From NCBI GenBank assembly GCA_944383855.1, contig CALWRB010000034.1, positions 425-64,424 of the forward strand: a stretch of 64,000 bases of DNA, in the 5' to 3' direction. Origin of the DNA: an uncultured Lachnospiraceae bacterium. Lineage in GTDB: Bacteria; Bacillota; Clostridia; Lachnospirales; Anaerotignaceae. The notes under the pieces were generated by a model, which saw nothing but the letters and a program-made list of their open reading frames with translations, ran no database searches and was not told the origin of the DNA. Within the stretch, counting starts at the first letter, position 1; each line of letters begins with the position of its first letter. Of this stretch, positions 1 to 64,000 are shown one piece after another. The position numbers were made by a program, and so were the translations under genes.

Positions 1-720
1 GATACAAAGCCTGCCGCCCGCATTCAAACGGCTGCCGCCATCTTGTATCGCTCTTTCCAAAACATCTAATTCGCCGTTGACTTCAATGCGAATTGCCTGA
101 AAGGTCCGTTTTGCCGGGTGGGGTCCGTCGCTTCTGGCGCCTTTTGGCACTGCTTTTTTGATAACGCTGACCAACTCACCTGTAGTTTCGATCGGCTTTT
201 GCTGACGCGCCTGCACAATGAAAGACGCGATCCTTTTTGCCCATCTTTCTTCTCCGTATGTAAAAATCACACGATTCAATTCTTCTTCGCTGTAGGTGTT
301 GACTACATCGTAAGCGCTAAATGCCTTTGTGGTATCCATACGCATATCTAACGGTGCGTCTTCCCGATAGGAAAACCCACGCTCACCTTCGTCCAGCTGA
401 TGAGAAGAAACACCGATATCTAACAAAATACCGTCTACCGCTTCTATCTCCAGCCTGTCCAATATCGAAGCGATGTTCCCGAAATTATCTTTTACAAATA
501 TAATGCGATCTTCAAATTCTTTCAGGTGCTGCCTCGCCGCAATATGTGCGTTTTCGTCTTGGTCGATCGCGATCAGCTTGCCGCCTGCGGTCAATCTTTT
601 TGCAATCTCAAAGCTGTGCCCGCCGCCGCCCATGGTACCGTCCACATAAATCCCATCCGGACGGATCTGCAGCGCCTCGATGCACTCATTCAGCAGCACA
701 GAAATATGATGAAATTCCAT
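1..720 (-). CDS. rsmH: 16S rRNA (cytosine1402-N4)-methyltransferase RsmH; N-terminal ~240 aa only, the gene runs off the window edge
   Basis: Absent from the ORF track because there is no stop in the window. My translation from the ATG at 720 reads [39 protein letters not shown]...[20 protein letters not shown]..., which carries RsmH-type SAM-binding motifs. It lies directly downstream of mraZ, as at the start of dcw clusters. Confidence 0.9.
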
Positions 721-734
721 TTTCTTCACTCCTG

Positions 735-1166
735 TCAAATGCCGAGATTCTGCATTTCAAAAGCAAGCTCGTTGCTGATGTAATTTTCCTCGTCGTTATA
801 CGCTTTCCAATTTTCCTTATCCCAAATCTCCACTCGGTTGTTCAAACCAAGCGAAACGATATCTTTTTTTAAACCTGCGTATTCCCGCAGATTCGCCGGC
901 AGAACAATGCGACCTTGACTGTCCAGATCGCACTCCACCGCCCCTGCGAAGAAAAAGCGGACAAATTTTCTGGCGCCGGGGTTTGTCAAGGGAAGTTGTT
1001 TTAATTTTTCTTCGAATATGCGCCACTCTGACTGGGGATAGGCAAACAGACACTTGTCCAATCCTTTGGTGATAACAAAGTGTTCACCTAAGCCTTCTCT
1101 GAATTTGGAAGGGACAATCACTCTGCCCTTACTGTCCAAAGAATGTTGATATTCGCCCATGAACAT
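735..1166 (-). CDS. mraZ: Transcriptional regulator MraZ
   Basis: 143 aa. Two SpoVT/AbrB-like halves: [24 protein letters not shown]... and ...[18 protein letters not shown]. Followed by rsmH. Confidence 0.95.
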
Positions 1167-1215
1167 TTGTCTTCACCACCTTTCTCCCTGTCATTCGCAA
1201 AATAAGAGCAAATGC

Positions 1216-1250
1216 TCCATTTTGTTCCACTTTACTCCACATCTATCCAC
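1216..1250 (-). promoter_or_regulatory. Array of four MraZ-box-like direct repeats (GTGGA x3 plus ATGGA) at exact 10-bp phasing upstream of mraZ
   Basis: Plus strand shows TCCAT at 1216, then TCCAC at 1226, 1236 and 1246. On the gene strand this reads TACAATGTGGAtagatGTGGAgtaaaGTGGAacaaaATGGA. MraZ is known to bind short G-rich repeats with a 10-bp period in its own promoter. Confidence 0.6.
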
Positions 1251-1650
1251 ATTGTAATATAAACGTAATCAAAACACAAGCGTTTTTTAGAATTTATGTT
1301 GCCTTTTTTCTTTCGGAAATGCCCTTAATTCAGCGCTTTTCGGCAATAAAAAAAGGCAGATGCCTTTCTTTTTGCCTCTGCCCAAAAAATCGCCCTATCT
1401 CCACTGTATCTGTTTTTTGTTGTTCTATTCCCGCAGCAGGTGATAGAATCCCCCTCTTTTTCTCCCTTATCTACAGAAAAAAATGCACAAATTCTCCACA
1501 TTTTTTTCAGAAAAAAAATCACTGCAATAACGATACGTGTAAAAATCATTTCATCTTCTCTCTTTTTTCATTTCAAAGCTAATATTTTTCAAAAATAACA
1601 TTTTCCAAAAATCAAACTCCCTTTCCCTTTTGCCCATGACCCAATTTTAC

Positions 1651-1682
1651 AAAAAAAGGGTGCCGATATACTCGGCACCCTC
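1651..1682 (-). terminator. Rho-independent terminator downstream of PFOR
   Basis: Minus strand reads GGGTGCCG-agtatat-CGGCACCC followed by TTTTTTT, about 50 nt after the PFOR stop. Confidence 0.8.
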
Positions 1683-1731
1683 TTTAGACAGCGGCACACA
1701 GCCGCATTTTCTTGATTGATTTCGGAAAAAC

Positions 1732-4700
1732 TTACTGTGCTGCCAATCTCTTGTAGCTTTCCAGTCTTTCCTTCGCATTCTTTTCGGATTCTTCAAAGAG
1801 CTGTTCTGCTGCTTCGGGGAATGTTCTCTGCAAAGAGCTGTAACGCACTTCACTCAACAGGAATTCTCTGAAGCTTGCTGTAGGTTCTTTGGAATCCAAT
1901 GTGAAAGGATTCTTTCCTTCTTCTTTCAAAGTAGGATTGAAGCGATACATATGCCAGTAACCAGCTTCTACCGCACGTTTGATCTCGTTCTGCGCACCGC
2001 TCATACCGCCCTTCAAACCGTGGTTAATGCAAGGAGCATATGCGATGATCAAGGAAGGACCATGGTAGCTTTCTGCTTCCATCAGGGCTTTTACCAGCTG
2101 ATTCTTGTCTGCGCCCATTGCAACCTGTGCAACATAGACATAACCATAGCTCATTGCCATCATACCCAGGTCTTTCTTCTTGATTCTCTTACCGGAAGCG
2201 GCAAACTGTGCAACCGCACCCGCAGGTGTGGATTTGGAAGCCTGACCGCCTGTGTTGGAGTAAACTTCAGTATCGAATACCAGAACGTTGACGTCTTCAC
2301 CGCTTGCCAGTACATGATCCAGACCGCCGTAACCGATATCGTATGCCCAGCCGTCACCACCGAAGATCCACTGGGATTTCTTCACAAGCTGATCTTTGTT
2401 TTCCAGTACATAGGAAACGATATTCTTTGCTTCTGCATCTGTACCTGCATAGCTTTCCAATGCTGCAACCAGCGCATCGGAAGCCGCTCTGGATTTTTCA
2501 CCGTCATACATCGTATCGATCCAAGCATCTACCACTTCTGCAACAGAAGCGTCAATGCTCTTCAGGTTTTCCAGTTTATCTTTCAGACCATTTCTCATCT
2601 GTTTTACGGCTGTTGCCATACCCAGACCATACTCTGCGTTATCCTCGAACAAAGAGTTTGCCCATGCAGGACCGTGTCCGTCTTTGTTAGTGGTATAAGG
2701 CATGGAAGGTGCGGAACCACCCCAGATAGAGGAGCAACCTGTTGCGTTTGCAACATACATTCTGTCACCAAACAGCTGTGTTACCAGTTTTGCGTAAGGT
2801 GTTTCGCCACAGCCTGCGCAAGCGCCGGAGAATTCCAGCAGAGGCTGTTCGAACTGAGAACCTTTCACAGAGCCTTTGCCCATCGGATTTGCCTTCGGTG
2901 CAACTTCGTCAATAGCATAATCCCAGTTTGCAATTTCTGCTTCCTGTGTTGCCAGAGGTTTCATTACCAGAGCTTTATTCGGTGCAGGGCAAACTTCTGC
3001 GCAGCTGCCGCAGCCCAAGCAATCCAGTGCGGAAACCTGCATTCTGTATTTCAGTCCTGCAAATGCAGCGCCGCCTTTTGCATCTACCGCAGTGAAAGCA
3101 GCAGGTGCTTTTGCAGCTTCTTCTTCTGTCAAAAGTACAGGACGGACCGCAGCGTGAGGACATACATAAGAGCACTGGTTACACTGAATGCAGTTTGCAG
3201 CGTTCCATTCGGGTACGTCTACTGCAACACCGCGTTTTTCATATGCAGCTGTACCGCAAGGGAAGGTACCGTCTTCTCTGCCGCTGAATGCGGAAACGGG
3301 CAGCTTGTCGCCTTCCTGCGCGTTCATAGGTGCCACAATCTTTTCTACGAATTCAGTTGTCTTTCTTGCAGCAGTTGCATGTGTGTCCACAGCATTTGCC
3401 CAAGCGGCAGGAATCTCAATCTTCACAGCGCCGTCTACACCACGGTCAACAGCCGCATAGTTCATATTCAGAATGGTGTCGCCCTTCTTGCCATAGGATT
3501 TTTTGATCGCTGCTTTCATGTAATCAACAGCCTGGTCAATCGGGATAATGTTTGCAAGCTTAAAGAATGCAGCCTGCAAAACAGTATTGATTCTGTTGCC
3601 CAGACCGATCTCTTTTGCAATTTCTGTACCGTTGATGATATAGAAATTGATCTTCTTTTCTGCCAGCTGTCTTTTCAGTTTTGCGGGCAGGTGTTCTTCC
3701 AGTTCTTCCGGTGTCCAAACGGTGTTCAGCAGGAATGTACCGCCTTCATTCAGTTCGGTTACCATATCGTACAGATGTACATATTCCTGTTTATGACAAG
3801 CAACAAAGTTTGCTGTCTTAACCAGATATGTAGAACGAATCGGTTTGTGACCGAAACGCAGGTGGCTCTGTGTAATACCGCCGCTCTTTTTGGAGTCATA
3901 GCTGAAATAAGCCTGCGCATACATGTCTGTGTGGTCACCGATGATCTTGATGGAGTTTTTGTTCGCACCAACGGTACCGTCTGCGCCAAGACCCCAGAAT
4001 TTGCAGCTGATCGTGCCGTCATCGCCTGTTACGTTGACTTCTTCGCCAACTTCCAGGGAATGACCTGTTACGTCATCCACAATACCGATCACGAAATGAT
4101 TTTTAGGTTTATCCAACGCCAAGTTAGCATATACTGCGATAAACTGCGCGGGTGTAACGTCTTTGGAACCCAGACCGTAACGACCGCCTACCACAACAGG
4201 AGCCTGTTCTGCTTCGAACATAGCTGTGCAAACGTCCATATACAGAGGCTCGCCCTGAGAACCGGGTTCTTTGGTTCTGTCCAAAACAGCAATCTTCTTT
4301 ACGGTTTTCGGGATTGCCTCCAGCAGTTTGGAAGCAACGAAAGGACGGAACAGATGTACTTTTACCAGACCAACCTTTTCGCCTTTTGCCATCATATAAT
4401 CGATGGTTTCTTCAATCGCTTCACAAGCGGAACCCATTGCTACGATCACTCTGTCTGCGTCAGGTGCACCATAGTAATTGAACAGCTGATAGTTGCGTCC
4501 TGTGATACGATTGATCTCGCCCATGTACTGTTCTACTACAGCAGGCAAAGCATCATAGAATTTGTTTGCTGCTTCTCTTGCCTGGAAGTAAATATCAGGG
4601 TTCTGTGCAGTACCTCTGATCACGGGGTGCTCAGGATTGAGTGCGTTTCTTCTGAACGCATTGACTGCATCCATGTCAATGATCTTTGCCAGCTCATCAT

Positions 4701-5262
4701 AGTCCATGCACTCGATCTTCTGAATTTCGTGAGAGGTACGGAAACCATCGAAGAAATGCAGGAAAGGCACACGACCTTTGATCGCGGACAGATGTGCAAC
4801 GCAAGCCAGATCCATAACTTCCTGAACGGAGTTGGAAACCAGCATTGCAAAACCGGTCTGACGGCAAGCCATAACGTCGGAATGATCGCCGAAAATAGAC
4901 AATGCCTGTGCAGCCAGCGCACGCGCGGTAACGTGGAATACGCCGGGAAGCAGCTCACCGGAAATTTTATACATATTGGGGATCATCAGAAGAAGTCCCT
5001 GAGAAGCTGTGTAAGTCGTTGTTAAGGCACCTGCTGCCAAAGAGCCGTGCACCGTACCGGAAGCACCTGCTTCAGACTGCATCTCAACAACCTTTACCGT
5101 CTGACCAAACAGATTCTTTTTGCCATTGGCAGCCCAGTCATCTGTTTTCTCGGCCATAGGAGAGGAAGGGGTGATGGGGAAAATACCGGCAACTTCTGTA
5201 AACGCATAGGAAGCGTATGCAGCAGCTTCGTTACCGTCCATCGTTTTCATTACTTTAGACAT
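1732..5262 (-). CDS. nifJ: Pyruvate:ferredoxin (flavodoxin) oxidoreductase, single-chain PFOR
   Basis: Begins MSKVMKTMDGNEAAAYASYAFTEVAGIFPITPSSPMAE. Contains two 4Fe-4S ferredoxin motifs (CIQCNQCSYVCPH and CLGCGSCAEVCP) and a C-terminal TPP domain (GGDGWAYDIG). Start moved to the ATG at 5262, which has AAAGGAGG 8 nt upstream; the track ORF extends 60 codons further upstream. Confidence 0.95.
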   Translation of the reverse strand: MSKVMKTMDGNEAAAYASYAFTEVAGIFPITPSSPMAEKTDDWAANGKKNLFGQTVKVVEMQSEAGASGTVHGSLAAGALTTTYTASQGLLLMIPNMYKISGELLPGVFHVTARALAAQALSIFGDHSDVMACRQTGFAMLVSNSVQEVMDLACVAHLSAIKGRVPFLHFFDGFRTSHEIQKIECMDYDELAKIIDMDAVNAFRRNALNPEHPVIRGTAQNPDIYFQAREAANKFYDALPAVVEQYMGEINRITGRNYQLFNYYGAPDADRVIVAMGSACEAIEETIDYMMAKGEKVGLVKVHLFRPFVASKLLEAIPKTVKKIAVLDRTKEPGSQGEPLYMDVCTAMFEAEQAPVVVGGRYGLGSKDVTPAQFIAVYANLALDKPKNHFVIGIVDDVTGHSLEVGEEVNVTGDDGTISCKFWGLGADGTVGANKNSIKIIGDHTDMYAQAYFSYDSKKSGGITQSHLRFGHKPIRSTYLVKTANFVACHKQEYVHLYDMVTELNEGGTFLLNTVWTPEELEEHLPAKLKRQLAEKKINFYIINGTEIAKEIGLGNRINTVLQAAFFKLANIIPIDQAVDYMKAAIKKSYGKKGDTILNMNYAAVDRGVDGAVKIEIPAAWANAVDTHATAARKTTEFVEKIVAPMNAQEGDKLPVSAFSGREDGTFPCGTAAYEKRGVAVDVPEWNAANCIQCNQCSYVCPHAAVRPVLLTEEEAAKAPAAFTAVDAKGGAAFAGLKYRMQVSALDCLGCGSCAEVCPAPNKALVMKPLATQEAEIANWDYAIDEVAPKANPMGKGSVKGSQFEQPLLEFSGACAGCGETPYAKLVTQLFGDRMYVANATGCSSIWGGSAPSMPYTTNKDGHGPAWANSLFEDNAEYGLGMATAVKQMRNGLKDKLENLKSIDASVAEVVDAWIDTMYDGEKSRAASDALVAALESYAGTDAEAKNIVSYVLENKDQLVKKSQWIFGGDGWAYDIGYGGLDHVLASGEDVNVLVFDTEVYSNTGGQASKSTPAGAVAQFAASGKRIKKKDLGMMAMSYGYVYVAQVAMGADKNQLVKALMEAESYHGPSLIIAYAPCINHGLKGGMSGAQNEIKRAVEAGYWHMYRFNPTLKEEGKNPFTLDSKEPTASFREFLLSEVRYSSLQRTFPEAAEQLFEESEKNAKERLESYKRLAAQ

Positions 5263-5356
5263 TGCTTGTTCCTCCTTTTTTCCAATTATGAAAAATCGTT
5301 TTATCGTTTTGGCAAAATCCCTTTTCTGTTCATTATTACCAAAACTCGCCTCACGC

Positions 5357-5392
5357 AAAAAAACAAGACACAAATCCGAAATCTTTTGTCTG
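5357..5392 (-). terminator. Terminator-like hairpin plus U-tract inside the PFOR 5' leader (possible attenuator)
   Basis: Minus strand reads AGACAAAAGATTTCGGATTTGTGTCT-TG-TTTTTTT. It lies between the predicted promoter and the PFOR start codon. Confidence 0.35.
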
Positions 5393-5440
5393 ATGATCCG
5401 TTGGATTTTTAACTTGTCTTTTTGCGTTCTCTCGGATATC

Positions 5441-5469
5441 ATTATACAATCAAAATTTGTTTATTTCAA
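5441..5469 (-). promoter_or_regulatory. Sigma-A type promoter for PFOR
   Basis: Minus strand: TTGAAA (5469..5464), 17-nt spacer, TATAAT (5446..5441). Confidence 0.5.
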
Positions 5470-6041
5470 CTAAAAAATGAAACCATCTCCGTTATGTTTC
5501 TAACAAAATGACATTGGAAATGTTTTCTATAAGCATACTAAGTATCAAAATAAAATTATGCACTTTTGAATTTTCAAGCCAAAATCCGATTCACCACCCC
5601 ACTCCTTTTTCGCAAAAATTTGCATTCTTGTCCGACAAGAACGGGTTTTCTCTGTTTTAGTTTTGATAATTGAATATCAAACACCTGTCAAACTCTCCTA
5701 AATTTTCCAAAAAATTTTTTCCGATTTAAAATTATTTCTTTCTATTTCCTCTCCATTTTACTCCATTGTAAAATCCCACAAACCATTTCACACCGATTTT
5801 ACCGTCTTTCTTACCCGTGCATTCCGTATTTTTCCTATCCTCTATCACAGTTTGTATGATCCCTTCTCTTTTTTTCCGGACTGCTTTGCAAAGACACCTG
5901 TCTTTCCCCGCGATCTTGCGACTAAAACACGTTTTTGCTTCTTTTTCCAAAAAAGAGGGTGCTGCTTTCTTTGGAAAATAAATAAAAGCGAAAAGAATCT
6001 ATTCTTCTTTCCGATTTTTGTGGAATAACGTCTTTCCGATT

Positions 6042-6995
6042 TTAGGATTGCTTTGCTGTGTGATGCAAATTTTCCGCAACAGAGGACTGTGCAGCCTCAT
6101 CATGCCCCTCCCATGGATTGACATGCACCATGATATGCTTTACGTCCTGAAAATTCAATTCGATACTGTCATGCACCCGTTCCGCAACGGCATGCGCTTC
6201 ACGCAGGGAAAGGTCACCGTCGGCAGCGATCTCAGCGTCCACATAGATCCTTGCGCCAAACATTCTGGTCCGCAGACGATCAATCCCTAAAACACCTTCC
6301 TGCGAAAGGATCACATCTCGCATCTGTTCGATCGTCTTTGTATCACAGGACGTATCCATCATTTTCGCAGCTGCGTCCAAAAAGATGTCATAAGATGCCT
6401 TTACGATAAAACAGCAGATCACGCCACCCGCGATCGGGTCGCAGATGGGATAGCCCAACCTTGCCGCGGTTACACCCACCAAACTGCCTACAGAGGACAA
6501 CGCATCGCTGCGGTGGTGCCACGCATCTGCCATCAGCGCGCCGGAATTCACCTGTTTTGCCGCCCGTTCTGTCACACGGAACATTCCTTCCTTTACCAAA
6601 ATGGAAACCGCCGCCGCAACAATCGCAAGCCTGCCCGGCACTTCCAGCACCGCTTCGCTTCCTGCCATAATTTTTTGCAGGCTGCTCCACCCGATCGCAA
6701 GACCGGTAAAGCAAAGCACACCCGCCAGAAGCATTGCCGCAATACACTCCATTCTTTCATGCCCATAAGGGTGGTTCTCATCGGATTCTTTCGCGGAAAG
6801 ACGGTAACCGATGATCACTACGATCGTACTGAAAACATCAGATGCCGAATGGATCGCATCGGATATCATCGCACCGGAATGCGCAAAAATCCCCGCAAAC
6901 AACTTGAATACCGAAAGTATCACATTAACTGCCATGCTCCAAAACGAGATGCGCATGACGATTTTCTCATTTTCCTTTGTAACGTCTGTGTTCAT
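6042..6995 (-). CDS. Cation diffusion facilitator (CDF) family metal efflux transporter
   Basis: 317 aa with six TM segments. CDF signatures include SDAIHSASDV and HHRSDALSS, plus a C-terminal cytoplasmic domain. RBS AAAGGAG lies upstream of the ATG at 6995. Confidence 0.9.
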   Translation of the reverse strand: MNTDVTKENEKIVMRISFWSMAVNVILSVFKLFAGIFAHSGAMISDAIHSASDVFSTIVVIIGYRLSAKESDENHPYGHERMECIAAMLLAGVLCFTGLAIGWSSLQKIMAGSEAVLEVPGRLAIVAAAVSILVKEGMFRVTERAAKQVNSGALMADAWHHRSDALSSVGSLVGVTAARLGYPICDPIAGGVICCFIVKASYDIFLDAAAKMMDTSCDTKTIEQMRDVILSQEGVLGIDRLRTRMFGARIYVDAEIAADGDLSLREAHAVAERVHDSIELNFQDVKHIMVHVNPWEGHDEAAQSSVAENLHHTAKQS

Positions 6996-7115
6996 AGTAC
7001 ATTGCTCCTTTCAGTCTCGGGATCTGTTTCTCACATTTTATGTTTTTTTGCCATCACCTTTGCAAAAAACCACAGTTTTTTTCGCGGATCGTTTTTTCTT
7101 TGCCGAAAACACAAT

Positions 7116-7270
7116 AAAAAAACATCCGCGGAAACAAGCCTCAACTGTCCCACAGATGCCAAATCTGCTGCTTTTCTAAGCCCGACTACATGACAAATGC
7201 CATTGCCTGATCAGTTTGTACTGTTTGATGCCGCGGCAGGCTGCTGCCGCTCGCAGTGCAAAGAGATTAT
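7116..7270 (-). promoter_or_regulatory. Structured ~170-nt leader of the CDF gene ending in an intrinsic terminator; candidate metal (czcD/NiCo-class) riboswitch
   Basis: The leader contains the hairpin GCGGCAG-CAGC-CUGCCGC and the element UGUGGGACAG. AUCUGUGGGA (7157..7148) can alternatively pair with UUCCGCGGAU (7133..7124), and that helix is followed by GUUUUUUU (7122..7116). Assignment to the NiCo class rests on gene context and my imperfect recall of the motif. Confidence 0.4.
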
Positions 7271-7274
7271 GAGT

Positions 7275-7303
7275 ATTTTATGACACCGCCGCTCGTCTGT
7301 CAA
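7275..7303 (-). promoter_or_regulatory. Sigma-A type promoter driving the CDF leader
   Basis: Minus strand: TTGACA (7303..7298), 17-nt spacer, TAAAAT (7280..7275). Confidence 0.6.
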
Positions 7304-7315
7304 CCTCTTTTTTCT

Positions 7316-7345
7316 AAAAAAAAGCATCGACCACCGGGACGATGC
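7316..7345 (-). terminator. Rho-independent terminator of the dCMP deaminase gene
   Basis: Minus strand reads GCATCG-tcccggtggt-CGATGC followed by TTTTTTTT. Confidence 0.75.
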
Positions 7346-7356
7346 TTTCTTTCTTC

Positions 7357-7806
7357 TCATTCATTGGGCATGATCTGCATTTCGATGCCAGCCTCCTCCA
7401 AAATGCTCTGAGAAAGCGGATCCGGATACTCTCCTTTATACACGATTTTTTTGATGCCTGCATTCACCAACATTTTCGCACAGATCACACAAGGCTGCAA
7501 TGTGATGTAAATGGTCGCGCCTTCCGTACTGATCCCCAGATTGGCGGCTTGAATGATCGCATTTTGCTCCGCATGCAGCGCGCGGCAAAGTTCATGGCGC
7601 TGACCGGAAGGGATATGCAGCCGCTCCCTTTCGCAAATACCACGCTCCGTGCAGTGCCAAAGTCCAGAGGGCGCACCGTTATACCCCGTTGTAATGATAC
7701 GATGATCTTTCACGATCACCGCTCCCACCTGTCTTCTTAAACAAGTCGATCTGGTTTTGACGATTTCTGCGATCTGCATAAAATATTCATCCCAACTGGC
7801 ACGCAT
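7357..7806 (-). CDS. comEB: Deoxycytidylate (dCMP) deaminase, ComEB-like
   Basis: Begins [32 protein letters not shown]. Carries zinc-deaminase motifs HAEQNA and PCVICAKML. Start set to the ATG at 7806, which has AAAGGAGGAG upstream. Confidence 0.9.
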
Positions 7807-7991
7807 AGCCGCTCCTCCTTTGGCAGTCTTTTTCGTTATATTATGATCTGTATAACATATATCACAGAATACATGGTTTGTCAAAATCCGCTTTCAAAAC
7901 AAAAAGCACAATCTTCCGTCACACTCCCTACCGCAAAAACAGAAACACGTTTCCTTCCAAGACTTTTTTTAACTGTTTCGATGCCAACATC

Positions 7992-8042
7992 AAAAAAACA
8001 GGCATTTGAGAGCCTTTCGGTTCTCTTTTTGCCTGTTTTTTT
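7992..8042. terminator. Bidirectional terminator hairpin downstream of the CoA-transferase gene
   Basis: Sequence is AAAAAAACAGGCA...GAGAGCCtttcGGTTCTC...TGCCTGTTTTTTT, so an A-run and a T-run flank a long hairpin. Confidence 0.75.
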
Positions 8043-8066
8043 CGCCTGTCACGCGGACCTATTTTT

Positions 8067-9371
8067 TTAAATCAACAGATTCATTTTTTTCGCTTCAAAA
8101 ATCAATTCTTCCCGAAACTGCGGTGCCGCAAGCGAAATAATGAGTTTTGCCCTGGTGCTTGCCGTTTCTCCCCGCAGACGCACCAATGCATTTTCCGTTA
8201 CCAAAAAATCGACTTCGTTCTTGGTCGTTGTTACGATTGAGCCGGGAGTCAGGATCGGCTTGATTTTCGATATCGTCCCGTTTTTTGCAGTAGACATCAT
8301 CGCGATAAAGCCTTTTCCGCCTTTGGAAAGATTTGCGCCGCGCACAAAATCCACCTGTCCGCCCGAACCGCTGTAATGCAATGTGCCAATGCTTTCTGCG
8401 CAGACCTGACCGAATAAATCGATTTCCACACAGGAATTGACCGCCACAAAATGATCATGCCGCGCAATGACCGCAGGGTCGTTGGTATAATCCACCGGGT
8501 GCATCTCAAAACCCGGATTATCGTCCATAAAATCATACATTTTCTGCGAACCCCATGCCAATGTCGCAATCGTTTTGCCGCGGTTGATACTTTTCTTTTC
8601 GTTTGTCACCGCACCGCAGGCAATCAGATCCACCATGCTGTCCGTAAACATTTCCGTATGGATACCCAAGTCTTTCTTTCCCTGCAGTGCGATTCCGACC
8701 GCGTTAGGGATACCACCTATCCCAAGCTGAAACGTTGCGCCGTCCGGCACCTCTGCCGCGATCATTTCCCCTACTTTTTTGTCATTTTCTGTTATCGGCG
8801 GATTTTGCAGCTCAGAAAGCGGAATGGACGACTCGCAAAGCGCCGTGACCTGAGAAATATGAATAAAACAGTTCCCCAGTACACGCGGCATTTTATCATT
8901 CACTTCCAGCAAAATCACTGCAGCACGCTCGCGAAGCGCCGCCACTTCCGCTCCTGCCATACCGCAGCTGAAATACCCATGCTGATCCATCGGTGAAACT
9001 TCGGCATACAGCACGTCTACCCGTGGAATTACTTCCCGCCAATATCTCGGCATATCACTGTAATTAACAGGTAAATAAGTATAGTGCCCTTCTTGTATCT
9101 GCTTTCTGCCGCTTGCAGTAAACCAGGAAACATAGTCATAGCGTCCCTTTAGCGCAGGGTTCATAAACGGACCGTTTTTGACAGAAAGCACCGCATGGTG
9201 CGTCACACCGTAAATCTCTCCCGCTGCCGCACGCGCTCCCACCGCCGCACAAATCGTAGCAGGCTCGCATAAGCCCGTAGGACAGGCACATAAATCTCCC
9301 GACTTGACAAACATCGCCACTTCCTGCGGTGTCATTTTCTTTTTTTGATACAGTTGTGCAAAATGGTTCAT
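8067..9371 (-). CDS. Acetyl-CoA hydrolase/transferase family enzyme, 4-hydroxybutyrate CoA-transferase-like
   Basis: 434 aa. The N-terminus ...MTPQEVAMFVKSGD... and the overall layout resemble AbfT/Cat2-type CoA-transferases. Substrate is not determinable from sequence alone. Confidence 0.8.
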   Translation of the reverse strand: MNHFAQLYQKKKMTPQEVAMFVKSGDLCACPTGLCEPATICAAVGARAAAGEIYGVTHHAVLSVKNGPFMNPALKGRYDYVSWFTASGRKQIQEGHYTYLPVNYSDMPRYWREVIPRVDVLYAEVSPMDQHGYFSCGMAGAEVAALRERAAVILLEVNDKMPRVLGNCFIHISQVTALCESSIPLSELQNPPITENDKKVGEMIAAEVPDGATFQLGIGGIPNAVGIALQGKKDLGIHTEMFTDSMVDLIACGAVTNEKKSINRGKTIATLAWGSQKMYDFMDDNPGFEMHPVDYTNDPAVIARHDHFVAVNSCVEIDLFGQVCAESIGTLHYSGSGGQVDFVRGANLSKGGKGFIAMMSTAKNGTISKIKPILTPGSIVTTTKNEVDFLVTENALVRLRGETASTRAKLIISLAAPQFREELIFEAKKMNLLI

Positions 9372-9649
9372 ATGCTCCCCCCATATCGTGATTTCAGTTC
9401 CCTATTCCACTTTCCATGATATTGCTCCACATTGTACGTTCAAAAATACATGCCATTTTTTGTTTATTTTTCCTATAGAAATCCATTCTGCTTTGTACTT
9501 AATATTTTATCATATCGTCTTGTTTTCGTAAATAAAAAAGCTGTATGTCCGTAATTATATACAAAATCTTTATGGTTCGACCTTTTTTCCCCTCTATTTG
9601 TCATACAAGTAAAGGAAGAAAAACTGCAGCAAGATTGATTTTCAGGGAT

Positions 9650-9685
9650 AAAAAAAGAGCACGTTGTCAAACAACATACTCTCTC
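9650..9685 (-). terminator. Rho-independent terminator of the amino-acid ABC operon
   Basis: Minus strand reads GAGAGUAUGUUG-UUUGA-CAACGUGCUCUU, a 12-bp stem including G-U pairs, followed by UUUUUUU. Confidence 0.75.
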
Positions 9686-9720
9686 TTTGTTCTATTTGTT
9701 GAAAACAATATTTTGATACA

Positions 9721-10467
9721 TCAAAGCACCTTTGCCAGAAAACTCTGCAAACGCTCACTCTTAGGCTGTTCAAAGATCTCCTGCGGTGTACCTTCCTCCA
9801 CCAGGCGTCCGTCGGCCATAAAGATCACACGGCTGCCCACTTCTTTCGCAAAGCCCATTTCGTGTGTTACCACGACCATTGTCATGTTTTCGTTTGCCAG
9901 CTGCTTCATAACTTCCAGTACTTCTCCTACCATCTCCGGGTCCAGAGCGGAAGTCGGCTCGTCAAACAGCATCACTTCCGGTTCCATGCAAAGCGCGCGT
10001 ACGATCGCCACACGCTGCTTCTGTCCGCCGGACAGCTGAGAAGGGTACGCATCTGCACGATCTTCCAAACCAACACGGCGCAATAAGCGCATCGCGGTTT
10101 CTTTCGCTTCCGCTTCGGATTTTTTCAGTACCTTTACCGGTGCAATGGTCATGTTTTTCAGTATCGTCATATGCGGGAACAGATTAAAATGCTGGAAAAC
10201 CATGCCCATTTTCTGACGGTGCACATTGATATCCGTCTTTTTATCTGTAATATCCACCCCATTAAAATAGATATTGCCGCCGGTCGGTACTTCCAATAAA
10301 TTCAAACATCTTAAAAAAGTGGATTTTCCGCTGCCGGAAGGACCGATCACTACCACAACTTCTCCGCGGTGAATCTCCGTATGGATACCGTCCAGTGCCT
10401 TGATCAGACCACCACGGTAATATTTCTGCAGTCCAACTACTTGAATCAACGCTTTTTCATCGTTCAC
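9721..10467 (-). CDS. Polar amino-acid ABC transporter, ATP-binding protein
   Basis: Walker [10 protein letters not shown], signature [11 protein letters not shown] and Walker [12 protein letters not shown]; GlnQ/ArtP-like. Confidence 0.95.
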
Positions 10468-11185
10468 TGTTTCTCAGCCTCCTCTCCAGTCTGCCCACCA
10501 GGAATGTAAAGAACATGACCAAAATCAGATATACCAACGCCACAGCGATCAACGGCGGAAGCGCATCGAAGGTACGGCTGCGGATAATATCGCCGCCTTT
10601 AGTCAAATCGTTCATCGCTACATAACCGGATACGGAAGTTTCTTTCAATAATACGATAAATTCATTTGCCAACGCAGGCAAAACATTCTTAAATGCCTGC
10701 GGAATGATGATAAACCACATTGTTCTGGTATAGTTAAAGCCAAGGCTGCGCCCCGCCTCAAACTGCCCCGCATCGATGGACATGATACCGCTTCGAAAAA
10801 TCTCCGCTACATACGCACCGGAGTTAATGCCAAATGCTAAGGTTGCCACCAACAGTTTATTTGTAGTAGACGCCATGATTACAAAGTACATCAGCATCAG
10901 CTGAACAACGACAGGCGTGCCGCGTACGACCGTCAGATATACCTTACAGATGAAATTGAGGATATACAACAGCACTTTCCAGATACTCCAACGCATCTCA
11001 TCTTTATTTTTATCGTAAGTCGAGCGAATGATCGCCACCAAAATACCGATGGCAATGCCTAAGATTACCGCAAAAAAGGTGATTTGCAGCGTAACTGCCA
11101 AACCGTCTGTCAGGTATCTCCACCTATCGTCTTCTATGAAGTTATATATCAATCTTGCCTTCCATTCGGCTAACCATTCAGCCAA
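10457..11185 (-). CDS. Polar amino-acid ABC transporter permease (His/Glu/Gln/Arg family)
   Basis: 242 aa multi-TM protein with an EAA-like loop ([23 protein letters not shown]). Overlaps the ATPase gene by 11 nt. Confidence 0.9.
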
Positions 11186-11290
11186 GCTGATTCCCCCTCT
11201 GTTTTACGGCTTATTTGTCACAAATAGGGGTGACTCAAAAGCCACCCCCACTTTTTTCATTCGCTTATCTGAAATCTTGCAGAGCAATGC

Positions 11291-12100
11291 TTATTCAGCG
11301 GAAATATACTTGTCAATGATGCTCTGTACAGTACCGTCTGCGATCAGTTCCTGCAATGCAGTGTTTACTTCATCTTTCAGTGCGCTGTCTTTTGCAAAGC
11401 AGATTGCATACTCTTCTACTGCATATTCAGTATCCAAAATTACAAGACCCTCGTTTGCTGCTACAAAGCTCTTTGCGGGTTCGTTATCGATGATCACGCA
11501 GTCTACTTTATCCTGCGTCAGCGCCATAACGGCATCTGCACCTTTATTGAATCTTTCTACTGTGCCAAGACCTTCGTCCTCAATATCCCATGTGGAGAAC
11601 AAGTCACCAGTTGTACCTGTCTGCACACCGACTACTGTGTTTGCGCCTTCTGCAAACAGATCGTCAACGGAAGTGATGGGAGAGCCTTCTTTTACAATAA
11701 TTACCTGTACGCCTGTTGCGTAAGTGTCGGAAAAGTCTACGCTTTCCAAACGATCTTCTGTGATGGTCATACCTGCCATACCGAAGTCAGCCTTGCCTGT
11801 GGAAACAGCTGTAATGATGGAATCAAATGCCATATCCTCTACTGTTACTTCGTAACCCAGCTTTTCGCCGATCGCTTTTGCGATCTCAACGTCGATACCG
11901 GTCACTTCGCTGCCTTCGTAGTATTCATACGGAGGGAATTCAGCGTTAGTTGCCATTACCAAAACCTGCGCTTCGTCCTGTGCTGTGTCATCGCCTGTTG
12001 TGCCTTCTTCTGTTGTAGAAGAAGAACCGCAGGATGCCAAAGCAACTGTCAGCACAGCAGCCATTGCCATTGCCATTACGTTTCTCAAATACTTTTTCAT
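11291..12100 (-). CDS. Amino-acid ABC transporter substrate-binding lipoprotein (SBP family 3)
   Basis: Begins MKKYLRNVMAMAMAAVLTVALASCGSS, a lipobox LASC. Start set at 12100 with TAGGAGG upstream; the 70 extra codons in the track ORF lack an RBS. Confidence 0.9.
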   Translation of the reverse strand: MKKYLRNVMAMAMAAVLTVALASCGSSSTTEEGTTGDDTAQDEAQVLVMATNAEFPPYEYYEGSEVTGIDVEIAKAIGEKLGYEVTVEDMAFDSIITAVSTGKADFGMAGMTITEDRLESVDFSDTYATGVQVIIVKEGSPITSVDDLFAEGANTVVGVQTGTTGDLFSTWDIEDEGLGTVERFNKGADAVMALTQDKVDCVIIDNEPAKSFVAANEGLVILDTEYAVEEYAICFAKDSALKDEVNTALQELIADGTVQSIIDKYISAE

Positions 12101-12378
12101 GATACATAGCCTCCTAAAATATTGTGCTCCCTGATCGGCGCTATGCCGATATCCATTACATACACAAAGAATTATACTATCCCGATGCATAGAATCCAAT
12201 CGGCAAAATTCACGATATATCTCAACTTTTTCTTCGTTTTTTACAACCTTTTTACCGTTCTTTTTGGGATATTTCCTTTTTCGCGTTGTTTTTTCCAAGA
12301 CGGAACGCATTACAAAAAAATCAAAATCCCTTCTATTCTGGATTTTTATGCATCGTTTTTTCTAATAATGTATATTTT

Positions 12379-13650
12379 TCAGTGCGCATTGCGATTGATA
12401 AACTCCGGTTTCAGCTTAGAATACATGATTTTCTGCTCAGAATACAGTCCGTAATACCCCGAAAGCATATAACTGATCGCGCACACCAGTGCGTAATACG
12501 GCAATCCGCCCGCGCCGTAAAGCTCCACGCAAAGTAAGATCGCTGCCAACGGACTGTTCGTCACACCGCAAAACAGCCCCGCCAGACCGAGCCCCGCCGC
12601 AAACGAAGGGGAAAGTCCCAAAACCGAGCCCGCCACACAGCCGAATGTCGCTCCCACAAAAAAGGAAGGAACGATCTCGCCGCCTTTGTAGCCTGCCCCC
12701 AGTGTGACCGCGGTAAAAATGATCTTCAGCAAAAACGCTTCCGGTTTGGCTTCTCCCTGCATCGCCAGCGCGATGATGTCCATGCCCGCACCGTTATAAT
12801 CCCGGCACCCGGACAGGTAGGTCAGCGCAATCACCAGACAACCGCCTGCAAATATCCTGATCCAGCGATTGGGAAGATACTTTTGATACGCCTTTCCCAC
12901 GCCTTCCATACACAGGCAAAACACCATGCTTAGCAGCGCACAGCCAAGCCCCAGCAGTGCCACCTGCAAACAAACTGCGAAGTCGATCTGTGCCGGCACT
13001 CCCGCCAGCACATACGATGCGGGCGCCACCCCTGCCCAAGCGGAAAGCCCCGCCCCAATCAATGCCGCAAGGATACACGGTACGATCGCAGAATAGTGCA
13101 TCACACCGACCGTGATAACTTCCATCGCAAACACGACCGCTGTCACCGGTGTACCGAATAAAGCGGAAAAACCCGCACTCATACCGCACATGGTAATGAT
13201 TCGTTCGTCTTTTTCGTTCAAATGCACCCACCTGCCGATGCTGGAAGCAATACAACCGCCCAACTGCAGCGCGGCACCTTCCCTACCGACCGAACCGCCC
13301 AACAGATGCGTAATGATCGTACTGATAAAAATTAACGGCGCGGTAAGCAGCGAAAGCTTTTCATTGGAACGCACCGCCACCAAAATAAAATTGGTCCCGC
13401 GGTCATTTTGCAATCCCGCAGCGCAGTACAATCCCACAATCACTAAACCGCCCACCGGCAGCAGCCACAGCAGGAAATCATGTTCCTGCCGCAGGAATGT
13501 CACCTGTTCCAATGCCAAATGAAACCCCAATCCGACAAGTCCGACCGTAATTCCGATCACACACCCCAGAATCAGCCAGCGTACAAACGCTTTTGCCCCT
13601 TTTTGAAAGCTTCTGAACTCACGAAATATTTCTTCCTGCCGCAGCATCAC
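12379..13650 (-). CDS. ClC family voltage-gated chloride channel / anion:proton antiporter (short form, no CBS domains)
   Basis: 423 aa, about 10 or more TM segments, ClC motif GGSVGREGAALQLG. Start is GTG 13650 or the adjacent ATG 13647. Confidence 0.85.
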   Translation of the reverse strand: MMLRQEEIFREFRSFQKGAKAFVRWLILGCVIGITVGLVGLGFHLALEQVTFLRQEHDFLLWLLPVGGLVIVGLYCAAGLQNDRGTNFILVAVRSNEKLSLLTAPLIFISTIITHLLGGSVGREGAALQLGGCIASSIGRWVHLNEKDERIITMCGMSAGFSALFGTPVTAVVFAMEVITVGVMHYSAIVPCILAALIGAGLSAWAGVAPASYVLAGVPAQIDFAVCLQVALLGLGCALLSMVFCLCMEGVGKAYQKYLPNRWIRIFAGGCLVIALTYLSGCRDYNGAGMDIIALAMQGEAKPEAFLLKIIFTAVTLGAGYKGGEIVPSFFVGATFGCVAGSVLGLSPSFAAGLGLAGLFCGVTNSPLAAILLCVELYGAGGLPYYALVCAISYMLSGYYGLYSEQKIMYSKLKPEFINRNAH

Positions 13651-13788
13651 AAATACCCCTTATCTTTTTTCCCGTCATTTTCACAAAACTTCGAACTCAT
13701 TGTAAACCGAATCCCTCTTTTTGGCAAGTGGCGGAAAAAAAGCGGCTGCCTTTTTATAAAAAGACCGCCGCCTCTTTGTGCCATATAC

Positions 13789-16140
13789 TTATGGGTCGTT
13801 CTGCTGCTCCTGCTGCGGCAGTTCTGCTTCACTTTCTTCTTCCGGCATATTCTCCGCGGCATCTTCTATCTCTTGGAGCCGTGCCATTTCCGCCGCTTCT
13901 TTCGCCATTTTTTCCTGCAAAAGTTCGCCCGTCTGCGGATCACGCCACAGAGGAATCGTCACGATCGCTTTAAATAAGTCGCCATCTACCTGTATGCAGA
14001 AAGTACCGCCCTGCAGTTCCGCCAGACTCTGTGTGATAGAAAGCCCTAACCCGGAGCCTTCTGTCGTGCGGGAAGCATCTCCTCGCACAAACCGCTCGGT
14101 CAATGTGGACGCATCAAAATCCATCGGCGCGTCGGAAATATTTTTCATCACTAAAACGCCTTCGTCTTCCTGCGCATAAATGTCCACATAAACTCTGGAA
14201 TGCGGCATAGCGTATTTTACGGTGTTGGACAGCAGGTTTTCCAAAATCCGCCACATATGTCTGCCATCACCGTCAATATAAACCGGTTCCGGGCAGCTCA
14301 GCTTCATTTCCAGACCCGCGTCCTCGATCTTTTCTTCCATCTCACCCACAGCCTGCATCGTTACTTCTCTCAGATCCAGACACATCTTTACAACCTTCAG
14401 ATTTCCACTGGAAGCCTTGCTTGCTTCGATCAAATCTTCGATCAGCTGTTTCAGACGATAAGATTTTTCATAGATCACCTGCACATAACTATCTGCCACA
14501 GAATTTTGCAAAGACTCCTTATGCAGTAGATCCGCATAAGTGATGATGGAAGTCAGGGGTGTTTTCAGATCGTGTGATACATTCGTAATCAGCTCTGTCT
14601 TCATTCGCTCACCTTTGACCGCCTTATCCACGGCATTTTTCAAACCGTCCTGAATATTGGCAATATCCTCCGCAAAGTTCAGGAAAGAAGGTGAAATATG
14701 CGCCAAATCGATCTGATAGTCGAGATTTCCCTTCGATGTTTCTCTTGCAGATATCATAATGTGTTTTAGCGAGCGCAGCGCACGCAAAAACAGATACAGA
14801 CAAAACAGGTTGAAAAACACCAGTATGCCAAAGCTGACCAGGCACCCGGTGGGATTGCCCCACAACAAACAAAGAACCAAGAAGAACGTCAGCACACAGT
14901 TTCCCGCCCCGTAGGCAAACATCACAAAAATCATCCACCCGCGGAATGTTTTTCCCGTAAAAAGGGAAGCGATTCTGCGAATCAGCACGGAAATGAGCGT
15001 ATTGCGCAAAAGGCGCTTGCCTTTGATCTGTCTGGTGATCGAAAGGATATAGCTCAAACCAGCAGCCGCATCGATCAAATAGACAATTCCCAATATTGTC
15101 GTTAAAATATATGCCCAAAAACCAACTGCCCCCAAATACCAGATGCTGTTTAAAATATTGCTTGCAATAATCACGGAAAACAGCGCCAGCAGCAGCATCA
15201 TCAGAAAATGCAGTTCATTATATACTCTGTCCACCAGCATATAGTGCACTTCTCCGCCGCGTTCTTTCTGTCCTGCAACGCGGATCAGATAAAGCACGCA
15301 GGCTGCCGCAAGCAGCGCACTGATCACGCAGCCCGTAAAGAGAATGCCAATGCTTTCTTTCGCCAAGGAAAAATCCTGCTGTTGCTGAAAAAATTCATCT
15401 CCCTGTTGCAGCGGGTCTGCAATAGCGGCATAGATTTTACAGCCGCTTTCTGTCAGAATACTGTTGGAATAATTGTAATATACGTTTCTGCTCAGACTGT
15501 CCGAGGTAAACTCGCCGGATGCCACAATGGTCCGCGGCATTTGCCGCAGTACTTCGGGATCGATATTGCCTGCCACCAGATTGCCGTCTGCATTTTCAAT
15601 ATAGTAATAAAAATTGACCGCCTGGTCCAAATACCGCTTAAACGCACGATAATCGTCCAACTGGGTTTCAATGGTCATATCATAATAGATCGGCAGACTA
15701 TTCTGTACCAGATAGCGGTATTCTTCAAAATTAGCCTGCAACGATGCCGGAATCTCTCCCGTAACAATCAGATCGTCATAAGTATCGTTGATCTCGGTAT
15801 TTGCCGTAATGATGCCGTCATTGATCCAATAATACTGCTTAAACCCATTGATGAGATCCTCTCTGTTGATGGCATTGCCTTGGGAGATGTTTTCCTCATT
15901 TTGATAATAGATATGTACCCCGACCACACAGTCCATGACATAGAAAAACTGGTCATGGAACAACTGTGTATCATAATATTCCTCCTGATTGACCACTTCT
16001 TCGATATTCCATGTTCTGGAAACGTTGCTAAACACAACGCCGCAAAAAAAGATCACACTGACGCACAGAAAGAACACACACGTCGCAAGTACCTTCCATT
16101 TTGTGCGGTAACTTTTATACTTTCTCGATTTTGTAGCCAA
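13789..16140 (-). CDS. Sensor histidine kinase with a large extracytoplasmic N-terminal domain, a multi-TM block and an acidic C-terminal tail
   Basis: H-box ELITNVSHDLKTPLTSI, HATPase N and G boxes (LLSNTVKYA, GSGLGLSI). TTG start at 16140 overlaps the response-regulator gene by 26 nt. Confidence 0.85.
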   Translation of the reverse strand: MATKSRKYKSYRTKWKVLATCVFFLCVSVIFFCGVVFSNVSRTWNIEEVVNQEEYYDTQLFHDQFFYVMDCVVGVHIYYQNEENISQGNAINREDLINGFKQYYWINDGIITANTEINDTYDDLIVTGEIPASLQANFEEYRYLVQNSLPIYYDMTIETQLDDYRAFKRYLDQAVNFYYYIENADGNLVAGNIDPEVLRQMPRTIVASGEFTSDSLSRNVYYNYSNSILTESGCKIYAAIADPLQQGDEFFQQQQDFSLAKESIGILFTGCVISALLAAACVLYLIRVAGQKERGGEVHYMLVDRVYNELHFLMMLLLALFSVIIASNILNSIWYLGAVGFWAYILTTILGIVYLIDAAAGLSYILSITRQIKGKRLLRNTLISVLIRRIASLFTGKTFRGWMIFVMFAYGAGNCVLTFFLVLCLLWGNPTGCLVSFGILVFFNLFCLYLFLRALRSLKHIMISARETSKGNLDYQIDLAHISPSFLNFAEDIANIQDGLKNAVDKAVKGERMKTELITNVSHDLKTPLTSIITYADLLHKESLQNSVADSYVQVIYEKSYRLKQLIEDLIEASKASSGNLKVVKMCLDLREVTMQAVGEMEEKIEDAGLEMKLSCPEPVYIDGDGRHMWRILENLLSNTVKYAMPHSRVYVDIYAQEDEGVLVMKNISDAPMDFDASTLTERFVRGDASRTTEGSGLGLSITQSLAELQGGTFCIQVDGDLFKAIVTIPLWRDPQTGELLQEKMAKEAAEMARLQEIEDAAENMPEEESEAELPQQEQQNDP

Positions 16141-16816
16141 TCCCCCACACCACCTTCAGATACTTTGGCTCTTTCGGGTTGATTTCAATTTTTTCACGAA
16201 TCCTTCTGATATGCACGGAAACTGTATTCTCCGGTGCAAAAGATAACTCGTTCCATACTTTCTCATAAATCTGATCGATGGAAAATACCTTCCCCGCATT
16301 TTCCATCAAAAGCTGCAAAATGCCGTATTCGGTCGCGGTCAACTTCACCGGCTCGCCTTCTACACGCACTTCTTTTGCGTCTTTATCCAACTCCAGTGCG
16401 CCGATTTTGATGACATTGCTTTTTTCCGCAATACTGCCCAGTGAAGTATAGCGGCGCATCTGGCTTTTGACCCGTGCCAACAGTTCCAATGGATTGAAGG
16501 GTTTTGTGATATAATCGTCCGCACCGAAATTCAATCCCAAAATCTTATCCGTATCCTCGGATTTCGCGGATAAAATAATGATAGGAATATTCAATGTTTC
16601 ACGAATTTTCACTGTGGTATTCAATCCGTCCATCTTCGGCATCATCACATCCAGAAGAATCAGATGGATTTCATTTTCCTCCAGCGCGCGCAGCGCTTCC
16701 AGACCGTTATAAGCTTTGATAATATTGTAATTTTCCTGTTTCAAGTAAATTTCAATGGCATCCACAATGCTCTTGTCATCGTCGCATACCAAAATGTTAT
16801 ACCGTTCCTGTTCCAT
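16115..16816 (-). CDS. OmpR/PhoB-family response regulator
   Basis: Receiver domain (NILVCDDD...LLDVMMPKMDG...SAKSE) plus a winged-helix C-terminus (LTATEYGILQLL...VWGIGYK). Confidence 0.95.
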   Translation of the reverse strand: MEQERYNILVCDDDKSIVDAIEIYLKQENYNIIKAYNGLEALRALEENEIHLILLDVMMPKMDGLNTTVKIRETLNIPIIILSAKSEDTDKILGLNFGADDYITKPFNPLELLARVKSQMRRYTSLGSIAEKSNVIKIGALELDKDAKEVRVEGEPVKLTATEYGILQLLMENAGKVFSIDQIYEKVWNELSFAPENTVSVHIRRIREKIEINPKEPKYLKVVWGIGYKIEKV

Positions 16817-17044
16817 CAGCGGTTACCCCCTTACGTTATCCCTATTGGTTTCTATGCATTAGCTTAACAGTTCTGTATTACAAAAAAACGGTAGTTCTCT
16901 TAAAAAAATCTTAATTCTCTGTAAATCTTTGTCAATCCTTTGCATTTATTGTACTAATTGTACCATTTTTTCGAGCAAAAAGGAAGAGGACACCCTTCTT
17001 TTCCAAAAAGGAAGCCCTCTTTTTTCTCTTTATTATACTCCGTT

Positions 17045-17275
17045 TTACTCTTCTGCACACTGCTTTCCGTAAGGGATCAGCACTACTTCACAATCTTCAC
17101 AGCGGTAGGCATAAACCGCCCGATTTCCATTTTCCGGAATATTTTCCAGATAAAACGCGCCTTTTCCCAAGCAAGATAACGCTGCGACCCACTGTTTTTT
17201 CTCCGTCCAGACCACACCGTCACGGCACTGGATATAGCCTTTTGTCATTTCCTTGTTGCAATACGGGCATTTCAT
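17045..17275 (-). CDS. Small zinc-ribbon protein of unknown function
   Basis: 76 aa with CPYC...CEDC cysteine pairs. RBS AAAGGAGAG lies 16 nt after the upstream DMT gene stop. Confidence 0.6.
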   Translation of the reverse strand: MKCPYCNKEMTKGYIQCRDGVVWTEKKQWVAALSCLGKGAFYLENIPENGNRAVYAYRCEDCEVVLIPYGKQCAEE

Positions 17276-17291
17276 GCTTTTCTCTCCTTTC

Positions 17292-18179
17292 TCAACTTCC
17301 CGCTGTCTTCTCTGCCCCGCTGAGAAATACCACGGCGCCCAACACCATCAGAACTCCCAGCACTTTATGCAGTGAAACCTCCTCCTGATAAATCAAAACA
17401 CCGAACACCGCCGCCAGCGCAGGCTCCAATGTCGCTGTCATAGAAGCCTTGCTTGGCTCTAATCGGCTCAATCCGATGGTATAGCTTAAAAAAGGGATCA
17501 GTGTCGTCACCAGACTGAAGCAGATCATATGCAGCCAAAGCCCCTGCTCTGTGATTTTTTCAAACAAAGCGATCGGCTGAATGCAAAAGAGCAAAAACAC
17601 CGCCGCAATACTAAAGGTATAAAACGAAACCGTGAACGGCTGGTATCCTTTTTTTAAGGCAAACGTCCCAAAAATACTGTAAAGCGCATAGCCAAATCCC
17701 GCACCGAGCCCCAAAAGCAGTCCGCCAAGCCCAAGCGCGCCGCTGTCTTTCCAAAAAGCGGAAACCAGCGCACAGCCGCACATAGTCATTCCCAGCACCA
17801 ACAGTTTCCTGCCCCGCAGCTTCTCTCCGAAACAAATCGCCGACATCAGCAGCACAAAGGCAGGCGCGGTATACAGCAACACCGCTGCCACCCCCATACC
17901 GATCTTCAAGATCGCCGTGAAATAACACATACTGAAAAACACGAAACTGCAAATGCCTGTTCCTAAAAAACACCAGATATCGGTCATTTTTTTCAGTTTG
18001 AGCTGACGCCTGTCCCGACACAGCATCACCACGCCAAGCAAAGGCGCACTAAAGAGCACCCGCAGAAACAAAAGTTCCTGTGAGGTAAAACCCATTGCCG
18101 TAAAAGGCTGTGTGAACAGCCCCATCGTCGCCCAAAGCGTCGCCGCTAAGATGACCCAGATATATGATCTTGCTTTCAT
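17292..18179 (-). CDS. DMT/EamA family transporter
   Basis: Ten-TM layout with two EamA-like halves. Start set to MKARSYIWVILAATLWATMG at 18179, which removes the overlap with addA. Confidence 0.85.
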   Translation of the reverse strand: MKARSYIWVILAATLWATMGLFTQPFTAMGFTSQELLFLRVLFSAPLLGVVMLCRDRRQLKLKKMTDIWCFLGTGICSFVFFSMCYFTAILKIGMGVAAVLLYTAPAFVLLMSAICFGEKLRGRKLLVLGMTMCGCALVSAFWKDSGALGLGGLLLGLGAGFGYALYSIFGTFALKKGYQPFTVSFYTFSIAAVFLLFCIQPIALFEKITEQGLWLHMICFSLVTTLIPFLSYTIGLSRLEPSKASMTATLEPALAAVFGVLIYQEEVSLHKVLGVLMVLGAVVFLSGAEKTAGS

Positions 18180-18223
18180 TGGTTTGTTCCTTCCTATCGG
18201 CATCGCTAACAAAGCCGATACCG

Positions 18224-21200
18224 CTACAGTCTGATCTCTTTTTGCAGAGAAAATGCATAAATGTAACATTCGTTCACCGGCGTCTGTGTCAAGCTTTCCA
18301 ATGCTCTGCGGTACAGCTGAAGCTGAATGGCATAACGCTTGCGAAAACCTTCTTCGCTTGCGATGCGGTCACTTTTATAATCTAACAGCACCCACGCGCC
18401 GTCCTCTTTGAAACAGCAGTCGATGACACCGTTAATTAAAACCTTTTCCTCCACATTATCGTATATTCCGTTTGGAAAAATATCCTTTGCCTCCATCAGA
18501 ACAGAAAACTGCTGCTCTTTTTTGATCTCTTTCGCCACTTGCATTCGTTTCGCCAAATCAGAAGAAAAGAACGTCCGCAATCTGTCAAACGGCAGGGTAT
18601 CCGCTTCCTCTTTGGTAAGTATCTCTTTTTGGACCAGTTCTTCGGCAAATGCACGCAGTGCCGTTTTATCCCACACCTGCGTAAAGTCGGCTTCTTCCAA
18701 AAAAGTATGCAGTGCCGTACCTCTTTGCGTCGCAGTCAGCCTGCCCGTTTCCTGTCTGGAAACGGAAAACATCGGCACATGATAAGGTTCCACCGTTTCT
18801 TCCGCCTGCAAAAAGCGTCGTTTGATCTCCGATATTGACATTTTCGCGGGCAAAAGCGTTGCCTGTGTGTGCGGATATGCCCAATTCAACTGGAAAGCAA
18901 CTTCTTTTTGCAGCTGTCCGCTTCCGCTTTCTTCGGGAATTTCCGGCAAAGGTTCTCTTTCAAACAATAAATTTCTGCCAAGTTCCGTTTTTCTGCGCAG
19001 TGAAAAAGAAAATTCCGCTGTCTCCACACAAACGGGCGCGTCTTCCCAAAGTCCGTCCCCCGTTTCTGTTTCCAAAAACTTTTTACCTTCCGGATGACGC
19101 AGCAGCGCCGGCATAATCCAGTCCAGAAAACTCTTTCCTCTTGCTAACAGATAAGATGGCAGAAGTATCTCCTGTCTTCTTCCGTCAGCTGCCCAGTCGG
19201 ACAGTGCTTTCGCAGCCTGCTTAACGCTTCCTGTCAAAATCAGCTTTTCTTTCGCACGCGTCAGCGCTACATACAGCACCCGCAGTTCTTCGGAAAGATT
19301 TTCCCGCCGTATGGCTTCCGCCACTGCGGTTTTACACAACGTCGTATAGCGCGCTCTTGTCTGCAAGTCGAAATAATCCAGACCGTATCCCCAATATTGG
19401 TGTAAAATCACAGGATTTTGCGCATCTTTTTGATAAAACGCCTTTCCGAGGTCCGCTGCAAACACCACAGGAAACTCCAATCCCTTGCTTTTATCTATCG
19501 GCATCACCCGAATCAGATTTTCCGCTTCCCCCGCCAATTTCGCGGAAGGCGTATCCTCCTCGGTCAGTTTTACATCTTCCACATACCGAATGAAATAAAA
19601 TAACCCTCTGCGGCTGCCTTCCTCATACTGTTCCGCTTTTTCCAGCAGCAAATCCAGATTGGCGCGGCGCAGACTGCCGCCCGCCGTCATGCCGACATAA
19701 TCATAATACCCCGTCTGTTCGTATAAATAATGCAGCAATTCGCTCAGGGTGCATTTTTCCGCCTGCTTGCGCCACTGCTCCCAGTCTGTCTGAAAGGTGC
19801 GGATCTTTTCTTTCAGCTGCTCCTCTAATGTATCCGTGTGCAGGGCTTCCTGCAAACAATCATAAAAACAACCTTCCCGATTCAGCAAACGGATCTGTGC
19901 CAACTCCTCTGCCGTAAATCCGAATACAGGGGAATGTAACAAAGAGATGAGCGGAATATCCTGCAGCGGGTTGTCCAAGATCCGCAGCATATTCAACACG
20001 GTATCCACTTCCGGCGCCTCATAATACCCCCCGCCGGTTTCTGCGTAATAAGGCACACCCGTTTCGGCGCAAACTTCCTCTAATACCGTTGCCCAAGGGC
20101 GTATGCTGCGGAATAATATCGCAATATCGCGGTATGCCAACGGGCGGTAAGCTTTCTGCTTTCTGTCGTATACCTGAAAACCGCTTTGCATCAGCTCTTG
20201 AATACGCTCCAGTATCGCAAGCAATTCCAATCTGCGTCTGTCCAGTTCTGCGATCTCCTCCGGCAGTTCCTCCTCCTCGTTTGTATCGCCGCTTTCGACT
20301 AAAATCAGTTCCGTCTGCCCGCCGCCGGGAACAGGCAGTCCCGCTTCCGGACCCGGGTACAGCATTGCTTCCTCATCATATGCCACATCGCCGAAAGCCG
20401 GGCTCATCAACTGGCGAAAAAGGAAATTGACCCCGTTTAAAACCTGTGTGCGGCTGCGAAAATTCTGCGAAAGCACGATCTTACGCTCCAACGCGCCTTT
20501 TTCTGCACGATAGCGGTGGTATTTTTCCATAAACAGCTCCGGCATCGCCAATCGGAAGCGATAAATGCTCTGCTTGACATCTCCTACCATAAAGCGGTTA
20601 TTTTTCCCTTCGCTTTCACCGGATATTGCCGTCAGTATCATCTCCTGCACAGGGTTACTGTCCTGATACTCGTCGATCATGATCTCCTCGTATTTTTTCC
20701 GTATCTCCAATGCGGCATCTGTCGGCACGACATGCCCGATCTCACTTTCTGGTTTCACTAAAATCTGCAAACAAAAATGTTCATAATCCGAAAAGTCCAG
20801 TATCTCTTTTTCCTTCTTTGCCTGCTGAAAACGCTCCAAAAACAGCAGTGTCAAACGGCTCAGTGCAGAAGCGATCGGGTAAAGCTTACGCAGCAGTTCC
20901 TCCTGTGTTTGCGCACTAAACAGAAAATACTTTTTCTGCATTGCCTGGTAGCAGGCTTTGGCACCATTGCGCAGCGACTTGATCTGCTCCGCCGTTTCTT
21001 TGTCTTTCCCGCGGTAAGGTTTGAGAGAAGCAAACTCCGCCGCAACATATGCCATTCGCATATTCGCATAGCTTTCCTGCGCAGAGTCATAAAGCGCCTG
21101 CATTTGCTCGCATTCTCTCGCAAGCTGTTCTGCGTACGCCTCAAAGCCCGACGTTTCCTGTGCAAGCTCCCAAGCAAGGCGCAGTCTGTTTTTCGCATAT

Positions 21201-21886
21201 GCCGCATCTTCCGCAAACGCTTTGCGAATCCACGCAAACCACGGCAGGCATTCCATGGTATCTTCTTCTTTCAGATCAAACAGTTCCGTCATCTGGGTCA
21301 GCAATTTTTGTGGAAAAGGGTACCCCATCGCGAAGCTGTGGATCCTCAATATCAGCTCCCGCAGATCATCGTCTTTCATCTTTCCTGCATACGTTTCCAA
21401 CAACAGGAAAAAAGACTCGTCCTGCGCTTCATAAAGCTCCTCAAATACTTCTTCCAATACCTCTTTTTGCAGCAGACGGATCTCGGTATCGTCCGCAGTT
21501 CTTGCCGCAGGGTCTATATCCACCAGATAACAATATTCCCGGATCACTTGCAGACAAAACGCATGGATCGTTTTCATATCCGCACCGGCAAGGCAGGTCA
21601 TTTGATTTTGCAGCCTAACATCATCAGGGTTTTCTTCCAGTTTTTTTCCGATTGCCTCCGCAACTCGACCGCTCATCTCACTTGCGGCAGCTTTGGTATA
21701 TGTCACCACCAATAAGCGGTCAATATCCACAGGCACTATCTCTCTTGTGACCTTTCTGATAATGCGTTCCACCAACACAGCCGTTTTTCCGCTGCCCGCT
21801 GCCGCGGAAACCAGAATATCCCCGCCTTGTGCTTCGATCGCTTCTTTTTGCTGCGCTGTCCATTCCATGCCTGCCATATTTTCCAC
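18224..21886 (-). CDS. addA: ATP-dependent helicase/nuclease AddA (RecB-like)
   Basis: 1220 aa. UvrD-type Walker A (VSAAAGSGKTAVLVERI), helicase motifs, and a C-terminal RecB-family nuclease motif (VINGVIDCCFKEDGAWVLLDYKSD). Confidence 0.93.
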   Translation of the reverse strand: MENMAGMEWTAQQKEAIEAQGGDILVSAAAGSGKTAVLVERIIRKVTREIVPVDIDRLLVVTYTKAAASEMSGRVAEAIGKKLEENPDDVRLQNQMTCLAGADMKTIHAFCLQVIREYCYLVDIDPAARTADDTEIRLLQKEVLEEVFEELYEAQDESFFLLLETYAGKMKDDDLRELILRIHSFAMGYPFPQKLLTQMTELFDLKEEDTMECLPWFAWIRKAFAEDAAYAKNRLRLAWELAQETSGFEAYAEQLARECEQMQALYDSAQESYANMRMAYVAAEFASLKPYRGKDKETAEQIKSLRNGAKACYQAMQKKYFLFSAQTQEELLRKLYPIASALSRLTLLFLERFQQAKKEKEILDFSDYEHFCLQILVKPESEIGHVVPTDAALEIRKKYEEIMIDEYQDSNPVQEMILTAISGESEGKNNRFMVGDVKQSIYRFRLAMPELFMEKYHRYRAEKGALERKIVLSQNFRSRTQVLNGVNFLFRQLMSPAFGDVAYDEEAMLYPGPEAGLPVPGGGQTELILVESGDTNEEEELPEEIAELDRRRLELLAILERIQELMQSGFQVYDRKQKAYRPLAYRDIAILFRSIRPWATVLEEVCAETGVPYYAETGGGYYEAPEVDTVLNMLRILDNPLQDIPLISLLHSPVFGFTAEELAQIRLLNREGCFYDCLQEALHTDTLEEQLKEKIRTFQTDWEQWRKQAEKCTLSELLHYLYEQTGYYDYVGMTAGGSLRRANLDLLLEKAEQYEEGSRRGLFYFIRYVEDVKLTEEDTPSAKLAGEAENLIRVMPIDKSKGLEFPVVFAADLGKAFYQKDAQNPVILHQYWGYGLDYFDLQTRARYTTLCKTAVAEAIRRENLSEELRVLYVALTRAKEKLILTGSVKQAAKALSDWAADGRRQEILLPSYLLARGKSFLDWIMPALLRHPEGKKFLETETGDGLWEDAPVCVETAEFSFSLRRKTELGRNLLFEREPLPEIPEESGSGQLQKEVAFQLNWAYPHTQATLLPAKMSISEIKRRFLQAEETVEPYHVPMFSVSRQETGRLTATQRGTALHTFLEEADFTQVWDKTALRAFAEELVQKEILTKEEADTLPFDRLRTFFSSDLAKRMQVAKEIKKEQQFSVLMEAKDIFPNGIYDNVEEKVLINGVIDCCFKEDGAWVLLDYKSDRIASEEGFRKRYAIQLQLYRRALESLTQTPVNECYIYAFSLQKEIRL

Positions 21887-21889
21887 CTC

Positions 21890-22477
21890 TCAGCCGGTTC
21901 TTTCTTCTTTCTTTAGGGTTTGCTTCCACCGAATATGAAACGGTACATAGGCGGTAAATGCGCCCATAAACCCACTGTAAGAATTATACCAAAAATTCTC
22001 CAAAAAAGCCAACTGAAAGGGTGTCAATTCTTTTTGAAAAAACACATATCGTGCCGTTACCATGGAAAAAAGCAGAAAAAACCCGCTTTTGTCTATGCAT
22101 GCCGCTCGGTATAAAATATCCGCCATTTTGCGCTCCTGCGCCGAAAGCTCATAAACCTGCTCTGCCGCCTGCATCATATCCTCCCAAATCAACAGCTTTT
22201 TCTTGCGTAACAGTACGCGAATGGTATGATGGATCCCCGCCAGACGAAACAGCCGTTTCATGCCGCGCGCATCGAGTGCCTCTACACGTTCCGCAAAAAA
22301 ATTGCTGCCTGTATGCACCAGACACAGCGTTTCCCACAAATCTGCCGCACTGCTTTCCACACACTGCGCATAAAACGCACCATAAAACGGGTCCTCTGCG
22401 TCATATGCCCGTTTGGAATAATATTCTCTTGCCGCTTCCGCCTGCAGCAATGCCTCTTTTTTCTGTTTTCGATCCAT
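21890..22477 (-). CDS. Hypothetical 195-aa protein, translationally coupled to addA
   Basis: Start is the ATG at 22477 with GGAGGAAGG upstream. The stop lies 3 nt before the addA ATG. Predicted mostly helical, with no motif I recognise. Confidence 0.55.
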   Translation of the reverse strand: MDRKQKKEALLQAEAAREYYSKRAYDAEDPFYGAFYAQCVESSAADLWETLCLVHTGSNFFAERVEALDARGMKRLFRLAGIHHTIRVLLRKKKLLIWEDMMQAAEQVYELSAQERKMADILYRAACIDKSGFFLLFSMVTARYVFFQKELTPFQLAFLENFWYNSYSGFMGAFTAYVPFHIRWKQTLKKEERTG

Positions 22478-22701
22478 AAAGACCTTCCTCCTTTTTTTGT
22501 TTACTTTCTTCCATTGTAAGACTTCTGTTTTCCCGTCGGATAAAAAGACTTTCCCAAATCCCTGCAAGTTCCGACAGACACCGCTTTTTTTCCTCTTACG
22601 GCAGATTAGAATTGACCTGACTGACTATCTGTTTTATACTGAATACAGCATTTTACGGTTTTTTACCGAAAGAACACCATAATTTAAGGAGGAAATGGAT
22701 T

Positions 22702-23169
22702 GTGAAGTGTCCGTTTTGTAATTATCCCGATACCAAAGTCATCGATTCCCGTGCGCAGGATGACAATTCCGCCATTCGCCGCCGCAGACAATGCGAACAT
22801 TGCGGCAAGCGCTTCACCACATACGAAAGGATCGATACCATTCCCATTACCGTCATCAAACGCGACGGCACCAGAGAACTGTTTGACAAAACCAAGCTGT
22901 TGGGCGGCATCATGAAGTCCTGTAATAAACGCCCCGTTTCCGTCAAGCAGATCGAATCTTTGGTAGACGATATTGAAAATACGCTCATCGGCAACGGCGA
23001 AAAAGAAGTGGAAAGCAAAATTTTAGGCAATATGGTCATGGACCGTCTGAAAGATTTGGACGAGGTGGCATATGTACGCTTTGCCTCCGTTTACCGCCAG
23101 TTTAAAGACATCAATACCTTTATCGACGAACTGGAAAAACTGTTACATGAAAAAAAAGAAGAAAAATAA
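22702..23169 (+). CDS. nrdR: Transcriptional repressor NrdR
   Basis: Sequence [21 protein letters not shown]...[17 protein letters not shown] is a zinc ribbon followed by an ATP-cone. GTG start sits 9 nt after AAGGAGG; the nearby ATG at 22695 is out of frame. Confidence 0.95.
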
Positions 23170-23184
23170 GGGAAGTGGCAGTCA

Positions 23185-23466
23185 ATGGAAGAAAAGATCA
23201 TCGCCTACTTCGGCTATGAAGAAGCAGGCGCCTCTGTCGCAGCCGACCTTGCCGCGCGTTACCGTGCCTGCGGCTATGAAGTGACCCTTGCTAAGGACAG
23301 CCACGCGCGCTGTCTGGAACTTGCCACGCAGGCAGGCGCAGGACATCTGCTCTATTTTGAAGATGACACCCATCTGCTGTTTTCTCTTTTAACAGGTCAG
23401 ATGCAGGGGTTTACCACCCGTATGCGGACGCAGGATCTGGTCTTGCCGCCGACAGAAAAAAAATAA
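23185..23466 (+). CDS. Hypothetical 93-aa protein co-transcribed with nrdR
   Basis: ORF begins 15 nt after the nrdR stop, with GGGAAGTGG as a weak RBS. No recognisable motif. Confidence 0.45.
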   Translation: MEEKIIAYFGYEEAGASVAADLAARYRACGYEVTLAKDSHARCLELATQAGAGHLLYFEDDTHLLFSLLTGQMQGFTTRMRTQDLVLPPTEKK

Positions 23467-23554
23467 AATAAGACAGGCAATATTTTACAAAATACCTCAT
23501 AGGATTGAACTGTAACACCGTAACACGATTTTATCTGAAGGAGGTATTTGTATT

Positions 23555-23734
23555 ATGTGCGGATTTGGTTGTGGTAATGATAACTTCTTGTGGTTGATCC
23601 TGTTATTGTGCTGCTGCAACGGCAACAACAATAATGTGGGCGGCTGCGGCACAGAAAATTCCTGGATCTGGATCATTCTGCTGCTGTACTGCTGCGGCGG
23701 AAACAATCAGCTGAACAACTGCTCTTCCTGCTGA
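23555..23734 (+). CDS. 59-aa Cys/Asn-rich tandem-repeat hydrophobic microprotein (not in the ORF track)
   Basis: GAAGGAGG at 23537..23544 lies 10 nt upstream of the ATG. My translation is MCGFGCGNDNFLWLILLLCCCNGNNNNVGGCGTENSWIWIILLLYCCGGNNQLNNCSSC. An intrinsic terminator follows 16 nt downstream. Confidence 0.7.
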   Translation: MCGFGCGNDNFLWLILLLCCCNGNNNNVGGCGTENSWIWIILLLYCCGGNNQLNNCSSC

Positions 23735-23749
23735 TTCGCTCCTGCAAAA

Positions 23750-23792
23750 ACGGGCTTCCTCGGGCATCTGTGCCTGTGGAGCCCGTTTTTTT
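23750..23792 (+). terminator. Rho-independent terminator after the microprotein gene
   Basis: ACGGGCTTCC...GGAGCCCGT followed by TTTTTTT. Confidence 0.7.
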
Positions 23793-23845
23793 GCGACAGC
23801 TTGTCCATCTTCCGCCCTTCTCTTTCCCCTTTTTTCTCCTTGTAT

Positions 23846-24118
23846 TCAATCAATCGTGCGTAATAGCCGCTCGATCTGTTCTACCTCTATCAGTATCGTA
23901 TCCTCACCGATTTTTTTGATGCAATTCCACGGGATAAAATATGCCTGTTCTCTGGAAAACAGACAAAACCGACCACTCTCTTTCGGAACGATCAGCGTAC
24001 AGATCCGACCGGAAGGTATCTCCAGTATAAAATCTCCAATACACCCTAAACACCCGCCGTCACAGACATTGATGACTTCCTTTTCCTGCAACTGCGAAAA
24101 AAATTCTTCTTTCATCAT
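23846..24118 (-). CDS. ylmC: YlmC/YmxH-family (PRC-barrel) sporulation protein
   Basis: 90 aa with ...KEVINVCDGGCLGCIGDFILEIPSGRICTLIVP...IPWNCIKKIGEDTILIEV, typical of YlmC/YmxH. Confidence 0.8.
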   Translation of the reverse strand: MMKEEFFSQLQEKEVINVCDGGCLGCIGDFILEIPSGRICTLIVPKESGRFCLFSREQAYFIPWNCIKKIGEDTILIEVEQIERLLRTID

Positions 24119-24217
24119 AAATCTCCCCCGTTTGCTCCATAATTTCCTCTCCTTTTTATCTTATGGAAAAAACGCTTGCCCCTTTCCAAAAAAAGCCGCT
24201 TTTCATGCAAAATGCTA

Positions 24218-24246
24218 TTGACGGATGCCTTTGGAACAGATACAAT
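24218..24246 (+). promoter_or_regulatory. Sigma-A promoter of nrdDG
   Basis: TTGACG (24218..24223), 17-nt spacer, TACAAT (24241..24246). Confidence 0.6.
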
Positions 24247-24287
24247 ATATACAGCGACATTTTTTGGATAGACCCAATATATTGTGG
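24240..24287 (+). promoter_or_regulatory. Tandem NrdR boxes
   Basis: ATACAATATATACAGC (24240..24255) and ACCCAATATATTGTGG (24272..24287). Centres are 32 bp apart and box 1 overlaps the -10 element. Both resemble the palindromic NrdR-box consensus acaCwAtATaTwGtgt. Confidence 0.7.
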
Positions 24288-24371
24288 TTTTGTACGACAT
24301 AAAGAAAAGATCACAATTTGAAATATATCCAATCGGAACGATGAAAAAAATACAGAAAAGAGGGGAAATTC

Positions 24372-26720
24372 ATGATCACCACCATCAAAAAACGTGATGG
24401 CAGAACCGTTTACTTTGACATCAATAAAATTGCCAGTGCCATCGAGAAAGCTTTTGAAGCCACAACCGGAAAGAAAGACTACAGCATCTGCCTATCTTTG
24501 GCACAGGAGATTTCTTCCGCCTTTGAGGCACAAGAAGTGGACACGCCTACTGTCGAGCAGATTCAGGATATGGTAGAGAAAAAACTGATCGAACACGGCT
24601 TTGTCAGCACTGCCAAGGCATATATTCTTTACCGCGCGGAACGCACCCGTGTGCGCAATATGAACGATCGCCTGATGAAAACATTTGAGGACATCACCTA
24701 TAAAGACGCCACAGACAGCGATATTAAACGCGAAAATGCCAATATCGACGGAAATACCGCTATGGGTTCCATGCTGAAATACGGTTCCGAAGGCGCAAAA
24801 CATTTCTATGAGAGTTATGTGCTCAATCCCGCTCACTCCGAAGCGCACAGAAACGGAGATATCCATATCCATGACTTAGATTTTTATACTTTGACTACCA
24901 CTTGCTGCCAGATCGATCTGCTGAAATTGTTTGAAGGCGGCTTCTCTACCGGTCACGGCGTACTCAGAGAGCCGAACGACATCTCCAGTTACGCCTCTTT
25001 GGCTTGTATCGCCATTCAGTCCAACCAAAACGATCAGCACGGCGGTCAGTCGATCCCGAATTTCGATTACAGTCTGGCACCGGGTGTTGCAAAAACGTAT
25101 AAAAAACGCTATATTTCCAACATCAGCTCTGCCATCGAGGTGATCGATTCTGTCGAAAACGCAGAAAAGGTCAAAGAAGTTTACCGTTCTCTGGAAGAAA
25201 AAGGCATGACACCCAAATTGGACCGCAGCGAAGATTTTGACAAAGAAGAAGCTGCACTCATCGAAAAAGCAGGCATTGACAGTGCCGTATTCCAAAAAGC
25301 AAAGGCTTTCGCGGAGAAAAAAGCCGTTGAGGAAACAGATAAAGCTACTTACCAAGCAATGGAAGCGCTGCTGCATAACCTCAATACCATGCACAGCCGT
25401 GCCGGTGCGCAGACGCCTTTCTCCTCCATCAACTATGGTATGGATACTTCCAGCGAAGCGCGTATGGTGATGAAAAATATGCTTTTGGTCACCGAAGCAG
25501 GTTTGGGCAACGGCGAAACCGCCATTTTCCCGATCCAGATCTTCCGTGTCAAAGAAGGCGTCAACTTCAACCCCGGCGAGCCGAACTATGATCTGTTTAA
25601 ATTGGCATGCCGTGTCAGCGCAAAACGACTGTTCCCGAATTTCTCTTTCCAGGACGCTCCTTTCAATCTGAAATATTATAAAGAAGGACACCCGGAAACC
25701 GAAATCGCCTATATGGGCTGCCGCACCAGAGTCATGGGCAACGTCCATGACCCCGAACGTGAGATCACGCCCGGCAGAGGTAATTTGAGCTTTACTAGCA
25801 TCAACCTGCCTCGTTTGGGCATTCTGGCAAATAAAAATATCGATTGGTTCTATCACGAACTGGATCATAAGATGGATCTGGTGGTAGAACAGTTGCTGGA
25901 ACGCTTTGAGATCCAAGCAAAGAAAAAAGTACACAACTACCCCTTCCTGATGGGTGAAGGCGTTTGGATCGACAGTGATAAACTCAACTATAACGATGAA
26001 GTCAGAGAAGTTTTGAAACACGGTACACTTTCCATCGGTTTCATCGGTCTGGCAGAATGCCTGAAAGCACTGCTCGGCGTACACCACGGAGAAAGTGAAG
26101 TGGCACAGAATCTGGGTATCGATATCATCAGCCATATGAGAAAACGTCTGGACGATCTGTCCCAAAAGACGAAATTGAACTTTACCCTTTTGGCAACGCC
26201 CGCAGAAGGTCTTTCCGGCAGATTTGTCAGAATGGATCGTCAGCGTTTCGGTTCCATCGAAGGCATCACAGATCGCGAATATTACACCAACAGTTTCCAT
26301 ATTCCTGTATACTTCCCGATCAGTGCATACAAGAAGATTCAGTTGGAAGCACCGTACCACGCGCTGACCAATGCCGGGCATATCACTTATGTAGAATTGG
26401 ACGGCGACCCCAGCAGCAATCTGGATGCATTCGAAAAGATCATTCGCTATATGAAAGCACAAGGCATCGGTTATGGCTCCATCAACCACCCGGTAGACCG
26501 CGACCCTATCTGCGGCTACAATGGTATTATCGGTGACACCTGCCCGAAATGCGGCAGAAAAGAAGAAGACGGACCTGTCGGCTTCCAGCGGATCCGCCGT
26601 ATCACAGGTTATCTGGTCGGCACTTTGGATCGTTTTAATAACGCAAAACGCGCCGAAGTACGAGATCGTGTGAAACATTCCGTTGTGACAGATGTCAAAT
26701 TATCTTCAAAGGAAGGATAA
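24372..26720 (+). CDS. nrdD: Anaerobic ribonucleoside-triphosphate reductase (class III)
   Basis: 782 aa. N-terminal ATP-cone (MITTIKKRDGRTVYFDINKI), C-terminal Zn site CPKCG and glycyl-radical motif RRITGYLVG. Confidence 0.95.
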   Translation: MITTIKKRDGRTVYFDINKIASAIEKAFEATTGKKDYSICLSLAQEISSAFEAQEVDTPTVEQIQDMVEKKLIEHGFVSTAKAYILYRAERTRVRNMNDRLMKTFEDITYKDATDSDIKRENANIDGNTAMGSMLKYGSEGAKHFYESYVLNPAHSEAHRNGDIHIHDLDFYTLTTTCCQIDLLKLFEGGFSTGHGVLREPNDISSYASLACIAIQSNQNDQHGGQSIPNFDYSLAPGVAKTYKKRYISNISSAIEVIDSVENAEKVKEVYRSLEEKGMTPKLDRSEDFDKEEAALIEKAGIDSAVFQKAKAFAEKKAVEETDKATYQAMEALLHNLNTMHSRAGAQTPFSSINYGMDTSSEARMVMKNMLLVTEAGLGNGETAIFPIQIFRVKEGVNFNPGEPNYDLFKLACRVSAKRLFPNFSFQDAPFNLKYYKEGHPETEIAYMGCRTRVMGNVHDPEREITPGRGNLSFTSINLPRLGILANKNIDWFYHELDHKMDLVVEQLLERFEIQAKKKVHNYPFLMGEGVWIDSDKLNYNDEVREVLKHGTLSIGFIGLAECLKALLGVHHGESEVAQNLGIDIISHMRKRLDDLSQKTKLNFTLLATPAEGLSGRFVRMDRQRFGSIEGITDREYYTNSFHIPVYFPISAYKKIQLEAPYHALTNAGHITYVELDGDPSSNLDAFEKIIRYMKAQGIGYGSINHPVDRDPICGYNGIIGDTCPKCGRKEEDGPVGFQRIRRITGYLVGTLDRFNNAKRAEVRDRVKHSVVTDVKLSSKEG

Positions 26721-26725
26721 CGCTT

Positions 26726-27241
26726 ATGCAAATCAAAATCAGCGGTGTGGTTTCCGATTCGATTGTAGATGGACCGGGGCTGCGTATGACCGTTTTCACG
26801 CAAGGCTGCTCGCATCGCTGCCCCGGCTGCCACAATCCGCAGACACATGACCCAGAAGGCGGATTCTTCGCGGATACTGAAGATATTTTGCATGCACTCA
26901 CAGAAAATCCGCTGCTGGACGGCATCACGCTTTCCGGCGGCGATCCCATGGAACAGGCTGAAGCATGCGCACAGTTGGCAAAAGGCGCGCATGATGCCGG
27001 GCTAAGTGTTTGGACTTACACGGGATACACTTGGGAAGCACTGTTACAGGAGCGGGATCCTCATCGCATGGCACTTCTGGAGCAAACCGATGTCTTGGTA
27101 GACGGTCCCTTCCTGTCGGAGCAGCGTTCTTTGGAGCTGCAATTTCGCGGCAGCCGCAACCAGCGTTTGATCCGTGCGGCAGAAAGTCTGCGATCCGATT
27201 CTCTGCTTCTTTGGGAACCGCCGCAATATTTTGGGATTTAA
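26726..27241 (+). CDS. nrdG: Anaerobic RNR activating protein (radical SAM)
   Basis: Radical SAM motif GCSHRCPGCHN; 171 aa, immediately after nrdD. Confidence 0.93.
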   Translation: MQIKISGVVSDSIVDGPGLRMTVFTQGCSHRCPGCHNPQTHDPEGGFFADTEDILHALTENPLLDGITLSGGDPMEQAEACAQLAKGAHDAGLSVWTYTGYTWEALLQERDPHRMALLEQTDVLVDGPFLSEQRSLELQFRGSRNQRLIRAAESLRSDSLLLWEPPQYFGI

Positions 27242-27247
27242 GGAAAA

Positions 27248-27281
27248 GAACCAATGCCGCGATCGGCATTGGTCTTTTTTG
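27248..27281 (+). terminator. Rho-independent terminator of nrdDG
   Basis: GAACCAATGCCG-cga-TCGGCATTGGTC followed by TTTTTT. Confidence 0.85.
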
Positions 27282-27399
27282 TTCAAAAAAACTTTTTTTT
27301 CACAAAATTTGTCATGTTTTGCTTGCAAACAGAACTTGTATCTTGTATACTTAATAATGTTTATAATATTTTTAAAATAATTTAAGGGAAGTGTGTTCT

Positions 27400-28065
27400 A
27401 TGCGGAATCTGACTGTTGTATTAACAGAAACCGATCGACTGATTTTGGAATCCTATAAACATACTGCTGATGCGATTGCCGATTTCTGGCAGGACAGCTG
27501 TGAAATCGTGATCCACTCATTGGAACGTCTTGACTGCTCTATCATAAAAATCGTCAATGGGCAACACTCCGGGCGTGGTGTTGGTTCTCCGATTACCGAC
27601 GCAACCCTTGCCATTTTAAACCGTATGCTGGACGATCCTTCTTTGCGTCATGTGACCTACTTTACGCAAAATGCCAGAGGGGAACATGTGAAAGCCTCTA
27701 CCTCTGCCATTTATGGGGAAAATTATCGTATCATCGGCTTATTTTGCATCAATTTCTTTCTGAGTACCCCATTTTCTTCTTTCCTGCATGTTTTAACGCC
27801 GAGCAATACGCAAAGCTTGAAGGCACACTTGCGCGAGAATTTTGCGGATAACACGGAAGACCTCATGCTGTCCGCCTTGGACGAAGTGAAAAAAATGGTT
27901 TATGATGACCCGACGGTTTCCCCTTCTAATAAAAACAAAGAAATTATCTATTTACTCTATCAAAAAGGCATTTTTAATCTGAAGGACTCCGTCATCACGA
28001 TCGCAACGCATCTGGGGATCTCTAAAAATACAGTTTATATGCATATCCGAAACATACCGAAATAA
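27400..28065 (+). CDS. YheO-like PAS-domain / HTH transcriptional regulator
   Basis: The N-terminal YheO-like sensory region and the C-terminal HTH (ITIATHLGISKNTVYMHIRN) match the family, as does divergent pairing with a RidA gene. Start taken as the ATG at 27400. Confidence 0.7.
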   Translation: MRNLTVVLTETDRLILESYKHTADAIADFWQDSCEIVIHSLERLDCSIIKIVNGQHSGRGVGSPITDATLAILNRMLDDPSLRHVTYFTQNARGEHVKASTSAIYGENYRIIGLFCINFFLSTPFSSFLHVLTPSNTQSLKAHLRENFADNTEDLMLSALDEVKKMVYDDPTVSPSNKNKEIIYLLYQKGIFNLKDSVITIATHLGISKNTVYMHIRNIPK

Positions 28066-28083
28066 TATTTTTTCATATCAAAA

Positions 28084-28120
28084 AAGGATCACGTTTTTTG
28101 CGTGACCCTTTCTTTTTTAT
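28084..28120. terminator. Bidirectional terminator between the YheO-like gene and ridA
   Basis: AAAAAAGGATCACG-ttttttg-CGTGACCC-TTTCTTTTTT. Confidence 0.65.
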
Positions 28121-28152
28121 TGCTTGACTTTCTATCTGTGCCTGTCAAAACC

Positions 28153-28527
28153 TTATTTCATTTCCGCAATTACTTCTACCTCGCACAGACCGCCCATCGG
28201 CAGACCTTTTACCGCATAGCAGGAGCGAGCGGGTTTTGTTGTAAAATATTTGCCGTATACTTCATTAAACGCACCAAACTCAGCAATATCTGCCAAGAAG
28301 CAAGTAGCTTTTACGACATTTGCAAATGTCAAACCATTCGCTGTCAAAATCGCTTCGAGATTTTTCATTACCTGTTCTGCCTGTTCCGCAATGGTTTCTC
28401 CTGCCAGCTTGCCTGTTACAGGATCAATGCCCAGCTGACCGGAAGTAAACAAAAATCCGTTTGCTGCCACTGCCTGGCTGTAAGGTCCTACTGCTGCGGG
28501 TGCTTTGTCTGTGTTTGTAAACTGCAT
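28153..28527 (-). CDS. ridA: RidA family reactive-intermediate (enamine/imine) deaminase
   Basis: Sequence MQFTNTDKAPAAVGPYSQAV...GQLGIDPVTGKL...CEVEVIA. Start set at 28527 with AGGAGG upstream. Confidence 0.92.
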   Translation of the reverse strand: MQFTNTDKAPAAVGPYSQAVAANGFLFTSGQLGIDPVTGKLAGETIAEQAEQVMKNLEAILTANGLTFANVVKATCFLADIAEFGAFNEVYGKYFTTKPARSCYAVKGLPMGGLCEVEVIAEMK

Positions 28528-28749
28528 TCCTCTCAACCTCCTGTATGAAAAATACTTTACCAATAACTCCCTTCTTTTATTGTACCACGAAAAAAAATAA
28601 CGTCAACAGACAAAGCGTGAATTCCTTGATACAAACAGAATGTTTGAAAAAAATAATATTTCTTTTTTTCCATTTTTCGGTTAAAATAGAAATGATGCGA
28701 AAAATTACGGTGATACCGATAGCATAAAACATAGAAAGGATCGATATAC

Positions 28750-30351
28750 ATGATGAGTCAATGGGAGGCAATCCAAAAACGTCGTATTTTCGGCATTATC
28801 TCTCACCCGGACGCGGGTAAAACCACATTAACCGAAAAATTATTGCTGCACGGCGGTGCCATTCGTGAAGCTGGCACCGTCAAAGCCAGAAGAAACGCAA
28901 AGTTCGCCAAAAGCGACTGGATGGAAATTGAAAAACAAAGAGGTATTTCCGTCACTTCTTCCGTCATGCAGTTTGAATATCAGGGGAAAGTGGTATCCAT
29001 CATGGATACCCCCGGTCATAACGACTTCGGTGAGGATACTTACCGTATCCTGACCTCTGTAGACAGCGCTGTGATGGTGATAGATGCCGCAAAAGGTGTG
29101 GAAGCGCAGACCGTCAAGCTTTTTAAAGTATGCAGCATGCGTAAAATCCCGATCTTTACGTTTATCAATAAATTAGACCGCCAGTCCAAAGATCCGCTGG
29201 ATTGTATGGCTGACTTGGAAGACGCACTGGGGCTTCCTTCCACCGCTGTCACATGGCCTATCGGCAATGGCTTGACCTTCGAAGGAATTTATGACCGTTT
29301 GGAAAACAAAGTCTATCTTTATAAACAAAAAGACGGTGTGATTGAACTGGGTGCAAACGGTGTATTCGGCGATACTTTGGAAGGTGTCATTTCCGATGCC
29401 AACTTAGACATTCTGCGCGGAGAAATGGAACTGTTAGACGGTGCCGGAAATCCATTCGATCTGACTGCGATCAAAGAAGGTAAACTTTCTCCCGTCTTTT
29501 TCGGCTCTGCTCTGGCAGATTTTGGTGTGACTGCCTTTCTGGAGCATTTTCTGGAATGGTCCCCCGCACCCGGCCCCAGAAAAACAACGACAGGTGAAGT
29601 ACAGCCTACGGATGACTTTTTCAGCGGCTTTATTTTTAAAATTCAGGCGAATATGAATCCGGCACACCGTGACCGCCTCGCGTTTTTCCGTATTTGTTCC
29701 GGTACCTTTACCCGTGGTATGAATGTCACACTCTCCCGTACGGGCAAGCAGATGAAACTCAGCCAATCCACGCAGCTGATGGCAAATGAGAGAGAAACCG
29801 TAGAAACCGCCATTGCCGGTGACATCATCGGTATTTATGACAGCGGAAACTACCAGATCGGTGATACACTTACCGATCGCAAGGAAAAGCTGTTTTTTGA
29901 GCCTCTGCCGACGTTCCCGCCGGAATTGTTCTGTCGTGTCCACCCGGTCAACAGCCTGAAGGCAAAACAGTTCCAAAAAGGTGTTCAGCAGCTGGCACAG
30001 GAAGGCGCGATCCAAGTTTATCATAACGAATTTAATGATGTTATTTTAGGTGCGGTTGGTCAGCTGCAATTTGAAGTATTTGAATACCGCCTGATGAACG
30101 AATACAACTCCGAGGTACGCATGGAGCCATTGGATTACAGCGTTGCCAGATGGGTTTCCCCTTCTGTAGAGAAAAAAGGAGACGAACTGAAGGAGCTTCT
30201 GGTTGCAAGAAGCACTTTGGTGTACGACCACTTCGAACGCCCTATTTTGTTATTCGCAAATCAATATACATTGCATAACTTTATGCAGAAACACCCGGAG
30301 ATCTCGTTGGTCGAAGCATTAGATGTGGACGACACCGCATACCAAGGCTAA
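28750..30351 (+). CDS. prfC: Peptide chain release factor 3
   Basis: GTPase motifs IISHPDAGKTTLTEKLL, DTPGHNDF and NKLD; 533 aa. Confidence 0.95.
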   Translation: MMSQWEAIQKRRIFGIISHPDAGKTTLTEKLLLHGGAIREAGTVKARRNAKFAKSDWMEIEKQRGISVTSSVMQFEYQGKVVSIMDTPGHNDFGEDTYRILTSVDSAVMVIDAAKGVEAQTVKLFKVCSMRKIPIFTFINKLDRQSKDPLDCMADLEDALGLPSTAVTWPIGNGLTFEGIYDRLENKVYLYKQKDGVIELGANGVFGDTLEGVISDANLDILRGEMELLDGAGNPFDLTAIKEGKLSPVFFGSALADFGVTAFLEHFLEWSPAPGPRKTTTGEVQPTDDFFSGFIFKIQANMNPAHRDRLAFFRICSGTFTRGMNVTLSRTGKQMKLSQSTQLMANERETVETAIAGDIIGIYDSGNYQIGDTLTDRKEKLFFEPLPTFPPELFCRVHPVNSLKAKQFQKGVQQLAQEGAIQVYHNEFNDVILGAVGQLQFEVFEYRLMNEYNSEVRMEPLDYSVARWVSPSVEKKGDELKELLVARSTLVYDHFERPILLFANQYTLHNFMQKHPEISLVEALDVDDTAYQG

Positions 30352-30365
30352 CAGGAAATAAAAAA

Positions 30366-30405
30366 AGGAGGCAAATGACTTTATTGTCACCGCCTCCCTT
30401 TTTTA
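30366..30405. terminator. Terminator hairpin after prfC
   Basis: AAAAAAGGAGGC...GCCTCCCTTTTTT. Confidence 0.75.
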
Positions 30406-30531
30406 TGAAATGAAAACTTTTCTCCTCGCAATTTCGGGTGCCTCGCAATTTTCTCTATGAAAAAACAAAATGAAAATTATTTGCCCCGCAAAAAAACCGT
30501 CGCTTCAAAGCGATGGTTTTGCTTTTTATCC

Positions 30532-31479
30532 TTAAATCAATGCCAATGTCCGCAGTCCCCAAACCATCACAAACATGGAAAGTGCGGAAAACGCCATGGA
30601 ATACACCAAAAATTCACCTGCCAACTCATAATCCGCGTTAAACTGTGTTGCCAGCTGGTAATTGGTGATCGCGCTGGGTGCGGAAAGGAAAATAAACAAC
30701 GGAATCAACTGATCGCCATGGAAATGGAACAGAGAAACCGCCGCCCATATAAACGGCAAAGGCATCAACAGTAATTTGACCGCAACCCCCACTGTAAGCA
30801 GCTTTGCGTGCTTTCTGGAAGAACGCATCTGAAACTGCCCACCCAAAAATAAAAAGGATAACGGTGTTGCGATCCCTGCCACATCTTTTCCCGCATCGTA
30901 TAGAAACTGCGGCATAGGCATAGAGATCGCATGGCAAATCAATCCCAAAATGATACCCCATAGAATCGGCATTTTCAACGCATTGATTGCGGCTTTTTTC
31001 ATATCCGGCTTTTCCCCTTCGTCCGAGAAAAAGGAATACACAAAAATTCCAATTACATTGAGCAGCGGCAATGTAACCGCCATCATGGAAGTTGCCATCG
31101 CGACACAAACCTCGCCCCCCAAGGACTGAGAAAAGCTTAAGCCGTACAGCATGAAATTACCACGATACATGGATTGTATCATAACGCTGACCTGCCGCTT
31201 ATCTTTCAAAACCTTCGGTACAATCAGCAAAAAAAGTCCCAAGCAGATAAAAATGTTCGCTACGGCAAATGCAATCACTTTAATATAGCCGGCATCTACC
31301 TGCCCTGCTTCATAAATATTGAAAAACACCAATACCGGCAAAAACAACTGAAAACACAGCTTATTGCCTTTTTTGATGAGGTCTTCTGTCAAAAAACCGC
31401 CTTTTCGCATAAAAATACCCAAAAGTACAATCGAAAAAGTAGGCGCTATGGCATTAAAGGCAAAAGCCAAATTTTCCAT
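30532..31479 (-). CDS. AEC (auxin efflux carrier) family transporter
   Basis: 315 aa, ten TM segments, N-terminus MENLAFAFNAIAPTFSIVLLGIF typical of AEC/malate-permease-like proteins. Confidence 0.8.
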   Translation of the reverse strand: MENLAFAFNAIAPTFSIVLLGIFMRKGGFLTEDLIKKGNKLCFQLFLPVLVFFNIYEAGQVDAGYIKVIAFAVANIFICLGLFLLIVPKVLKDKRQVSVMIQSMYRGNFMLYGLSFSQSLGGEVCVAMATSMMAVTLPLLNVIGIFVYSFFSDEGEKPDMKKAAINALKMPILWGIILGLICHAISMPMPQFLYDAGKDVAGIATPLSFLFLGGQFQMRSSRKHAKLLTVGVAVKLLLMPLPFIWAAVSLFHFHGDQLIPLFIFLSAPSAITNYQLATQFNADYELAGEFLVYSMAFSALSMFVMVWGLRTLALI

Positions 31480-31582
31480 TCTGCATTACCTCGACTTCCT
31501 ATCTCTTAGCAAGAAAAATCTTATGAATCACAGTTTAAGCCCTTTTTCTCTGAGAATCAATTCAAAAAAGCAGCAAACTGAC

Positions 31583-32332
31583 TTAAAACGAAACACTTTG
31601 CCCCGCTTTATTCCAAACAATGACCGTTTCATCCTCCTGGCGGAAACGCTCGACATCACGGCAGGACATACGATAATAGTTAAATCTATCATCTTCCGGA
31701 AAAGGAATATGGCAGATCACGATCGTCCTTGCTCCCAATACACTACGCAGAATTTCTCGTCCCTTCGGGTGATTATAAAACACCGGTGTCACAAAAGCAA
31801 TATCCGTTCTGACATCTCCACCTTGGCGATACGCCTGTACCAAATAATCCGCATCGGATAAAAACATCAATCGTTTTCCGCCTAAATCCAACTGAACACA
31901 TTGATTTGTCACATGATAAAATGCTTTATCCACATGACGCAGTGCTAAGCGTTTGACCGTCATGTTTTTTGCCGGGTGAAATTCCGCTTTACGGTCGAAT
32001 TCCAATGCTTTCTCACCGTAAACGGCAAGCGGTTCTTCCAAACCCTTTGCCCCCACTTCATTGGGCGGGAATAAAACCCCTTTTACACGATTGTGTGCCA
32101 TATATTCCATAAAATACGGACCATAAAAATGGTCATAATGCCAATGCGTAAACAAAAGGTAATCGATATTCGCCAATTCCCCTTTTCCCTCACGCATTTT
32201 TTCCCAAGTCTTTTTCGGTATATCGCTAAAATTACGGTTTAAGTCACAATAAATGCCATCGATCAAAAAACGCACGCCGTCATAACTGACCAAAACTCCC
32301 GCATTGCCTACCAAAGAAGCTGTTCCTCTCAA
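31583..32332 (-). CDS. MBL-fold metallo-hydrolase
   Basis: Contains the HxHxDH motif (FTHWHYDHF). TTG start with AAAGGAGAAGG upstream. Confidence 0.8.
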   Translation of the reverse strand: MRGTASLVGNAGVLVSYDGVRFLIDGIYCDLNRNFSDIPKKTWEKMREGKGELANIDYLLFTHWHYDHFYGPYFMEYMAHNRVKGVLFPPNEVGAKGLEEPLAVYGEKALEFDRKAEFHPAKNMTVKRLALRHVDKAFYHVTNQCVQLDLGGKRLMFLSDADYLVQAYRQGGDVRTDIAFVTPVFYNHPKGREILRSVLGARTIVICHIPFPEDDRFNYYRMSCRDVERFRQEDETVIVWNKAGQSVSF

Positions 32333-32468
32333 CTGTCCTTCTCCTTTCCGTAAAAAAAATATCTCTCTGCCTGTCCCCTGATGGTAACGCCAGACACAGA
32401 GATGTTTTTTTCATAAAAAAGGCATACGCCCGTCCAGCGGACGTATACCTTTTTTTCTTGATTACAAA

Positions 32469-32936
32469 TTATTTCTGCTTCGGAGCAAAGATGAATACTT
32501 CCAAATCTTCATCGTATCCTCTGCCCATTTCCACACCGTCAACCTCTGCAATTACAACGTCAACTGTCATCAGAACTTTATTGCCCTCGATCACATGACC
32601 GCCGTGACCTGTTCCGTGCTGATCGGACAGGCTGTAGTGAATGTGCAGCAATGTTTCGCCTTCATCATTGTGGCAAATCATACCGGACATACTAACCAAT
32701 TCGATCGGTCCTCTTAAAATAATCGGTTCACCATAGCCATAGCCGGCTTTTTTATCCTTCAAAGGAACAGGATTGAAGAACTGCGCACCATCCAAGCTGC
32801 CGATGGCAGTCAGAATGATACCGTCTTTGATTCCATAGTCGGCACAAATCTTTTCCAGTCCAAGAAGAACGTCTTCTCCGGGGCTCATACGAGCTGCAAC
32901 AATTCTTTTGATGTTTCCTTGTGCTGTTTTAATCAT
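32469..32936 (-). CDS. PPC (DUF296) domain protein
   Basis: 155 aa with MIKTAQGNIKRIVAARMSPGEDVLLGLEKICADYGIKDGIILTAIGSL..., the PPC/DUF296 fold signature. Start set at 32936 with AAAGGAG upstream. Confidence 0.7.
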   Translation of the reverse strand: MIKTAQGNIKRIVAARMSPGEDVLLGLEKICADYGIKDGIILTAIGSLDGAQFFNPVPLKDKKAGYGYGEPIILRGPIELVSMSGMICHNDEGETLLHIHYSLSDQHGTGHGGHVIEGNKVLMTVDVVIAEVDGVEMGRGYDEDLEVFIFAPKQK

Positions 32937-33175
32937 AATGGGTGCTCCTTTCTCTGAGGTCCTCGTTTGTAATATATCATTGATAGGAAAAAACCCTTTG
33001 GATAAAAAAGCAGACTCATTGCAGCTGCCTTTTTTATCAAAGGGTCTTCCCGGGAACACATAGGTAGGAAGAAAAAATCCGTTCCTGTTCTGTCCCTTTT
33101 GTATGTATATTTTTTGAGAGTTCTGCTGCCTTTCGGCAGCAGATGTATGAATGGAATACTATGAAATAGTAAACT

Positions 33176-34057
33176 TTACTTTACTTCAACGTCCATTGCT
33201 TTTTCGAAAACATGTACCAATGCACACTGGTCCAAATTGATTTCGCCCCACTCGTCCATCTGATGCATGCAATCATAAACCAGCTTGGATGCAGGAATCT
33301 CTACACCCATTTCATCTGCCAACTGCATAGCATTTTTGATGTCTTTGTAGTGTACCGCAATACGAGCACTGGGAGTAAAATCTCTGGAAATAATTTTCGG
33401 CACTTTGATGTCCATAACTGCATTCTGAGCAAAACCGCCTTTAATTGCATCAAAAAGCACCTGAGGATCCAGACCTGCTTTTTTCGCAAATGCAAATGCT
33501 TCGGATACTGCAATCAGATTGCAACCAACGATCATGTTATTTGCCAATTTTGCAACACTGCCGCAGCCACTCTGTCCCATATAGGTAACAGTGGAGCCCA
33601 TGCAATGCAACAGAGGTTCAACTTCATCAAATTTAGCCTTGTCACCACCGCACATAATAACCAAAGTGCCGGCTATTGCACCTGTTTCGCCACCGCTGAC
33701 AGGGGAATCGATCAGTGTAATGCCTTTTTCAGCTGCCTTGGGAGACAGTTCGCGGATGATGCCGGGTGCTGTGGAACCCATATCTACAATAATGGTACCA
33801 GCTTTTCCTTTTTCCAGAATCGCTTCCACATTGGATTTTACCAATTCATTGCTGGGCAAGCACAGGAAGATGATCTCGCATTTGTCGATAATTTCATCTG
33901 TGTTGTCAACAGCCTGTCCGCCAGCATCAATAAAACGCTGTCTTGCCTGCTCAAATACATCGAAACCGATAACTGGGCAGCCGCTTTTTTTCAAAAGGTT
34001 AGATGCCATAGGGAAACCCATAACACCCATACCGATATAACCAAGTGTTTTGCTCAT
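33176..34057 (-). CDS. Beta-hydroxyacid dehydrogenase family (3-hydroxyisobutyrate / tartronate-semialdehyde reductase-like)
   Basis: N-terminal Rossmann motif LGYIGMGVMGFPMASNL, 293 aa, typical length and layout for the family. Substrate unknown. Confidence 0.85.
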   Translation of the reverse strand: MSKTLGYIGMGVMGFPMASNLLKKSGCPVIGFDVFEQARQRFIDAGGQAVDNTDEIIDKCEIIFLCLPSNELVKSNVEAILEKGKAGTIIVDMGSTAPGIIRELSPKAAEKGITLIDSPVSGGETGAIAGTLVIMCGGDKAKFDEVEPLLHCMGSTVTYMGQSGCGSVAKLANNMIVGCNLIAVSEAFAFAKKAGLDPQVLFDAIKGGFAQNAVMDIKVPKIISRDFTPSARIAVHYKDIKNAMQLADEMGVEIPASKLVYDCMHQMDEWGEINLDQCALVHVFEKAMDVEVK

Positions 34058-34075
34058 TGTACCTGTTCTCCCTTC

Positions 34076-35797
34076 TTATTTATTAGGGATATGGATTGCT
34101 CTCTTCTCTGCTGCAAGAGCTGCCTCTCTTACTGCCTCAGTTACAGTAGGATGTGCATGAATTGTAGCAATGATATCCTCAACAGTTGCTTCCAAACCGA
34201 TTGCCAGTGCGCATTCACCGATCAAATCTGTTGCTCTGGGTCCAAGGATATGTACACCAAGTACTTCTTTATATTCCTTACCAATAATGAATTTGATTGT
34301 ACCAGCGCCACCGTTCATGATCAAGGATTTGCCGTTAGCCATCAGAGGGAATTTACCTACAGTGTATTCAATGCCCATTTCTTTTGCTTTTTCTTCTGTC
34401 AGACCAACACCTGCAAATTCAGGGTCTGTGTATACGCAAGAAGGATTGGTTGCGCCATCGTAAAGTGCTTCTTCGCCCATAGCGTTTTCAGCAGCTACTT
34501 CACCCTGTGCACTTGCAACGTGTGCCAGCATTACTTTGCCCAGGCAGTCACCGATTGCATAAACATTCGGTACGCTTGTTTCCATCTTGTCGTTTACTGT
34601 GATACGACCTCTGTCGTTTGCGATGCCAACTGCATCCAGATTCAAAGCAGCAGTATCTGTTCTTCTGCCGACAGCAACCAGAACTTTTTCTGCTTCAAAG
34701 GACTGCATTTTGCCGCCAACTTCAACATTTACTTTTGCGCCAACAGGAGAGTTTTCAACAGACTGTACTTTTGCGTCTGTCATGATCTTAACACCCTTCT
34801 GTTCCATCATTTTGCGCATCATAGCTGTCAATTCGCCATCCATCATAGGCAGCAGCTTGGGAGCAGCTTCTACAACAGTTACTTCAGTACCAAATTTGCT
34901 GTATGCAGTTGCCAGCTCGATACCGATAACACCGCCACCGATTACCAGCATGCTCTTCGGAATGCTTTCGAATGCCAAAGCGCCTGTGGAATCTACGCAG
35001 TTTGCATTTTCTTTTACGCCGGAGATCGGAGGGATTGCCGGAACAGAACCTGCAGCAATGATGATCTTGTCAAAAGTCATGTTTTCTTTGCTGCCGTCCT
35101 TCTTTGTTACAGCCAAAGTGTCTTTGGAAGCAAATGTTGCTTCGCCTTCTACTACTTTGATCTTGTTTGCTTTCATCAAACCTGTAACACCACTTACCAA
35201 CTGATTGGTAATAGCTGTTTTCTTTGCCTGTACCTTTGCCCAGTCAACGTTCTTTACTTCTACGTTGATACCGTAATCAGCCATTTCCTTTGCTTCTGTC
35301 AGAGCTTCTGCGGAGTGCAAAATAGCTTTGGTAGGGATACAACCAACATTCAGGCAAGTACCGCCCAGTTTGTTCTTTTCGATCAGAGTAACCTCAGCGC
35401 CCAACTGAGCTGCGCGGATCGCTGCAACGTAACCGCCGGGACCGCCGCCGATAACAGCCAGTTTTGTTTTGCCTTCTTTTTTAGGTGCTGCTGCTGCAGG
35501 TGCAGGAGCGGCTGCAGGTGCTGCTGCGGGAGCTGCCGCAGGTGCGCCAACCTGTTCGCCTGCTGCGCCGATATAAGCCAACAGACCTTTTACAGGTACA
35601 TCTTCGCCTTCCTGTGCAACGATCTTCAACAGAACGCCTTCTTCTTCACTTACTACTTCGCTTGTCAGCTTATCTGTGGTGATTTCCAGCAGGACATCGC
35701 CAACCTTTACAGCATCGCCTTCGTGTTTAAGCCATTTGGAAACAGTACCTTCCTCCATGGTCAAACCAAGCTGAGGCATCTTTACCTCTACTGCCAT
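34076..35797 (-). CDS. lpdA: Dihydrolipoyl dehydrogenase (E3) with a fused N-terminal lipoyl domain
   Basis: Residues 1-80 form a lipoyl domain ([11 protein letters not shown]), followed by an Ala/Pro linker. The flavoprotein disulfide reductase part has [17 protein letters not shown] and the redox-active [13 protein letters not shown]. Confidence 0.93.
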
Positions 35798-36006
35798 TTT
35801 CTATTCCTCCCAACTATCTATTGCCGTCTTGAAAGCAGGAAAATCTTTTTCCGCTTCATTCAGTCAGTGATTTATTTATTGCCGCCGACCGACAAATTTC
35901 TCTGTCCTGCCGGCGGCAATCCAATATGTTTTTTCAATTCCTTTGTATCTCTCAAACCTGCTATGAGGTGCCTTTGTATTATCTCTATATCAGATTCAAT
36001 TAGAGA

Positions 36007-37275
36007 TTACAGCAAAATCTGCATAGGGTTCTCCAACAGGTCTTTGATTACCAGTTCGAATTTAGCAGCTGTTGCGCCGTCGATAACTCTGTGGTCAAAT
36101 GTGAAGGAAATACGCATTACCTGTTTCTTGAAGATGTTGCCTTCTTCGTCCATATCCAGTTCGCCCTGTACTGCGCAAACGCCCAGAATGCCGGAGTCAG
36201 GCTGGTTGATGATCGGGTCAAATGTTTCAACACCGAACATACCCAAGTTGGAAATGGAGAATGTGGAGCCTTTGTATTCATCCATCTGCAGTTTGTTGGA
36301 TCTTGCTCTTTCAGCCAGATCTTTTGCTGCAGCGGAGATTTCGCTCAAGCTCATCTTATCAGCATCTTTGATAACGGGAACGATCAGACCGTCATCCAAT
36401 GCAACTGCCATACCAATGTTGACATGTGCACGTCTGATGATCTTGTCGCCATCTACGCTAACCAAGATGTGTTTGTTTGCTTTCAAAGCTTTTGCAGTTG
36501 CTTTGATTACATAGTCGTTCAGAGAGTATTTTACGCCAAGTTCTTCGTTAACCTGCTTGCGGAAAGCCATCAGCTTTGTAACGTCGATCTTTACGTTCTG
36601 TGTTACAGTAGGGTTCTCGTACTGAGACTTGAACATTCTTTCTGCAACAACTTTTCTCATGCCAGTCATCTTGTCTACAACATCGCCATCCATCAGTTCC
36701 AGACCGGTAGCCTGAGGCATGGAAACTGCTGCAGGAGCTGCTGCAGGTGCTGCTGCGGGTGCAGGAGCTGCTGCAGGTGCATTCTTAGCTGCTTCAGCTG
36801 CAGCCAAAATGTCTTTCTGCACGATACGACCTGCTGTACCTGTGCCCTGAATGTTTGTGTAATCAACACCCAGTTTTGCAGCAGTCTTTCTTGCCAAAGG
36901 AGAAATTTTGATACGTCCACCTGCGGGTGCTGCTACAGGAGCAGGTGCTGCTGCGGGTGCAGCTGCAGCTGCGGGAGCTGCCTCTGCTGCAGGTGCTGCT
37001 GCGGGTGCAGGAGCTGCTGCGCCGCCAACTTCTTCGCCTGCTTCACCGATGTATGCCAGAAGACCTTTTACAGGAACATCTTCGCCTTCCTGTGCAACAA
37101 TCTTCAACAAAACGCCATCATATTCACTTTCTACCTCGCTGGTCAGCTTATCTGTTGTAATTTCAAGGATCACTTCACCAGCTTTTACGGTATCGCCTTC
37201 CTGCTTGAGCCACTGTGTAACGGTACCTTCTTCCATTGTCAGGCCAAGCTGGGGCATCTTTACTTCAAAAGCCAT
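36007..37275 (-). CDS. Dihydrolipoamide acyltransferase (E2)
   Basis: Lipoyl domain ([11 protein letters not shown]), Ala/Pro linker, E1/E3-binding domain (ISPLARKTAAKLGVD), second linker, and a catalytic domain with DHRVIDGA. Confidence 0.93.
   Translation of the reverse strand: MAFEVKMPQLGLTMEEGTVTQWLKQEGDTVKAGEVILEITTDKLTSEVESEYDGVLLKIVAQEGEDVPVKGLLAYIGEAGEEVGGAAAPAPAAAPAAEAAPAAAAAPAAAPAPVAAPAGGRIKISPLARKTAAKLGVDYTNIQGTGTAGRIVQKDILAAAEAAKNAPAAAPAPAAAPAAAPAAVSMPQATGLELMDGDVVDKMTGMRKVVAERMFKSQYENPTVTQNVKIDVTKLMAFRKQVNEELGVKYSLNDYVIKATAKALKANKHILVSVDGDKIIRRAHVNIGMAVALDDGLIVPVIKDADKMSLSEISAAAKDLAERARSNKLQMDEYKGSTFSISNLGMFGVETFDPIINQPDSGILGVCAVQGELDMDEEGNIFKKQVMRISFTFDHRVIDGATAAKFELVIKDLLENPMQILL
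36745..37020 (-). repeat. 30-bp perfect direct repeat in the two Ala/Pro linker-coding segments of E2
   Basis: AGGTGCTGCTGCGGGTGCAGGAGCTGCTGC occurs at 36745..36774 and 36991..37020, an offset of 246 bp that keeps the reading frame. Related GCTGCxGG repeats are also present in the E3 linker (about 35484..35545). Confidence 0.85.
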
Positions 37276-37303
37276 GTTTTTCCCTCCTATACTATTTCGT
37301 AAC

Positions 37304-38284
37304 TTATTTGTTTAAAACTTTTTTCACTGCTTTTACGATATCTGCGGGGTGAGGGAAGTTTTCGTCTTCCAGTGTAGGGCTGAAAGGAGAAACAATGTTC
37401 AGGCCGCAAACACGCTCAACGGGAGCGTCCAGTTCGTCAAACAGTTCTTCTGCAATCTGTGCAGACAGTTCACCTGCATAGCTACCTCTCTTCACTTCCT
37501 CAGAAACAACAATTACGTTGTGTGTCTTGGAAACAGAAGCAACGATAGCTTCCCAATCCAGAGGAACCAGAGTTCTCAGGTCAAGTACTTCAACGCTGAT
37601 GCCTTCTTTTTCCAGCTCAGCAGCAGCTTCCAGAGCGAAGTTTACTTCACGGCTCCATGTGATGATAGTCAGATCTGTACCTTCTCTCTTAACAGCAGCT
37701 TTGCCCAGAGGAATTGTATATTCGCCTTCGGGAATTTCCTCTTTTTTCGCATACAGCAGTTTGTGCTCCATGCAGATAACGGGATCGTCGTCACGAATAG
37801 CGGATTTCAAAAGACCCTTTGCATCTTCAGCAGAGCAAGGAGCAATTACTTTCAGACCGGGCATATGGCAGAACAGGTTCTCAAAGCACTGAGAGTGCTG
37901 ACCTGCGTTTCTTCTACCTGCACCCATAGGTACACGCAGTACCATAGGAACAGTTGCCTGTCCACCTGTCATATATCTCATTTTTGCGGCCTGGTTGAAA
38001 ATAGGGTCAGCTGCAACTGTGATAAAGTCGTTATACATCAATTCAACAACAGGACGCATACCTCTCATAGCTGCTCCCACTGCCATACCGCAGAAACCGG
38101 ATTCGGAAATAGGTGTGTCCCATACTCTGTGTGCACCGAATTCTTCCTGGAAGCCAACGGTGATACCGAATACGTTACCCATTTTACCCATATCTTCGCC
38201 GAGAATGATAACATTCTCGTCTCTTGTCATTTCTTCGTGCAGAGCTTCACCGATTGCTTTACTTACGCTGATTTTTTTGCTCAT
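37304..38284 (-). CDS. 2-oxoacid/acetoin dehydrogenase E1 component, beta subunit
   Basis: 326 aa, transketolase-like Pyr and C-terminal domains, following the E1 alpha gene with a 4-nt overlap. Confidence 0.92.
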   Translation of the reverse strand: MSKKISVSKAIGEALHEEMTRDENVIILGEDMGKMGNVFGITVGFQEEFGAHRVWDTPISESGFCGMAVGAAMRGMRPVVELMYNDFITVAADPIFNQAAKMRYMTGGQATVPMVLRVPMGAGRRNAGQHSQCFENLFCHMPGLKVIAPCSAEDAKGLLKSAIRDDDPVICMEHKLLYAKKEEIPEGEYTIPLGKAAVKREGTDLTIITWSREVNFALEAAAELEKEGISVEVLDLRTLVPLDWEAIVASVSKTHNVIVVSEEVKRGSYAGELSAQIAEELFDELDAPVERVCGLNIVSPFSPTLEDENFPHPADIVKAVKKVLNK

Positions 38285-39288
38285 CTTACAACACTCCTTT
38301 CATTGTCTGAAGAATATACATCTGTAGTTGCTTCAGAAGGATCGGGGTAATCAGACTCGTTAGCGAATTTGTAAGCAGCTTCGATTTCTTCATCTACTGC
38401 TTTTTCAATTGCAACCAGTTCTTCTTCAGTAGCTGTACCCTGCTCCAGCAGTTTCTTACGGAAGTTCGGGATAGCATCTTTTTCGTGTGCGTGTTCCATA
38501 TATTCAGCAGGACGATATACTGCAGGGTCGCCGCAGTAGTGTCCCTGGTGACGGAATGTCAAGCATTCTACGATAGAAGGACCATTGCCTTCTCTTGCAT
38601 AATCAACAGCTTTCTTTACTGCTTCATATACTGTTACGGGGTCGTTGCCGTCAACTGTTTCACCGGGGATATCGTATGCTTTTGCACGAACTGCGATAGT
38701 GTCTGTATTTGTTACACCGTGGATATCGGTGGAAACACCATAGCTGTTGTTTTCGCAAAGATATACAACAGGCAGTTTCCAAGCTGCAGCCATGTTAATA
38801 GCCTCGTGGAATGTACCCTGGTTGGAAGCGCTATCGCCGAAGAAGCACAGAGTTACATGTTTGTCACCCCAGATCTTGGAAGCGAATGCGGAACCAGTAG
38901 CGATAGGGATACCTGCACCAACGATACCGTTTGCGCCCAGAGAGTGCAGACCAGCTACATCAGCAATGTGCATGGAACCACCTTTGCCTTTGCAGTAACC
39001 TGTTTTCTTACCAAACAGTTCTGCCAGCATTTTGTCTGTGTCAGCACCTTTTGCGATGCAGTGACCATGACCACGGTGTGTACTTGCCATGTAGTCTTCG
39101 GGTTCCAGAGCCATGCAAGCACCTGTAGGAACAGCTTCCTGACCGATGCAAAGATGGATGTTACCTGCCAACATGCCTTTTGTGAAGCACTCAGCTGCTT
39201 TAGACTCGAATCCTCTGATACGCAGCATCATTTGGTACATGTCCAAAAGCATTTCCTTTGAATATTTTTTCTTACTCAATGAAATCAC
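38281..39288 (-). CDS. 2-oxoacid/acetoin dehydrogenase E1 component, alpha subunit (TPP-binding)
   Basis: TPP motif GDSASNQGTFHEAINMAAAWKLPVVYLCENN. The exact start is uncertain (GTG 39288 or a nearby TTG). Confidence 0.9.
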   Translation of the reverse strand: MISLSKKKYSKEMLLDMYQMMLRIRGFESKAAECFTKGMLAGNIHLCIGQEAVPTGACMALEPEDYMASTHRGHGHCIAKGADTDKMLAELFGKKTGYCKGKGGSMHIADVAGLHSLGANGIVGAGIPIATGSAFASKIWGDKHVTLCFFGDSASNQGTFHEAINMAAAWKLPVVYLCENNSYGVSTDIHGVTNTDTIAVRAKAYDIPGETVDGNDPVTVYEAVKKAVDYAREGNGPSIVECLTFRHQGHYCGDPAVYRPAEYMEHAHEKDAIPNFRKKLLEQGTATEEELVAIEKAVDEEIEAAYKFANESDYPDPSEATTDVYSSDNERSVVR

Positions 39289-39357
39289 CCTTTTCTTAAA
39301 AATGTCCTTTGATTTTTGATGTATATAATTGTTTTGTTTCCTAACGTGAGTGAATGA

Positions 39358-40392
39358 TCAAGGTTTCAATACAACCTTGCCGCATTTGCCCTGTTCCATC
39401 AGTTCCAAACCTTTCTCAAATTCTTCCAGAGGAAGCACATGAGTAATTACTTTGCTGATATCCAGACCGGCAGCAAACAAGCCTTTCATTCTTTCCCATG
39501 TTCTGGGAATTTCTCTGCCGGAGATGCCTTTCAGGCAAATACCTTTTGTTACAAAGTTTTCCCAAGGCAGTTCTACAGGTTTCGGACCGAGACCTGCAGC
39601 AACGATATAGCCATCGGGTTTTACATAATCAATCGCTGTCTGGATTGCGCCTGCGTTACCGGAGAAATCCAGTACCACATCAACGCCCAAACCGCCGCTG
39701 ATTTCTTTCACGCGAGCAACAGTATCCTCTTTTACAGGATTTACGATTGCATCTGCGCCCATTTCCAGAGCCATCTGCGCACGCTGCTCATTCAATTCGA
39801 TCGCAATGATCTGTGCAGCACCCAGTGTTCTTGCCACTGCAACACCCATACATCCAATAGGACCGCAGCCGATCACAGCTACTTTCTTCGTGGAGATAGG
39901 GAATTCCATTGCAGCATGAACCGCTACACCCAGAGGTTCCATCAGTGCCAACTGCTCGATCGGCATAGAGGGATCGCATTTGTTGACTGCAGTCTCAGGA
40001 ATGCAGATATATTCAGCAAATGCACCATCGCGCATAACACCGATTACCTGTGTGTTGTAGCATACGTCAGAATGACCGTTCAGGCAAAGATCGCAGGTGC
40101 CGCAAACCAGATGTGAATCGGAGTTTACGATATCGCCAACCTTAACGGAAGTTACACACTTGCCAACCTTTGCAACTTCACCGGCATATTCATGGCCCAT
40201 GATGGTAGGCGGATTCATTCTTTTCTGGGAATATTCATCCCAATGTCTGATATGTACGTCTGTACCGCAAACAGCAACAGCCTTTACACGGATCAAGACA
40301 TCGAAATCGCCTACTTCAGGCACCGGTCTTGTGGTAAGAACCACATGACCTTCGCCTTTTTCTTCTTTCACAACGCATTTCATCATATCCAT
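39358..40392 (-). CDS. Zinc-dependent medium-chain dehydrogenase, L-threonine 3-dehydrogenase / polyol dehydrogenase-like
   Basis: AVCGTDVHIRHWDEYSQKRMNPPTIMGHEYAGEV resembles Tdh. Also has structural-Zn cysteines (CGTCDLCLNGHSDVC) and GCGPIG for NAD binding. Confidence 0.85.
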   Translation of the reverse strand: MDMMKCVVKEEKGEGHVVLTTRPVPEVGDFDVLIRVKAVAVCGTDVHIRHWDEYSQKRMNPPTIMGHEYAGEVAKVGKCVTSVKVGDIVNSDSHLVCGTCDLCLNGHSDVCYNTQVIGVMRDGAFAEYICIPETAVNKCDPSMPIEQLALMEPLGVAVHAAMEFPISTKKVAVIGCGPIGCMGVAVARTLGAAQIIAIELNEQRAQMALEMGADAIVNPVKEDTVARVKEISGGLGVDVVLDFSGNAGAIQTAIDYVKPDGYIVAAGLGPKPVELPWENFVTKGICLKGISGREIPRTWERMKGLFAAGLDISKVITHVLPLEEFEKGLELMEQGKCGKVVLKP

Positions 40393-40447
40393 CTATATCG
40401 TCCCCCTCATTTTTTATTCTACTTCAAGAACATCTACAAGTTTTGAA

Positions 40448-41725
40448 TTAAGCCTGACCCATCAATCTCGGGAAGAACATGGAGATAGGCTCGATGTATG
40501 TAATCAGCATCAGAGAAACGATACCTGCAATCAAGAAAGGAACAATATTTCTGCAGATTGTAGCTACACTGACATCGCCGCTCTTACATGCGACATACAA
40601 GTTGATACCTACAGGAGGCGTTACCAGACCGATCGCCATGTTAACTGTCAGGAATACACCGGCATGGATCAGGTTTACACCGATACCTGTCAATACGGGA
40701 GTGATAATAGGCAGCAGAATGTAGAATGCGGAGTTTGCATCCAAGAAGCAGCCTGCAATCAGGAAGATGATGTTGATGATGATCAGAATGATGATTCTGT
40801 TATCGCTGATGGACAGAATTGCGGAAGACAAGTCTGCTGCAACACCACTGGTTGTCATGATCCAAGCATATACTGCTGCTGTAGCAATGATGTACATAAC
40901 GGTTGCGGAAGAAACCGCAGCGTCAACGAATACATGGTACAGTTCTCTTGCGTGAATTTCTTTGTAGATAAATACACCTACGAACAGACCGTAGATAACG
41001 GATACACCTGCAGCTTCGGTAGGTGTGAAGATACCGCCGTAGATACCGCCCAGGATGATAACAGGCATCAACAGAGCCCAGAAAGCTTCTTTAAATGCTG
41101 CCCATCTTTCACCCCAGCTTGCTTTCGGCAGCATTTCGATCTTGTCGCCTCTGGAAGCGATCAACGCTGCTACAATGTAAGAAATACCAACCAAGATACC
41201 GGGGAAGATACCTGCACTGAACAGTGCACCAACGGAAGCACCGGTACAAGAAGCATATACAACGAATGCAATAGAAGGAGGAATGATGATACCGATTGCA
41301 CCGGAAGCACTCAGCAATGCGGAAGACATACCTCTGTCATAGCCCTGTTTTACCATTGCAGGGATCAGGATAGCGCCCAGAGCAGCTACAGTAGCGGGAC
41401 CGGAACCGGAGATCGCAGCGAAGAAGCAGCATACGATAACGCTTACGGAGATCATACCGCTCTTTCTGTGACCAACACAAGTACGTGCGAAGTTTACCAG
41501 TCTCTGAGAGATACCTGCATACTCCATGATGGAACCAGCCAATACGAAGAACGGGATAGCCAACAGGGAGAACTTACCAATAGATGCGTACATTACGTTC
41601 GGGAACATGGAGAACGCAAAACCACCTGCATATAATCCGATCAATGCGGTCAAACCAAGGGAAACCGCAATAGGAATGTTCAAAAATACGAATAAGAAAA
41701 ATGTTCCAAACAAAATCAGAGTCAT
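40448..41725 (-). CDS. dctM: TRAP transporter large permease (DctM family)
   Basis: 425 aa, 12 or more TM segments; overlaps the small-permease stop in an ATGA arrangement. Confidence 0.92.
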   Translation of the reverse strand: MTLILFGTFFLFVFLNIPIAVSLGLTALIGLYAGGFAFSMFPNVMYASIGKFSLLAIPFFVLAGSIMEYAGISQRLVNFARTCVGHRKSGMISVSVIVCCFFAAISGSGPATVAALGAILIPAMVKQGYDRGMSSALLSASGAIGIIIPPSIAFVVYASCTGASVGALFSAGIFPGILVGISYIVAALIASRGDKIEMLPKASWGERWAAFKEAFWALLMPVIILGGIYGGIFTPTEAAGVSVIYGLFVGVFIYKEIHARELYHVFVDAAVSSATVMYIIATAAVYAWIMTTSGVAADLSSAILSISDNRIIILIIINIIFLIAGCFLDANSAFYILLPIITPVLTGIGVNLIHAGVFLTVNMAIGLVTPPVGINLYVACKSGDVSVATICRNIVPFLIAGIVSLMLITYIEPISMFFPRLMGQA

Positions 41726-42222
41726 TATGCTACAGCTCCTTTCGCTTCGTTGTTCAGTCTTTTAAACTCACCGATACCGGCTTCAATGGAACGAATCAAG
41801 CAGAAGAAGCTGCCGACAGGGATAGAAAGACCCTGAACCCACATAGGCATATTCAACGCTGCTGTTCTGGAACCAAGAGCAACCTGGTTAGCAACATAAT
41901 CGATACCGCATTTCAGCAGAATTGCCATCAGCAAAGCAGAGCAGAACATGGAGAACAGTGCCATAAAAGGCTGTACTTTCTTAGGCATGTTATCCACAAC
42001 AAAGCTCATACCCAGGTGAGCAACTCTCTTGTAGCCTGCTGCAACACCGATCATAGATACCCAAACAAACGCTGTGATCGTAATTTCTTCTGTGAAAGAG
42101 AAAGAACTGGCCAGCGCATATCTTGCAACAACGTTAATAAAGTTCATAACTGCCATGAAGGCAAATAAAATAACCAGGATGAATTCCTCAAGTTTAGACC
42201 AACCGGCTAATAAAAATTTCAT
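41725..42222 (-). CDS. dctQ: TRAP transporter small permease (DctQ family)
   Basis: About 165 aa, four TM segments. Start taken as the ATG at 42222, 6-7 nt after GAGGTG. Confidence 0.85.
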   Translation of the reverse strand: MKFLLAGWSKLEEFILVILFAFMAVMNFINVVARYALASSFSFTEEITITAFVWVSMIGVAAGYKRVAHLGMSFVVDNMPKKVQPFMALFSMFCSALLMAILLKCGIDYVANQVALGSRTAALNMPMWVQGLSIPVGSFFCLIRSIEAGIGEFKRLNNEAKGAVA

Positions 42223-42421
42223 ATGCACACCTCATTTTCAAATACGTTTTAATTCTTAAAAAAATATAATTGCTTCTTTCGTATTTGGAGCACTTCATTG
42301 CCCTAAGCGTAAACAGCTTGTTCGGACAAGTCTTTTGTAAATCCTGTTAGTTGTATTACAACCTTTTTCTTGGAATAGGCGGAGAGTATCCCCTCCGCCT
42401 GTGTAATTCAGTTACTGAAAA

Positions 42422-43465
42422 TTATTCGAATGTGTAGCCGAATGCTGCGAATACTTCATCAGTAATCTGTTCTCTGTAGTCATCATAGATAGGAGCAACC
42501 ATATCTTTGAATGCCTGTACTTCTTCATCTGTCAGATCTGTAATTGTCATGCCGTTTTCTTCCATCATAGCAAAGTTAGCATCGTCTGCTGCTCTGGAAG
42601 CTTCGATTTCAGCTGCGCAAGCTGCATCTGCGCATTCCTGGAAGATTGCCTGTTCTTCTTCGCTCAGGCTATCCCACAGTTTCTGGCTGCATGTGAAGAT
42701 CAAGCAGTCATATGCATAGTTCCATCTTGTCAGGTAGCTCTGTACTTCGTACAGTTTGGAGGATACGATAGGGTCTGTAGGGTTTTCCTGACCATCGATT
42801 GTACCCTGCTGCAGAGCTGTGAATACTTCAGAGAATGTCATTACTGTAGGGTCAGCGCCCATCAGTGTGAATGTGTCAACCCAGCTGGAGATAGCAGGTA
42901 CACGAACTTTCAGACCAGCCAAGTCAGCAGGAGTCTTGATTTCGTGTTTGCTGTTTGTTACGGAACGGAAACCGTTCTCAGCCAGACCCAGAACTTTAAC
43001 ACCCAGGGGCTCGATCAGGTCTTTCACCATCTGACCACCTTCGCCGTTGAACAGAATTGTGTCAACGTCTTCGTTTGTGGAGAAGATCCAAGGCATTGTT
43101 ACAACATACAGCTTGGGTTCATAGTTTGTGTAGTTTGTGATAGAACGCAGGTCCAGGTCAACTGTGCCGTCCAGGATCATCTGTGTGCCCTGGTCCATAG
43201 CGCCACCTGCCAACTGGTCATTTGCATAGAGAGCTACTGTGTATTTGCCATCTGTTGCTTCGCTCAGCAATTCACCGAAAGTTTCGCCTGCAACACGCCA
43301 TACGCTTGTTTCGGATGTTGTGTAGCTCATTTTCAGTTCTACTGCTTCGCCGCTTGTGCTGCCGCCTTCTTCTCCGCCTTCATTGGAGCTGGAGCTGGAG
43401 CCGCAACCTGCCATTGCAAATGCCATCATTGCGCAGAGAGCACCTGCTAAAAATCTCTTTTTCAT
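42422..43465 (-). CDS. dctP: TRAP transporter solute-binding lipoprotein (DctP family)
   Basis: Lipobox MAFAMAGCGSS. DctP-family motif ENGFRSVTN contains the carboxylate-binding arginine. Confidence 0.9.
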   Translation of the reverse strand: MKKRFLAGALCAMMAFAMAGCGSSSSSNEGGEEGGSTSGEAVELKMSYTTSETSVWRVAGETFGELLSEATDGKYTVALYANDQLAGGAMDQGTQMILDGTVDLDLRSITNYTNYEPKLYVVTMPWIFSTNEDVDTILFNGEGGQMVKDLIEPLGVKVLGLAENGFRSVTNSKHEIKTPADLAGLKVRVPAISSWVDTFTLMGADPTVMTFSEVFTALQQGTIDGQENPTDPIVSSKLYEVQSYLTRWNYAYDCLIFTCSQKLWDSLSEEEQAIFQECADAACAAEIEASRAADDANFAMMEENGMTITDLTDEEVQAFKDMVAPIYDDYREQITDEVFAAFGYTFE

Positions 43466-43706
43466 TTCGTGTTACCTCCCTCATTTTTCAATTTCTTGAA
43501 TAAGTTGCCTTTCATCTATATTCCTTGTTCTCCCCGCAGAGTGCCTCTATTCAATCCGCGAAAAAACCAATTCTATAGACCGTCTTTTGTCTTTTTTGTC
43601 TTTTTACGATTTCATATGTAAAAAGTTCTCTTTTGTTGTCATACTTGTGTGATAAGTATATCGAAAAAAGCTCCCGGCCATAAGGCTGGTCATCTTTTTT
43701 TCCGAC

Positions 43707-44399
43707 TCAATGGCTGAAGTATGCTACCTGATAATAGGTATTATCATTGTAGACATGATCCTTCGCCTGTTTTGCCTTTTTCTCTTTCAGATAAGTATAA
43801 TATTCGAAATGTTCTTCTGCTAAAAGTTCCAAAGGCTTACTTGTCATACGAATGATCTCTACCATATAATGATAGAATAAATCTTTATTGGCTTCCATCG
43901 CTTTCCATAAGAAAGAATTCTTTGCGGCTTTGATCACCGTCATATGAAACTCGATGTCGTAATCCACGAATGCTTTTTTATCTCCGCCCACATTGCGCAT
44001 TTTTTCCACCAATGCCAACAGATGATCTTCTTCTTCTTTGGTTGCCCGTCTGACGAAAAAATCCACAGCTTTAAATTCGATCGCCTGGCGAAACTCGAAA
44101 AACTCCATAAATTGTTCGCTGGTAATGTCCGAAGCCTGCAGGATCTCTGTTTTTTCATCATCTAATGTATGCTTGTGCACAAAAGATCCAACGCCCTGCA
44201 TCGTCACGACAATACCGCTCCCCTGCAATTTTTGCAGCGCCGCACGCACACTGGCACGGCTGACTTGAAACATTTTACACAACTGACTTTCTGACGGTAA
44301 TTTTTCCCCAACGGACCATTCACCTTCTGAAATACGATGCAGGATCTGATTATAGACTTCATCGCTCAGCGATAATCTGCCTTTGCTGTATCGGTCCAT
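43707..44399 (-). CDS. GntR-family (FadR/FCD subfamily) transcriptional regulator
   Basis: wHTH LPSESQLCKMFQVSRASVRAALQKLQ plus a helical FCD-type C-terminus. Start set to the ATG at 44399, 9 nt after AAGGAG. Confidence 0.9.
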   Translation of the reverse strand: MDRYSKGRLSLSDEVYNQILHRISEGEWSVGEKLPSESQLCKMFQVSRASVRAALQKLQGSGIVVTMQGVGSFVHKHTLDDEKTEILQASDITSEQFMEFFEFRQAIEFKAVDFFVRRATKEEEDHLLALVEKMRNVGGDKKAFVDYDIEFHMTVIKAAKNSFLWKAMEANKDLFYHYMVEIIRMTSKPLELLAEEHFEYYTYLKEKKAKQAKDHVYNDNTYYQVAYFSH

Positions 44400-44535
44400 A
44401 ATATCGTACTCCTTTTCCAAAAAAATACGACTTTCCCCAAAGTCATACTCAAACTTTACCCTCTATACTGCTCTGTCCATACGCCTCCCACATCGGTAGT
44501 CCTATAATATGTACATTGCTATGTTACAACTAAAT

Positions 44536-44551
44536 GTATTACTTGTAATAT
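44536..44551. promoter_or_regulatory. Candidate GntR operator in the regulator's own promoter
   Basis: GTATTACTTGTAATAT is a GT-N3-AC type inverted repeat. Related copies occur at 43638..43653 (GTCATACTTGTGTGAT, upstream of dctP) and 42351..42361 (TTGTATTACAA, upstream of dctQ). Confidence 0.45.
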
Positions 44552-44881
44552 AAGTTATCATAAAATCGCGTTTACGGTCAAGGTGGATTTTGTACAAATT
44601 AGGGTATGCAATATCGTGCAAAACTCCCTGTCAAAAAAATACGATTCTAATATTGTATAAAATCACTTGTCCTGTTTCAAATTTCCAATAATTCATGGGT
44701 AAAATCCGAGGCGTTTTTGGTTGAAATATACAATTTTAAACTTCTTTGGTAAAAAAAGTCAAATATTTTCTTTACGCTCTCCTATCATACAAGAAACCCT
44801 CATCGGGAGAGAACGGCCACCGTCGAGCAGAAGAAATTGTACCATACTTTTACGCTCTTGCCAATACCTGTTTATCAGATC

Positions 44882-44926
44882 AAAAAAACAGGAGTTATCG
44901 GGTTTTGAAAACCTTTTAACTCCTGT
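44882..44926 (-). terminator. Rho-independent terminator of the purine operon
   Basis: Minus strand reads CAGGAGTTA-aaaggttttcaaaacccga-TAACTCCTG followed by TTTTTTT. Confidence 0.8.
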
Positions 44927-45003
44927 CGCTGTTTGCGGATCGGACGACAAATTCTTTCAATCCTGAAAAAAGAAACTTTCGTCTTGATCGCGTATTTTTA
45001 TCC

Positions 45004-48000
45004 TTATTTATAATACTCCGCAGCGGAACGGAACAGCTGCATATCGTAGTTTCCTTCCACATTCTGATACAATCCGTTGCCGATACGCTCAGAATGCCCC
45101 ATTTTGCCCAGCACGCGACCGTCCGGGGAGATCAGACCCTCGATGGCGCAAATGGAACCGTTGGGATTATACTGGATTTCGTTGGTCGGCATACCGTCCG
45201 CATTCACATACTGCGTAATGATCTGTCCGTTTGCCGCCATCTGTTCCACCAATTCCATACTTGCCAAAAGTCTGCCCTCGCCGTGAGAGATCGGCACAGT
45301 GAAAATATCACCGACTGATACATTTTTCAGCCAAGGGGAAGCATTGGAGGCAACTCTTGTGCGAACCAGTTTAGACTGGTGTCTGCCGATGGTATTGTAA
45401 GAAAGTGTCGGACAATTTTCATCGGTATCGATGATTTTGCCGTAAGGCACCAATCCCAGTTTGATCAATGCCTGGAAACCGTTGCAGATACCGCACATCA
45501 GACCGTCACGTTTTTCCAGCAATTCCGCCACAGCCTCTTTGATTTCGGGGTTGCGGAAGAAAGCGGTAATAAATTTACCGGAACCGTCAGGCTCGTCGCC
45601 GCCGGAGAAACCCCCGGGGATAAATACAATCTGGCTCTGACGCAGTTTTTGCGCAAATACTTCCACAGACTCAGCAATATCAGATGCTGTCAGATTACGT
45701 ACAACAAAGATTTCCGCCGCAGCGCCTGCCCTTTCGACCGCCTTTGCGGAGTCATACTCACAGTTGGTACCGGGGAATGCAGGAATCAGCACCTTCGGCT
45801 TTGCAAACTGCAGTGTGGACTTCGGAATCACCTTTGCTGTATAGGAAAATGCAGGGATCTCCTCTTTTTCCGTCGGGATATTGCAAGGGAATACAGGTTC
45901 CAGTTTGTTTTCGTACAATTCTTCCAATTCTGCCAGAGAAAGTGTTTCTCCACAGCCGCAAATAGCGGTTTCCGTAGTGGTATGACCGATTTTTCTGCCC
46001 ACCGCAACCGGTTCTGTCACTTCCAGCAGGAAAGAACCGTACGCATAGCCAAACAATTCCTCTGTTGTCACATCTTCCCGGTAAGTAAAACCGATCGCAT
46101 TGCCGATCGCCATTTTCAGGATAGCTTCTGCCACACCGCCGAATGTAGGCGTGTATGCAGCAGCCACTTTGCCTTCCCGCATCAGGGCATTTACCTGTGC
46201 AAACACTGCTTTCAGCGACTCGGCTGCCGGCAGACCGTTTTGATCGTATTCCGGTTTCAGCCAGATCACATCATGCCCTGCCGCCTTAAACTCGGGAGAA
46301 ATAATATGGTCGATATTCTCCGTTGTCACAGCAAAAGAAACCAGTGTGGGAGGCACATCAATATGCTCAAATGTGCCGCTCATGGAATCTTTTCCGCCGA
46401 TGGCAGCGATCTCCAATTCTTTCTGCGCCATAAACGCACCCAGCAGAGCCGCCAGAGGCTTGCCCCAACGCTTGCCGTCACGCATGGGTTTTTCAAAATA
46501 CTCTTGGAAAGACAGATAAACGTCCTCAAATTTCGCGCCGGTCGCCACTAATTTCGCAGCGGATTCCACTACCGCAAGGTATGCGCTGTGATAAGGGCTT
46601 TTCTCCGCGATATAAGGGTTATACCCCCAGCTCATCAAAGAGCAGGTTTTGGTATCTTTTTTCTCCGCGGAAATTTTATTGACCATCGCCTGAATGGGTG
46701 TGCGCTGTCTTTTGCCGCCAAAAGGCATCAGAACAGTGCCCGCGCCGATGGTAGAATCAAAACGCTCGGAAAGACCGCGTTTGGAGCAAACATTCAAGTC
46801 CTGTGCCAACGCGCGGTAGTTTTCGCCGAAGCTGCCGCTTACTTCCTTTGCAAAGGAAAGCGGTGCCGCAGGTGTAATATCGATGTGTTTTTCCGCACCG
46901 TTGGAATCCAAAAATTCTCTGGAGATGTTCACGATGTTTTTACCGTTCCAATGCATGATCAGGTACGGTTTTTCCTTGACTTCCGCCACAATGGTCGCTT
47001 CCAGATTTTCCAAAGAAGCCAGTTCGCAGAAGCGTTTCGCATCTTTTGCTTCTACCACAACAGCCATTCTCTCCTGAGATTCACTGATCGCAAGCTCCGT
47101 ACCGTCCAGACCATCGTATTTTTTGGGAACGGCATTCAGATCGATCTCTAAGCCGTCCGCCAATTCACCGATCGCAACGGATACGCCGCCCGCACCAAAG
47201 TCATTGCAGCGTTTAATCAATAAAGATGCCTCTTTGTTGCGGAACAGACGTTGCAGTTTTCTTTCTTCAGGCGCATTGCCTTTTTGTACCTCTGCGCCGC
47301 AGCTTTCCAAAGATTCCATCGTATGAGATTTGGAAGAACCTGTTGCGCCGCCGCAGCCATCTCTGCCGGTACGTCCGCCCAGCAAAATTACCAAATCGCC
47401 GTCCGCAGGGCGTTCTCTGCGCACATTTTCCGCAGGAGCCGCTGCAATAACAGCGCCGATCTCCATTCTCTTTGCCACATAACCGTCATGATACAGCTCG
47501 TCTACCTGTCCGGTCGCAAGCCCGATCTGGTTGCCGTAAGAGCTGTAGCCTGCCGCCGCCGTGGTAACGATCTTTCTTTGGGGCAGTTTGCCCTGAATGG
47601 TTTCGCTGACAGGTTTCAGCGGGTCTGCCGCGCCGGTCAGACGCATCGCGGCATACACATAGGAACGACCGGAAAGCGGGTCACGAATCGCACCGCCCAC
47701 GCAGGTTGCCGCACCGCCAAAGGGTTCGATCTCTGTAGGGTGGTTATGCGTTTCATTTTTAAATAACAACAGCCATTTTTCCATGCCTTCCGATGTTTCA
47801 ACGTCTACTTTTACCGTGCAGGCATTGATTTCCTCGGATTCGTCCAATTTTTGCAGTTTGCCCTCTTTTTTCAGATATTTCGCTACGATCGTACCAATAT
47901 CCATCAGGTTAATGGGCTTGGTTCTGCCGATTTCTTTTCTGGTGCGGATATATTCGTCATACGCTTGCTGTAACAGTTCGTCTTCAAATGTTACACTGTC

Positions 48001-48693
48001 GATCGTTGTCAAAAATGTCGTATGACGGCAGTGGTCGGACCAATAAGTATCGATCACCTTGATTTCCGTAATGGTAGGGTTTCTGTCCTCTTTTTGGAAA
48101 TACGCCTGGCAGAACTTCAGATCGTCCAAATCCATCGCCAGACCCATATCGTGCAAAAGTTGCTCCAATCCCGCTTCGTCCAGATCATTGAAACCGTCCA
48201 GTACCGCAACTTCGGTCGGAATATCATAGCTTACCGCTAATGTATCGTAGTTTTCCAGAGAAGCTTCTCTTGCTTCCACAGGGTTGATGACATATTTCTT
48301 GACTGCCGCCAATTCCTCAGCGGAAAGCTTTCCATATAATAGATATACCTTCGCAGTGCGCACCAGAGGACGCTCCTGTTTGGAAATGATCTGAATACAT
48401 TCCGCCGCAGAGTTAGCGCGCTGATCAAACTGGCCGGGCAGATATTCCACTGCAAAAATCGCAGCGTCCTGCGCATCGAAATCGGAAGAAATATGATCTA
48501 CCTGCGGTTCGGAAAATACTGTCGTCTTGCAAGCTTCAAACAATGCCTCGTCAATATTTTCCACATCATAACGATTCAGTATCCGCACCTTTTCCAGCCC
48601 TTTGATCTGCACTACATTGACCAGATCGCCTAACAGCGCAGCTGCTTCCGCCGCCAGATGCGGCTTTTTTTCTACATATACTCTGTAAACCAT
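45004..48693 (-). CDS. purL: Phosphoribosylformylglycinamidine (FGAM) synthase, single-chain large form (PurS-PurL-PurQ fused)
   Basis: 1229 aa with AIR-synthase-related domains and a C-terminal glutamine amidotransferase (GICNGFQALIKLG...HGEG). Confidence 0.93.
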   Translation of the reverse strand: MVYRVYVEKKPHLAAEAAALLGDLVNVVQIKGLEKVRILNRYDVENIDEALFEACKTTVFSEPQVDHISSDFDAQDAAIFAVEYLPGQFDQRANSAAECIQIISKQERPLVRTAKVYLLYGKLSAEELAAVKKYVINPVEAREASLENYDTLAVSYDIPTEVAVLDGFNDLDEAGLEQLLHDMGLAMDLDDLKFCQAYFQKEDRNPTITEIKVIDTYWSDHCRHTTFLTTIDSVTFEDELLQQAYDEYIRTRKEIGRTKPINLMDIGTIVAKYLKKEGKLQKLDESEEINACTVKVDVETSEGMEKWLLLFKNETHNHPTEIEPFGGAATCVGGAIRDPLSGRSYVYAAMRLTGAADPLKPVSETIQGKLPQRKIVTTAAAGYSSYGNQIGLATGQVDELYHDGYVAKRMEIGAVIAAAPAENVRRERPADGDLVILLGGRTGRDGCGGATGSSKSHTMESLESCGAEVQKGNAPEERKLQRLFRNKEASLLIKRCNDFGAGGVSVAIGELADGLEIDLNAVPKKYDGLDGTELAISESQERMAVVVEAKDAKRFCELASLENLEATIVAEVKEKPYLIMHWNGKNIVNISREFLDSNGAEKHIDITPAAPLSFAKEVSGSFGENYRALAQDLNVCSKRGLSERFDSTIGAGTVLMPFGGKRQRTPIQAMVNKISAEKKDTKTCSLMSWGYNPYIAEKSPYHSAYLAVVESAAKLVATGAKFEDVYLSFQEYFEKPMRDGKRWGKPLAALLGAFMAQKELEIAAIGGKDSMSGTFEHIDVPPTLVSFAVTTENIDHIISPEFKAAGHDVIWLKPEYDQNGLPAAESLKAVFAQVNALMREGKVAAAYTPTFGGVAEAILKMAIGNAIGFTYREDVTTEELFGYAYGSFLLEVTEPVAVGRKIGHTTTETAICGCGETLSLAELEELYENKLEPVFPCNIPTEKEEIPAFSYTAKVIPKSTLQFAKPKVLIPAFPGTNCEYDSAKAVERAGAAAEIFVVRNLTASDIAESVEVFAQKLRQSQIVFIPGGFSGGDEPDGSGKFITAFFRNPEIKEAVAELLEKRDGLMCGICNGFQALIKLGLVPYGKIIDTDENCPTLSYNTIGRHQSKLVRTRVASNASPWLKNVSVGDIFTVPISHGEGRLLASMELVEQMAANGQIITQYVNADGMPTNEIQYNPNGSICAIEGLISPDGRVLGKMGHSERIGNGLYQNVEGNYDMQLFRSAAEYYK

Positions 48694-48695
48694 TC

Positions 48696-49958
48696 TTACA
48701 CCTCCGCTGCCAACGCTCTTTTGCCAATATCTTTCCGATAGTACGCATTCGCAAAGGAAACGGTTTTTACCGTTTCATACGCACGGTCAATCGCTTCCTG
48801 CAGAGTATCTGCCACTTCCACTACGCCCAATACACGTCCGCCGCCTGTCACAAGCTCCCCATTTTCTCCTTTTTTCGCCCCGGCAATGATGATGCCGTCT
48901 TTGTTTTCCGGCAAAGTAATCGGAAAACCGGTTTCATACTTTCCGGGATAGCCGTCAGATGCCATGATGACGCAGCAAGCGGATTTTTTACTAAACACCA
49001 CTTGTGCTTCTGCCAAAGTCCCCTTTGCGATGTGCTGCATAATCTCCAGCAAATCACTTTCCAGTAACGGCAGTACCACCTGTGTTTCCGGATCCCCGAA
49101 ACGGCAGTTATATTCAATCACCTTCGGTCCGTCCGGTGTCAGCATCAAGCCAAAATACAAGCAGCCTTTAAAGGTACGTCCTTCCTGATTCATTGCCGCC
49201 ATTGTCGGCAGGAAAATCGTATCCATGCAAACCTTCGCGATTTCTTCCGTATAATACGGATTCGGCGCAACCGTGCCCATACCGCCTGTATTTAACCCCT
49301 GATCGCCGTCCAATGCACGCTTGTGGTCCATGGAAGAAACCATAGGGATCATGGTTTTTCCATCGGTAAATGCCAAAACAGAAACTTCGGGTCCGGTCAA
49401 AAATTCTTCGATGACGATATGGCTGCCGCTTTCGCCGAAAATTTTGTCTTCCATCATAGAATGGACTGCATTTTTTGCCGCTTCTTTGGTTTCTGCGATC
49501 ACAACGCCTTTGCCCAGTGCCAGTCCGTCCGCTTTGATGACGGTAGGCAAGGGAGCGTTTTCCAGATATGCCAAAGCCGCTTCCATATCATCAAACACTT
49601 CATACGCCGCGGTAGGAATGCCGTATTTTTTCATCAAATGCTTGGAAAACACCTTGCTTCCCTCAATGATGGCCGCGTCTTTGTTCGGACCAAAGCAGGC
49701 AATGCCATTTGCTTCCAATGCGTCCACCGCTCCCAATACCAACGGATCGTCCGGTGCCACAACGGCAAAATCGATTGCATTTTCCACCGCGAAATTTGTA
49801 ATTGCGTCAATATCTTTTGCGCCGATGGCAACACATTTCGCCTCTGTCATACCTGCATTGCCGGGCAGTGCGTAAATTTCTGTCACCTTCGGGTTTTTGC
49901 TGATTTTTTTAATGATGGCGTGCTCTCTGCCGCCGCCGCCGACTACCATTATTTTCAT
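48696..49958 (-). CDS. purD: Phosphoribosylamine-glycine ligase
   Basis: Begins MKIMVVGGGGREHAI...; ATP-grasp layout, 420 aa. Confidence 0.95.
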   Translation of the reverse strand: MKIMVVGGGGREHAIIKKISKNPKVTEIYALPGNAGMTEAKCVAIGAKDIDAITNFAVENAIDFAVVAPDDPLVLGAVDALEANGIACFGPNKDAAIIEGSKVFSKHLMKKYGIPTAAYEVFDDMEAALAYLENAPLPTVIKADGLALGKGVVIAETKEAAKNAVHSMMEDKIFGESGSHIVIEEFLTGPEVSVLAFTDGKTMIPMVSSMDHKRALDGDQGLNTGGMGTVAPNPYYTEEIAKVCMDTIFLPTMAAMNQEGRTFKGCLYFGLMLTPDGPKVIEYNCRFGDPETQVVLPLLESDLLEIMQHIAKGTLAEAQVVFSKKSACCVIMASDGYPGKYETGFPITLPENKDGIIIAGAKKGENGELVTGGGRVLGVVEVADTLQEAIDRAYETVKTVSFANAYYRKDIGKRALAAEV

Positions 49959-49976
49959 GCTGCACTCTCCTCTTTC

Positions 49977-51161
49977 TCAGTGATGGAACAGACGCATACC
50001 GGTAAATGCCATTGCCATACCATAGCGGTTACAGGAATCAATGACATGGTCGTCACGAATAGAGCCGCCCGGCTGCGCAATGTAGGAGACGCCGCTTTTT
50101 GCCGCACGGTCGATGTTATCACCGAAGGGGAAGAACGCATCACTGCCCAGCGCAACGCCTTTGATGGCAGAAAGATATGCTTTCTTTTCCTCTTTGGTCA
50201 AGGGCTCGGGCTTTTGTGTAAACAATGTCTGCCATACGCCGTCTGCCAGAACATCTTCCGCATCATCGGAAATATAAATATCGATGGTGTTATCTCTGTC
50301 AGGTCTGCCCACGGTCGGCAGGAAAGGCAGAGAAAGCACTTTTTCATGCTGACGCAGATGCCAGATGTCCGCTTTGTTGCCCGCCAGACGTGTGCAGTGG
50401 ATTCTGGACTGCTGTCCCGCACCGACGCCGATCGCCTGTCCGTCTTTTGCAAAGCAAACGGAGTTGGATTGTGTATATTTTAATGTGATCAGCGCAATGA
50501 TCAGATCACGTTTTGCTGCATCGGGCAGTGTTTTGTTTTCTGTCACCAGATTTTCCAACAGCGCTTCGTCAATTTTAAAGTCATTGCGTTTTTGTGCGAA
50601 TGTAATGCCGAATACCTGCTTGATCTCGGTTTCTTCCGGCACATAATCCGGGTCGATCTGTACGATATTATAGCTTCCTTTTCTCTTGCTTTTTAAGATC
50701 TCCAGTGCTTCCGGTGTATAGCCGGGTGCAATAATACCGTCAGATACTTCCCGCTTAATCAGGTTTGCAGTCGTGACATCACACACATCGCTTAATGCGA
50801 TCCAGTCACCGAAAGAGGACATACGGTCCGTGCCTCTGGCTCTGGCATATGCCGTTGCCAAAGGGGACTCGTCCAATCCCTCGATATCTTCCACAAAACA
50901 AGCCTGTTTCAGTTCTTTGCTCATAGGAACGCCAACTGCCGCGGAAGTCGGGCTGACGTGCTTAAAAGAAGTCGCGGCAGGCATGCCCAACGCTTCCTTT
51001 AATTCTTTTACCAGCTGCCAGCTGTTAAAAGCGTCCAAAAAATTGATATAACCGGGTTTGCCGTTCAAAATCTGAATCGGCAGATCGCTGCCGTTTGCCA
51101 TATAGATCTTCGCGGGCTTTTGGTTGGGGTTACAGCCATATTTCAATTCAAATTCTTTCAT
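49977..51161 (-). CDS. purH: AICAR formyltransferase (PurH transformylase domain only)
   Basis: 394 aa. MKEFELKYGCNPNQKPA...SFKHVSPTSAAVG matches the AICARFT part of PurH; the MGS-like cyclohydrolase domain is absent. Confidence 0.88.
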   Translation of the reverse strand: MKEFELKYGCNPNQKPAKIYMANGSDLPIQILNGKPGYINFLDAFNSWQLVKELKEALGMPAATSFKHVSPTSAAVGVPMSKELKQACFVEDIEGLDESPLATAYARARGTDRMSSFGDWIALSDVCDVTTANLIKREVSDGIIAPGYTPEALEILKSKRKGSYNIVQIDPDYVPEETEIKQVFGITFAQKRNDFKIDEALLENLVTENKTLPDAAKRDLIIALITLKYTQSNSVCFAKDGQAIGVGAGQQSRIHCTRLAGNKADIWHLRQHEKVLSLPFLPTVGRPDRDNTIDIYISDDAEDVLADGVWQTLFTQKPEPLTKEEKKAYLSAIKGVALGSDAFFPFGDNIDRAAKSGVSYIAQPGGSIRDDHVIDSCNRYGMAMAFTGMRLFHH

Positions 51162-51185
51162 GATCGTTCCGCTCCTTTCTTTTGT

Positions 51186-52622
51186 TTATACATGCAGCTG
51201 TGCGACAACTTCCGAATCGTGGTAACGCGCAAGTAAGGGCTGTACCACTTCCTGAATGAATTCCGTCACCTGAGAAGCGCTTCTGCCGATATACAAAGAA
51301 GGCTCCAAGTGCGTACGAATCTCCTCCAGAGTCAGGGGGAAAGCATCGTCTTGTGCAATTCTTGTAATCAGGTCGTTTTCGCCGCCTTCCAGTTTTACTT
51401 TCGCAGCTGCTGCATGGGAATGTGTACGCAGTCTTTCATGCAGCTGCTGACGGTTGCCGCCGCGTTTTACGGATTCCATCAAAATATTTTCTGTCGCCAT
51501 AAACGGCAGTTTCTCCATCACTCTGCGGCGTACGATCTTATCATATACCACAATACCGCCTGTGACATTGATGTAAATATTCAAAATGGAGTCCACCGCC
51601 AAAAATGCTTCTGCAACGGAAATGCGTTTGTTTGCGGAATCGTCCAGTGTACGTTCAAACCACTGTGTACCTGCGGTCATAGCAGGGTTTAAGCTGTCGA
51701 TAATGACATAACGCGCCAAAGCGGAAATTCTCTCGCTGCGCATCGGGTTTCTCTTATAAGGCATTGCGGAGGAGCCGATCTGATTTTTCTCAAACGGTTC
51801 TTCCATTTCTTCAAAGGACTGCAAAATACGCATATCATTCGAGAATTTATACGCGCTTTGCGCAAAGCCGGATAATACGGAAAGGAAGTACGCGTCCACC
51901 TTTCTGGAATAGGTCTGACCGGAAACGGGAACCACACCGTCAAAGCCCATTTCTTTTGCAATATAGGCTTCCATCTGTTTGATTTTCTCCTCATCGCCGT
52001 CAAACAGCTCCATAAAACTTGCCTGTGTGCCTGTCGTTCCTTTGGAGCCCAGCATCAGCAGCTCATCTAAGCGGTGCTGCAACTCCTTCATATCCTGAGA
52101 AAGCTCATACATCCAAAGTGTGGCACGCTTACCGACAGTGGTCAGCTGTGCAGGCTGCAAATGGGTATAAGCAAGGCAGGGGAGTTCTTTATATTCTTCT
52201 GCGAATTTTGCCAGATTTGCCAACACCTGTGCCGCTTTTTTCAAAATCAGCAAAGATGCTTCCTTCATCAAAATCACATCTGTGTTATCGCCGACATAGC
52301 AGCTGGTCGCGCCCAAGTGAATGATCGGCTCCGCATCGGGGCACTGTTTGCCGTATGCGTAAACATGACTCATGACATCATGACGCACGATTTTTTCTCT
52401 TTCCTGTGCCACTTCAAAGTTAATATCGTCCTTAAACGCTTCCATCTGCGCGATCTGTTCGTCGGTGATGGCAAGCCCCAGTTCTTTTTCCGCTTTTGCC
52501 AAAGCGATCCAAAGTCTGCGCCAGGTCTGGAATTTATGGCGTTCCGAGAAGATCTGCTGCATCTCCTTGCTGGCATATCTGGTGGAAAAAGGGGAAATAT
52601 AAGTATCTTTTGTCTGATCCAT
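51186..52622 (-). CDS. purB: Adenylosuccinate lyase
   Basis: Sequence YISPFSTRYASKEM...GSSAMPYKRNP carries the fumarate-lyase signature. Start set to the ATG at 52622. Confidence 0.95.
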   Translation of the reverse strand: MDQTKDTYISPFSTRYASKEMQQIFSERHKFQTWRRLWIALAKAEKELGLAITDEQIAQMEAFKDDINFEVAQEREKIVRHDVMSHVYAYGKQCPDAEPIIHLGATSCYVGDNTDVILMKEASLLILKKAAQVLANLAKFAEEYKELPCLAYTHLQPAQLTTVGKRATLWMYELSQDMKELQHRLDELLMLGSKGTTGTQASFMELFDGDEEKIKQMEAYIAKEMGFDGVVPVSGQTYSRKVDAYFLSVLSGFAQSAYKFSNDMRILQSFEEMEEPFEKNQIGSSAMPYKRNPMRSERISALARYVIIDSLNPAMTAGTQWFERTLDDSANKRISVAEAFLAVDSILNIYINVTGGIVVYDKIVRRRVMEKLPFMATENILMESVKRGGNRQQLHERLRTHSHAAAAKVKLEGGENDLITRIAQDDAFPLTLEEIRTHLEPSLYIGRSASQVTEFIQEVVQPLLARYHDSEVVAQLHV

Positions 52623-52638
52623 AGTTCTCTTTATCTCC

Positions 52639-53358
52639 TTACTGATTCTTATTGACCATACGGTTTTCTTGTGCGCCTGTTGCAAGATCTACATATCTGA
52701 CATACATCGAGATCTTGTTGTTTTCATCCAAACTGTTCCAAATCAAGTCTGCCCATGCATCAATATCGTCCAATACCGCCACACGTTCGGGTTCTCCTTG
52801 GAACGTAGGAATCGGATTGCCGTCGCAAACATAGGTATGGATAAAATGACCCACACCTGCCAACGCGGGGTAAGCAAAATGATAACGGCTGCAAGCGCTG
52901 CCCTGTGCGTCCGCACTTTTCAAGATACTCATTTCGTAGGAAAAATCGCCTTCCCCAAATGTCAGCATACCGCTGATACGAGGGGTAAAATTCGGCGCGT
53001 CGGGCTCAAACTCTCTGGTGGTCAAAGCCTCGGCAAATGTTTTTCCTTCCTTTATATAGTCATAAATCGTATCGGTCTGGTCGCCGTTGGTCACGATCAA
53101 ACGATCGCCCAATTTGCGGATCGGTGCGTAAATGATCAAAGACGGATCCTCTACTTTAGAATAATCAAAAGGTTTGATGATAACGTCGTCCCCATTTTCT
53201 TCGAAAATACGATTTCGGCTGTTTTCACTGCGTCCCATAATAAAATATGCCACTGCCGCTTTCGTTCCGTCGGGTGTTTTCCCGATGATAATGCCTCTGC
53301 CTACATAGGAATTGCCCTCGATCAGCTGATCGAACGCGTTGATTTTATATACGTCCAC
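52639..53358 (-). CDS. purO: IMP cyclohydrolase, PurO-like (archaeal type)
   Basis: 239 aa; NSYVGRGIIIGKTPDGTKAAVAYFIMGRSENSRNRIF is typical of the PurO-type IMP cyclohydrolase family. GTG start. Confidence 0.8.
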   Translation of the reverse strand: MDVYKINAFDQLIEGNSYVGRGIIIGKTPDGTKAAVAYFIMGRSENSRNRIFEENGDDVIIKPFDYSKVEDPSLIIYAPIRKLGDRLIVTNGDQTDTIYDYIKEGKTFAEALTTREFEPDAPNFTPRISGMLTFGEGDFSYEMSILKSADAQGSACSRYHFAYPALAGVGHFIHTYVCDGNPIPTFQGEPERVAVLDDIDAWADLIWNSLDENNKISMYVRYVDLATGAQENRMVNKNQ

Positions 53359-53360
53359 GC

Positions 53361-53972
53361 TTACCGCCCTTTCTGTAATTTCTCACAAACCATTTCCACG
53401 CCTTTTGGCAGCAGAACCCATTCCGCCTGTTCCATCACTCGTCTTTGCAGTACTTCCGGCGTATCGCCTTCTTTGACTTCTACTGCTTTTTGCAGTAAGA
53501 TCTCGCCGCCGTCAGGAATTTCATTGACATAATGCACTGTCGCGCCCGTCACCTTCACACCGTAAGAAAGCGCCGCCTCATGCACCTTCAGTCCGTAGTA
53601 ACCCTTGCCGCAGAAAGAAGGGATCAAAGACGGATGCACATTTAAAATACGCCCCGGGTATAAAGAAGTGAAACCTTCGCTCAGGATAGACATAAAGCCC
53701 GCCAATACGATCAGTTCGATCTCATTTTCCCGCAGCACCTCTACCAAAGCCTTTTCATATGCTTCCTGAGAGGCAAAAGCCTTTCTTTGCACCACACAGG
53801 AAGGAATATCGTTTTCTTTCGCTCTGGTCAGCGCATAAGCGGAAGGATTGCTTGCCACAACCAGAACGATCTTTCCGTTGTTGACAATACCGCTTTTTTG
53901 CGCATCGATCAGCGCCTGCAAATTAGTTCCGCCGCCGGAAACAAACACTGCGATTTTGATTTTGTTCAGCAT
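53361..53972 (-). CDS. purN: Phosphoribosylglycinamide formyltransferase
   Basis: Sequence [17 protein letters not shown]...NVHPSLIP. Confidence 0.93.
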
Positions 53973-55003
53973 AAGATCACACCTTCGTCAGAAGAAACGA
54001 TTTCGCCCATCACATATGCATCTTCACCGGCTGCCTGTAACAACGCCAGAGATTTTTCCGCATCTTCTTTTGCCACAATGACACACATACCTACACCCAT
54101 ATTAAAGGTATTGAACATATCTCTTTCAGGGATATTGCCTTTTTGGGCGATCAAAGAGAAGATCGGCGGGATACGCAGTGCGCTTTTTTCGATTTTTGCG
54201 GAAAGCCCCTTCGGAATGCTTCTGGGGATATTTTCATAAAAGCCGCCGCCTGTGATATGGGAAACCGCCTTTACCTTCACTTCCTGCATTAGCTTAAGCA
54301 TGGGTTTTACATAAATTTTGGTAGGTGTCAGCAAAGTTTCGCCGATACTCTTTCCGCCCAGTGCCTCTACCGGGCTTGTAATATCCGCATGCTCCACATC
54401 AAACACACGGCGCACCAAGGAAAATCCATTGGAATGCACACCGCTGGAAGGCAGAGCGATCAGTACATCGCCTTCTTTTACGTTTTCGGGATTCAGCATT
54501 TTCTCTTTATCTACCACACCGACGGCAAAGCCTGCCAAGTCGTACTCATCTTCGGGGTAGAAGCCGGGCATTTCGGCAGTTTCTCCGCCAATAAGCGCCG
54601 CACCGGACTGTACACAGCCATCTGCCACACCGGAAACGACTGCCGCCACTTTTTCGGGGAAATTTTTGCCCACAGCGATGTAATCCAAGAAAAACAGAGG
54701 TTTCGCGCCGCAGCAAATGATGTCATTGACACACATCGCCACGCAGTCGATTCCCACTGTATCATGCTTGTCCATCAGAAAAGCCAGTTTCAGCTTCGTG
54801 CCGACGCCGTCTGTTCCGCTGACCAGAACCGGCTTTGTGATACCTGTCATATCCAATTCAAACAAGCCGCCGAAACCGCCGATGGCACTCATCACACCGC
54901 CGGTCACTGTTTTTGCGATGTGTTCCTTCATCAGTTCTACCGCCTGATATCCCGCTGTGATATCCACACCGGCTGCTTTGTAGCTTTCACTGTGACTTTT
55001 CAT
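53966..55003 (-). CDS. purM: Phosphoribosylformylglycinamidine cyclo-ligase (AIR synthetase)
   Basis: Sequence [13 protein letters not shown]...GTDGVGTKL. Confidence 0.95.
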
Positions 55004-56445
55004 TTCTTTTTGCTCCTTTCGCTCAGCTTTTTCTCAAATCTGTCTTTGCTGGTGCAAGTAGGCACCTCTGTGGGATAGTTGCCGTCGAAACAAGCCGCAC
55101 AGTAGCCTTCGCATTTTTGTGTGCCGATCAGCATACACAAATGATCTTTATTCAGATAAGTAATACTGTCCGCGCCGATGATCTTGCAGATCTCGTCCAT
55201 TGTATGGTTGACCGCGATCAGATTTTCCTGAGAATCTACATCTGTGCCGTAGAAACAAGGATACAGGAAAGGCGGAGCGGAAGAACACATATGTACCTCT
55301 GTCGCGCCTGCATCTCGAAGCAATTTTACGATTCGCGCACTGGTGGTTCCTCTGACGATAGAGTCATCTACCAGAACCACACGCTTGCCTTTCACGGTTT
55401 CGGAAACTACATTCAGCTTGATTTTGACTTTGTCCTCTCTCGCCTTCTGCCCGGGTGCGATAAAGGTACGTCCGATGTATTTGTTTTTGATAAATCCCAC
55501 GCCGTAAGGGATACCGGATTGCTTTGCATACCCAAGTGCCGCGTCCAGTCCGGAGTCCGGCACACCGATCACGACATCTGCCTGCACAGGGTGTTCCATC
55601 GCCAGGCAAGCGCCCGCTGTCATTCTTGCGCTGTGTACGCCTTTTCCGTCCAGAACAGAGTCCGGTCTTGCAAAATAAATATATTCAAAAATACAGATTT
55701 TCTTTTCCGCTGTGTTGCAGTGATCCTCGATCGTGCGGATCTCGTCACCGTCAAATACAATGATCTCGCCCGGCTTTACATCGCGGATAAATGTCGCGCC
55801 CACCGCGTCCAGCGCGCAGGTTTCGGAAGCGATGATATAGGTACCCTCCTTTGTGATACCGTAGCAAAGCGGGCGGAATCCGTTCGGATCTCTTGCTGCA
55901 ATCATTTTGGAAGCACTCATAACGACCAATGAGTATGCACCTTTGATTTTATGCATTGCCTGATTGACCGCCTGCTCAATAGAAGGCGCTGTCAGTCTTT
56001 CTTTCGTGATGACATAAGAAATGACTTCCGTATCACTTGTTGTATGGAAAATAGATCCCTGCATTTCCAGTTCCTGACGCAGTTCAAAGGAATTGACCAG
56101 ATTCCCGTTGTGTGCCAATGCCATTTTGCCTTTGATATGGTTGATCACGATAGGCTGTGCGTTCAATCTGTCGCTGGCGCCTGTTGTGCCGTAACGTACA
56201 TGACCTACCGCCATATTGCCTTCGCCCAGTTTTGCCATCACGGCAGGGGTGAATACATCATTGACCAGACCGCCGTCTTTGTGGTACTGGAACACACCGT
56301 CATCGTTGACAACGATACCGCAGCTTTCCTGTCCTCTGTGCTGCAGTGCAAACAAACCATAGTATGCCGTACTTGCCACACTGGTTTTTTCCTTCGCATA
56401 CGCGCCGAACACGCCGCATTCTTCATGAAGCTTGTTGAATATCAT
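55000..56445 (-). CDS. purF: Amidophosphoribosyltransferase
   Basis: [14 protein letters not shown] shows the Ntn cysteine after a short propeptide. PRTase motif [13 protein letters not shown] and C-terminal Fe-S cysteines are present. Start set to 56445. Confidence 0.93.
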
Positions 56446-56480
56446 AATTTCGCACCTCTTACTTGTCTTTTCCGAGAAAA

Positions 56481-57191
56481 TTATTCGCCCAACAGTCTTT
56501 TGCAAACTTCCTGGTATGCGTCTTCCACGCCGCCCAGATCTCTGCGGAATCTGTCTTTATCCAGTTTTTCATGTGTTACGCTGTCCCAGAAACGGCAGGT
56601 ATCGGGAGAAATTTCATCTGCCAACACCAAAGTACCGTCCGCTGTTTTACCGAATTCCAGTTTAAAGTCGATCAAGTCGATATTGACATCTTTCAAATGC
56701 GCACGCAGAATATCATTGATCTTAAGTGCATATTCTGTAATCTTCTTGATTTCCTCCTCTGTTGCCAACTCCATTGCCAAAATATGATAATCATTCACCA
56801 TCGGATCGCCCAGATCATCATTTTTGTAGCAGAATTCCAAAACGGTTCTTTTCATCTTTACGCCTTCTTCCAATCCCAAGCGTTTTGCCAAAGAACCAGC
56901 GGCAATATTTCTGACGATCACTTCCAAAGGAACGATGGAAACTTTCTTTACCAGAGTTTCTCTGTCGGAAAGTTCTTCTACGAAATGTGTAGGGATGCCT
57001 TTTGTTTCCAGCATCTTCATCAAAAAGTTTGTCATACGGTTGTTGATGGAACCTTTTCCGACGATCTGACCTTTTTTCAGACCGTTGAACGCTGTCGCGT
57101 CATCTTTGTAAGAAACGATACAAAGATTTTCGTCTGTGGTTGCGAATACTTTTTTTGCTTTGCCTTCATACATCTGTACTGTCTTTTCCAT
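56481..57191 (-). CDS. purC: SAICAR synthetase
   Basis: Sequence [15 protein letters not shown]...; 236 aa. Confidence 0.95.
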
Positions 57192-57266
57192 TTTGATGAT
57201 CTCCTTTTTTGTCCCATTTGCGTCATTGATTTATGTAAAAATATTTCATAACTGCCCAAGTTAAGC

Positions 57267-57761
57267 TCAGCGGTTGTATTTTTCCTCTGCCGCTGCGTTC
57301 TTCTCCAGAACTTTTTTCGCCATTTCCTCTCTTGCCGCATTCAGCTTCTGCGCCAAAGCGGCGTCCTCTACCGCAAGGATCTGGATTGCCAACAGCGCAG
57401 CGTTTTCCGCTCCGTCAATGGCTACCGTAGCTACCGGCAGACCGCCCGGCATCTGCACAGTGGAGAGCAATGCGTCCAAACCGTCCAGTGTGGAGGATTT
57501 GATAGGGATACCGATAACAGGTAATGTGGTATTTGCCGCCATCGCGCCTGCCAGGTGTGCAGCCTTGCCTGCCGCAGCAATGATCGCGCCAAATCCTTTT
57601 TCTCTGGCTTTGGAAGCAAAAAGTTTCGCTTCTTCCGGTGTACGGTGCGCGGAATAAATATGCACCTCAAACGGCACTTCATACTTCTGTAATGTCACGA
57701 TCGCTTTTTCTACCACAGCCAAATCGCTGTCGCTGCCCATTACGATTCCGATTTTTTTCAT
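57267..57761 (-). CDS. purE: N5-CAIR mutase / AIR carboxylase catalytic subunit
   Basis: Sequence [20 protein letters not shown]...SAHRTPE...AGKAAHLAG. Start set to 57761 with AGGAGGGAA upstream. Confidence 0.95.
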
Positions 57762-57801
57762 GATTTCCCTCCTATTTAATACATCGCCTTTTTTACACAT
57801 G

Positions 57802-58040
57802 AAAAAAGGGCAGTCCTTCCCCTTTTGATACAAATAGGTTCAGGCTGCCCAGACGGTCGACAAAATTTGCAATGGTCCACATCCGTTCCTCCTCACACAA
57901 AGACACAGCTGAAAAACATCACTTTGCCTGACGGATCTTCGTCGAAAACCGACAAAATAAACGCCGCTGCCACTGCAGAAAAAAATCCGGATCTTTCGCT
58001 CCCATGTGGTGACCCACTGATCCGTCAGTTACGAAAAACC
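57802..58040 (-). promoter_or_regulatory. ZTP (pfl-motif) riboswitch with terminator expression platform, upstream of purE
   Basis: The 5' subdomain is UUUCGUAACUGACGGAUCAGUGGGUCACCACAUGGGAGCGAAA (58036..57994). The 3' subdomain is UUGUCGACCGUCUGGGCAG (57863..57845), containing the conserved CCGUCUGGGC. Its GGGCAG is also the 5' arm of a terminator: GGGCAG...CUGCCC followed by UUUUUU (57850..57802). Confidence 0.85.
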
Positions 58041-58059
58041 CCTAAGTTTTAACACTTGC

Positions 58060-58089
58060 AGTCTATCATAATTTCGGATTTACTGTCAA
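58060..58089 (-). promoter_or_regulatory. Sigma-A promoter of the purine operon
   Basis: Minus strand: TTGACA (58089..58084), 18-nt spacer ending in TGa, TAGACT (58065..58060). Confidence 0.55.
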
Positions 58090-58121
58090 GCAACCTATGA
58101 CGAAAAAACGCATTTTTTCTC

Positions 58122-58150
58122 TTGACACCGCCAAAAGCTTATGCTATACT
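58122..58150 (+). promoter_or_regulatory. Sigma-A promoter of the pyrimidine operon
   Basis: TTGACA (58122..58127), 17-nt spacer, TATACT (58145..58150). Confidence 0.65.
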
Positions 58151-58209
58151 ACTGACAATTTGTAAAGAAATCACCAAGCGTCAAAAACACCGGAAAGGAG
58201 CGACTGAAA

Positions 58210-59475
58210 TTGAACTACATTTTAGCCAACGCAACTGTATTTACGCAAGGCAGATTTGTAAAAACCAACGTATTTATTTCCAACGGAACGATTGTCGATA
58301 TTTCTTCCGACGTTTCTCCATTTGACGGAACTTATTTTGATTTGGAGGGGCGTTTTCTTTTTCCCGGACTCATCGATGTACATGTACATTTCAGAGAGCC
58401 GGGATTTTTTTATAAAGAAACCATTCGGACAGGCTCCCTTGCGGCTGCTGCGGGCGGCTATACCACCGTCTGCCCTATGCCAAACCTAAATCCCGCGCCG
58501 GACACAATGGAGCATCTGCAGCTGGAACTGGATCTGATCGAAAAAGACAGCTGTATCCATACAGTTCCTTACGGCACCATTACATTGGAAGAAAAAGGAC
58601 AAGTGTTATCACAAATGGAAGAAATGGCTCCTTTTGTGGCAGGCTTTTCCGATGACGGACGCGGTGTGCAAAATGACGAAATGATGCTTGCCGCCATGCA
58701 AAAAGCTGTCAAATTGGATAAAATCATTGCGGCGCACTGTGAAGATAACTCGCTGCTAAACGGCGGTTATATCCACGATGGAGAATACGCCAGACTGCAT
58801 GGACACAAAGGCATTTCTTCCGCCAGCGAATATAAACAGGTCGAACGGGATATTGCGCTTGCCAAAAAAAGCGGCTGCAAGTATCACGTCTGCCATATTT
58901 CTACCAAAGAAAGCGTCGCCCTGATTCGTCAAGCCAAAGCCGACGGCGTGGATATCACCTGCGAAACAGGACCGCATTACCTGATCCTGACGGATATGGA
59001 TCTGCAGGAAGACGGTCGATTCAAAATGAATCCGCCGCTTCGCAGCGCCGAAGACCGTCAAGCGTTGATCGAGGGTATCCTGGACGGCACGATCGATATG
59101 ATCGCGACCGACCACGCGCCCCATTCAGCGGAAGAAAAAAGCAAAGGGCTTGCCGGCAGCATGATGGGCATTGTAGGCTTGGAAACCGCTTTCAGCCTGC
59201 TTTACACACATCTGGTGCGAAAAGGCATCCTTTCTTTGGAACAGCTGCTTCAGCTCATGCACACAGCGCCCGCCAAACGTTTTTGTCTGGGCAGCGAGAT
59301 CGCTGTAGGTTCCCCTGCCGATCTGACTGTGTTTGATTTGGAAGAAAGCTACCGTATTGATCCGGAAAAATTCCTTTCCATGGGCAAAGCGACCCCCTTC
59401 GCCGGGGAAAGCGTCTATGGAAAGTGTAAAATGACCATGTGCAGAGGAGAGATCGTATATGCAGAAACAAATTGA
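58210..59475 (+). CDS. pyrC: Dihydroorotase
   Basis: Motifs PGLIDVHVHFREPG and ATDHAPH. TTG start 10 nt after GGAG. Confidence 0.92.
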   Translation: MNYILANATVFTQGRFVKTNVFISNGTIVDISSDVSPFDGTYFDLEGRFLFPGLIDVHVHFREPGFFYKETIRTGSLAAAAGGYTTVCPMPNLNPAPDTMEHLQLELDLIEKDSCIHTVPYGTITLEEKGQVLSQMEEMAPFVAGFSDDGRGVQNDEMMLAAMQKAVKLDKIIAAHCEDNSLLNGGYIHDGEYARLHGHKGISSASEYKQVERDIALAKKSGCKYHVCHISTKESVALIRQAKADGVDITCETGPHYLILTDMDLQEDGRFKMNPPLRSAEDRQALIEGILDGTIDMIATDHAPHSAEEKSKGLAGSMMGIVGLETAFSLLYTHLVRKGILSLEQLLQLMHTAPAKRFCLGSEIAVGSPADLTVFDLEESYRIDPEKFLSMGKATPFAGESVYGKCKMTMCRGEIVYAETN

Positions 59476-60556
59476 TCGAAAAATCGTATTGGAGGACGGA
59501 CAGGAGTATCTCGGCTACGGGTTCGGCAGCAAAGCCGACCGCGTCTGCGAGATCGTATTCAACACCTCCATGGTTGGGTATCAGGAGATCATTTCCGACC
59601 CTTCCTATACCTATCAAATGGTCGTTATGACCTATCCTATCATCGGTAACTACGGTATCGCCGACGATGACTTTGAAACCAAAATCCCTACCATCGGCGG
59701 ACTGATCATACGCGATTATAACGACGAGCCCAGCAACTTCCGTTATACCAAAACGCTTTCCGAGATTATGGAGGAAAACAATATCCCGGGCATCTATGGC
59801 GTAGATACCAGAAAGATCACTCGCAGCATTCGTGATTTGGGCAGCCGAAAAGTGCTGATCACCTCTGCCGATACACCGCAGGAAGAAGCGATGGAAATTT
59901 TAAGACGTACGGAAGTGCCGAAAAACGGCGTCCCCACTGTCAGCTGCAAAAAGAAATGGTACTCCCGTACCACAAACCCGAAATTTAATGTCGTCGCCGT
60001 AGACTGCGGCATCAAACTCAACATCGTGCGCAGCTTAAACCGCAGAGGCTGCAATGTGACCGTCGTACCGTACAATACCACAGCGGAAGCTATCATGGGG
60101 ATCCACCCTGACGGCATTTTCCTCTCCAACGGACCGGGAGATCCGCAGGACGTTACCCCTGTCATCGAGTTGGTCAAACAGCTCAAAGGCAAATACCCTA
60201 TCTTCGGTATTTGTTTAGGGCATCAAATGATCAGCTTAGCCTATGGCGCAAAAACTTATAAAATGAAATTCGGTCACAGAGGCGGCAATCACCCCGTCAA
60301 AAATCTGAAAACCGGAAAAATCGAGATCACCAGCCAAAATCATAGCTATGCCGTAGATGCGGCATCTTTGAAAGGCACAGGGTTAACGGCAACACACATC
60401 AATCTCTTAGATCAGACCATCGAAGGCGTGGAAGATAAACAAAACCGTGTATTCAGCGTGCAGTATCACCCTGAAAGCGCGCCCGGTCCGCAGGACAGCA
60501 GCTACCTGTTCGATGAATTTCTGACACTGATGAAGGAGGCGAAACACAATGCCTAA
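59459..60556 (+). CDS. carA: Carbamoyl-phosphate synthase small (glutaminase) subunit
   Basis: Motifs GICLGHQ and QYHPE of a class I GATase; 365 aa. Confidence 0.95.
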
Positions 60557-63500
60557 AAGAACGGATATCAAAAAAGTACTGGTCATCGGCAGCGGTCCGA
60601 TCGTCATCGGTCAGGCAGCCGAGTTTGACTATGCCGGCACACAAGCTTGTCTGGCATTGAAAGAGGAAGGTTATCAGGTCATTCTGGTCAATTCCAACCC
60701 TGCAACCATTATGACGGATACTTCCGTTGCGGATAAAGTATATATGGAACCGCTGACACTGGAATATGTGGCAAAAATCGTTCGTTACGAGCGTCCCGAT
60801 GCCATCGTTCCCGGCATCGGCGGTCAGACAGGACTGAACCTTGCCATGCAGCTTGCCAAAAAAGGCATTCTGCATGAGTGTCAGGTAGAACTGTTGGGTA
60901 CCAGCGCAGAAAGTATCGAACGCGCGGAGGATAGAGAACTGTTCAAGGAGCTTTGCGAGGAGTTGGGAGAACCCGTTTTGCCCTCTTTGATCACACACTC
61001 CATTGAGGAAGCGAAGCAGGCAGCCAAAAAAATCGGCTATCCTGTCGTACTGCGTCCCGCCTTTACACTGGGTGGTACCGGCGGCGGCTTCGCGGATAAC
61101 GATGAAGAGTTGGAAGAACTGATGAAAAACGCGCTGAAACTCTCCCCCGTCGGACAAGTTCTGGTAGAAAAAAGCATCAAAGGCTATAAAGAAATTGAAT
61201 ACGAGGTAATGCGCGATAAAAATGACACCGCCATTACGATCTGTAATATGGAAAATATCGACCCTGTCGGTATCCACACAGGTGACTCCATCGTCGTGGC
61301 ACCCAGCCAGACCTTGACAAATAAGGAATATCACCTGCTGCGTGACAGCGCACTGCGCATCATTCGCGCGCTGCAAATCGAAGGCGGCTGTAACGTACAG
61401 TTTGCATTGGACCCGCAGTCCTTCCAGTACTATGTCATTGAAGTAAACCCCCGTGTATCCCGTTCCTCTGCTCTGGCTTCCAAGGCAAGCGGCTACCCGA
61501 TCGCGAGAGTTTCCGCAAAAATCGCGGTCGGTATGACACTGGACGAAATCCAGATTGCCAATACCCCCGCTTCCTTCGAACCGACACTGGACTATGTGGT
61601 CACGAAAATGCCTCGTTTCCCGTTTGATAAATTTGCGACCGCTTCCAATAAGCTCAGCACGCAGATGAAAGCAACCGGCGAAGTCATGGCGATCGGTCGC
61701 ACCATCGAGGAGAGTCTGCTTAAGGCAACACGTTCTTTGGAAATCGGTGTCTGCCATCTGTATCTGCCTAAATTCGACTCTTACTCTGTCAAGGAATTGT
61801 TGGAGTATATCAAGATCGGCACCGATGACCGTATCTATGCCATTGCGGAACTGATCAGCAGAAAAGCCGACCTTGGTGTGATCTGCGATGTGACACAGAT
61901 CGATATGCTCTTTATCGAAAAAATCAAAGTCATTGTGGATTTTGAAACAGTGGTCAAAGAACATAAAGATGATCTGGATATTTTGCATCAGGCAAAACGT
62001 ATGGGATTCAGCGATGCCTACATCGCACATCTTTGGGGCGTTACCGAGGACGATGTTTATGCGCTGCGTAAAGCAAATCATATGTTCCCGGTTTATAAAA
62101 TGATCGATACCTGCGCCAGCGAGTTTGAAAGCTATATCCCCTACTTCTACTCCACATATGAAGAAGAAAACGAATCTGTCGTAGAAGATCGCAAAAAAAT
62201 CGTGGTACTGGGCAGCGGACCGATCCGTATCGGTCAAGGTGTAGAATTCGACTACTCCACCGTACACGCAGTTAAGACCATCAAAGAAAACGGCTATGAA
62301 GCCATTATCATCAACAATAACCCCGAAACAGTTTCCACCGATTACACCACCAGCGATAAGCTGTATTTTGAGCCGCTGACCGTGGAAGATGTCATGAATG
62401 TGATCGAACTGGAAAAACCCTTGGGTGTCATCGCCGCTTTAGGCGGACAGACCGCGATCAACCTGGCAGAACCTCTGATGAAACGCGGTGTGAAGATCAT
62501 CGGTACCGATGTGGCGGCGATCGAGCGGGCAGAAAACAGAGATTCCTTCGAAAAAATCATGGAAAAACTGGAAATCCCGCAGCCCAAAGGCCGCGCTGTC
62601 ACCAAAATCGAGGACGGTGTCGCAGCCGCGGCGGAGATCGGCTATCCTGTATTGGTACGTCCTTCCTACGTTCTGGGCGGCAGAGCCATGCAGATCGTCG
62701 GAAACGAAGAAGCACTGCGTCATTACCTGAAAAACGCGGTAGAAATCGACGAAGACAAACCCGTTTTGGTCGATAAATATATCAGCGGCAAAGAAGTGGA
62801 AGTGGACGCAGTCTGCGACGGTACTGACGTGTTTGTTCCGGGTATTATGGAGCATGTAGAGCGCACAGGGGTACATTCCGGCGACTCTATCTCCGTTTAC
62901 CCCACATTCAGTCTTTCTCACAAAGTAAAAGAAACCATTTTGGACTATACCAAAAAACTGGGGCTTGGTATCGGCATCATCGGACTGTATAATATCCAGT
63001 TTATCGTGGATAGTGAAGAAAACGTATCTGTTATCGAGGTCAATCCCCGTTCTTCCCGTACCGTTCCTTTCCTTTCCAAGGCAACGGGATATTCTCTTGC
63101 GGATATCGCAACTTTGGTTATCCTCGGCAAGAGCCTGAAAGAACAGGGCTTTACCGAAATCTATCCGAAGGAAAAAGACAAATGGTATGTCAAGGCGCCC
63201 GCCTTCTCCTTCTCCAAATTAAGAGGTCTGGACACCTACCTTTCCCCCGAAATGAAGTCTACCGGAGAAGCGATCGGCTACGATAAAACACTGACCAGAG
63301 CGCTTTATAAAGCACTGCAGTCTTCCGGCATGCATGTTGCCAACTACGGTACCATTCTGGTTTCCATTGCAGATAAGGATAAGGAAGCAGCTCTGCCCTT
63401 GATCCGCCGCTTCTATGAGCTTGGTTTCAATATCGAAGCGACCAGAGGCACCGCGATCTTCTTGAAAGAACACGGTATCCGTACCCGTATCAAAGGAAAA

Positions 63501-63728
63501 CTGAGCGAGGGCAGCGAAGAAATCCTGGATTGCCTGCGCCGTGGTTATGCAAACTATGTCATCAGTACCAGAGATATCAACTCCGCTGATGAAGAAAACG
63601 ACGGCTATATGATCCGCCGTTGTGCCGCGGAAAATAATGTCACGATGTTTACCGCACTGGATACCGTCCGCGTACTGCTCGATGTACTGGAAGAAACCAC
63701 ACTTTGCATCTCTACTATCGATTCGTGA
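60549..63728 (+). CDS. carB: Carbamoyl-phosphate synthase large subunit
   Basis: 1059 aa with two ATP-grasp halves ([21 protein letters not shown] and [21 protein letters not shown]) plus an MGS-like C-terminus. Confidence 0.96.
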
Positions 63729-63744
63729 TCAAAAGGAGGTCCTT

Positions 63745-64000
63745 ATGGTAAAACAATCTCTTTTTACCATTCTTTCTCATACCCGGCTGACCGATTCCAT
63801 GTATCGTCTGGTGCTGAGCGGAGATACTTCCGCCATCACCGCACCGGGTCAGTTTGTGAATATCAAGTTAGACGGCTTTTTCCTGCGCAGACCCATCTCT
63901 GTCTGCGATTATGACGAAACCACGCTGACACTGCTTTATAAAACCGTAGGCAAAGGCACCCGCTTTCTTTCCACGTTAAAAGAAGGCGAGGTGCTGGATA
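63745..64000 (+). CDS. pyrK: Dihydroorotate dehydrogenase electron-transfer subunit (PyrK), N-terminal fragment continuing past the window
   Basis: My translation from the ATG at 63745 (AAGGAGG upstream) is MVKQSLFTILSHTRLTDSMYRLVLSGD...GQFVNIKLDGFFLRRPISVCDYD, an FAD-binding beta-barrel of PyrK type (RRPIS motif). Confidence 0.8.
   Translation, partial: MVKQSLFTILSHTRLTDSMYRLVLSGDTSAITAPGQFVNIKLDGFFLRRPISVCDYDETTLTLLYKTVGKGTRFLSTLKEGEVLD

Follow-up and report, generated by a model that had tools for sequence, protein, structure and literature searches.

Organization of the locus

The locus described here lies in a 64,000-nt stretch of DNA (the window) from an uncultured Lachnospiraceae bacterium, and centers on a 59-codon plus-strand ORF encoding MCGFGCGNDNFLWLILLLCCCNGNNNNVGGCGTENSWIWIILLLYCCGGNNQLNNCSSC, flanked by promoter elements, a Shine-Dalgarno sequence and a terminator, overlapped by an antisense ORF and followed by a convergent gene of the YlmC/YmxH family (Table 1). 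The original prediction had placed at this position a Cys/Asn-rich microprotein gene with a canonical ribosome-binding site 10 nt before its ATG and an intrinsic terminator after its TGA, and each of these elements was recovered: coordinates and translation agree, GAAGGAGG stands at the proposed spacing, and a direct count returned 10 Cys and 12 Asn in 59 residues. The terminator folds with a dG of -36.8 kcal/mol over 71 nt (z = -6.2; 0/200 shuffles fold equally well), and a hairpin with a T-run lies 3′ of the gene in 40/57 family genes. A simple terminator scan passes over this structure because the hairpin is long and bulged; folding recovers it. The description of the gene as unlisted was accurate with respect to the 60-aa cutoff of the ORF track only, given that homologues are already annotated in GenBank/RefSeq. 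Collectively, the region is best explained as a small self-contained transcription unit made up of a promoter, a short leader, a strong RBS, the 59-codon ORF and a terminator. The gene is single-copy in the window, where no paralogues of the peptide were found, and an Rfam scan of positions 22000-25000 returned no match.

Table 1 Features of the microprotein locus, in window coordinates
Feature	Position	Strand	Basis or remark
AGACAGGC box, fits the B. subtilis SpoIIID consensus RRACAR-Y	23471..23478	+	Adjoins the -35 region upstream; putative regulator binding
-35-like AATATT, with ATA typical of sigma-E	23479..23484	+	Sequence match; ATA-to-CATA gap 15 nt
Antisense 69-aa "shadow" ORF, not a gene	23497..23706	-	Wobble-sharing frame; poor start signals
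-10-like CATAGGAT, family consensus CATAnnAT, putative mother-cell sigma E/K type	23498..23505	+	Invariant in family promoters
TGTAA at predicted transcription start region	23511..23515	+	4-5 nt past the -10 box in nearly all members
Shine-Dalgarno GAAGGAGG	23537..23544	+	ATG 10 nt further on; SD-like core before ATG in 56/56 family members
59-aa CDS	23555..23734	+	Translation exactly as originally predicted; frame open in relatives
Hydrophobic core 1, residues 11-21, FLWLILLLCCC	23585..23617	+	Family unit; AlphaFold2 helix 11-21, low confidence
Hydrophobic core 2, residues 37-47, WIWIILLLYCC	23663..23695	+	Family unit; AlphaFold2 helix 36-47
Intrinsic terminator, long G+C-rich hairpin then T7	23746..23792	+	Folding; hairpin 23746-23785, T7 23786-23792
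YlmC/YmxH family gene	23846..24118	-	TIGR02888, E 2e-21; next gene, convergent with the peptide gene

The identity proposed for the next gene, ylmC/ymxH, was likewise correct, but a functional link to the peptide gene did not follow, as ylmC in relatives sits beyond nrdR and does not adjoin it. Neighbors in the Anaerotignum clade are nrdD/nrdG, ylmC, nrdR, orf93, orf190 and addA, and those in Lachnospiraceae comprise two conserved downstream genes, here called B and C, with an S8 protease near the gene in 10 loci. Genes B and C match no Pfam or NCBIfam family and have no relatives in the window or the Anaerotignum loci, and therefore cannot explain the window gene. Despite the wholly different contexts of the two groups, the peptide gene is monocistronic with its own promoter. 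The inverted nrdR-orf93-peptide block has no flanking inverted repeats, a PDB sequence search with orf93 produced noise only, and PHROGs contained no match for the peptide, orf93 or orf225.

Coding evidence on the two strands

A 59-codon ORF means little by itself, and the status of this one as a gene rests on its conservation. All of 18 close relatives keep the sense frame open, and among them its pN/pS is 0.33 compared with about 1.0-1.2 in the non-mirror frames. Codon positions 1, 2 and 3 have variabilities of 0.178, 0.115 and 0.285, the canonical order of position 2 below position 1 below position 3, length differences among the relatives are all in-frame, and an ATG with a Shine-Dalgarno sequence opens the sense ORF in 56/56 family members. 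These observations demonstrate that the plus-strand ORF is a real protein-coding gene under purifying selection.

The antisense 69-aa ORF noted in the original prediction is also present, and a reading in which it is the gene, or in which the region is a non-coding conserved element, could point to a comparable antisense ORF of at least 60 aa that is open in 48/56 family members and to a lowish antisense pN/pS of 0.43. Openness (48/56) is insufficient for rejecting the antisense frame; we relied instead on translation signals, start and length variability, and the orientation of promoter and terminator. The frame stays open because the sense codons TGC, GGC, AAC, CTG and ATC lack stop-forming complements, and its low pN/pS is a mirror effect, since the wobble positions are common to both frames. 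A Shine-Dalgarno sequence precedes the antisense ORF in only 1/56 members, the start is TTG in 39/56, lengths vary from 45 to 128 aa, and stops fall inside the CDS span in 9/18 close relatives; set against this are the sense ATG and Shine-Dalgarno sequence found throughout the family, the plus orientation of promoter and terminator, and the lack of an Rfam match. The antisense ORF is thus a compositional shadow and not, as had been allowed for, the conserved frame, and the chance that no plus-strand gene exists is next to negligible. The same shadow now explains the repeated antisense ORF calls at loci of this family.

A conserved family of peptides with two hydrophobic cores

Searches with the single sequence yielded 16 matches and 14 representative clusters (best E 9e-12), including an Anaerotignum sp. 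protein (P0007) that covers 100% of the query at 59% identity (E 1.6e-7 in a search of 5.8 billion sequences). A profile search, in which matches reach E 5e-22, extended the family to at least 242 clusters, with at least 53 loci in named species genomes. The range is Lachnospirales, including Anaerotignum, Coprococcus, Faecalimonas and Roseburia, and members are annotated in Anaerotignum, Faecalimonas, Claveliimonas bilis, Dorea, Epulopiscium and others. Carriers available in culture include Coprococcus comes, Faecalimonas umbilicata DSM 103426, Mediterraneibacter glycyrrhizinilyticus and Claveliimonas bilis. By sequence homology, we assign the window peptide to this conserved, uncharacterised Lachnospirales microprotein family, referred to below as the twin-core family.

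Members are 59-106 aa long and Gly/Cys/Asn-rich (G 21%, C 19%, N 14%, K 0%, R 0.8%), without Lys, Pro or a signal peptide, and consist of hydrophobic cores flanked by Gly/Asn/Cys-rich low-complexity arms. Two cores, never more or fewer, occur in 55/55 distinct homologues, and 92/110 cores span 11 residues counting Cys. The core consensus is [IL]W-I-I-L-L-L-(C/F)-C-C-G within a full unit (N/D)-S-x-(I/L)-W-I-I-L-L-L-(C/F)-C-C-G-(G/N)-N, and the window peptide carries both family units, as FLWLILLLCCCNG and WIWIILLLYCCGG. The internal duplication that had been proposed is genuine and defines the family, and the suggested conservation check came out in favor of frame and repeats alike; the two units in the window share only 57% identity at the DNA level, and the duplication is therefore old. 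An AlphaFold2 model predicts helices on the two cores only, at low confidence (pLDDT 55). CxC and CGCGC motifs recur in the family, notably in Lachnospiraceae members, a branch that also has a conserved N-terminus, MSDLAATNCGC. With no Lys and almost no Arg, the peptide would escape standard tryptic (spore) proteomics.

The NCBI name for these proteins is "chorion class high-cysteine HCB protein 13". This label is a mis-annotation, a silkmoth-eggshell name that reflects composition only and no tested function; 21 family members gave no match to the chorion families of Pfam, even at E <= 10. We found no Pfam or NCBIfam model covering the twin-core family, no match in a PDB search with the family profile, and no paper on the bacterial family in a literature search by annotation name, topic and motif.

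Promoter architecture

A mother-cell sigma-E/K promoter upstream of the gene had been offered as speculation, and the element in question proved to be the best-conserved feature of the locus. In the window, AATATT is followed after N13 by CATAGGAT, a promoter element that occurs there once, and CATAGGAT-TGAAC-TGTAA (23498-23515) fits the family element CATAnnAT-N3-6-TGTAA with its GGAGG RBS. Across 53 distinct promoters CATA..AT is invariant and located 38-60 nt before the ATG; CATAA replaces TGTAA in one Lachnospiraceae subgroup. The extended element matched 44 of the family's own promoters versus 3 sites elsewhere in 342 kb, where 1.4 were expected by chance. Loose sigma-E/K patterns find 13-17 chance matches in the window, mostly inside genes, so a single-sequence promoter match is weak by itself; no sigma-E/K-like match was found within 200 nt upstream of window genes of at least 100 aa.

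Sigma-E and sigma-K recognize a common -10 box, CATAnnnT(A) (e.g. CATATAAT), and differ at -35, about 16-18 nt further upstream, where ATA indicates sigma-E and AC indicates sigma-K (PMC3789822). On this basis, consensus matching and conservation suggest that the family promoter is read by a mother-cell sporulation sigma factor and that it is probably of sigma-K type in most of the family. Lachnospiraceae promoters carry AC 16-17 nt upstream of the CATA box (A at -19 in 32/36, then C/A). Among Anaerotignum-type promoters, ATA is present at -35 in 5/17 only, the others having AAGAAA, and the -35 region of the window clade, GCAA[G/T]A.., departs from the AC rule and, in 12/17, from the ATA rule as well. 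The SpoIIID-like box stands at a constant -27 from CATA in 18/18 promoters of the Anaerotignum type and is not enriched in Lachnospiraceae promoters (6/36 versus about 3 expected), and is therefore specific to one closely related clade. The window promoter could accordingly be of either sigma-E or sigma-K type, and may include a SpoIIID site.

Proposed role and alternative explanations

We favor, at a probability of roughly 0.55, the interpretation that the gene encodes a mother-cell sporulation microprotein built into the outer spore layers, its expression and function being predicted ones. The peptide would be made in the mother-cell cytoplasm during sporulation, as its promoter appears to be of a mother-cell sigma type, and, because it has no export signal, would be deposited onto the developing spore from the mother-cell side. 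Its two short helices, too short as helices to cross a bilayer, could lodge in the outer forespore membrane leaflet or, alternatively, within a hydrophobic layer of the coat, and its many Cys residues could tie it by disulfides into the outer layers of the spore, in the manner of other Cys-rich coat/exosporium proteins. For such a role in coat or membrane we argue by analogy and from composition. We counted in favor of the sporulation interpretation that the window organism carries a gene of the YlmC/YmxH sporulation family, and against it that several carriers in culture are on record as sporulating rarely or not at all. Were the promoter assignment wrong, an ordinary conserved hypothetical microprotein would remain. 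More tentatively, and with a distinctly smaller chance of being right, the family might be a Lachnospirales spore structural material analogous to hydrophobins or chorion, whose two 11-residue Trp-Ile-Leu cores would self-assemble as half-bilayer anchors or amyloid-like strands and whose CCC/CGC arms would bear S-acyl groups or lock the layer by disulfides; the surface hydrophobicity, the oxygen/ethanol resistance and the transmissibility of the spores of abundant gut commensals would then be determined by this layer.

A Cys content of 19% across the family, together with the CxC and CGCGC motifs, could suggest a metallothionein-like metal or redox buffer binding metal or iron-sulfur clusters through its Cys-Gly arms, yet two strongly hydrophobic, strictly conserved cores are unexpected in a soluble metal buffer and no metallothionein- or rubredoxin-type family was significant (one Zn-ribbon noise match, E 0.13), and we regard this as improbable. 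A metal-binding role would be compatible with a spore-associated one. Cys runs are likewise a feature of streptolysin-S-like precursors, and the original prediction had listed a RiPP-like precursor among the possible roles. The peptide is indeed small and Cys/Gly/Ser/Asn-rich with Cys runs of its own, the MSDLAATNCGC N-terminus of the Lachnospiraceae branch is a possible leader, and the S8 protease of 10 loci is close by. A precursor of this sort, for instance of a Cys-rich peptide with thiazole/oxazole or thioether modifications whose maturation enzymes lie elsewhere, fits poorly, however, with the surroundings and the pattern of conservation: within 3-4 kb at more than 55 loci there was no YcaO, no radical-SAM maturase, no lanthipeptide synthetase and no ABC exporter, the sole radical-SAM gene being nrdG, the partner of nrdD; no NCBIfam RiPP-precursor model matches; the hydrophobic cores, not a leader, are most conserved; and the promoter appears to be of a developmental type. 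This origin is thus very unlikely. We give a slightly lower probability still to a type I toxin-antitoxin-like module in which the peptide is a small membrane-active toxin controlled by an antisense RNA. A hydrophobic peptide of fewer than 60 aa and a weak sigma-70-like minus-strand match inside the gene (23606-23577) would suit such a module, but that promoter match is within chance (3 found versus 2.3 expected), Rfam returned nothing, cores of this length fall short of a membrane-spanning helix, and the typical Lys/Arg-rich tail is missing (K 0%, R 0.8%). Nor does the gene resemble a mobile toxin-antitoxin locus: it sits on the chromosome, occurs once in the window and keeps strict synteny within the Anaerotignum clade.

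Sporulation allows many strictly anaerobic Lachnospiraceae of the gut to withstand oxygen and to move from host to host. What is known of spore coats derives almost entirely from Bacillus and C. difficile, and their coat proteins show poor conservation in other lineages. With its Lachnospirales-wide distribution, putative developmental promoter signature and strict, unusual architecture, the twin-core family offers a concrete candidate for an outer-spore-layer component peculiar to this lineage, and the work flags a systematic mis-annotation of its members.

Comparison with known systems

The original prediction had likened the peptide to the tiny sporulation peptides of Bacilli represented by the YjcZ family (PF09680, TIGR01732), and the resemblance holds for gene organization. 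Proteins of both families are tiny (30-70 aa), with Gly-rich low-complexity arms and an Ile/Leu-rich core, and both sets of genes are small and monocistronic, with a strong RBS and, 40-60 nt before the start, a mother-cell-type promoter of the form AC-N17-CATAnnnT; two YjcZ loci read AC-N17-CATATGCT (L061; AC-N17-CATAtgcT) and AC-N17-CATACATT (L065; AC-N17-CATAcatT). These likenesses, the common layout of Gly-rich arm, Ile/Leu core and Gly, and a best hhalign segment pairing GCG..SWIWIL with GGYGSGFALIVVL are what one would cite for a very divergent YjcZ/TIGR01732 homologue with a shortened and duplicated core. Family membership itself was not supported: neither the PF09680 nor the TIGR01732 HMM matched the window peptide or 21 family members (22 scanned) at E <= 10, although PF09680 is present in every genuine YjcZ protein retrieved, and hhalign of the two alignments gave a probability of about 1% (E 0.056) over 13 columns. 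YjcZ has one near-invariant core of 15-17 residues, FALIVVLFILLIIVG, of TM-helix length (invariant F..L.VVLFILLII.G in the alignment) between Gly/Tyr arms, whereas the twin-core family has two 11-residue cores ending in CCC between Gly/Asn/Cys arms, and the taxa were disjoint in the searches run (Bacilli versus Lachnospirales). We consider such distant homology unlikely.

The closest functional analogues of a mother-cell spore component may be the Cys-rich coat, crust and exosporium proteins CotY/CotZ of B. subtilis and CdeC/CdeM of C. difficile, which are under sigma-K control. In C. difficile, coat and exosporium proteins dominate the sigma-K regulon (PMC3789822). The twin-core peptide resembles these proteins in being Cys-rich, in lacking an export signal and, as far as its predicted expression goes, in being a mother-cell product expressed from a late mother-cell promoter; CotY/CotZ and CdeC/CdeM are much larger, are without twin short hydrophobic cores and have no evident likeness to it in sequence.

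The high-cysteine chorion proteins of silkmoths and the hydrophobins of fungi are likewise small and structural: a hydrophobic segment self-assembles, and Cys-rich arms harden a protective shell through disulfides. They differ in being eukaryotic, secreted and unrelated in sequence, so that the likeness is compositional and offers a functional analogy only. The bacterial proteins annotated as "chorion class high-cysteine HCB protein 13", by contrast, are the window peptide's own family: the architecture with two cores, the composition and the promoter all agree, as does the synteny within the Anaerotignum clade.

A conserved, selected plus-strand gene

The plus-strand ORF translates into exactly the 59-residue product of the original prediction and, as was also proposed there, carries its own ribosome-binding site (RBS) and terminator, the latter folding at -36.8 kcal/mol over a 71-nt stretch (z = -6.2; 0 of 200 shuffles as good); no Rfam family matched the region. 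Searched with the single sequence, 5.8 billion proteins yielded 16 homologues of the same size; phmmer, run exhaustively against 1.84 billion representatives, matched 14 clusters. When the window gene was codon-aligned with 17 distinct Anaerotignum-type genes from genomes and metagenomes, the sense frame was open in all 18, length differences were all in-frame, and variability at codon positions 1, 2 and 3 (0.178, 0.115 and 0.285) followed the canonical coding-frame order. Substitution was synonymous-biased (pS 0.60, pN 0.20, pN/pS 0.33 vs 1.0-1.2 in three unrelated frames). At the level of sequence comparison, this establishes a real, conserved and selected gene with independent signals.

Features of the peptide gene and its surroundings in the window
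Feature	Position	Strand	Description
Peptide CDS	23555-23734	+	59 residues; 10 Cys, 12 Asn
Shine-Dalgarno GAAGGAGG	23537-23544	+	10 nt ahead of ATG
Terminator hairpin	23746-23785	+	Long, G+C-rich, 3' of TGA; then seven T
TGTAA	23511-23515		Predicted transcription start
Antisense ORF	23497-23706	-	69 aa
nrdR	22702-23169		Upstream of peptide gene
orf93	23185-23466	+	93 aa; start 16 nt past nrdR stop; upstream of peptide gene
nrdR-orf93-peptide block	22702-23734		Inverted in place
YlmC/YmxH family protein	23846-24118	-	TIGR02888, E 2e-21; downstream, convergent with peptide gene
CATAAGAT box	about 24160-24175	-	About 45 nt 5' of ylmC start codon

A non-coding or antisense reading of the locus is disfavoured. 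The listed 69-aa antisense ORF is present, and a comparable ORF of at least 60 aa is open in 48 of 56 family members, because the sense codons TGC, GGC, AAC, CTG and ATC lack stop-forming complements; its frame and the sense frame have wobble positions in common, so the pN/pS of 0.43 there is a mirror effect. An ATG with a Shine-Dalgarno sequence precedes the sense ORF in 56/56 members, whereas the antisense ORF has a Shine-Dalgarno sequence in 1/56, starts with TTG in 39/56 and varies from 45 to 128 aa; we therefore rejected it as a gene, and as the conserved frame of the two, and regard it as a compositional shadow. Rich in Q, P and L and arising from sense codon usage, the shadow ORF gave a spurious 15-locus 'protein cluster' in the neighbour analysis, and gene callers and ORF tracks are prone to report it in place of the real gene.

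A twin-core family in two branches

Homologues were found at no fewer than 53 loci when a single genome was scanned for each GTDB species, and in at least 242 clusters by profile search; among the matches listed they fall into two branches. The Anaerotignum-type branch (59-68 aa, N-terminus MCGFGCGN) includes the window peptide and the copy in an Epulopiscium MAG. The Lachnospiraceae branch (68-106 aa, N-terminus MSDLAATNCGCGC), much the larger among the matches listed, is carried by Coprococcus comes, Faecalimonas umbilicata, Mediterraneibacter glycyrrhizinilyticus, Roseburia, Agathobacter, Anaerostipes, Hungatella, Dorea and Claveliimonas bilis, and its form is also that of Tyzzerella- and Faecalimonas-labelled MAGs.

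The predicted internal duplication was borne out: among the matches listed, each of the 55 distinct peptides carries two hydrophobic cores, neither more nor fewer, 92 of the 110 cores being exactly 11 residues long, within the unit (N/D)-S-x-(I/L)-W-I-I-L-L-L-(C/F)-C-C-G-(G/N)-N (W 100%, LL pair 97%, last Cys 96% conserved). Composition among the same matches is dominated by G (21%), C (19%), N (14%), L (11%) and I (9%); K is absent (0%), and P (0.1%) and R (0.8%) are scarce. The family has no signal peptide. Metagenomic entries also include 35-aa single-repeat variants and frameshifts past the first or second core (P0013, P0015, P0026, P0066; P0014, P0019, P0025, P0027); the 35-aa variants are clean deletions between the two LLCCCGNN units, reflecting either recombination between repeats or assembly collapse.

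These homologues are already in databases under a misnomer, many GenBank and RefSeq entries bearing the label 'chorion class high-cysteine HCB protein 13', a name taken from silkmoth. No Pfam (chorion families included) or NCBIfam model matched any of 21 members at E <= 10, no PDB sequence matched the family profile, and the literature, searched in full text by name, topic and sequence motif, yielded no paper about these bacterial proteins. The family is without a curated model, uncharacterised and distinctive in architecture.

A conserved promoter element

Aligned on the -10-like box, 53 distinct promoters among the matches listed share an invariant CATAnnAT 38-60 nt 5' of the ATG. TGTAA follows 4-5 nt past it in both branches (CATAA in one Lachnospiraceae subgroup), with no match to a known regulator site or RNA feature. 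Within 342 kb of the loci analysed, the extended element is found at family promoters 44 times and elsewhere 3 times (chance 1.4); the window has it once. In 32 of 36 Lachnospiraceae-group promoters position -19 relative to CATA is an A; C/A comes next, giving AC with a 16-17-nt spacer. Sigma-E and sigma-K promoters share the -10 and are told apart by the -35, ATA in the case of sigma-E and AC in that of sigma-K (Saujet et al., PMC3789822), a rule by which the bulk of family promoters would be of sigma-K type.

In the sigma-E/K-type promoter suggested for the window gene, the -35 region, GCAATATT, contains ATA and the -10 is the invariant box; in 12/17 clade members the -35 region is GCAAGAAA, a poor fit to both rules. 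Since loose sigma-E/K patterns recur by chance 13-17 times in the window, the match there would by itself be weak evidence; the promoter case is carried by conservation over deep divergence and in altered genomic context. All 18 Anaerotignum-type promoters also have AGACAGGC at a fixed position, which fits the B. subtilis SpoIIID consensus, RRACAR-Y. We treat this putative site only as a lead, because the 18 genomes are close relatives and Lachnospiraceae promoters show no enrichment (6/36 vs about 3 expected). Within the literature searched, this conserved promoter of developmental type is unreported.

Genomic context

The gene order shared by 20 distinct Anaerotignum-type loci runs nrdG-nrdD(-), ylmC(+), nrdR(+), orf~90(+), peptide(+), orf190(+), addA(+). 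Relative to all syntenic loci (L001, L004, L006, L008-L046) the nrdR-orf93-peptide block is inverted in the window, with no flanking inverted repeats found, making the peptide gene converge on ylmC. The original prediction had correctly named ylmC/ymxH as the next gene; the inversion being confined to the window genome, this adjacency is therefore genome-specific and not a conserved link. The box upstream of ylmC is a candidate mother-cell-type -10 sequence, with no clear -35 found. The ORF between nrdR and the peptide gene keeps its position in every syntenic locus at just 29-39% identity (NrdR 78-87%); searches of Pfam, NCBIfam and PHROG gave nothing for it, and the PDB nothing meaningful. 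It is a fast-evolving partner of nrdR without family assignment.

Lachnospiraceae loci have an entirely different context. Among the matches listed, 31 of 38 (L009-L060) carry two conserved genes directly downstream on the same strand (for example L029 3545-4319, L045 3631-4387, L056 3454-4087), B (about 108-205 aa, motif TPFD...LPYL) and C (about 90-100 aa, motif NEWMNxP..DPxK), both without family assignment and absent from the window and Anaerotignum loci. A loose sigma-E-like pattern, ATA-N15-19-CATAnnnT, precedes gene B in about half of the loci, and a divergent S8 subtilase lies upstream in ten. Across these changed contexts the ORF keeps a promoter and an RBS of its own and, in 40/57 family cases among the matches listed, a terminator too.

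Proposed role

We infer the function of the family as a whole as follows. The peptide gene is probably transcribed by a mother-cell sporulation sigma factor (probability roughly three in four), and the peptide would hence be synthesised in the mother cell and laid onto the forespore from outside. More tentatively, and by analogy, it may be a structural part of the outer forespore membrane, coat or exosporium; our confidence decreases along these three steps. AlphaFold2 places helices solely at residues 11-21 and 36-47 (pLDDT 55), and since a helix of 11 residues measures about 16 Å, a core is too short for crossing a bilayer; the helices could instead be half-bilayer or hydrophobic-layer anchors, and the Cys clusters could form disulfide cross-links, like other Cys-rich late coat proteins.

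Other functions are disfavoured. The RiPP-like precursor originally entertained is one of them: the neighbourhoods of the family loci among the matches listed contain no YcaO, radical-SAM maturase, lanthipeptide synthetase or exporter. Nor do we favour the peptide as a type I toxin or a metal buffer. With no lysine and almost no arginine, members of the family would yield no peptides in tryptic proteomics, which may explain their absence from reported spore proteomes. The gene deserves experimental follow-up in cultured Lachnospiraceae.

Comparison with YjcZ

The likeness to YjcZ noted in the original prediction has two sides. Retrieved genuine PF09680 proteins, from Bacilli, have one nearly invariant core of 15-17 residues, FALIVVLFILLIIVG, with Gly/Tyr arms, unlike the two 11-residue cores of the Lachnospirales family, and profile-profile comparison gave a probability of about 1%; membership was therefore rejected, and descent as a divergent YjcZ homologue is disfavoured. 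As a statement that the peptide works like YjcZ, the resemblance holds: the two YjcZ genes inspected have promoters AC-N17-CATATGCT and AC-N17-CATACATT and strong RBSs and are monocistronic, a gene design common to the twin-core family in promoter type, RBS and monocistronic arrangement.

Follow-up and report, generated by a model that had tools for sequence, protein, structure and literature searches.

The 64,000 nucleotides of DNA analyzed here (the window), from an uncultured gut Lachnospiraceae bacterium (contig CALWRB010000034.1), carry an island in which the genes of a TRAP-type importer stand in line with those of a thiamine-dependent E1/E2/E3 complex. Which acid does such a system degrade, and how would that acid be turned into something the complex can cleave? 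Profile scans found eleven minus-strand genes, all co-oriented and with the domains that an earlier note on this DNA had named; a Pfam scan of the eleven detected no kinase, CoA-ligase, aldolase or dehydratase domain, as that note had also stated. Its gene list was incomplete, since genes for a metallo-beta-lactamase-fold (MBL) protein and an AEC-family transporter on the same strand recur in related clusters. From high to low coordinates, the features are as follows.

43707..44420, minus strand: GntR-family regulator with an FCD effector domain (Pfam GntR 3.1e-19, FCD 3.5e-18)
42422..43465, minus strand: TRAP solute-binding lipoprotein DctP (Pfam DctP 3.2e-75; TIGR00787 204 versus cut-off 175)
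42377..42400, minus strand: 8-bp perfect hairpin directly 3′ of dctP (inverted repeat AGGCGGAG/CTCCGCCT)
41725..42228, minus strand: DctQ, small TRAP membrane subunit (Pfam DctQ 4e-26)
40448..41725, minus strand: DctM, large TRAP membrane subunit (Pfam DctM 5.7e-112; TIGR00786 412 versus cut-off 268)
39358..40392, minus strand: Tdh-like Zn-dependent medium-chain dehydrogenase, Zn-ADH (NF003808 395 versus cut-off 380)
38281..39288, minus strand: TPP-dependent E1 alpha (Pfam E1_dh 5.2e-90)
37304..38284, minus strand: E1 beta (Pfam Transket_pyr and Transketolase_C; subfamily model NF006667 394 versus cut-off 321)
36007..37275, minus strand: E2 dihydrolipoamide acyltransferase with lipoyl, E3-binding and catalytic domains (Pfam Biotin_lipoyl, E3_binding, 2-oxoacid_dh)
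35878..35920, minus strand: hairpin between the E2 and E3 genes (10-bp perfect inverted repeat ATTGCCGCCG/CGGCGGCAAT)
34076..35797, minus strand: E3 dihydrolipoyl dehydrogenase with an N-terminal lipoyl domain (TIGR01350 548 versus cut-off 409; Biotin_lipoyl at residues 4-76)
33176..34057, minus strand: beta-hydroxyacid dehydrogenase, tartronate-semialdehyde-reductase-like (Pfam NAD_binding_2 and NAD_binding_11)
32988..33142, minus strand: two hairpins between the beta-hydroxyacid dehydrogenase gene and PCC (RNA fold -71.4 kcal/mol, z = -5.9 versus shuffles)
32469..32936, minus strand: PCC/DUF296 protein, 155 aa (Pfam PCC 2.5e-25)
32415..32450, minus strand: intrinsic terminator 3′ of PCC (GC-rich hairpin, then TTTTTT, read from the sequence)
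31583..32332, minus strand: divergent MBL-fold protein with an HWHYDH motif (weak Lactamase_B_2, 5.9e-05, and Lactamase_B matches)
30532..31479, minus strand: AEC-family (Mem_trans) membrane transporter (Pfam Mem_trans 4.5e-24)

Comparison of gene neighborhoods bore out the view of the island as a conserved functional unit. Its gene order is identical in two close relatives, and a deltaproteobacterium (L007, 50 to 73% identity) carries the same set of genes, as do Planctomycetes, Christensenellales, Sedimentibacter, Peptoniphilaceae, Vescimonas and others; many of the carriers are anaerobes. The PCC gene had been regarded as an appendage behind its own hairpins, but no other gene accompanies this E1/E2/E3 family as constantly, in six or more phyla. 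At most related loci it adjoins the E1 genes or lies among them, usually directly before E1 alpha, and it again directly preceded E1 alpha in two clusters found by starting from PCC. The adjacency spans phyla and two E1 clades. Judged from these neighborhoods, the constant core is PCC with E1 alpha, E1 beta, E2 and in some cases E3, and the transporter and dehydrogenases vary. Uptake is entrusted to TRAP systems, to an ACS-type MFS carrier (L090) or to CitMHS and GltS types (L091). Some relatives carry dctPQM between their E1 beta and E2 genes, which bears out the proposed coupling of a carboxylate importer to an acetoin-dehydrogenase-like complex. Two minimal clusters, L040 and L042, consist solely of an AcoR-like sigma-54 activator, E1 alpha and beta, dctPQM, PCC, E2 and E3, so the imported acid must get to the complex via PCC at most.

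The PCC protein starts at the ATG at 32936; a start at 33059 was rejected. His98, His100 and His114, in a conserved H-x-H-x13-H pattern, are invariant in 34 homologues, as are Arg16, Glu79 and Arg139. A Foldseek search with the AF2 model (pLDDT 96) returned DUF296 structures, then twelve acetolactate decarboxylase chains (probability 0.98-1.0), and then PTD012; acetolactate decarboxylases and PTD012 were the only matches outside DUF296. AF0104 was deposited as a metal-containing protein. Members of the acetolactate decarboxylase and PTD012 families use zinc to decarboxylate alpha-hydroxy-beta-keto acids (PMC12337341). Its modeled fold suggests that PCC is probably a Zn-dependent decarboxylase of such acids. 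A decarboxylation probably intervenes between dehydrogenase and E1/E2/E3 complex. A Bacillaceae variant in which TRAP and PCC genes are paired with a CoA ligase and a thiolase fits this role poorly.

One could instead take PCC, along with the MBL-fold protein, for unrelated neighbors or DNA-binding regulators, and the island for an acetoin/2,3-butanediol system that lies beside a TRAP transporter by chance. Databases do name PCC a DNA-binding protein, hairpins part it from the operon, and aco clusters usually include butanediol dehydrogenases of the Zn-ADH and SDR types. We nevertheless consider this very unlikely, given that the PCC-E1 adjacency persists across phyla and in two E1 clades, that dctPQM lies within some E1-E2 operons, and that PCC combines conserved predicted metal ligands with an enzyme-like fold.

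The reading that we favor, with a probability of roughly 0.42, makes the island an inducible operon that serves to break down a small hydroxy-carboxylic acid, with a decarboxylation by PCC before thiamine-dependent cleavage. As family membership indicates, the TRAP system takes the acid up. Where needed, its C3 hydroxyl would be oxidized in an NAD-dependent reaction to a 2-hydroxy-3-oxo acid, here by the Tdh-like Zn enzyme and/or the beta-hydroxyacid dehydrogenase and elsewhere by an SDR. PCC, as a predicted metal enzyme of the acetolactate-decarboxylase/beta-keto-gulonate-decarboxylase superfamily, would remove the carboxyl group to leave an alpha-hydroxyketone, either acetoin-like or a ketose. 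The acetoin-dehydrogenase-type complex would then cleave the ketone with thiamine diphosphate and pass the acyl group via lipoamide to CoA, yielding an aldehyde and NADH; the acyl-CoA would permit ATP formation by substrate-level phosphorylation. One dehydrogenase may reduce the released aldehyde and re-oxidize NADH, and the MBL-fold protein and the AEC transporter would be accessories. Domains and active-site motifs are complete for every proposed step. Two related loci (L005 and L006), which have only TRAP, Zn-ADH and beta-hydroxyacid dehydrogenase genes and none for the complex, count against this explanation, as does L013, where PCC was not found within the region examined.

The substrate is, as the earlier note had said, not assignable from the sequence; it could be a sugar acid or aldarate in the C4-C6 range, or else an acid of the acetolactate type. 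DctP has a lipoprotein signal and a conserved DGQENP motif, together with the ENGFR arginine reported before. Its nearest solved structures are 4p8b (1.4e-49), 7bbr, 4pc9, 4pdd and 4p9k, whose ligands are small hydroxy or sugar acids. Among the known ligands of TRAP systems is 2-acetolactate (PMC5812351), and it is well established that sugar acids can undergo 3-oxidation and then decarboxylation to ketoses (PMC12994016, PMC12337341). Together with a split transketolase beside PCC-E1 in one relative (L099), these are pointers to sugar acids. Cleavage of a ketose would give glycolyl-CoA as the acyl product, for which no dedicated downstream enzyme is visible. Tetronates or 2,3-dihydroxybutanoate would release formaldehyde, which counts against several simple candidates.

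The dehydrogenases had been assigned fixed roles, a first oxidation and a terminal semialdehyde sink, which could not be established because both enzymes vary across clusters. The beta-hydroxyacid dehydrogenase (best PDB match 1vpd) falls below both applicable cut-offs (NF008592, 294 versus 397; TIGR01505, 268 versus 341) and has orthologues in L007, L009, L010, L026, L047, L090 and L092. It is the only such enzyme in the Vescimonas and Zophobihabitans clusters; others have Zn-ADH only, an SDR only, or none. By this distribution, Zn-ADH, beta-hydroxyacid dehydrogenase and SDRs are interchangeable accessories. This bears on an extended form of the scheme of the earlier note, in which Zn-ADH forms a 2-hydroxy-3-oxo acid that E1/E2/E3 cleaves directly to acyl-CoA and a carboxy-aldehyde (glyoxylate, or the semialdehyde of malonate or tartronate), with the beta-hydroxyacid dehydrogenase as redox sink; we add to it PCC as an epimerase or tautomerase of the keto acid, or as a regulator. 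The gene content fits, the beta-hydroxyacid dehydrogenase most resembles tartronate semialdehyde reductases, and hairpins set PCC apart in the window; acetolactate decarboxylase, moreover, also isomerizes the same substrate class. The scheme seems unlikely to us all the same: related clusters can drop either dehydrogenase but not PCC, the minimal clusters have neither dehydrogenase, and both characterized PCC relatives are decarboxylases (PMC12337341). Of the note's own scheme, uptake and the coupled complex stand, the fixed dehydrogenase roles are not established, and the probable PCC decarboxylation step was missing.

Zn-ADH is sister to L-threonine 3-dehydrogenase in our tree and finds archaeal Tdh as best PDB matches (2e-82). 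Its catalytic and structural zinc ligands are complete (Cys42, His67, Glu68 and four structural cysteines). Were it a real L-threonine 3-dehydrogenase, the island might serve the catabolism of threonine or another beta-hydroxy amino acid, with the complex and PCC replacing 2-amino-3-ketobutyrate CoA ligase. Zn-ADH does pass NF003808 and is 51% identical to a Tdh adjoining kbl, a gene absent from the island itself, and many cluster carriers are amino-acid fermenters. This option is scarcely credible, however. The enzyme fails TIGR00692 (368 versus cut-off 458). Many clusters lack Zn-ADH or have an SDR or beta-hydroxyacid dehydrogenase in its place, thiamine-dependent cleavage of an alpha-amino ketone would yield an imine or formaldehyde, and we know of no TRAP system for threonine. 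In the favored decarboxylation pathway, we propose that Zn-ADH acts as a C3-hydroxyl oxidase or redox valve.

The GntR/FCD protein is likely a substrate-responsive repressor. Orthologues (62-66% identity) occupy the same position in L001, L005 and L009, and its best NCBIfam relatives, all scoring far below their cut-offs, are NanR, LldR and PdhR. A weak hairpin and T-run 3′ of its stop codon suggest that the gene is probably its own transcription unit. The hairpin after dctP is a possible partial terminator or stabilizer. Ahead of PCC lie hairpin 1 (33123-33142) and hairpin 2 (32994-33044), the second followed by a U-run (32988-32993); hairpin 2 with this run looks terminator- or attenuator-like, and PCC may be expressed separately from the rest of the island, which counts against the favored explanation. 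No Rfam family matched the hairpin region.

The MBL-fold protein, by our proposal a lactonase or thioesterase, would be a recurrent member of the system, as homologues lie inside the operon in Vescimonas (L092), L089 and Acidaminococcus L091. The AEC transporter, whose membership is less secure, is a possible product exporter; a Mem_trans gene also adjoins the cluster in L040, and in L044 PCC-LplA is followed by a 312-aa membrane protein that looks comparable by eye, from its translation.

PFOR (1732-5442) and class III RNR NrdD/NrdG (24372-27241) were both found in the window, as had been claimed. A 1229-aa ORF adjoining the island was rejected as PFOR; it is PurL. The long antisense ORFs (1100, 403, 333 and 323 aa) are present in the codon-aligned antisense frame, and TTA, CTA and TCA together number 0 in the 1288 codons of E2, E3 and beta-hydroxyacid dehydrogenase. 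The conclusion that the genes are native rather than acquired is insecure, because third-position G+C is 0.39-0.49 in island genes versus 0.51-0.56 in most neighbors (PFOR, 0.46).

E2 retains the TDK lipoyl-lysine and DHRVIDG motifs, its lipoyl domain matches that of E3 at 68 of 80 positions, and E1 alpha has the thiamine motif GDS...ENN. E1 alpha scores below both pyruvate dehydrogenase equivalog cut-offs (TIGR03182, 366 bits versus 393.85), and our tree places it in a distinct PCC-linked clade, catabolic and transporter-linked, beside other sugar-linked E1 clusters. The complex is hence not an ordinary housekeeping pyruvate dehydrogenase, as the earlier note had held. Its likeness to acetoin dehydrogenase stands for the complex and its coupling to an importer, but E1 alpha falls outside the clade of context-defined acetoin clusters, which counts against the favored explanation.

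Were the complex instead a genuine 2-oxo-acid dehydrogenase for pyruvate or hydroxypyruvate, the route would change: a malate- or tartrate-type hydroxy-dicarboxylate would give an oxaloacetate-type beta-keto diacid, PCC would form the 2-oxo acid, and the complex would release acetyl- or glycolyl-CoA and CO2, with hydroxypyruvate or tartronate semialdehyde reduced to glycerate on a side branch by the beta-hydroxyacid dehydrogenase. Its tartronate-semialdehyde-reductase likeness fits, as do the regulator's resemblance to PdhR and LldR, E1 subunits nearest the mitochondrial type, and a Zophobihabitans MFS carrier in the galactonate/glucarate/tartrate family. Hydroxypyruvate is a classical transketolase donor, in keeping with the transketolase in L099. 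This route remains doubtful, since E1 alpha misses both cut-offs, the nearest solved DctP relatives bind monocarboxylate sugar acids and are not C4-dicarboxylate DctP proteins, PFOR already serves pyruvate, and malic enzyme would make the route redundant.

Set beside known systems, both E1 subunits most resemble mitochondrial-type pyruvate dehydrogenase E1. In plants, PCC domains function within protein-DNA complexes, and the bacterial proteins carry DNA-binding annotations, which counts against the favored explanation. The PCC model of this island has its structural matches among alpha-acetolactate decarboxylases and in the human zinc beta-keto-gulonate decarboxylase.

Pfam and NCBIfam searches bore out the gene content described in the earlier note, with eleven co-oriented genes on the minus strand at 32.4-44.5 kb and the domains named there. 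All parts of the island belong to known families. The genes are listed below.

Minus strand: GntR/FCD regulator
Minus strand: DctP, TRAP transporter
Minus strand: DctQ, TRAP transporter
Minus strand: DctM, TRAP transporter
39358-40392, minus strand: Tdh-like Zn-dehydrogenase (Zn-ADH)
Minus strand: E1 alpha (with E1 beta, E1ab)
Minus strand: E1 beta
36007-37275, minus strand: E2
34076-35797, minus strand: E3
33176-34057, minus strand: tartronate-semialdehyde-reductase-like beta-hydroxyacid dehydrogenase
32469-32936, minus strand: PCC/DUF296 protein (PCC)

PFOR (1732-5442) and a class III ribonucleotide reductase (24372-27241) are both encoded in the window, as the note had it, and the 1229-aa neighbor at 45004-48693 is PurL, not PFOR.

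Close relatives, one of them the mouse-gut Lachnospiraceae MGBC000260, carry the island in the same order with 77-91% identity. An uncultured deltaproteobacterium has dctPQM, E1ab, E2, the beta-hydroxyacid dehydrogenase, Zn-ADH and PCC (50-73% identity) with another regulator, and the same gene set is found reshuffled in Planctomycetes, Christensenellales, Sedimentibacter and Peptoniphilaceae. Searches from E1 alpha identified the following clusters.

Zophobihabitans entericus (L090): GntR, ACS-type MFS carrier, PCC, E1ab, E2, E3, beta-hydroxyacid dehydrogenase
Acidaminococcus (L091): GntR, SDR, GltS-type and CitMHS-type carriers, second E1ab pair, E1ab, E2, E3, PCC, metallo-beta-lactamase-fold (MBL) protein, LplA
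Vescimonas fastidiosa MM35 (L092): FCD regulator, TRAP, beta-hydroxyacid dehydrogenase, MBL-fold hydrolase, PPC, E1ab, E2, lipoyl-E3, LplA

A search from PCC added two more clusters, with PCC immediately 5′ of E1 alpha. In two minimal clusters, L040 and L042, both dctPQM and PCC separate E1 beta from E2; their regulator is an AcoR-like GAF-PAS-sigma-54 activator, and neither cluster has any dehydrogenase. The importer differs between clusters, always being of an organic-acid type, and the dehydrogenase slot is occupied by Zn-ADH, the beta-hydroxyacid dehydrogenase, an SDR, or nothing. The clusters retrieved from E1 alpha and from PCC therefore define a constant core of PCC and E1ab/E2(/E3). 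The island is a conserved unit, but its dehydrogenases are variable rather than part of the core.

Other arrangements were observed around the same genes. In one cluster (L099, 6039-12688), Zn-ADH and a split transketolase, whose N- and C-terminal halves are separate genes, directly precede PCC-E1ab-E2, which suggests that the product of PCC might also be usable as a transketolase donor. Some 30 Bacillaceae and Planococcaceae genomes (L014-L049; e.g., L049, 9159-17083) place PCC (~30% identity) with an IclR regulator, TRAP (DctP 40-45% identical), an SDR, an AMP-forming acyl-CoA ligase, an SCP-x-type thiolase and a DUF35 OB-fold protein; there, PCC is paired with CoA-dependent thiolytic cleavage and not with a lipoamide complex. 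A 510-aa protein, P0156 (L089, 10001-11533), was considered as a PCC-E1 alpha Rosetta-stone fusion. It was not counted, as the downstream genes on that contig are broken by frameshifts and the fusion may therefore be an assembly artifact. Literature searches returned nothing relevant on TRAP with acetoin dehydrogenase and threonine dehydrogenase, on bacterial DUF296/PPC, or on the PGAP product names combined.

E1ab, a lipoylated-type E2 acyltransferase and E3 are encoded together, with all domains and catalytic motifs intact: GDS...ENN in E1 alpha, TDK and DHRVIDG in E2, and the CLNVGC disulfide and HAHPT in E3. E2 has lipoyl, E3-binding and catalytic domains, and E3 carries an additional lipoyl domain at its N terminus. 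In protein sequence this domain matches the N-terminal lipoyl domain of E2 at 68 of 80 residues (85%), and the Ala/Pro linkers of the two proteins are similar by eye; E3 may thus have gained a recent copy of the E2 domain, or gene conversion may have occurred between E2 and E3.

The complex resembles the mitochondrial and alphaproteobacterial pyruvate dehydrogenase (PDH) in that E1 alpha has human PDH E1 alpha as its best solved relative (4.6e-65) and E1 beta passes the PDH E1 beta subfamily model. Unlike PDH, its E1 alpha falls below the cutoffs of both curated pyruvate dehydrogenase equivalogs (TIGR03182, 366.2 versus 393.85; TIGR03181, 252.9 versus 411.35), and it is encoded in a regulated, transporter-linked catabolic operon of a strict anaerobe with PFOR. 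The genomic context, i.e., GntR, TRAP, accessory dehydrogenases, and PFOR elsewhere in the window, speaks against its being a housekeeping pyruvate dehydrogenase.

We placed E1 alpha in a small neighbor-joining tree of the fetched loci only, without support values. It falls into a coherent clade of PCC-linked proteins (59-100% identity), whose sister clade comprises E1ab/E2/E3 clusters with PTS sugar or sugar-alcohol transporters and SorC regulators on plasmids of Priestia aryabhattai (L095), Rhizobium rhododendri (L096) and Brevibacillus laterosporus (L097); the PTS of the first two is of the glucitol/sorbitol type. This sister clade hints at further uncharacterized lipoamide complexes that may act on sugar-derived ketones. 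The kinship with acetoin dehydrogenase invoked in the earlier note did not extend to the grouping of E1 alpha, which in this small, unsupported tree is separate from the clade of the context-defined acetoin clusters of Bacillus (L093) and of an Enterococcus plasmid (L094), the latter accompanied by a sigma-54 activator and a 2,3-butanediol dehydrogenase. That acetoin-cluster clade also holds a second set of TRAP- and PCC-linked complexes, those of L040 and L042.

The PCC gene is present as described, but its start was corrected to 32936. In 34 homologues, His98, His100 and His114 (H-x-H-x13-H) are invariant, together with Arg16, Glu79 and Arg139. The three histidines are also found in solved DUF296 proteins; one solved DUF296 structure, 2h6l, was deposited as “metal-containing protein AF0104.” An AF2 model built on the 34-homologue alignment (pLDDT 96) was compared with the PDB using Foldseek. 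DUF296 structures came first, ranks 9 to 20 were all alpha-acetolactate decarboxylase (ALDC; twelve chains, probability 0.98-1.0), the only other high-probability family in this search, and the match to PTD012 had a probability of 0.82. By model and Foldseek, PCC shares the AF0104/ALDC/PTD012-like superfamily fold. When PDB sequences were searched with a PCC profile, DUF296 entries were the only ones reached and no ALDC was among them; the link with ALDC thus comes from fold comparison.

Human PTD012, also called C11orf54, is a structural homologue of ALDC, and work from 2025 identified it as the zinc-dependent beta-keto-L-gulonate decarboxylase (BKGD) (PMC12337341). ALDC and BKGD both hold an alpha-hydroxy-beta-keto acid on zinc through its carboxyl, hydroxyl and keto groups and decarboxylate it (PMC12337341). 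PCC combines the fold of ALDC (EC 4.1.1.5) and BKGD (EC 4.1.1.34) with an H-x-H...H triad and invariant Arg and Glu residues that may form a comparable metal site, and we infer by analogy that it could represent a third branch with their chemistry. Unlike ALDC, PCC consists of one 155-aa domain, roughly half as large, with ~10% sequence identity, and the last spacing of the triad is x10 in ALDC versus x13 in PCC. Plant PCC homologues, unlike ALDC and BKGD, act in chromatin proteins. The idea that PCC is a mere DNA-binding neighbor of the operon is contradicted by its linkage to the complex in two E1 clades and by a conserved site resembling that of an enzyme.

Transport of an organic acid is consistent with the features of the importer. 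DctP, DctQ and DctM have the expected Pfam matches, with TIGR00787 and TIGR00786 above their cutoffs. DctP is a predicted lipoprotein, and the arginine of its “ENGFR” motif, on which the earlier note relied, is present and invariant among orthologues. Its nearest solved relatives are binding proteins for small hydroxy or sugar acids; the best structure match is 4p8b, whose ligand we take to be (S)-2-acetolactate. A single-sequence AlphaFold model of DctP had a pLDDT of 35. 2-Acetolactate is a known TRAP ligand (PMC5812351). In the nearest relative (L001, 1084-5278), a second, unrelated GntR and TRAP system (DctP 28% identical) lies immediately upstream of the island.

An N-terminal GntR winged helix and a C-terminal FCD domain assign the regulator to the GntR/FadR subfamily. 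The palindrome search for a GntR operator gave no significant candidate, the word ACAAGTAT being no commoner than chance, and inverted repeats upstream of gntR and of dctP showed nothing remarkable. The gntR gene ends in a weak hairpin followed by a T-run and is probably a separate transcription unit. Short perfect hairpins also occur after dctP and in the gap between E2 and E3. The 116-nt spacer between the stop codon of the beta-hydroxyacid dehydrogenase and the longer PCC ORF call (33060-33175), together with the stretch to 32936, folds far better than shuffled sequences (z = -5.9), into one GC-rich hairpin and a second, long one with a U-run, both upstream of PCC; a clean terminator is located 3′ of PCC. 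PCC is within the operon in most other lineages and has shifted to the cluster end in this one, where it may be read through or expressed separately. Rfam identified no riboswitch, leader or other family in 30000-45500.

Zn-ADH has intact catalytic and structural zinc ligands, as in the zinc-dependent L-threonine 3-dehydrogenase of the MDR family. It scores 395.1 with NF003808 (cutoff 380) and is 51% identical to a Caloranaerobacter Tdh whose gene adjoins an Aminotran_1_2 gene (kbl), as a threonine catabolic route would have it. Such a route is unlikely, since Zn-ADH, in contrast to that enzyme, has no kbl partner (aminotransferase-fold gene) within the island, fails TIGR00692 (368.6 versus 458.35), lies among the E1/E2/E3 genes, and has its place taken by other dehydrogenase families in related clusters. 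An exact-sequence look-up of Zn-ADH gave no match. The beta-hydroxyacid dehydrogenase has an intact catalytic lysine and falls below the tartronate semialdehyde reductase (GarR/GlxR) cutoffs (NF008592, 293.8 versus 397; TIGR01505, 268.2 versus 340.75). In GCA_963558785.1 and on an ENA contig (L005/L006, 4500-10200), we observed a reduced cluster of GntR, dctPQM (DctP 59% identical), the Tdh-like Zn-ADH and the beta-hydroxyacid dehydrogenase, with no E1/E2/E3 or PCC within 10 kb. Either these are encoded elsewhere, or the two dehydrogenases would be enough for a shorter route.

The long antisense ORFs noted earlier do exist. They run in the codon-aligned antisense frame and are due to the near absence of TTA, CTA and TCA codons (0 in the 1288 codons of E2, E3 and the beta-hydroxyacid dehydrogenase). 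The 1100-aa stop-free frame at 33212-36514 (plus strand) covers three genes and is a by-product of this near-total avoidance, which is likewise seen in PFOR and CarB and is much weaker in regulatory and membrane genes. Third-position G+C is 0.39-0.49 in the island genes (30532-44420) versus 0.51-0.56 in most neighbors (purL, purD, purH, nrdD, carB and others), and the native origin deduced from codon usage is therefore not secure; the low value could reflect either a horizontal origin or codon choice tied to expression. The island is flanked by purH-purD-purL both in the window (45004-51161) and in a relative with 67-84% identity (L002, 1-5665), which has a Crp/Fnr-type regulator in place of GntR. 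The regulator has thus been swapped at a conserved chromosomal site. An AEC-family transporter gene (30532-31479) is also found beside the L040 cluster, and probably recurs in L044. A divergent MBL-fold gene (31583-32332) directly follows PCC, and its homologues are inside three related operons.

The strongest argument for an order of events comes from the gene content of L040 and L042, in which the imported carboxylate would have to reach an acetoin-dehydrogenase-type complex with PCC as the sole intervening enzyme. We propose that a small hydroxy or sugar acid is taken up by TRAP, as its family membership suggests, and that, where needed, C3 would be oxidized to yield a 2-hydroxy-3-oxo acid. 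Zinc-dependent decarboxylation by PCC would give an alpha-hydroxyketone, which the thiamine/lipoamide complex would cleave to acyl-CoA, an aldehyde and NADH. That C4-C6 sugar acids can be oxidized at their 3-hydroxyl and then decarboxylated to ketoses is established, as exemplified by L-gulonate 3-dehydrogenase with BKGD, 6-phosphogluconate dehydrogenase, and the SDR L-threonate 3-dehydrogenase (PMC12337341; PMC12994016). The scheme would account for the coupling of an acid transporter to a complex whose known relatives take neutral hydroxyketones, for the recruitment of beta-hydroxy-acid enzymes (Tdh-like, beta-hydroxyacid dehydrogenase, SDR), and for the presence of a transketolase in the same cluster. 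The dehydrogenases would be interchangeable because different acids or stereoisomers converge after C3 oxidation and loss of C1.

The earlier note instead had the complex cleave a keto acid directly, with the beta-hydroxyacid dehydrogenase as a semialdehyde sink. This is possible, but the comparison of clusters agrees less well with it, since either dehydrogenase can be dispensed with and PCC cannot; the observation behind that interpretation holds, and the interpretation is supported in part. It is also possible that the complex is a true 2-oxo-acid dehydrogenase whose substrate PCC makes from an oxaloacetate-type diacid, in a malate or tartrate route, which would explain the tartronate-semialdehyde-reductase-like enzyme and the transketolase.

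For the pathway through a hydroxyketone, two groups of substrates are candidates. Sugar acids or aldarates are indicated by the ligands of the nearest solved DctP relatives, the galactonate/glucarate type of the Zophobihabitans MFS carrier, the FCD-type regulators, the recurrent lactonase-like MBL protein and the transketolase in one cluster; the acyl product may then be glycolyl-CoA. Acetolactate-type acids are indicated by the modeled relatedness of PCC to ALDC, the AcoR-type regulation of the minimal clusters and the presumed ligand of 4p8b. In that case acetoin would be cleaved to acetyl-CoA and acetaldehyde, and Zn-ADH would be a redox valve. Pantoate, DHPS, sulfolactate, ascorbate, 2,3-diketogulonate, malate and tartrate are further possible substrates.

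A broader reading is more tentative, and we give it a probability of about 0.3. Bacterial DUF296/PCC proteins would be zinc-dependent alpha-hydroxy-beta-keto-acid decarboxylases that form, with a dedicated acetoin-dehydrogenase-like E1/E2/E3 clade, a widespread kinase-free pathway of anaerobes. Imported sugar (or acetolactate-type) acids would be converted to 3-keto acids, then to ketoses or hydroxyketones, and finally to acyl-CoA, possibly glycolyl-CoA, in an “oxidative transketolase” route that conserves the energy of the C2 unit. If true, this would provide the first catalytic role and metabolic context for the large DUF family PF03479, mis-annotated as DNA-binding, and would extend to this structural cousin the recent C11orf54 result, which identified the long-missing beta-keto-gulonate decarboxylase. 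Acetoin-dehydrogenase-type lipoamide complexes would also gain a new class of substrates, and there would be a reason why strict anaerobes with PFOR retain an NAD-linked one. Beyond a single orphan operon, the signature of DUF296, acetoin-dehydrogenase-like complex and acid importer marks a widespread uncharacterized module that gives DUF296 a testable catalytic hypothesis. Gut Lachnospiraceae and Oscillospiraceae, Acidaminococcus, insect-gut Orbaceae and sediment bacteria commonly carry the module, and its substrate is therefore likely to be an abundant metabolite that has been overlooked in cross-feeding. The cultured carriers V. fastidiosa MM35 and Z. entericus make the question directly testable.

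Among known systems, the island resembles the aco acetoin dehydrogenase system (AcoABCL) of Clostridium magnum, Pelobacter carbinolicus, Bacillus subtilis and Enterococcus plasmids in its heterotetrameric TPP-dependent E1, its lipoyl-bearing E2 with a CAT-like catalytic domain, its E3 and the association with a dehydrogenase of the Zn-ADH or SDR type. Several of the related clusters also share its sigma-54 AcoR-like activators and its genes for lipoate ligase or synthase, and AcoL of C. magnum is said to be an E3 with its own lipoyl domain, as in the island. Unlike the aco system, the island has a GntR/FCD regulator and an E1 alpha of another clade, 46-54% identical to context-defined aco E1 alpha, and it integrates a carboxylate importer, PCC, a beta-hydroxyacid dehydrogenase and an MBL protein, none of which is needed for neutral acetoin.

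The proposed chemistry, i.e., C3 oxidation of an aldonic acid and loss of C1 as CO2 to yield a ketose, would parallel the animal glucuronate-xylulose and the bacterial L-threonate/D-erythronate routes, and TRAP binding proteins for the acids of such 3-keto routes are the nearest solved relatives of DctP. The known bacterial routes, in contrast, phosphorylate the keto acid with DUF1537 kinases and use class II aldolase-type decarboxylases; the island has no kinase, in agreement with the earlier note. Unlike in the known sugar-acid routes, the proposed product would enter a lipoamide complex rather than the pentose phosphate pathway or glycolysis.
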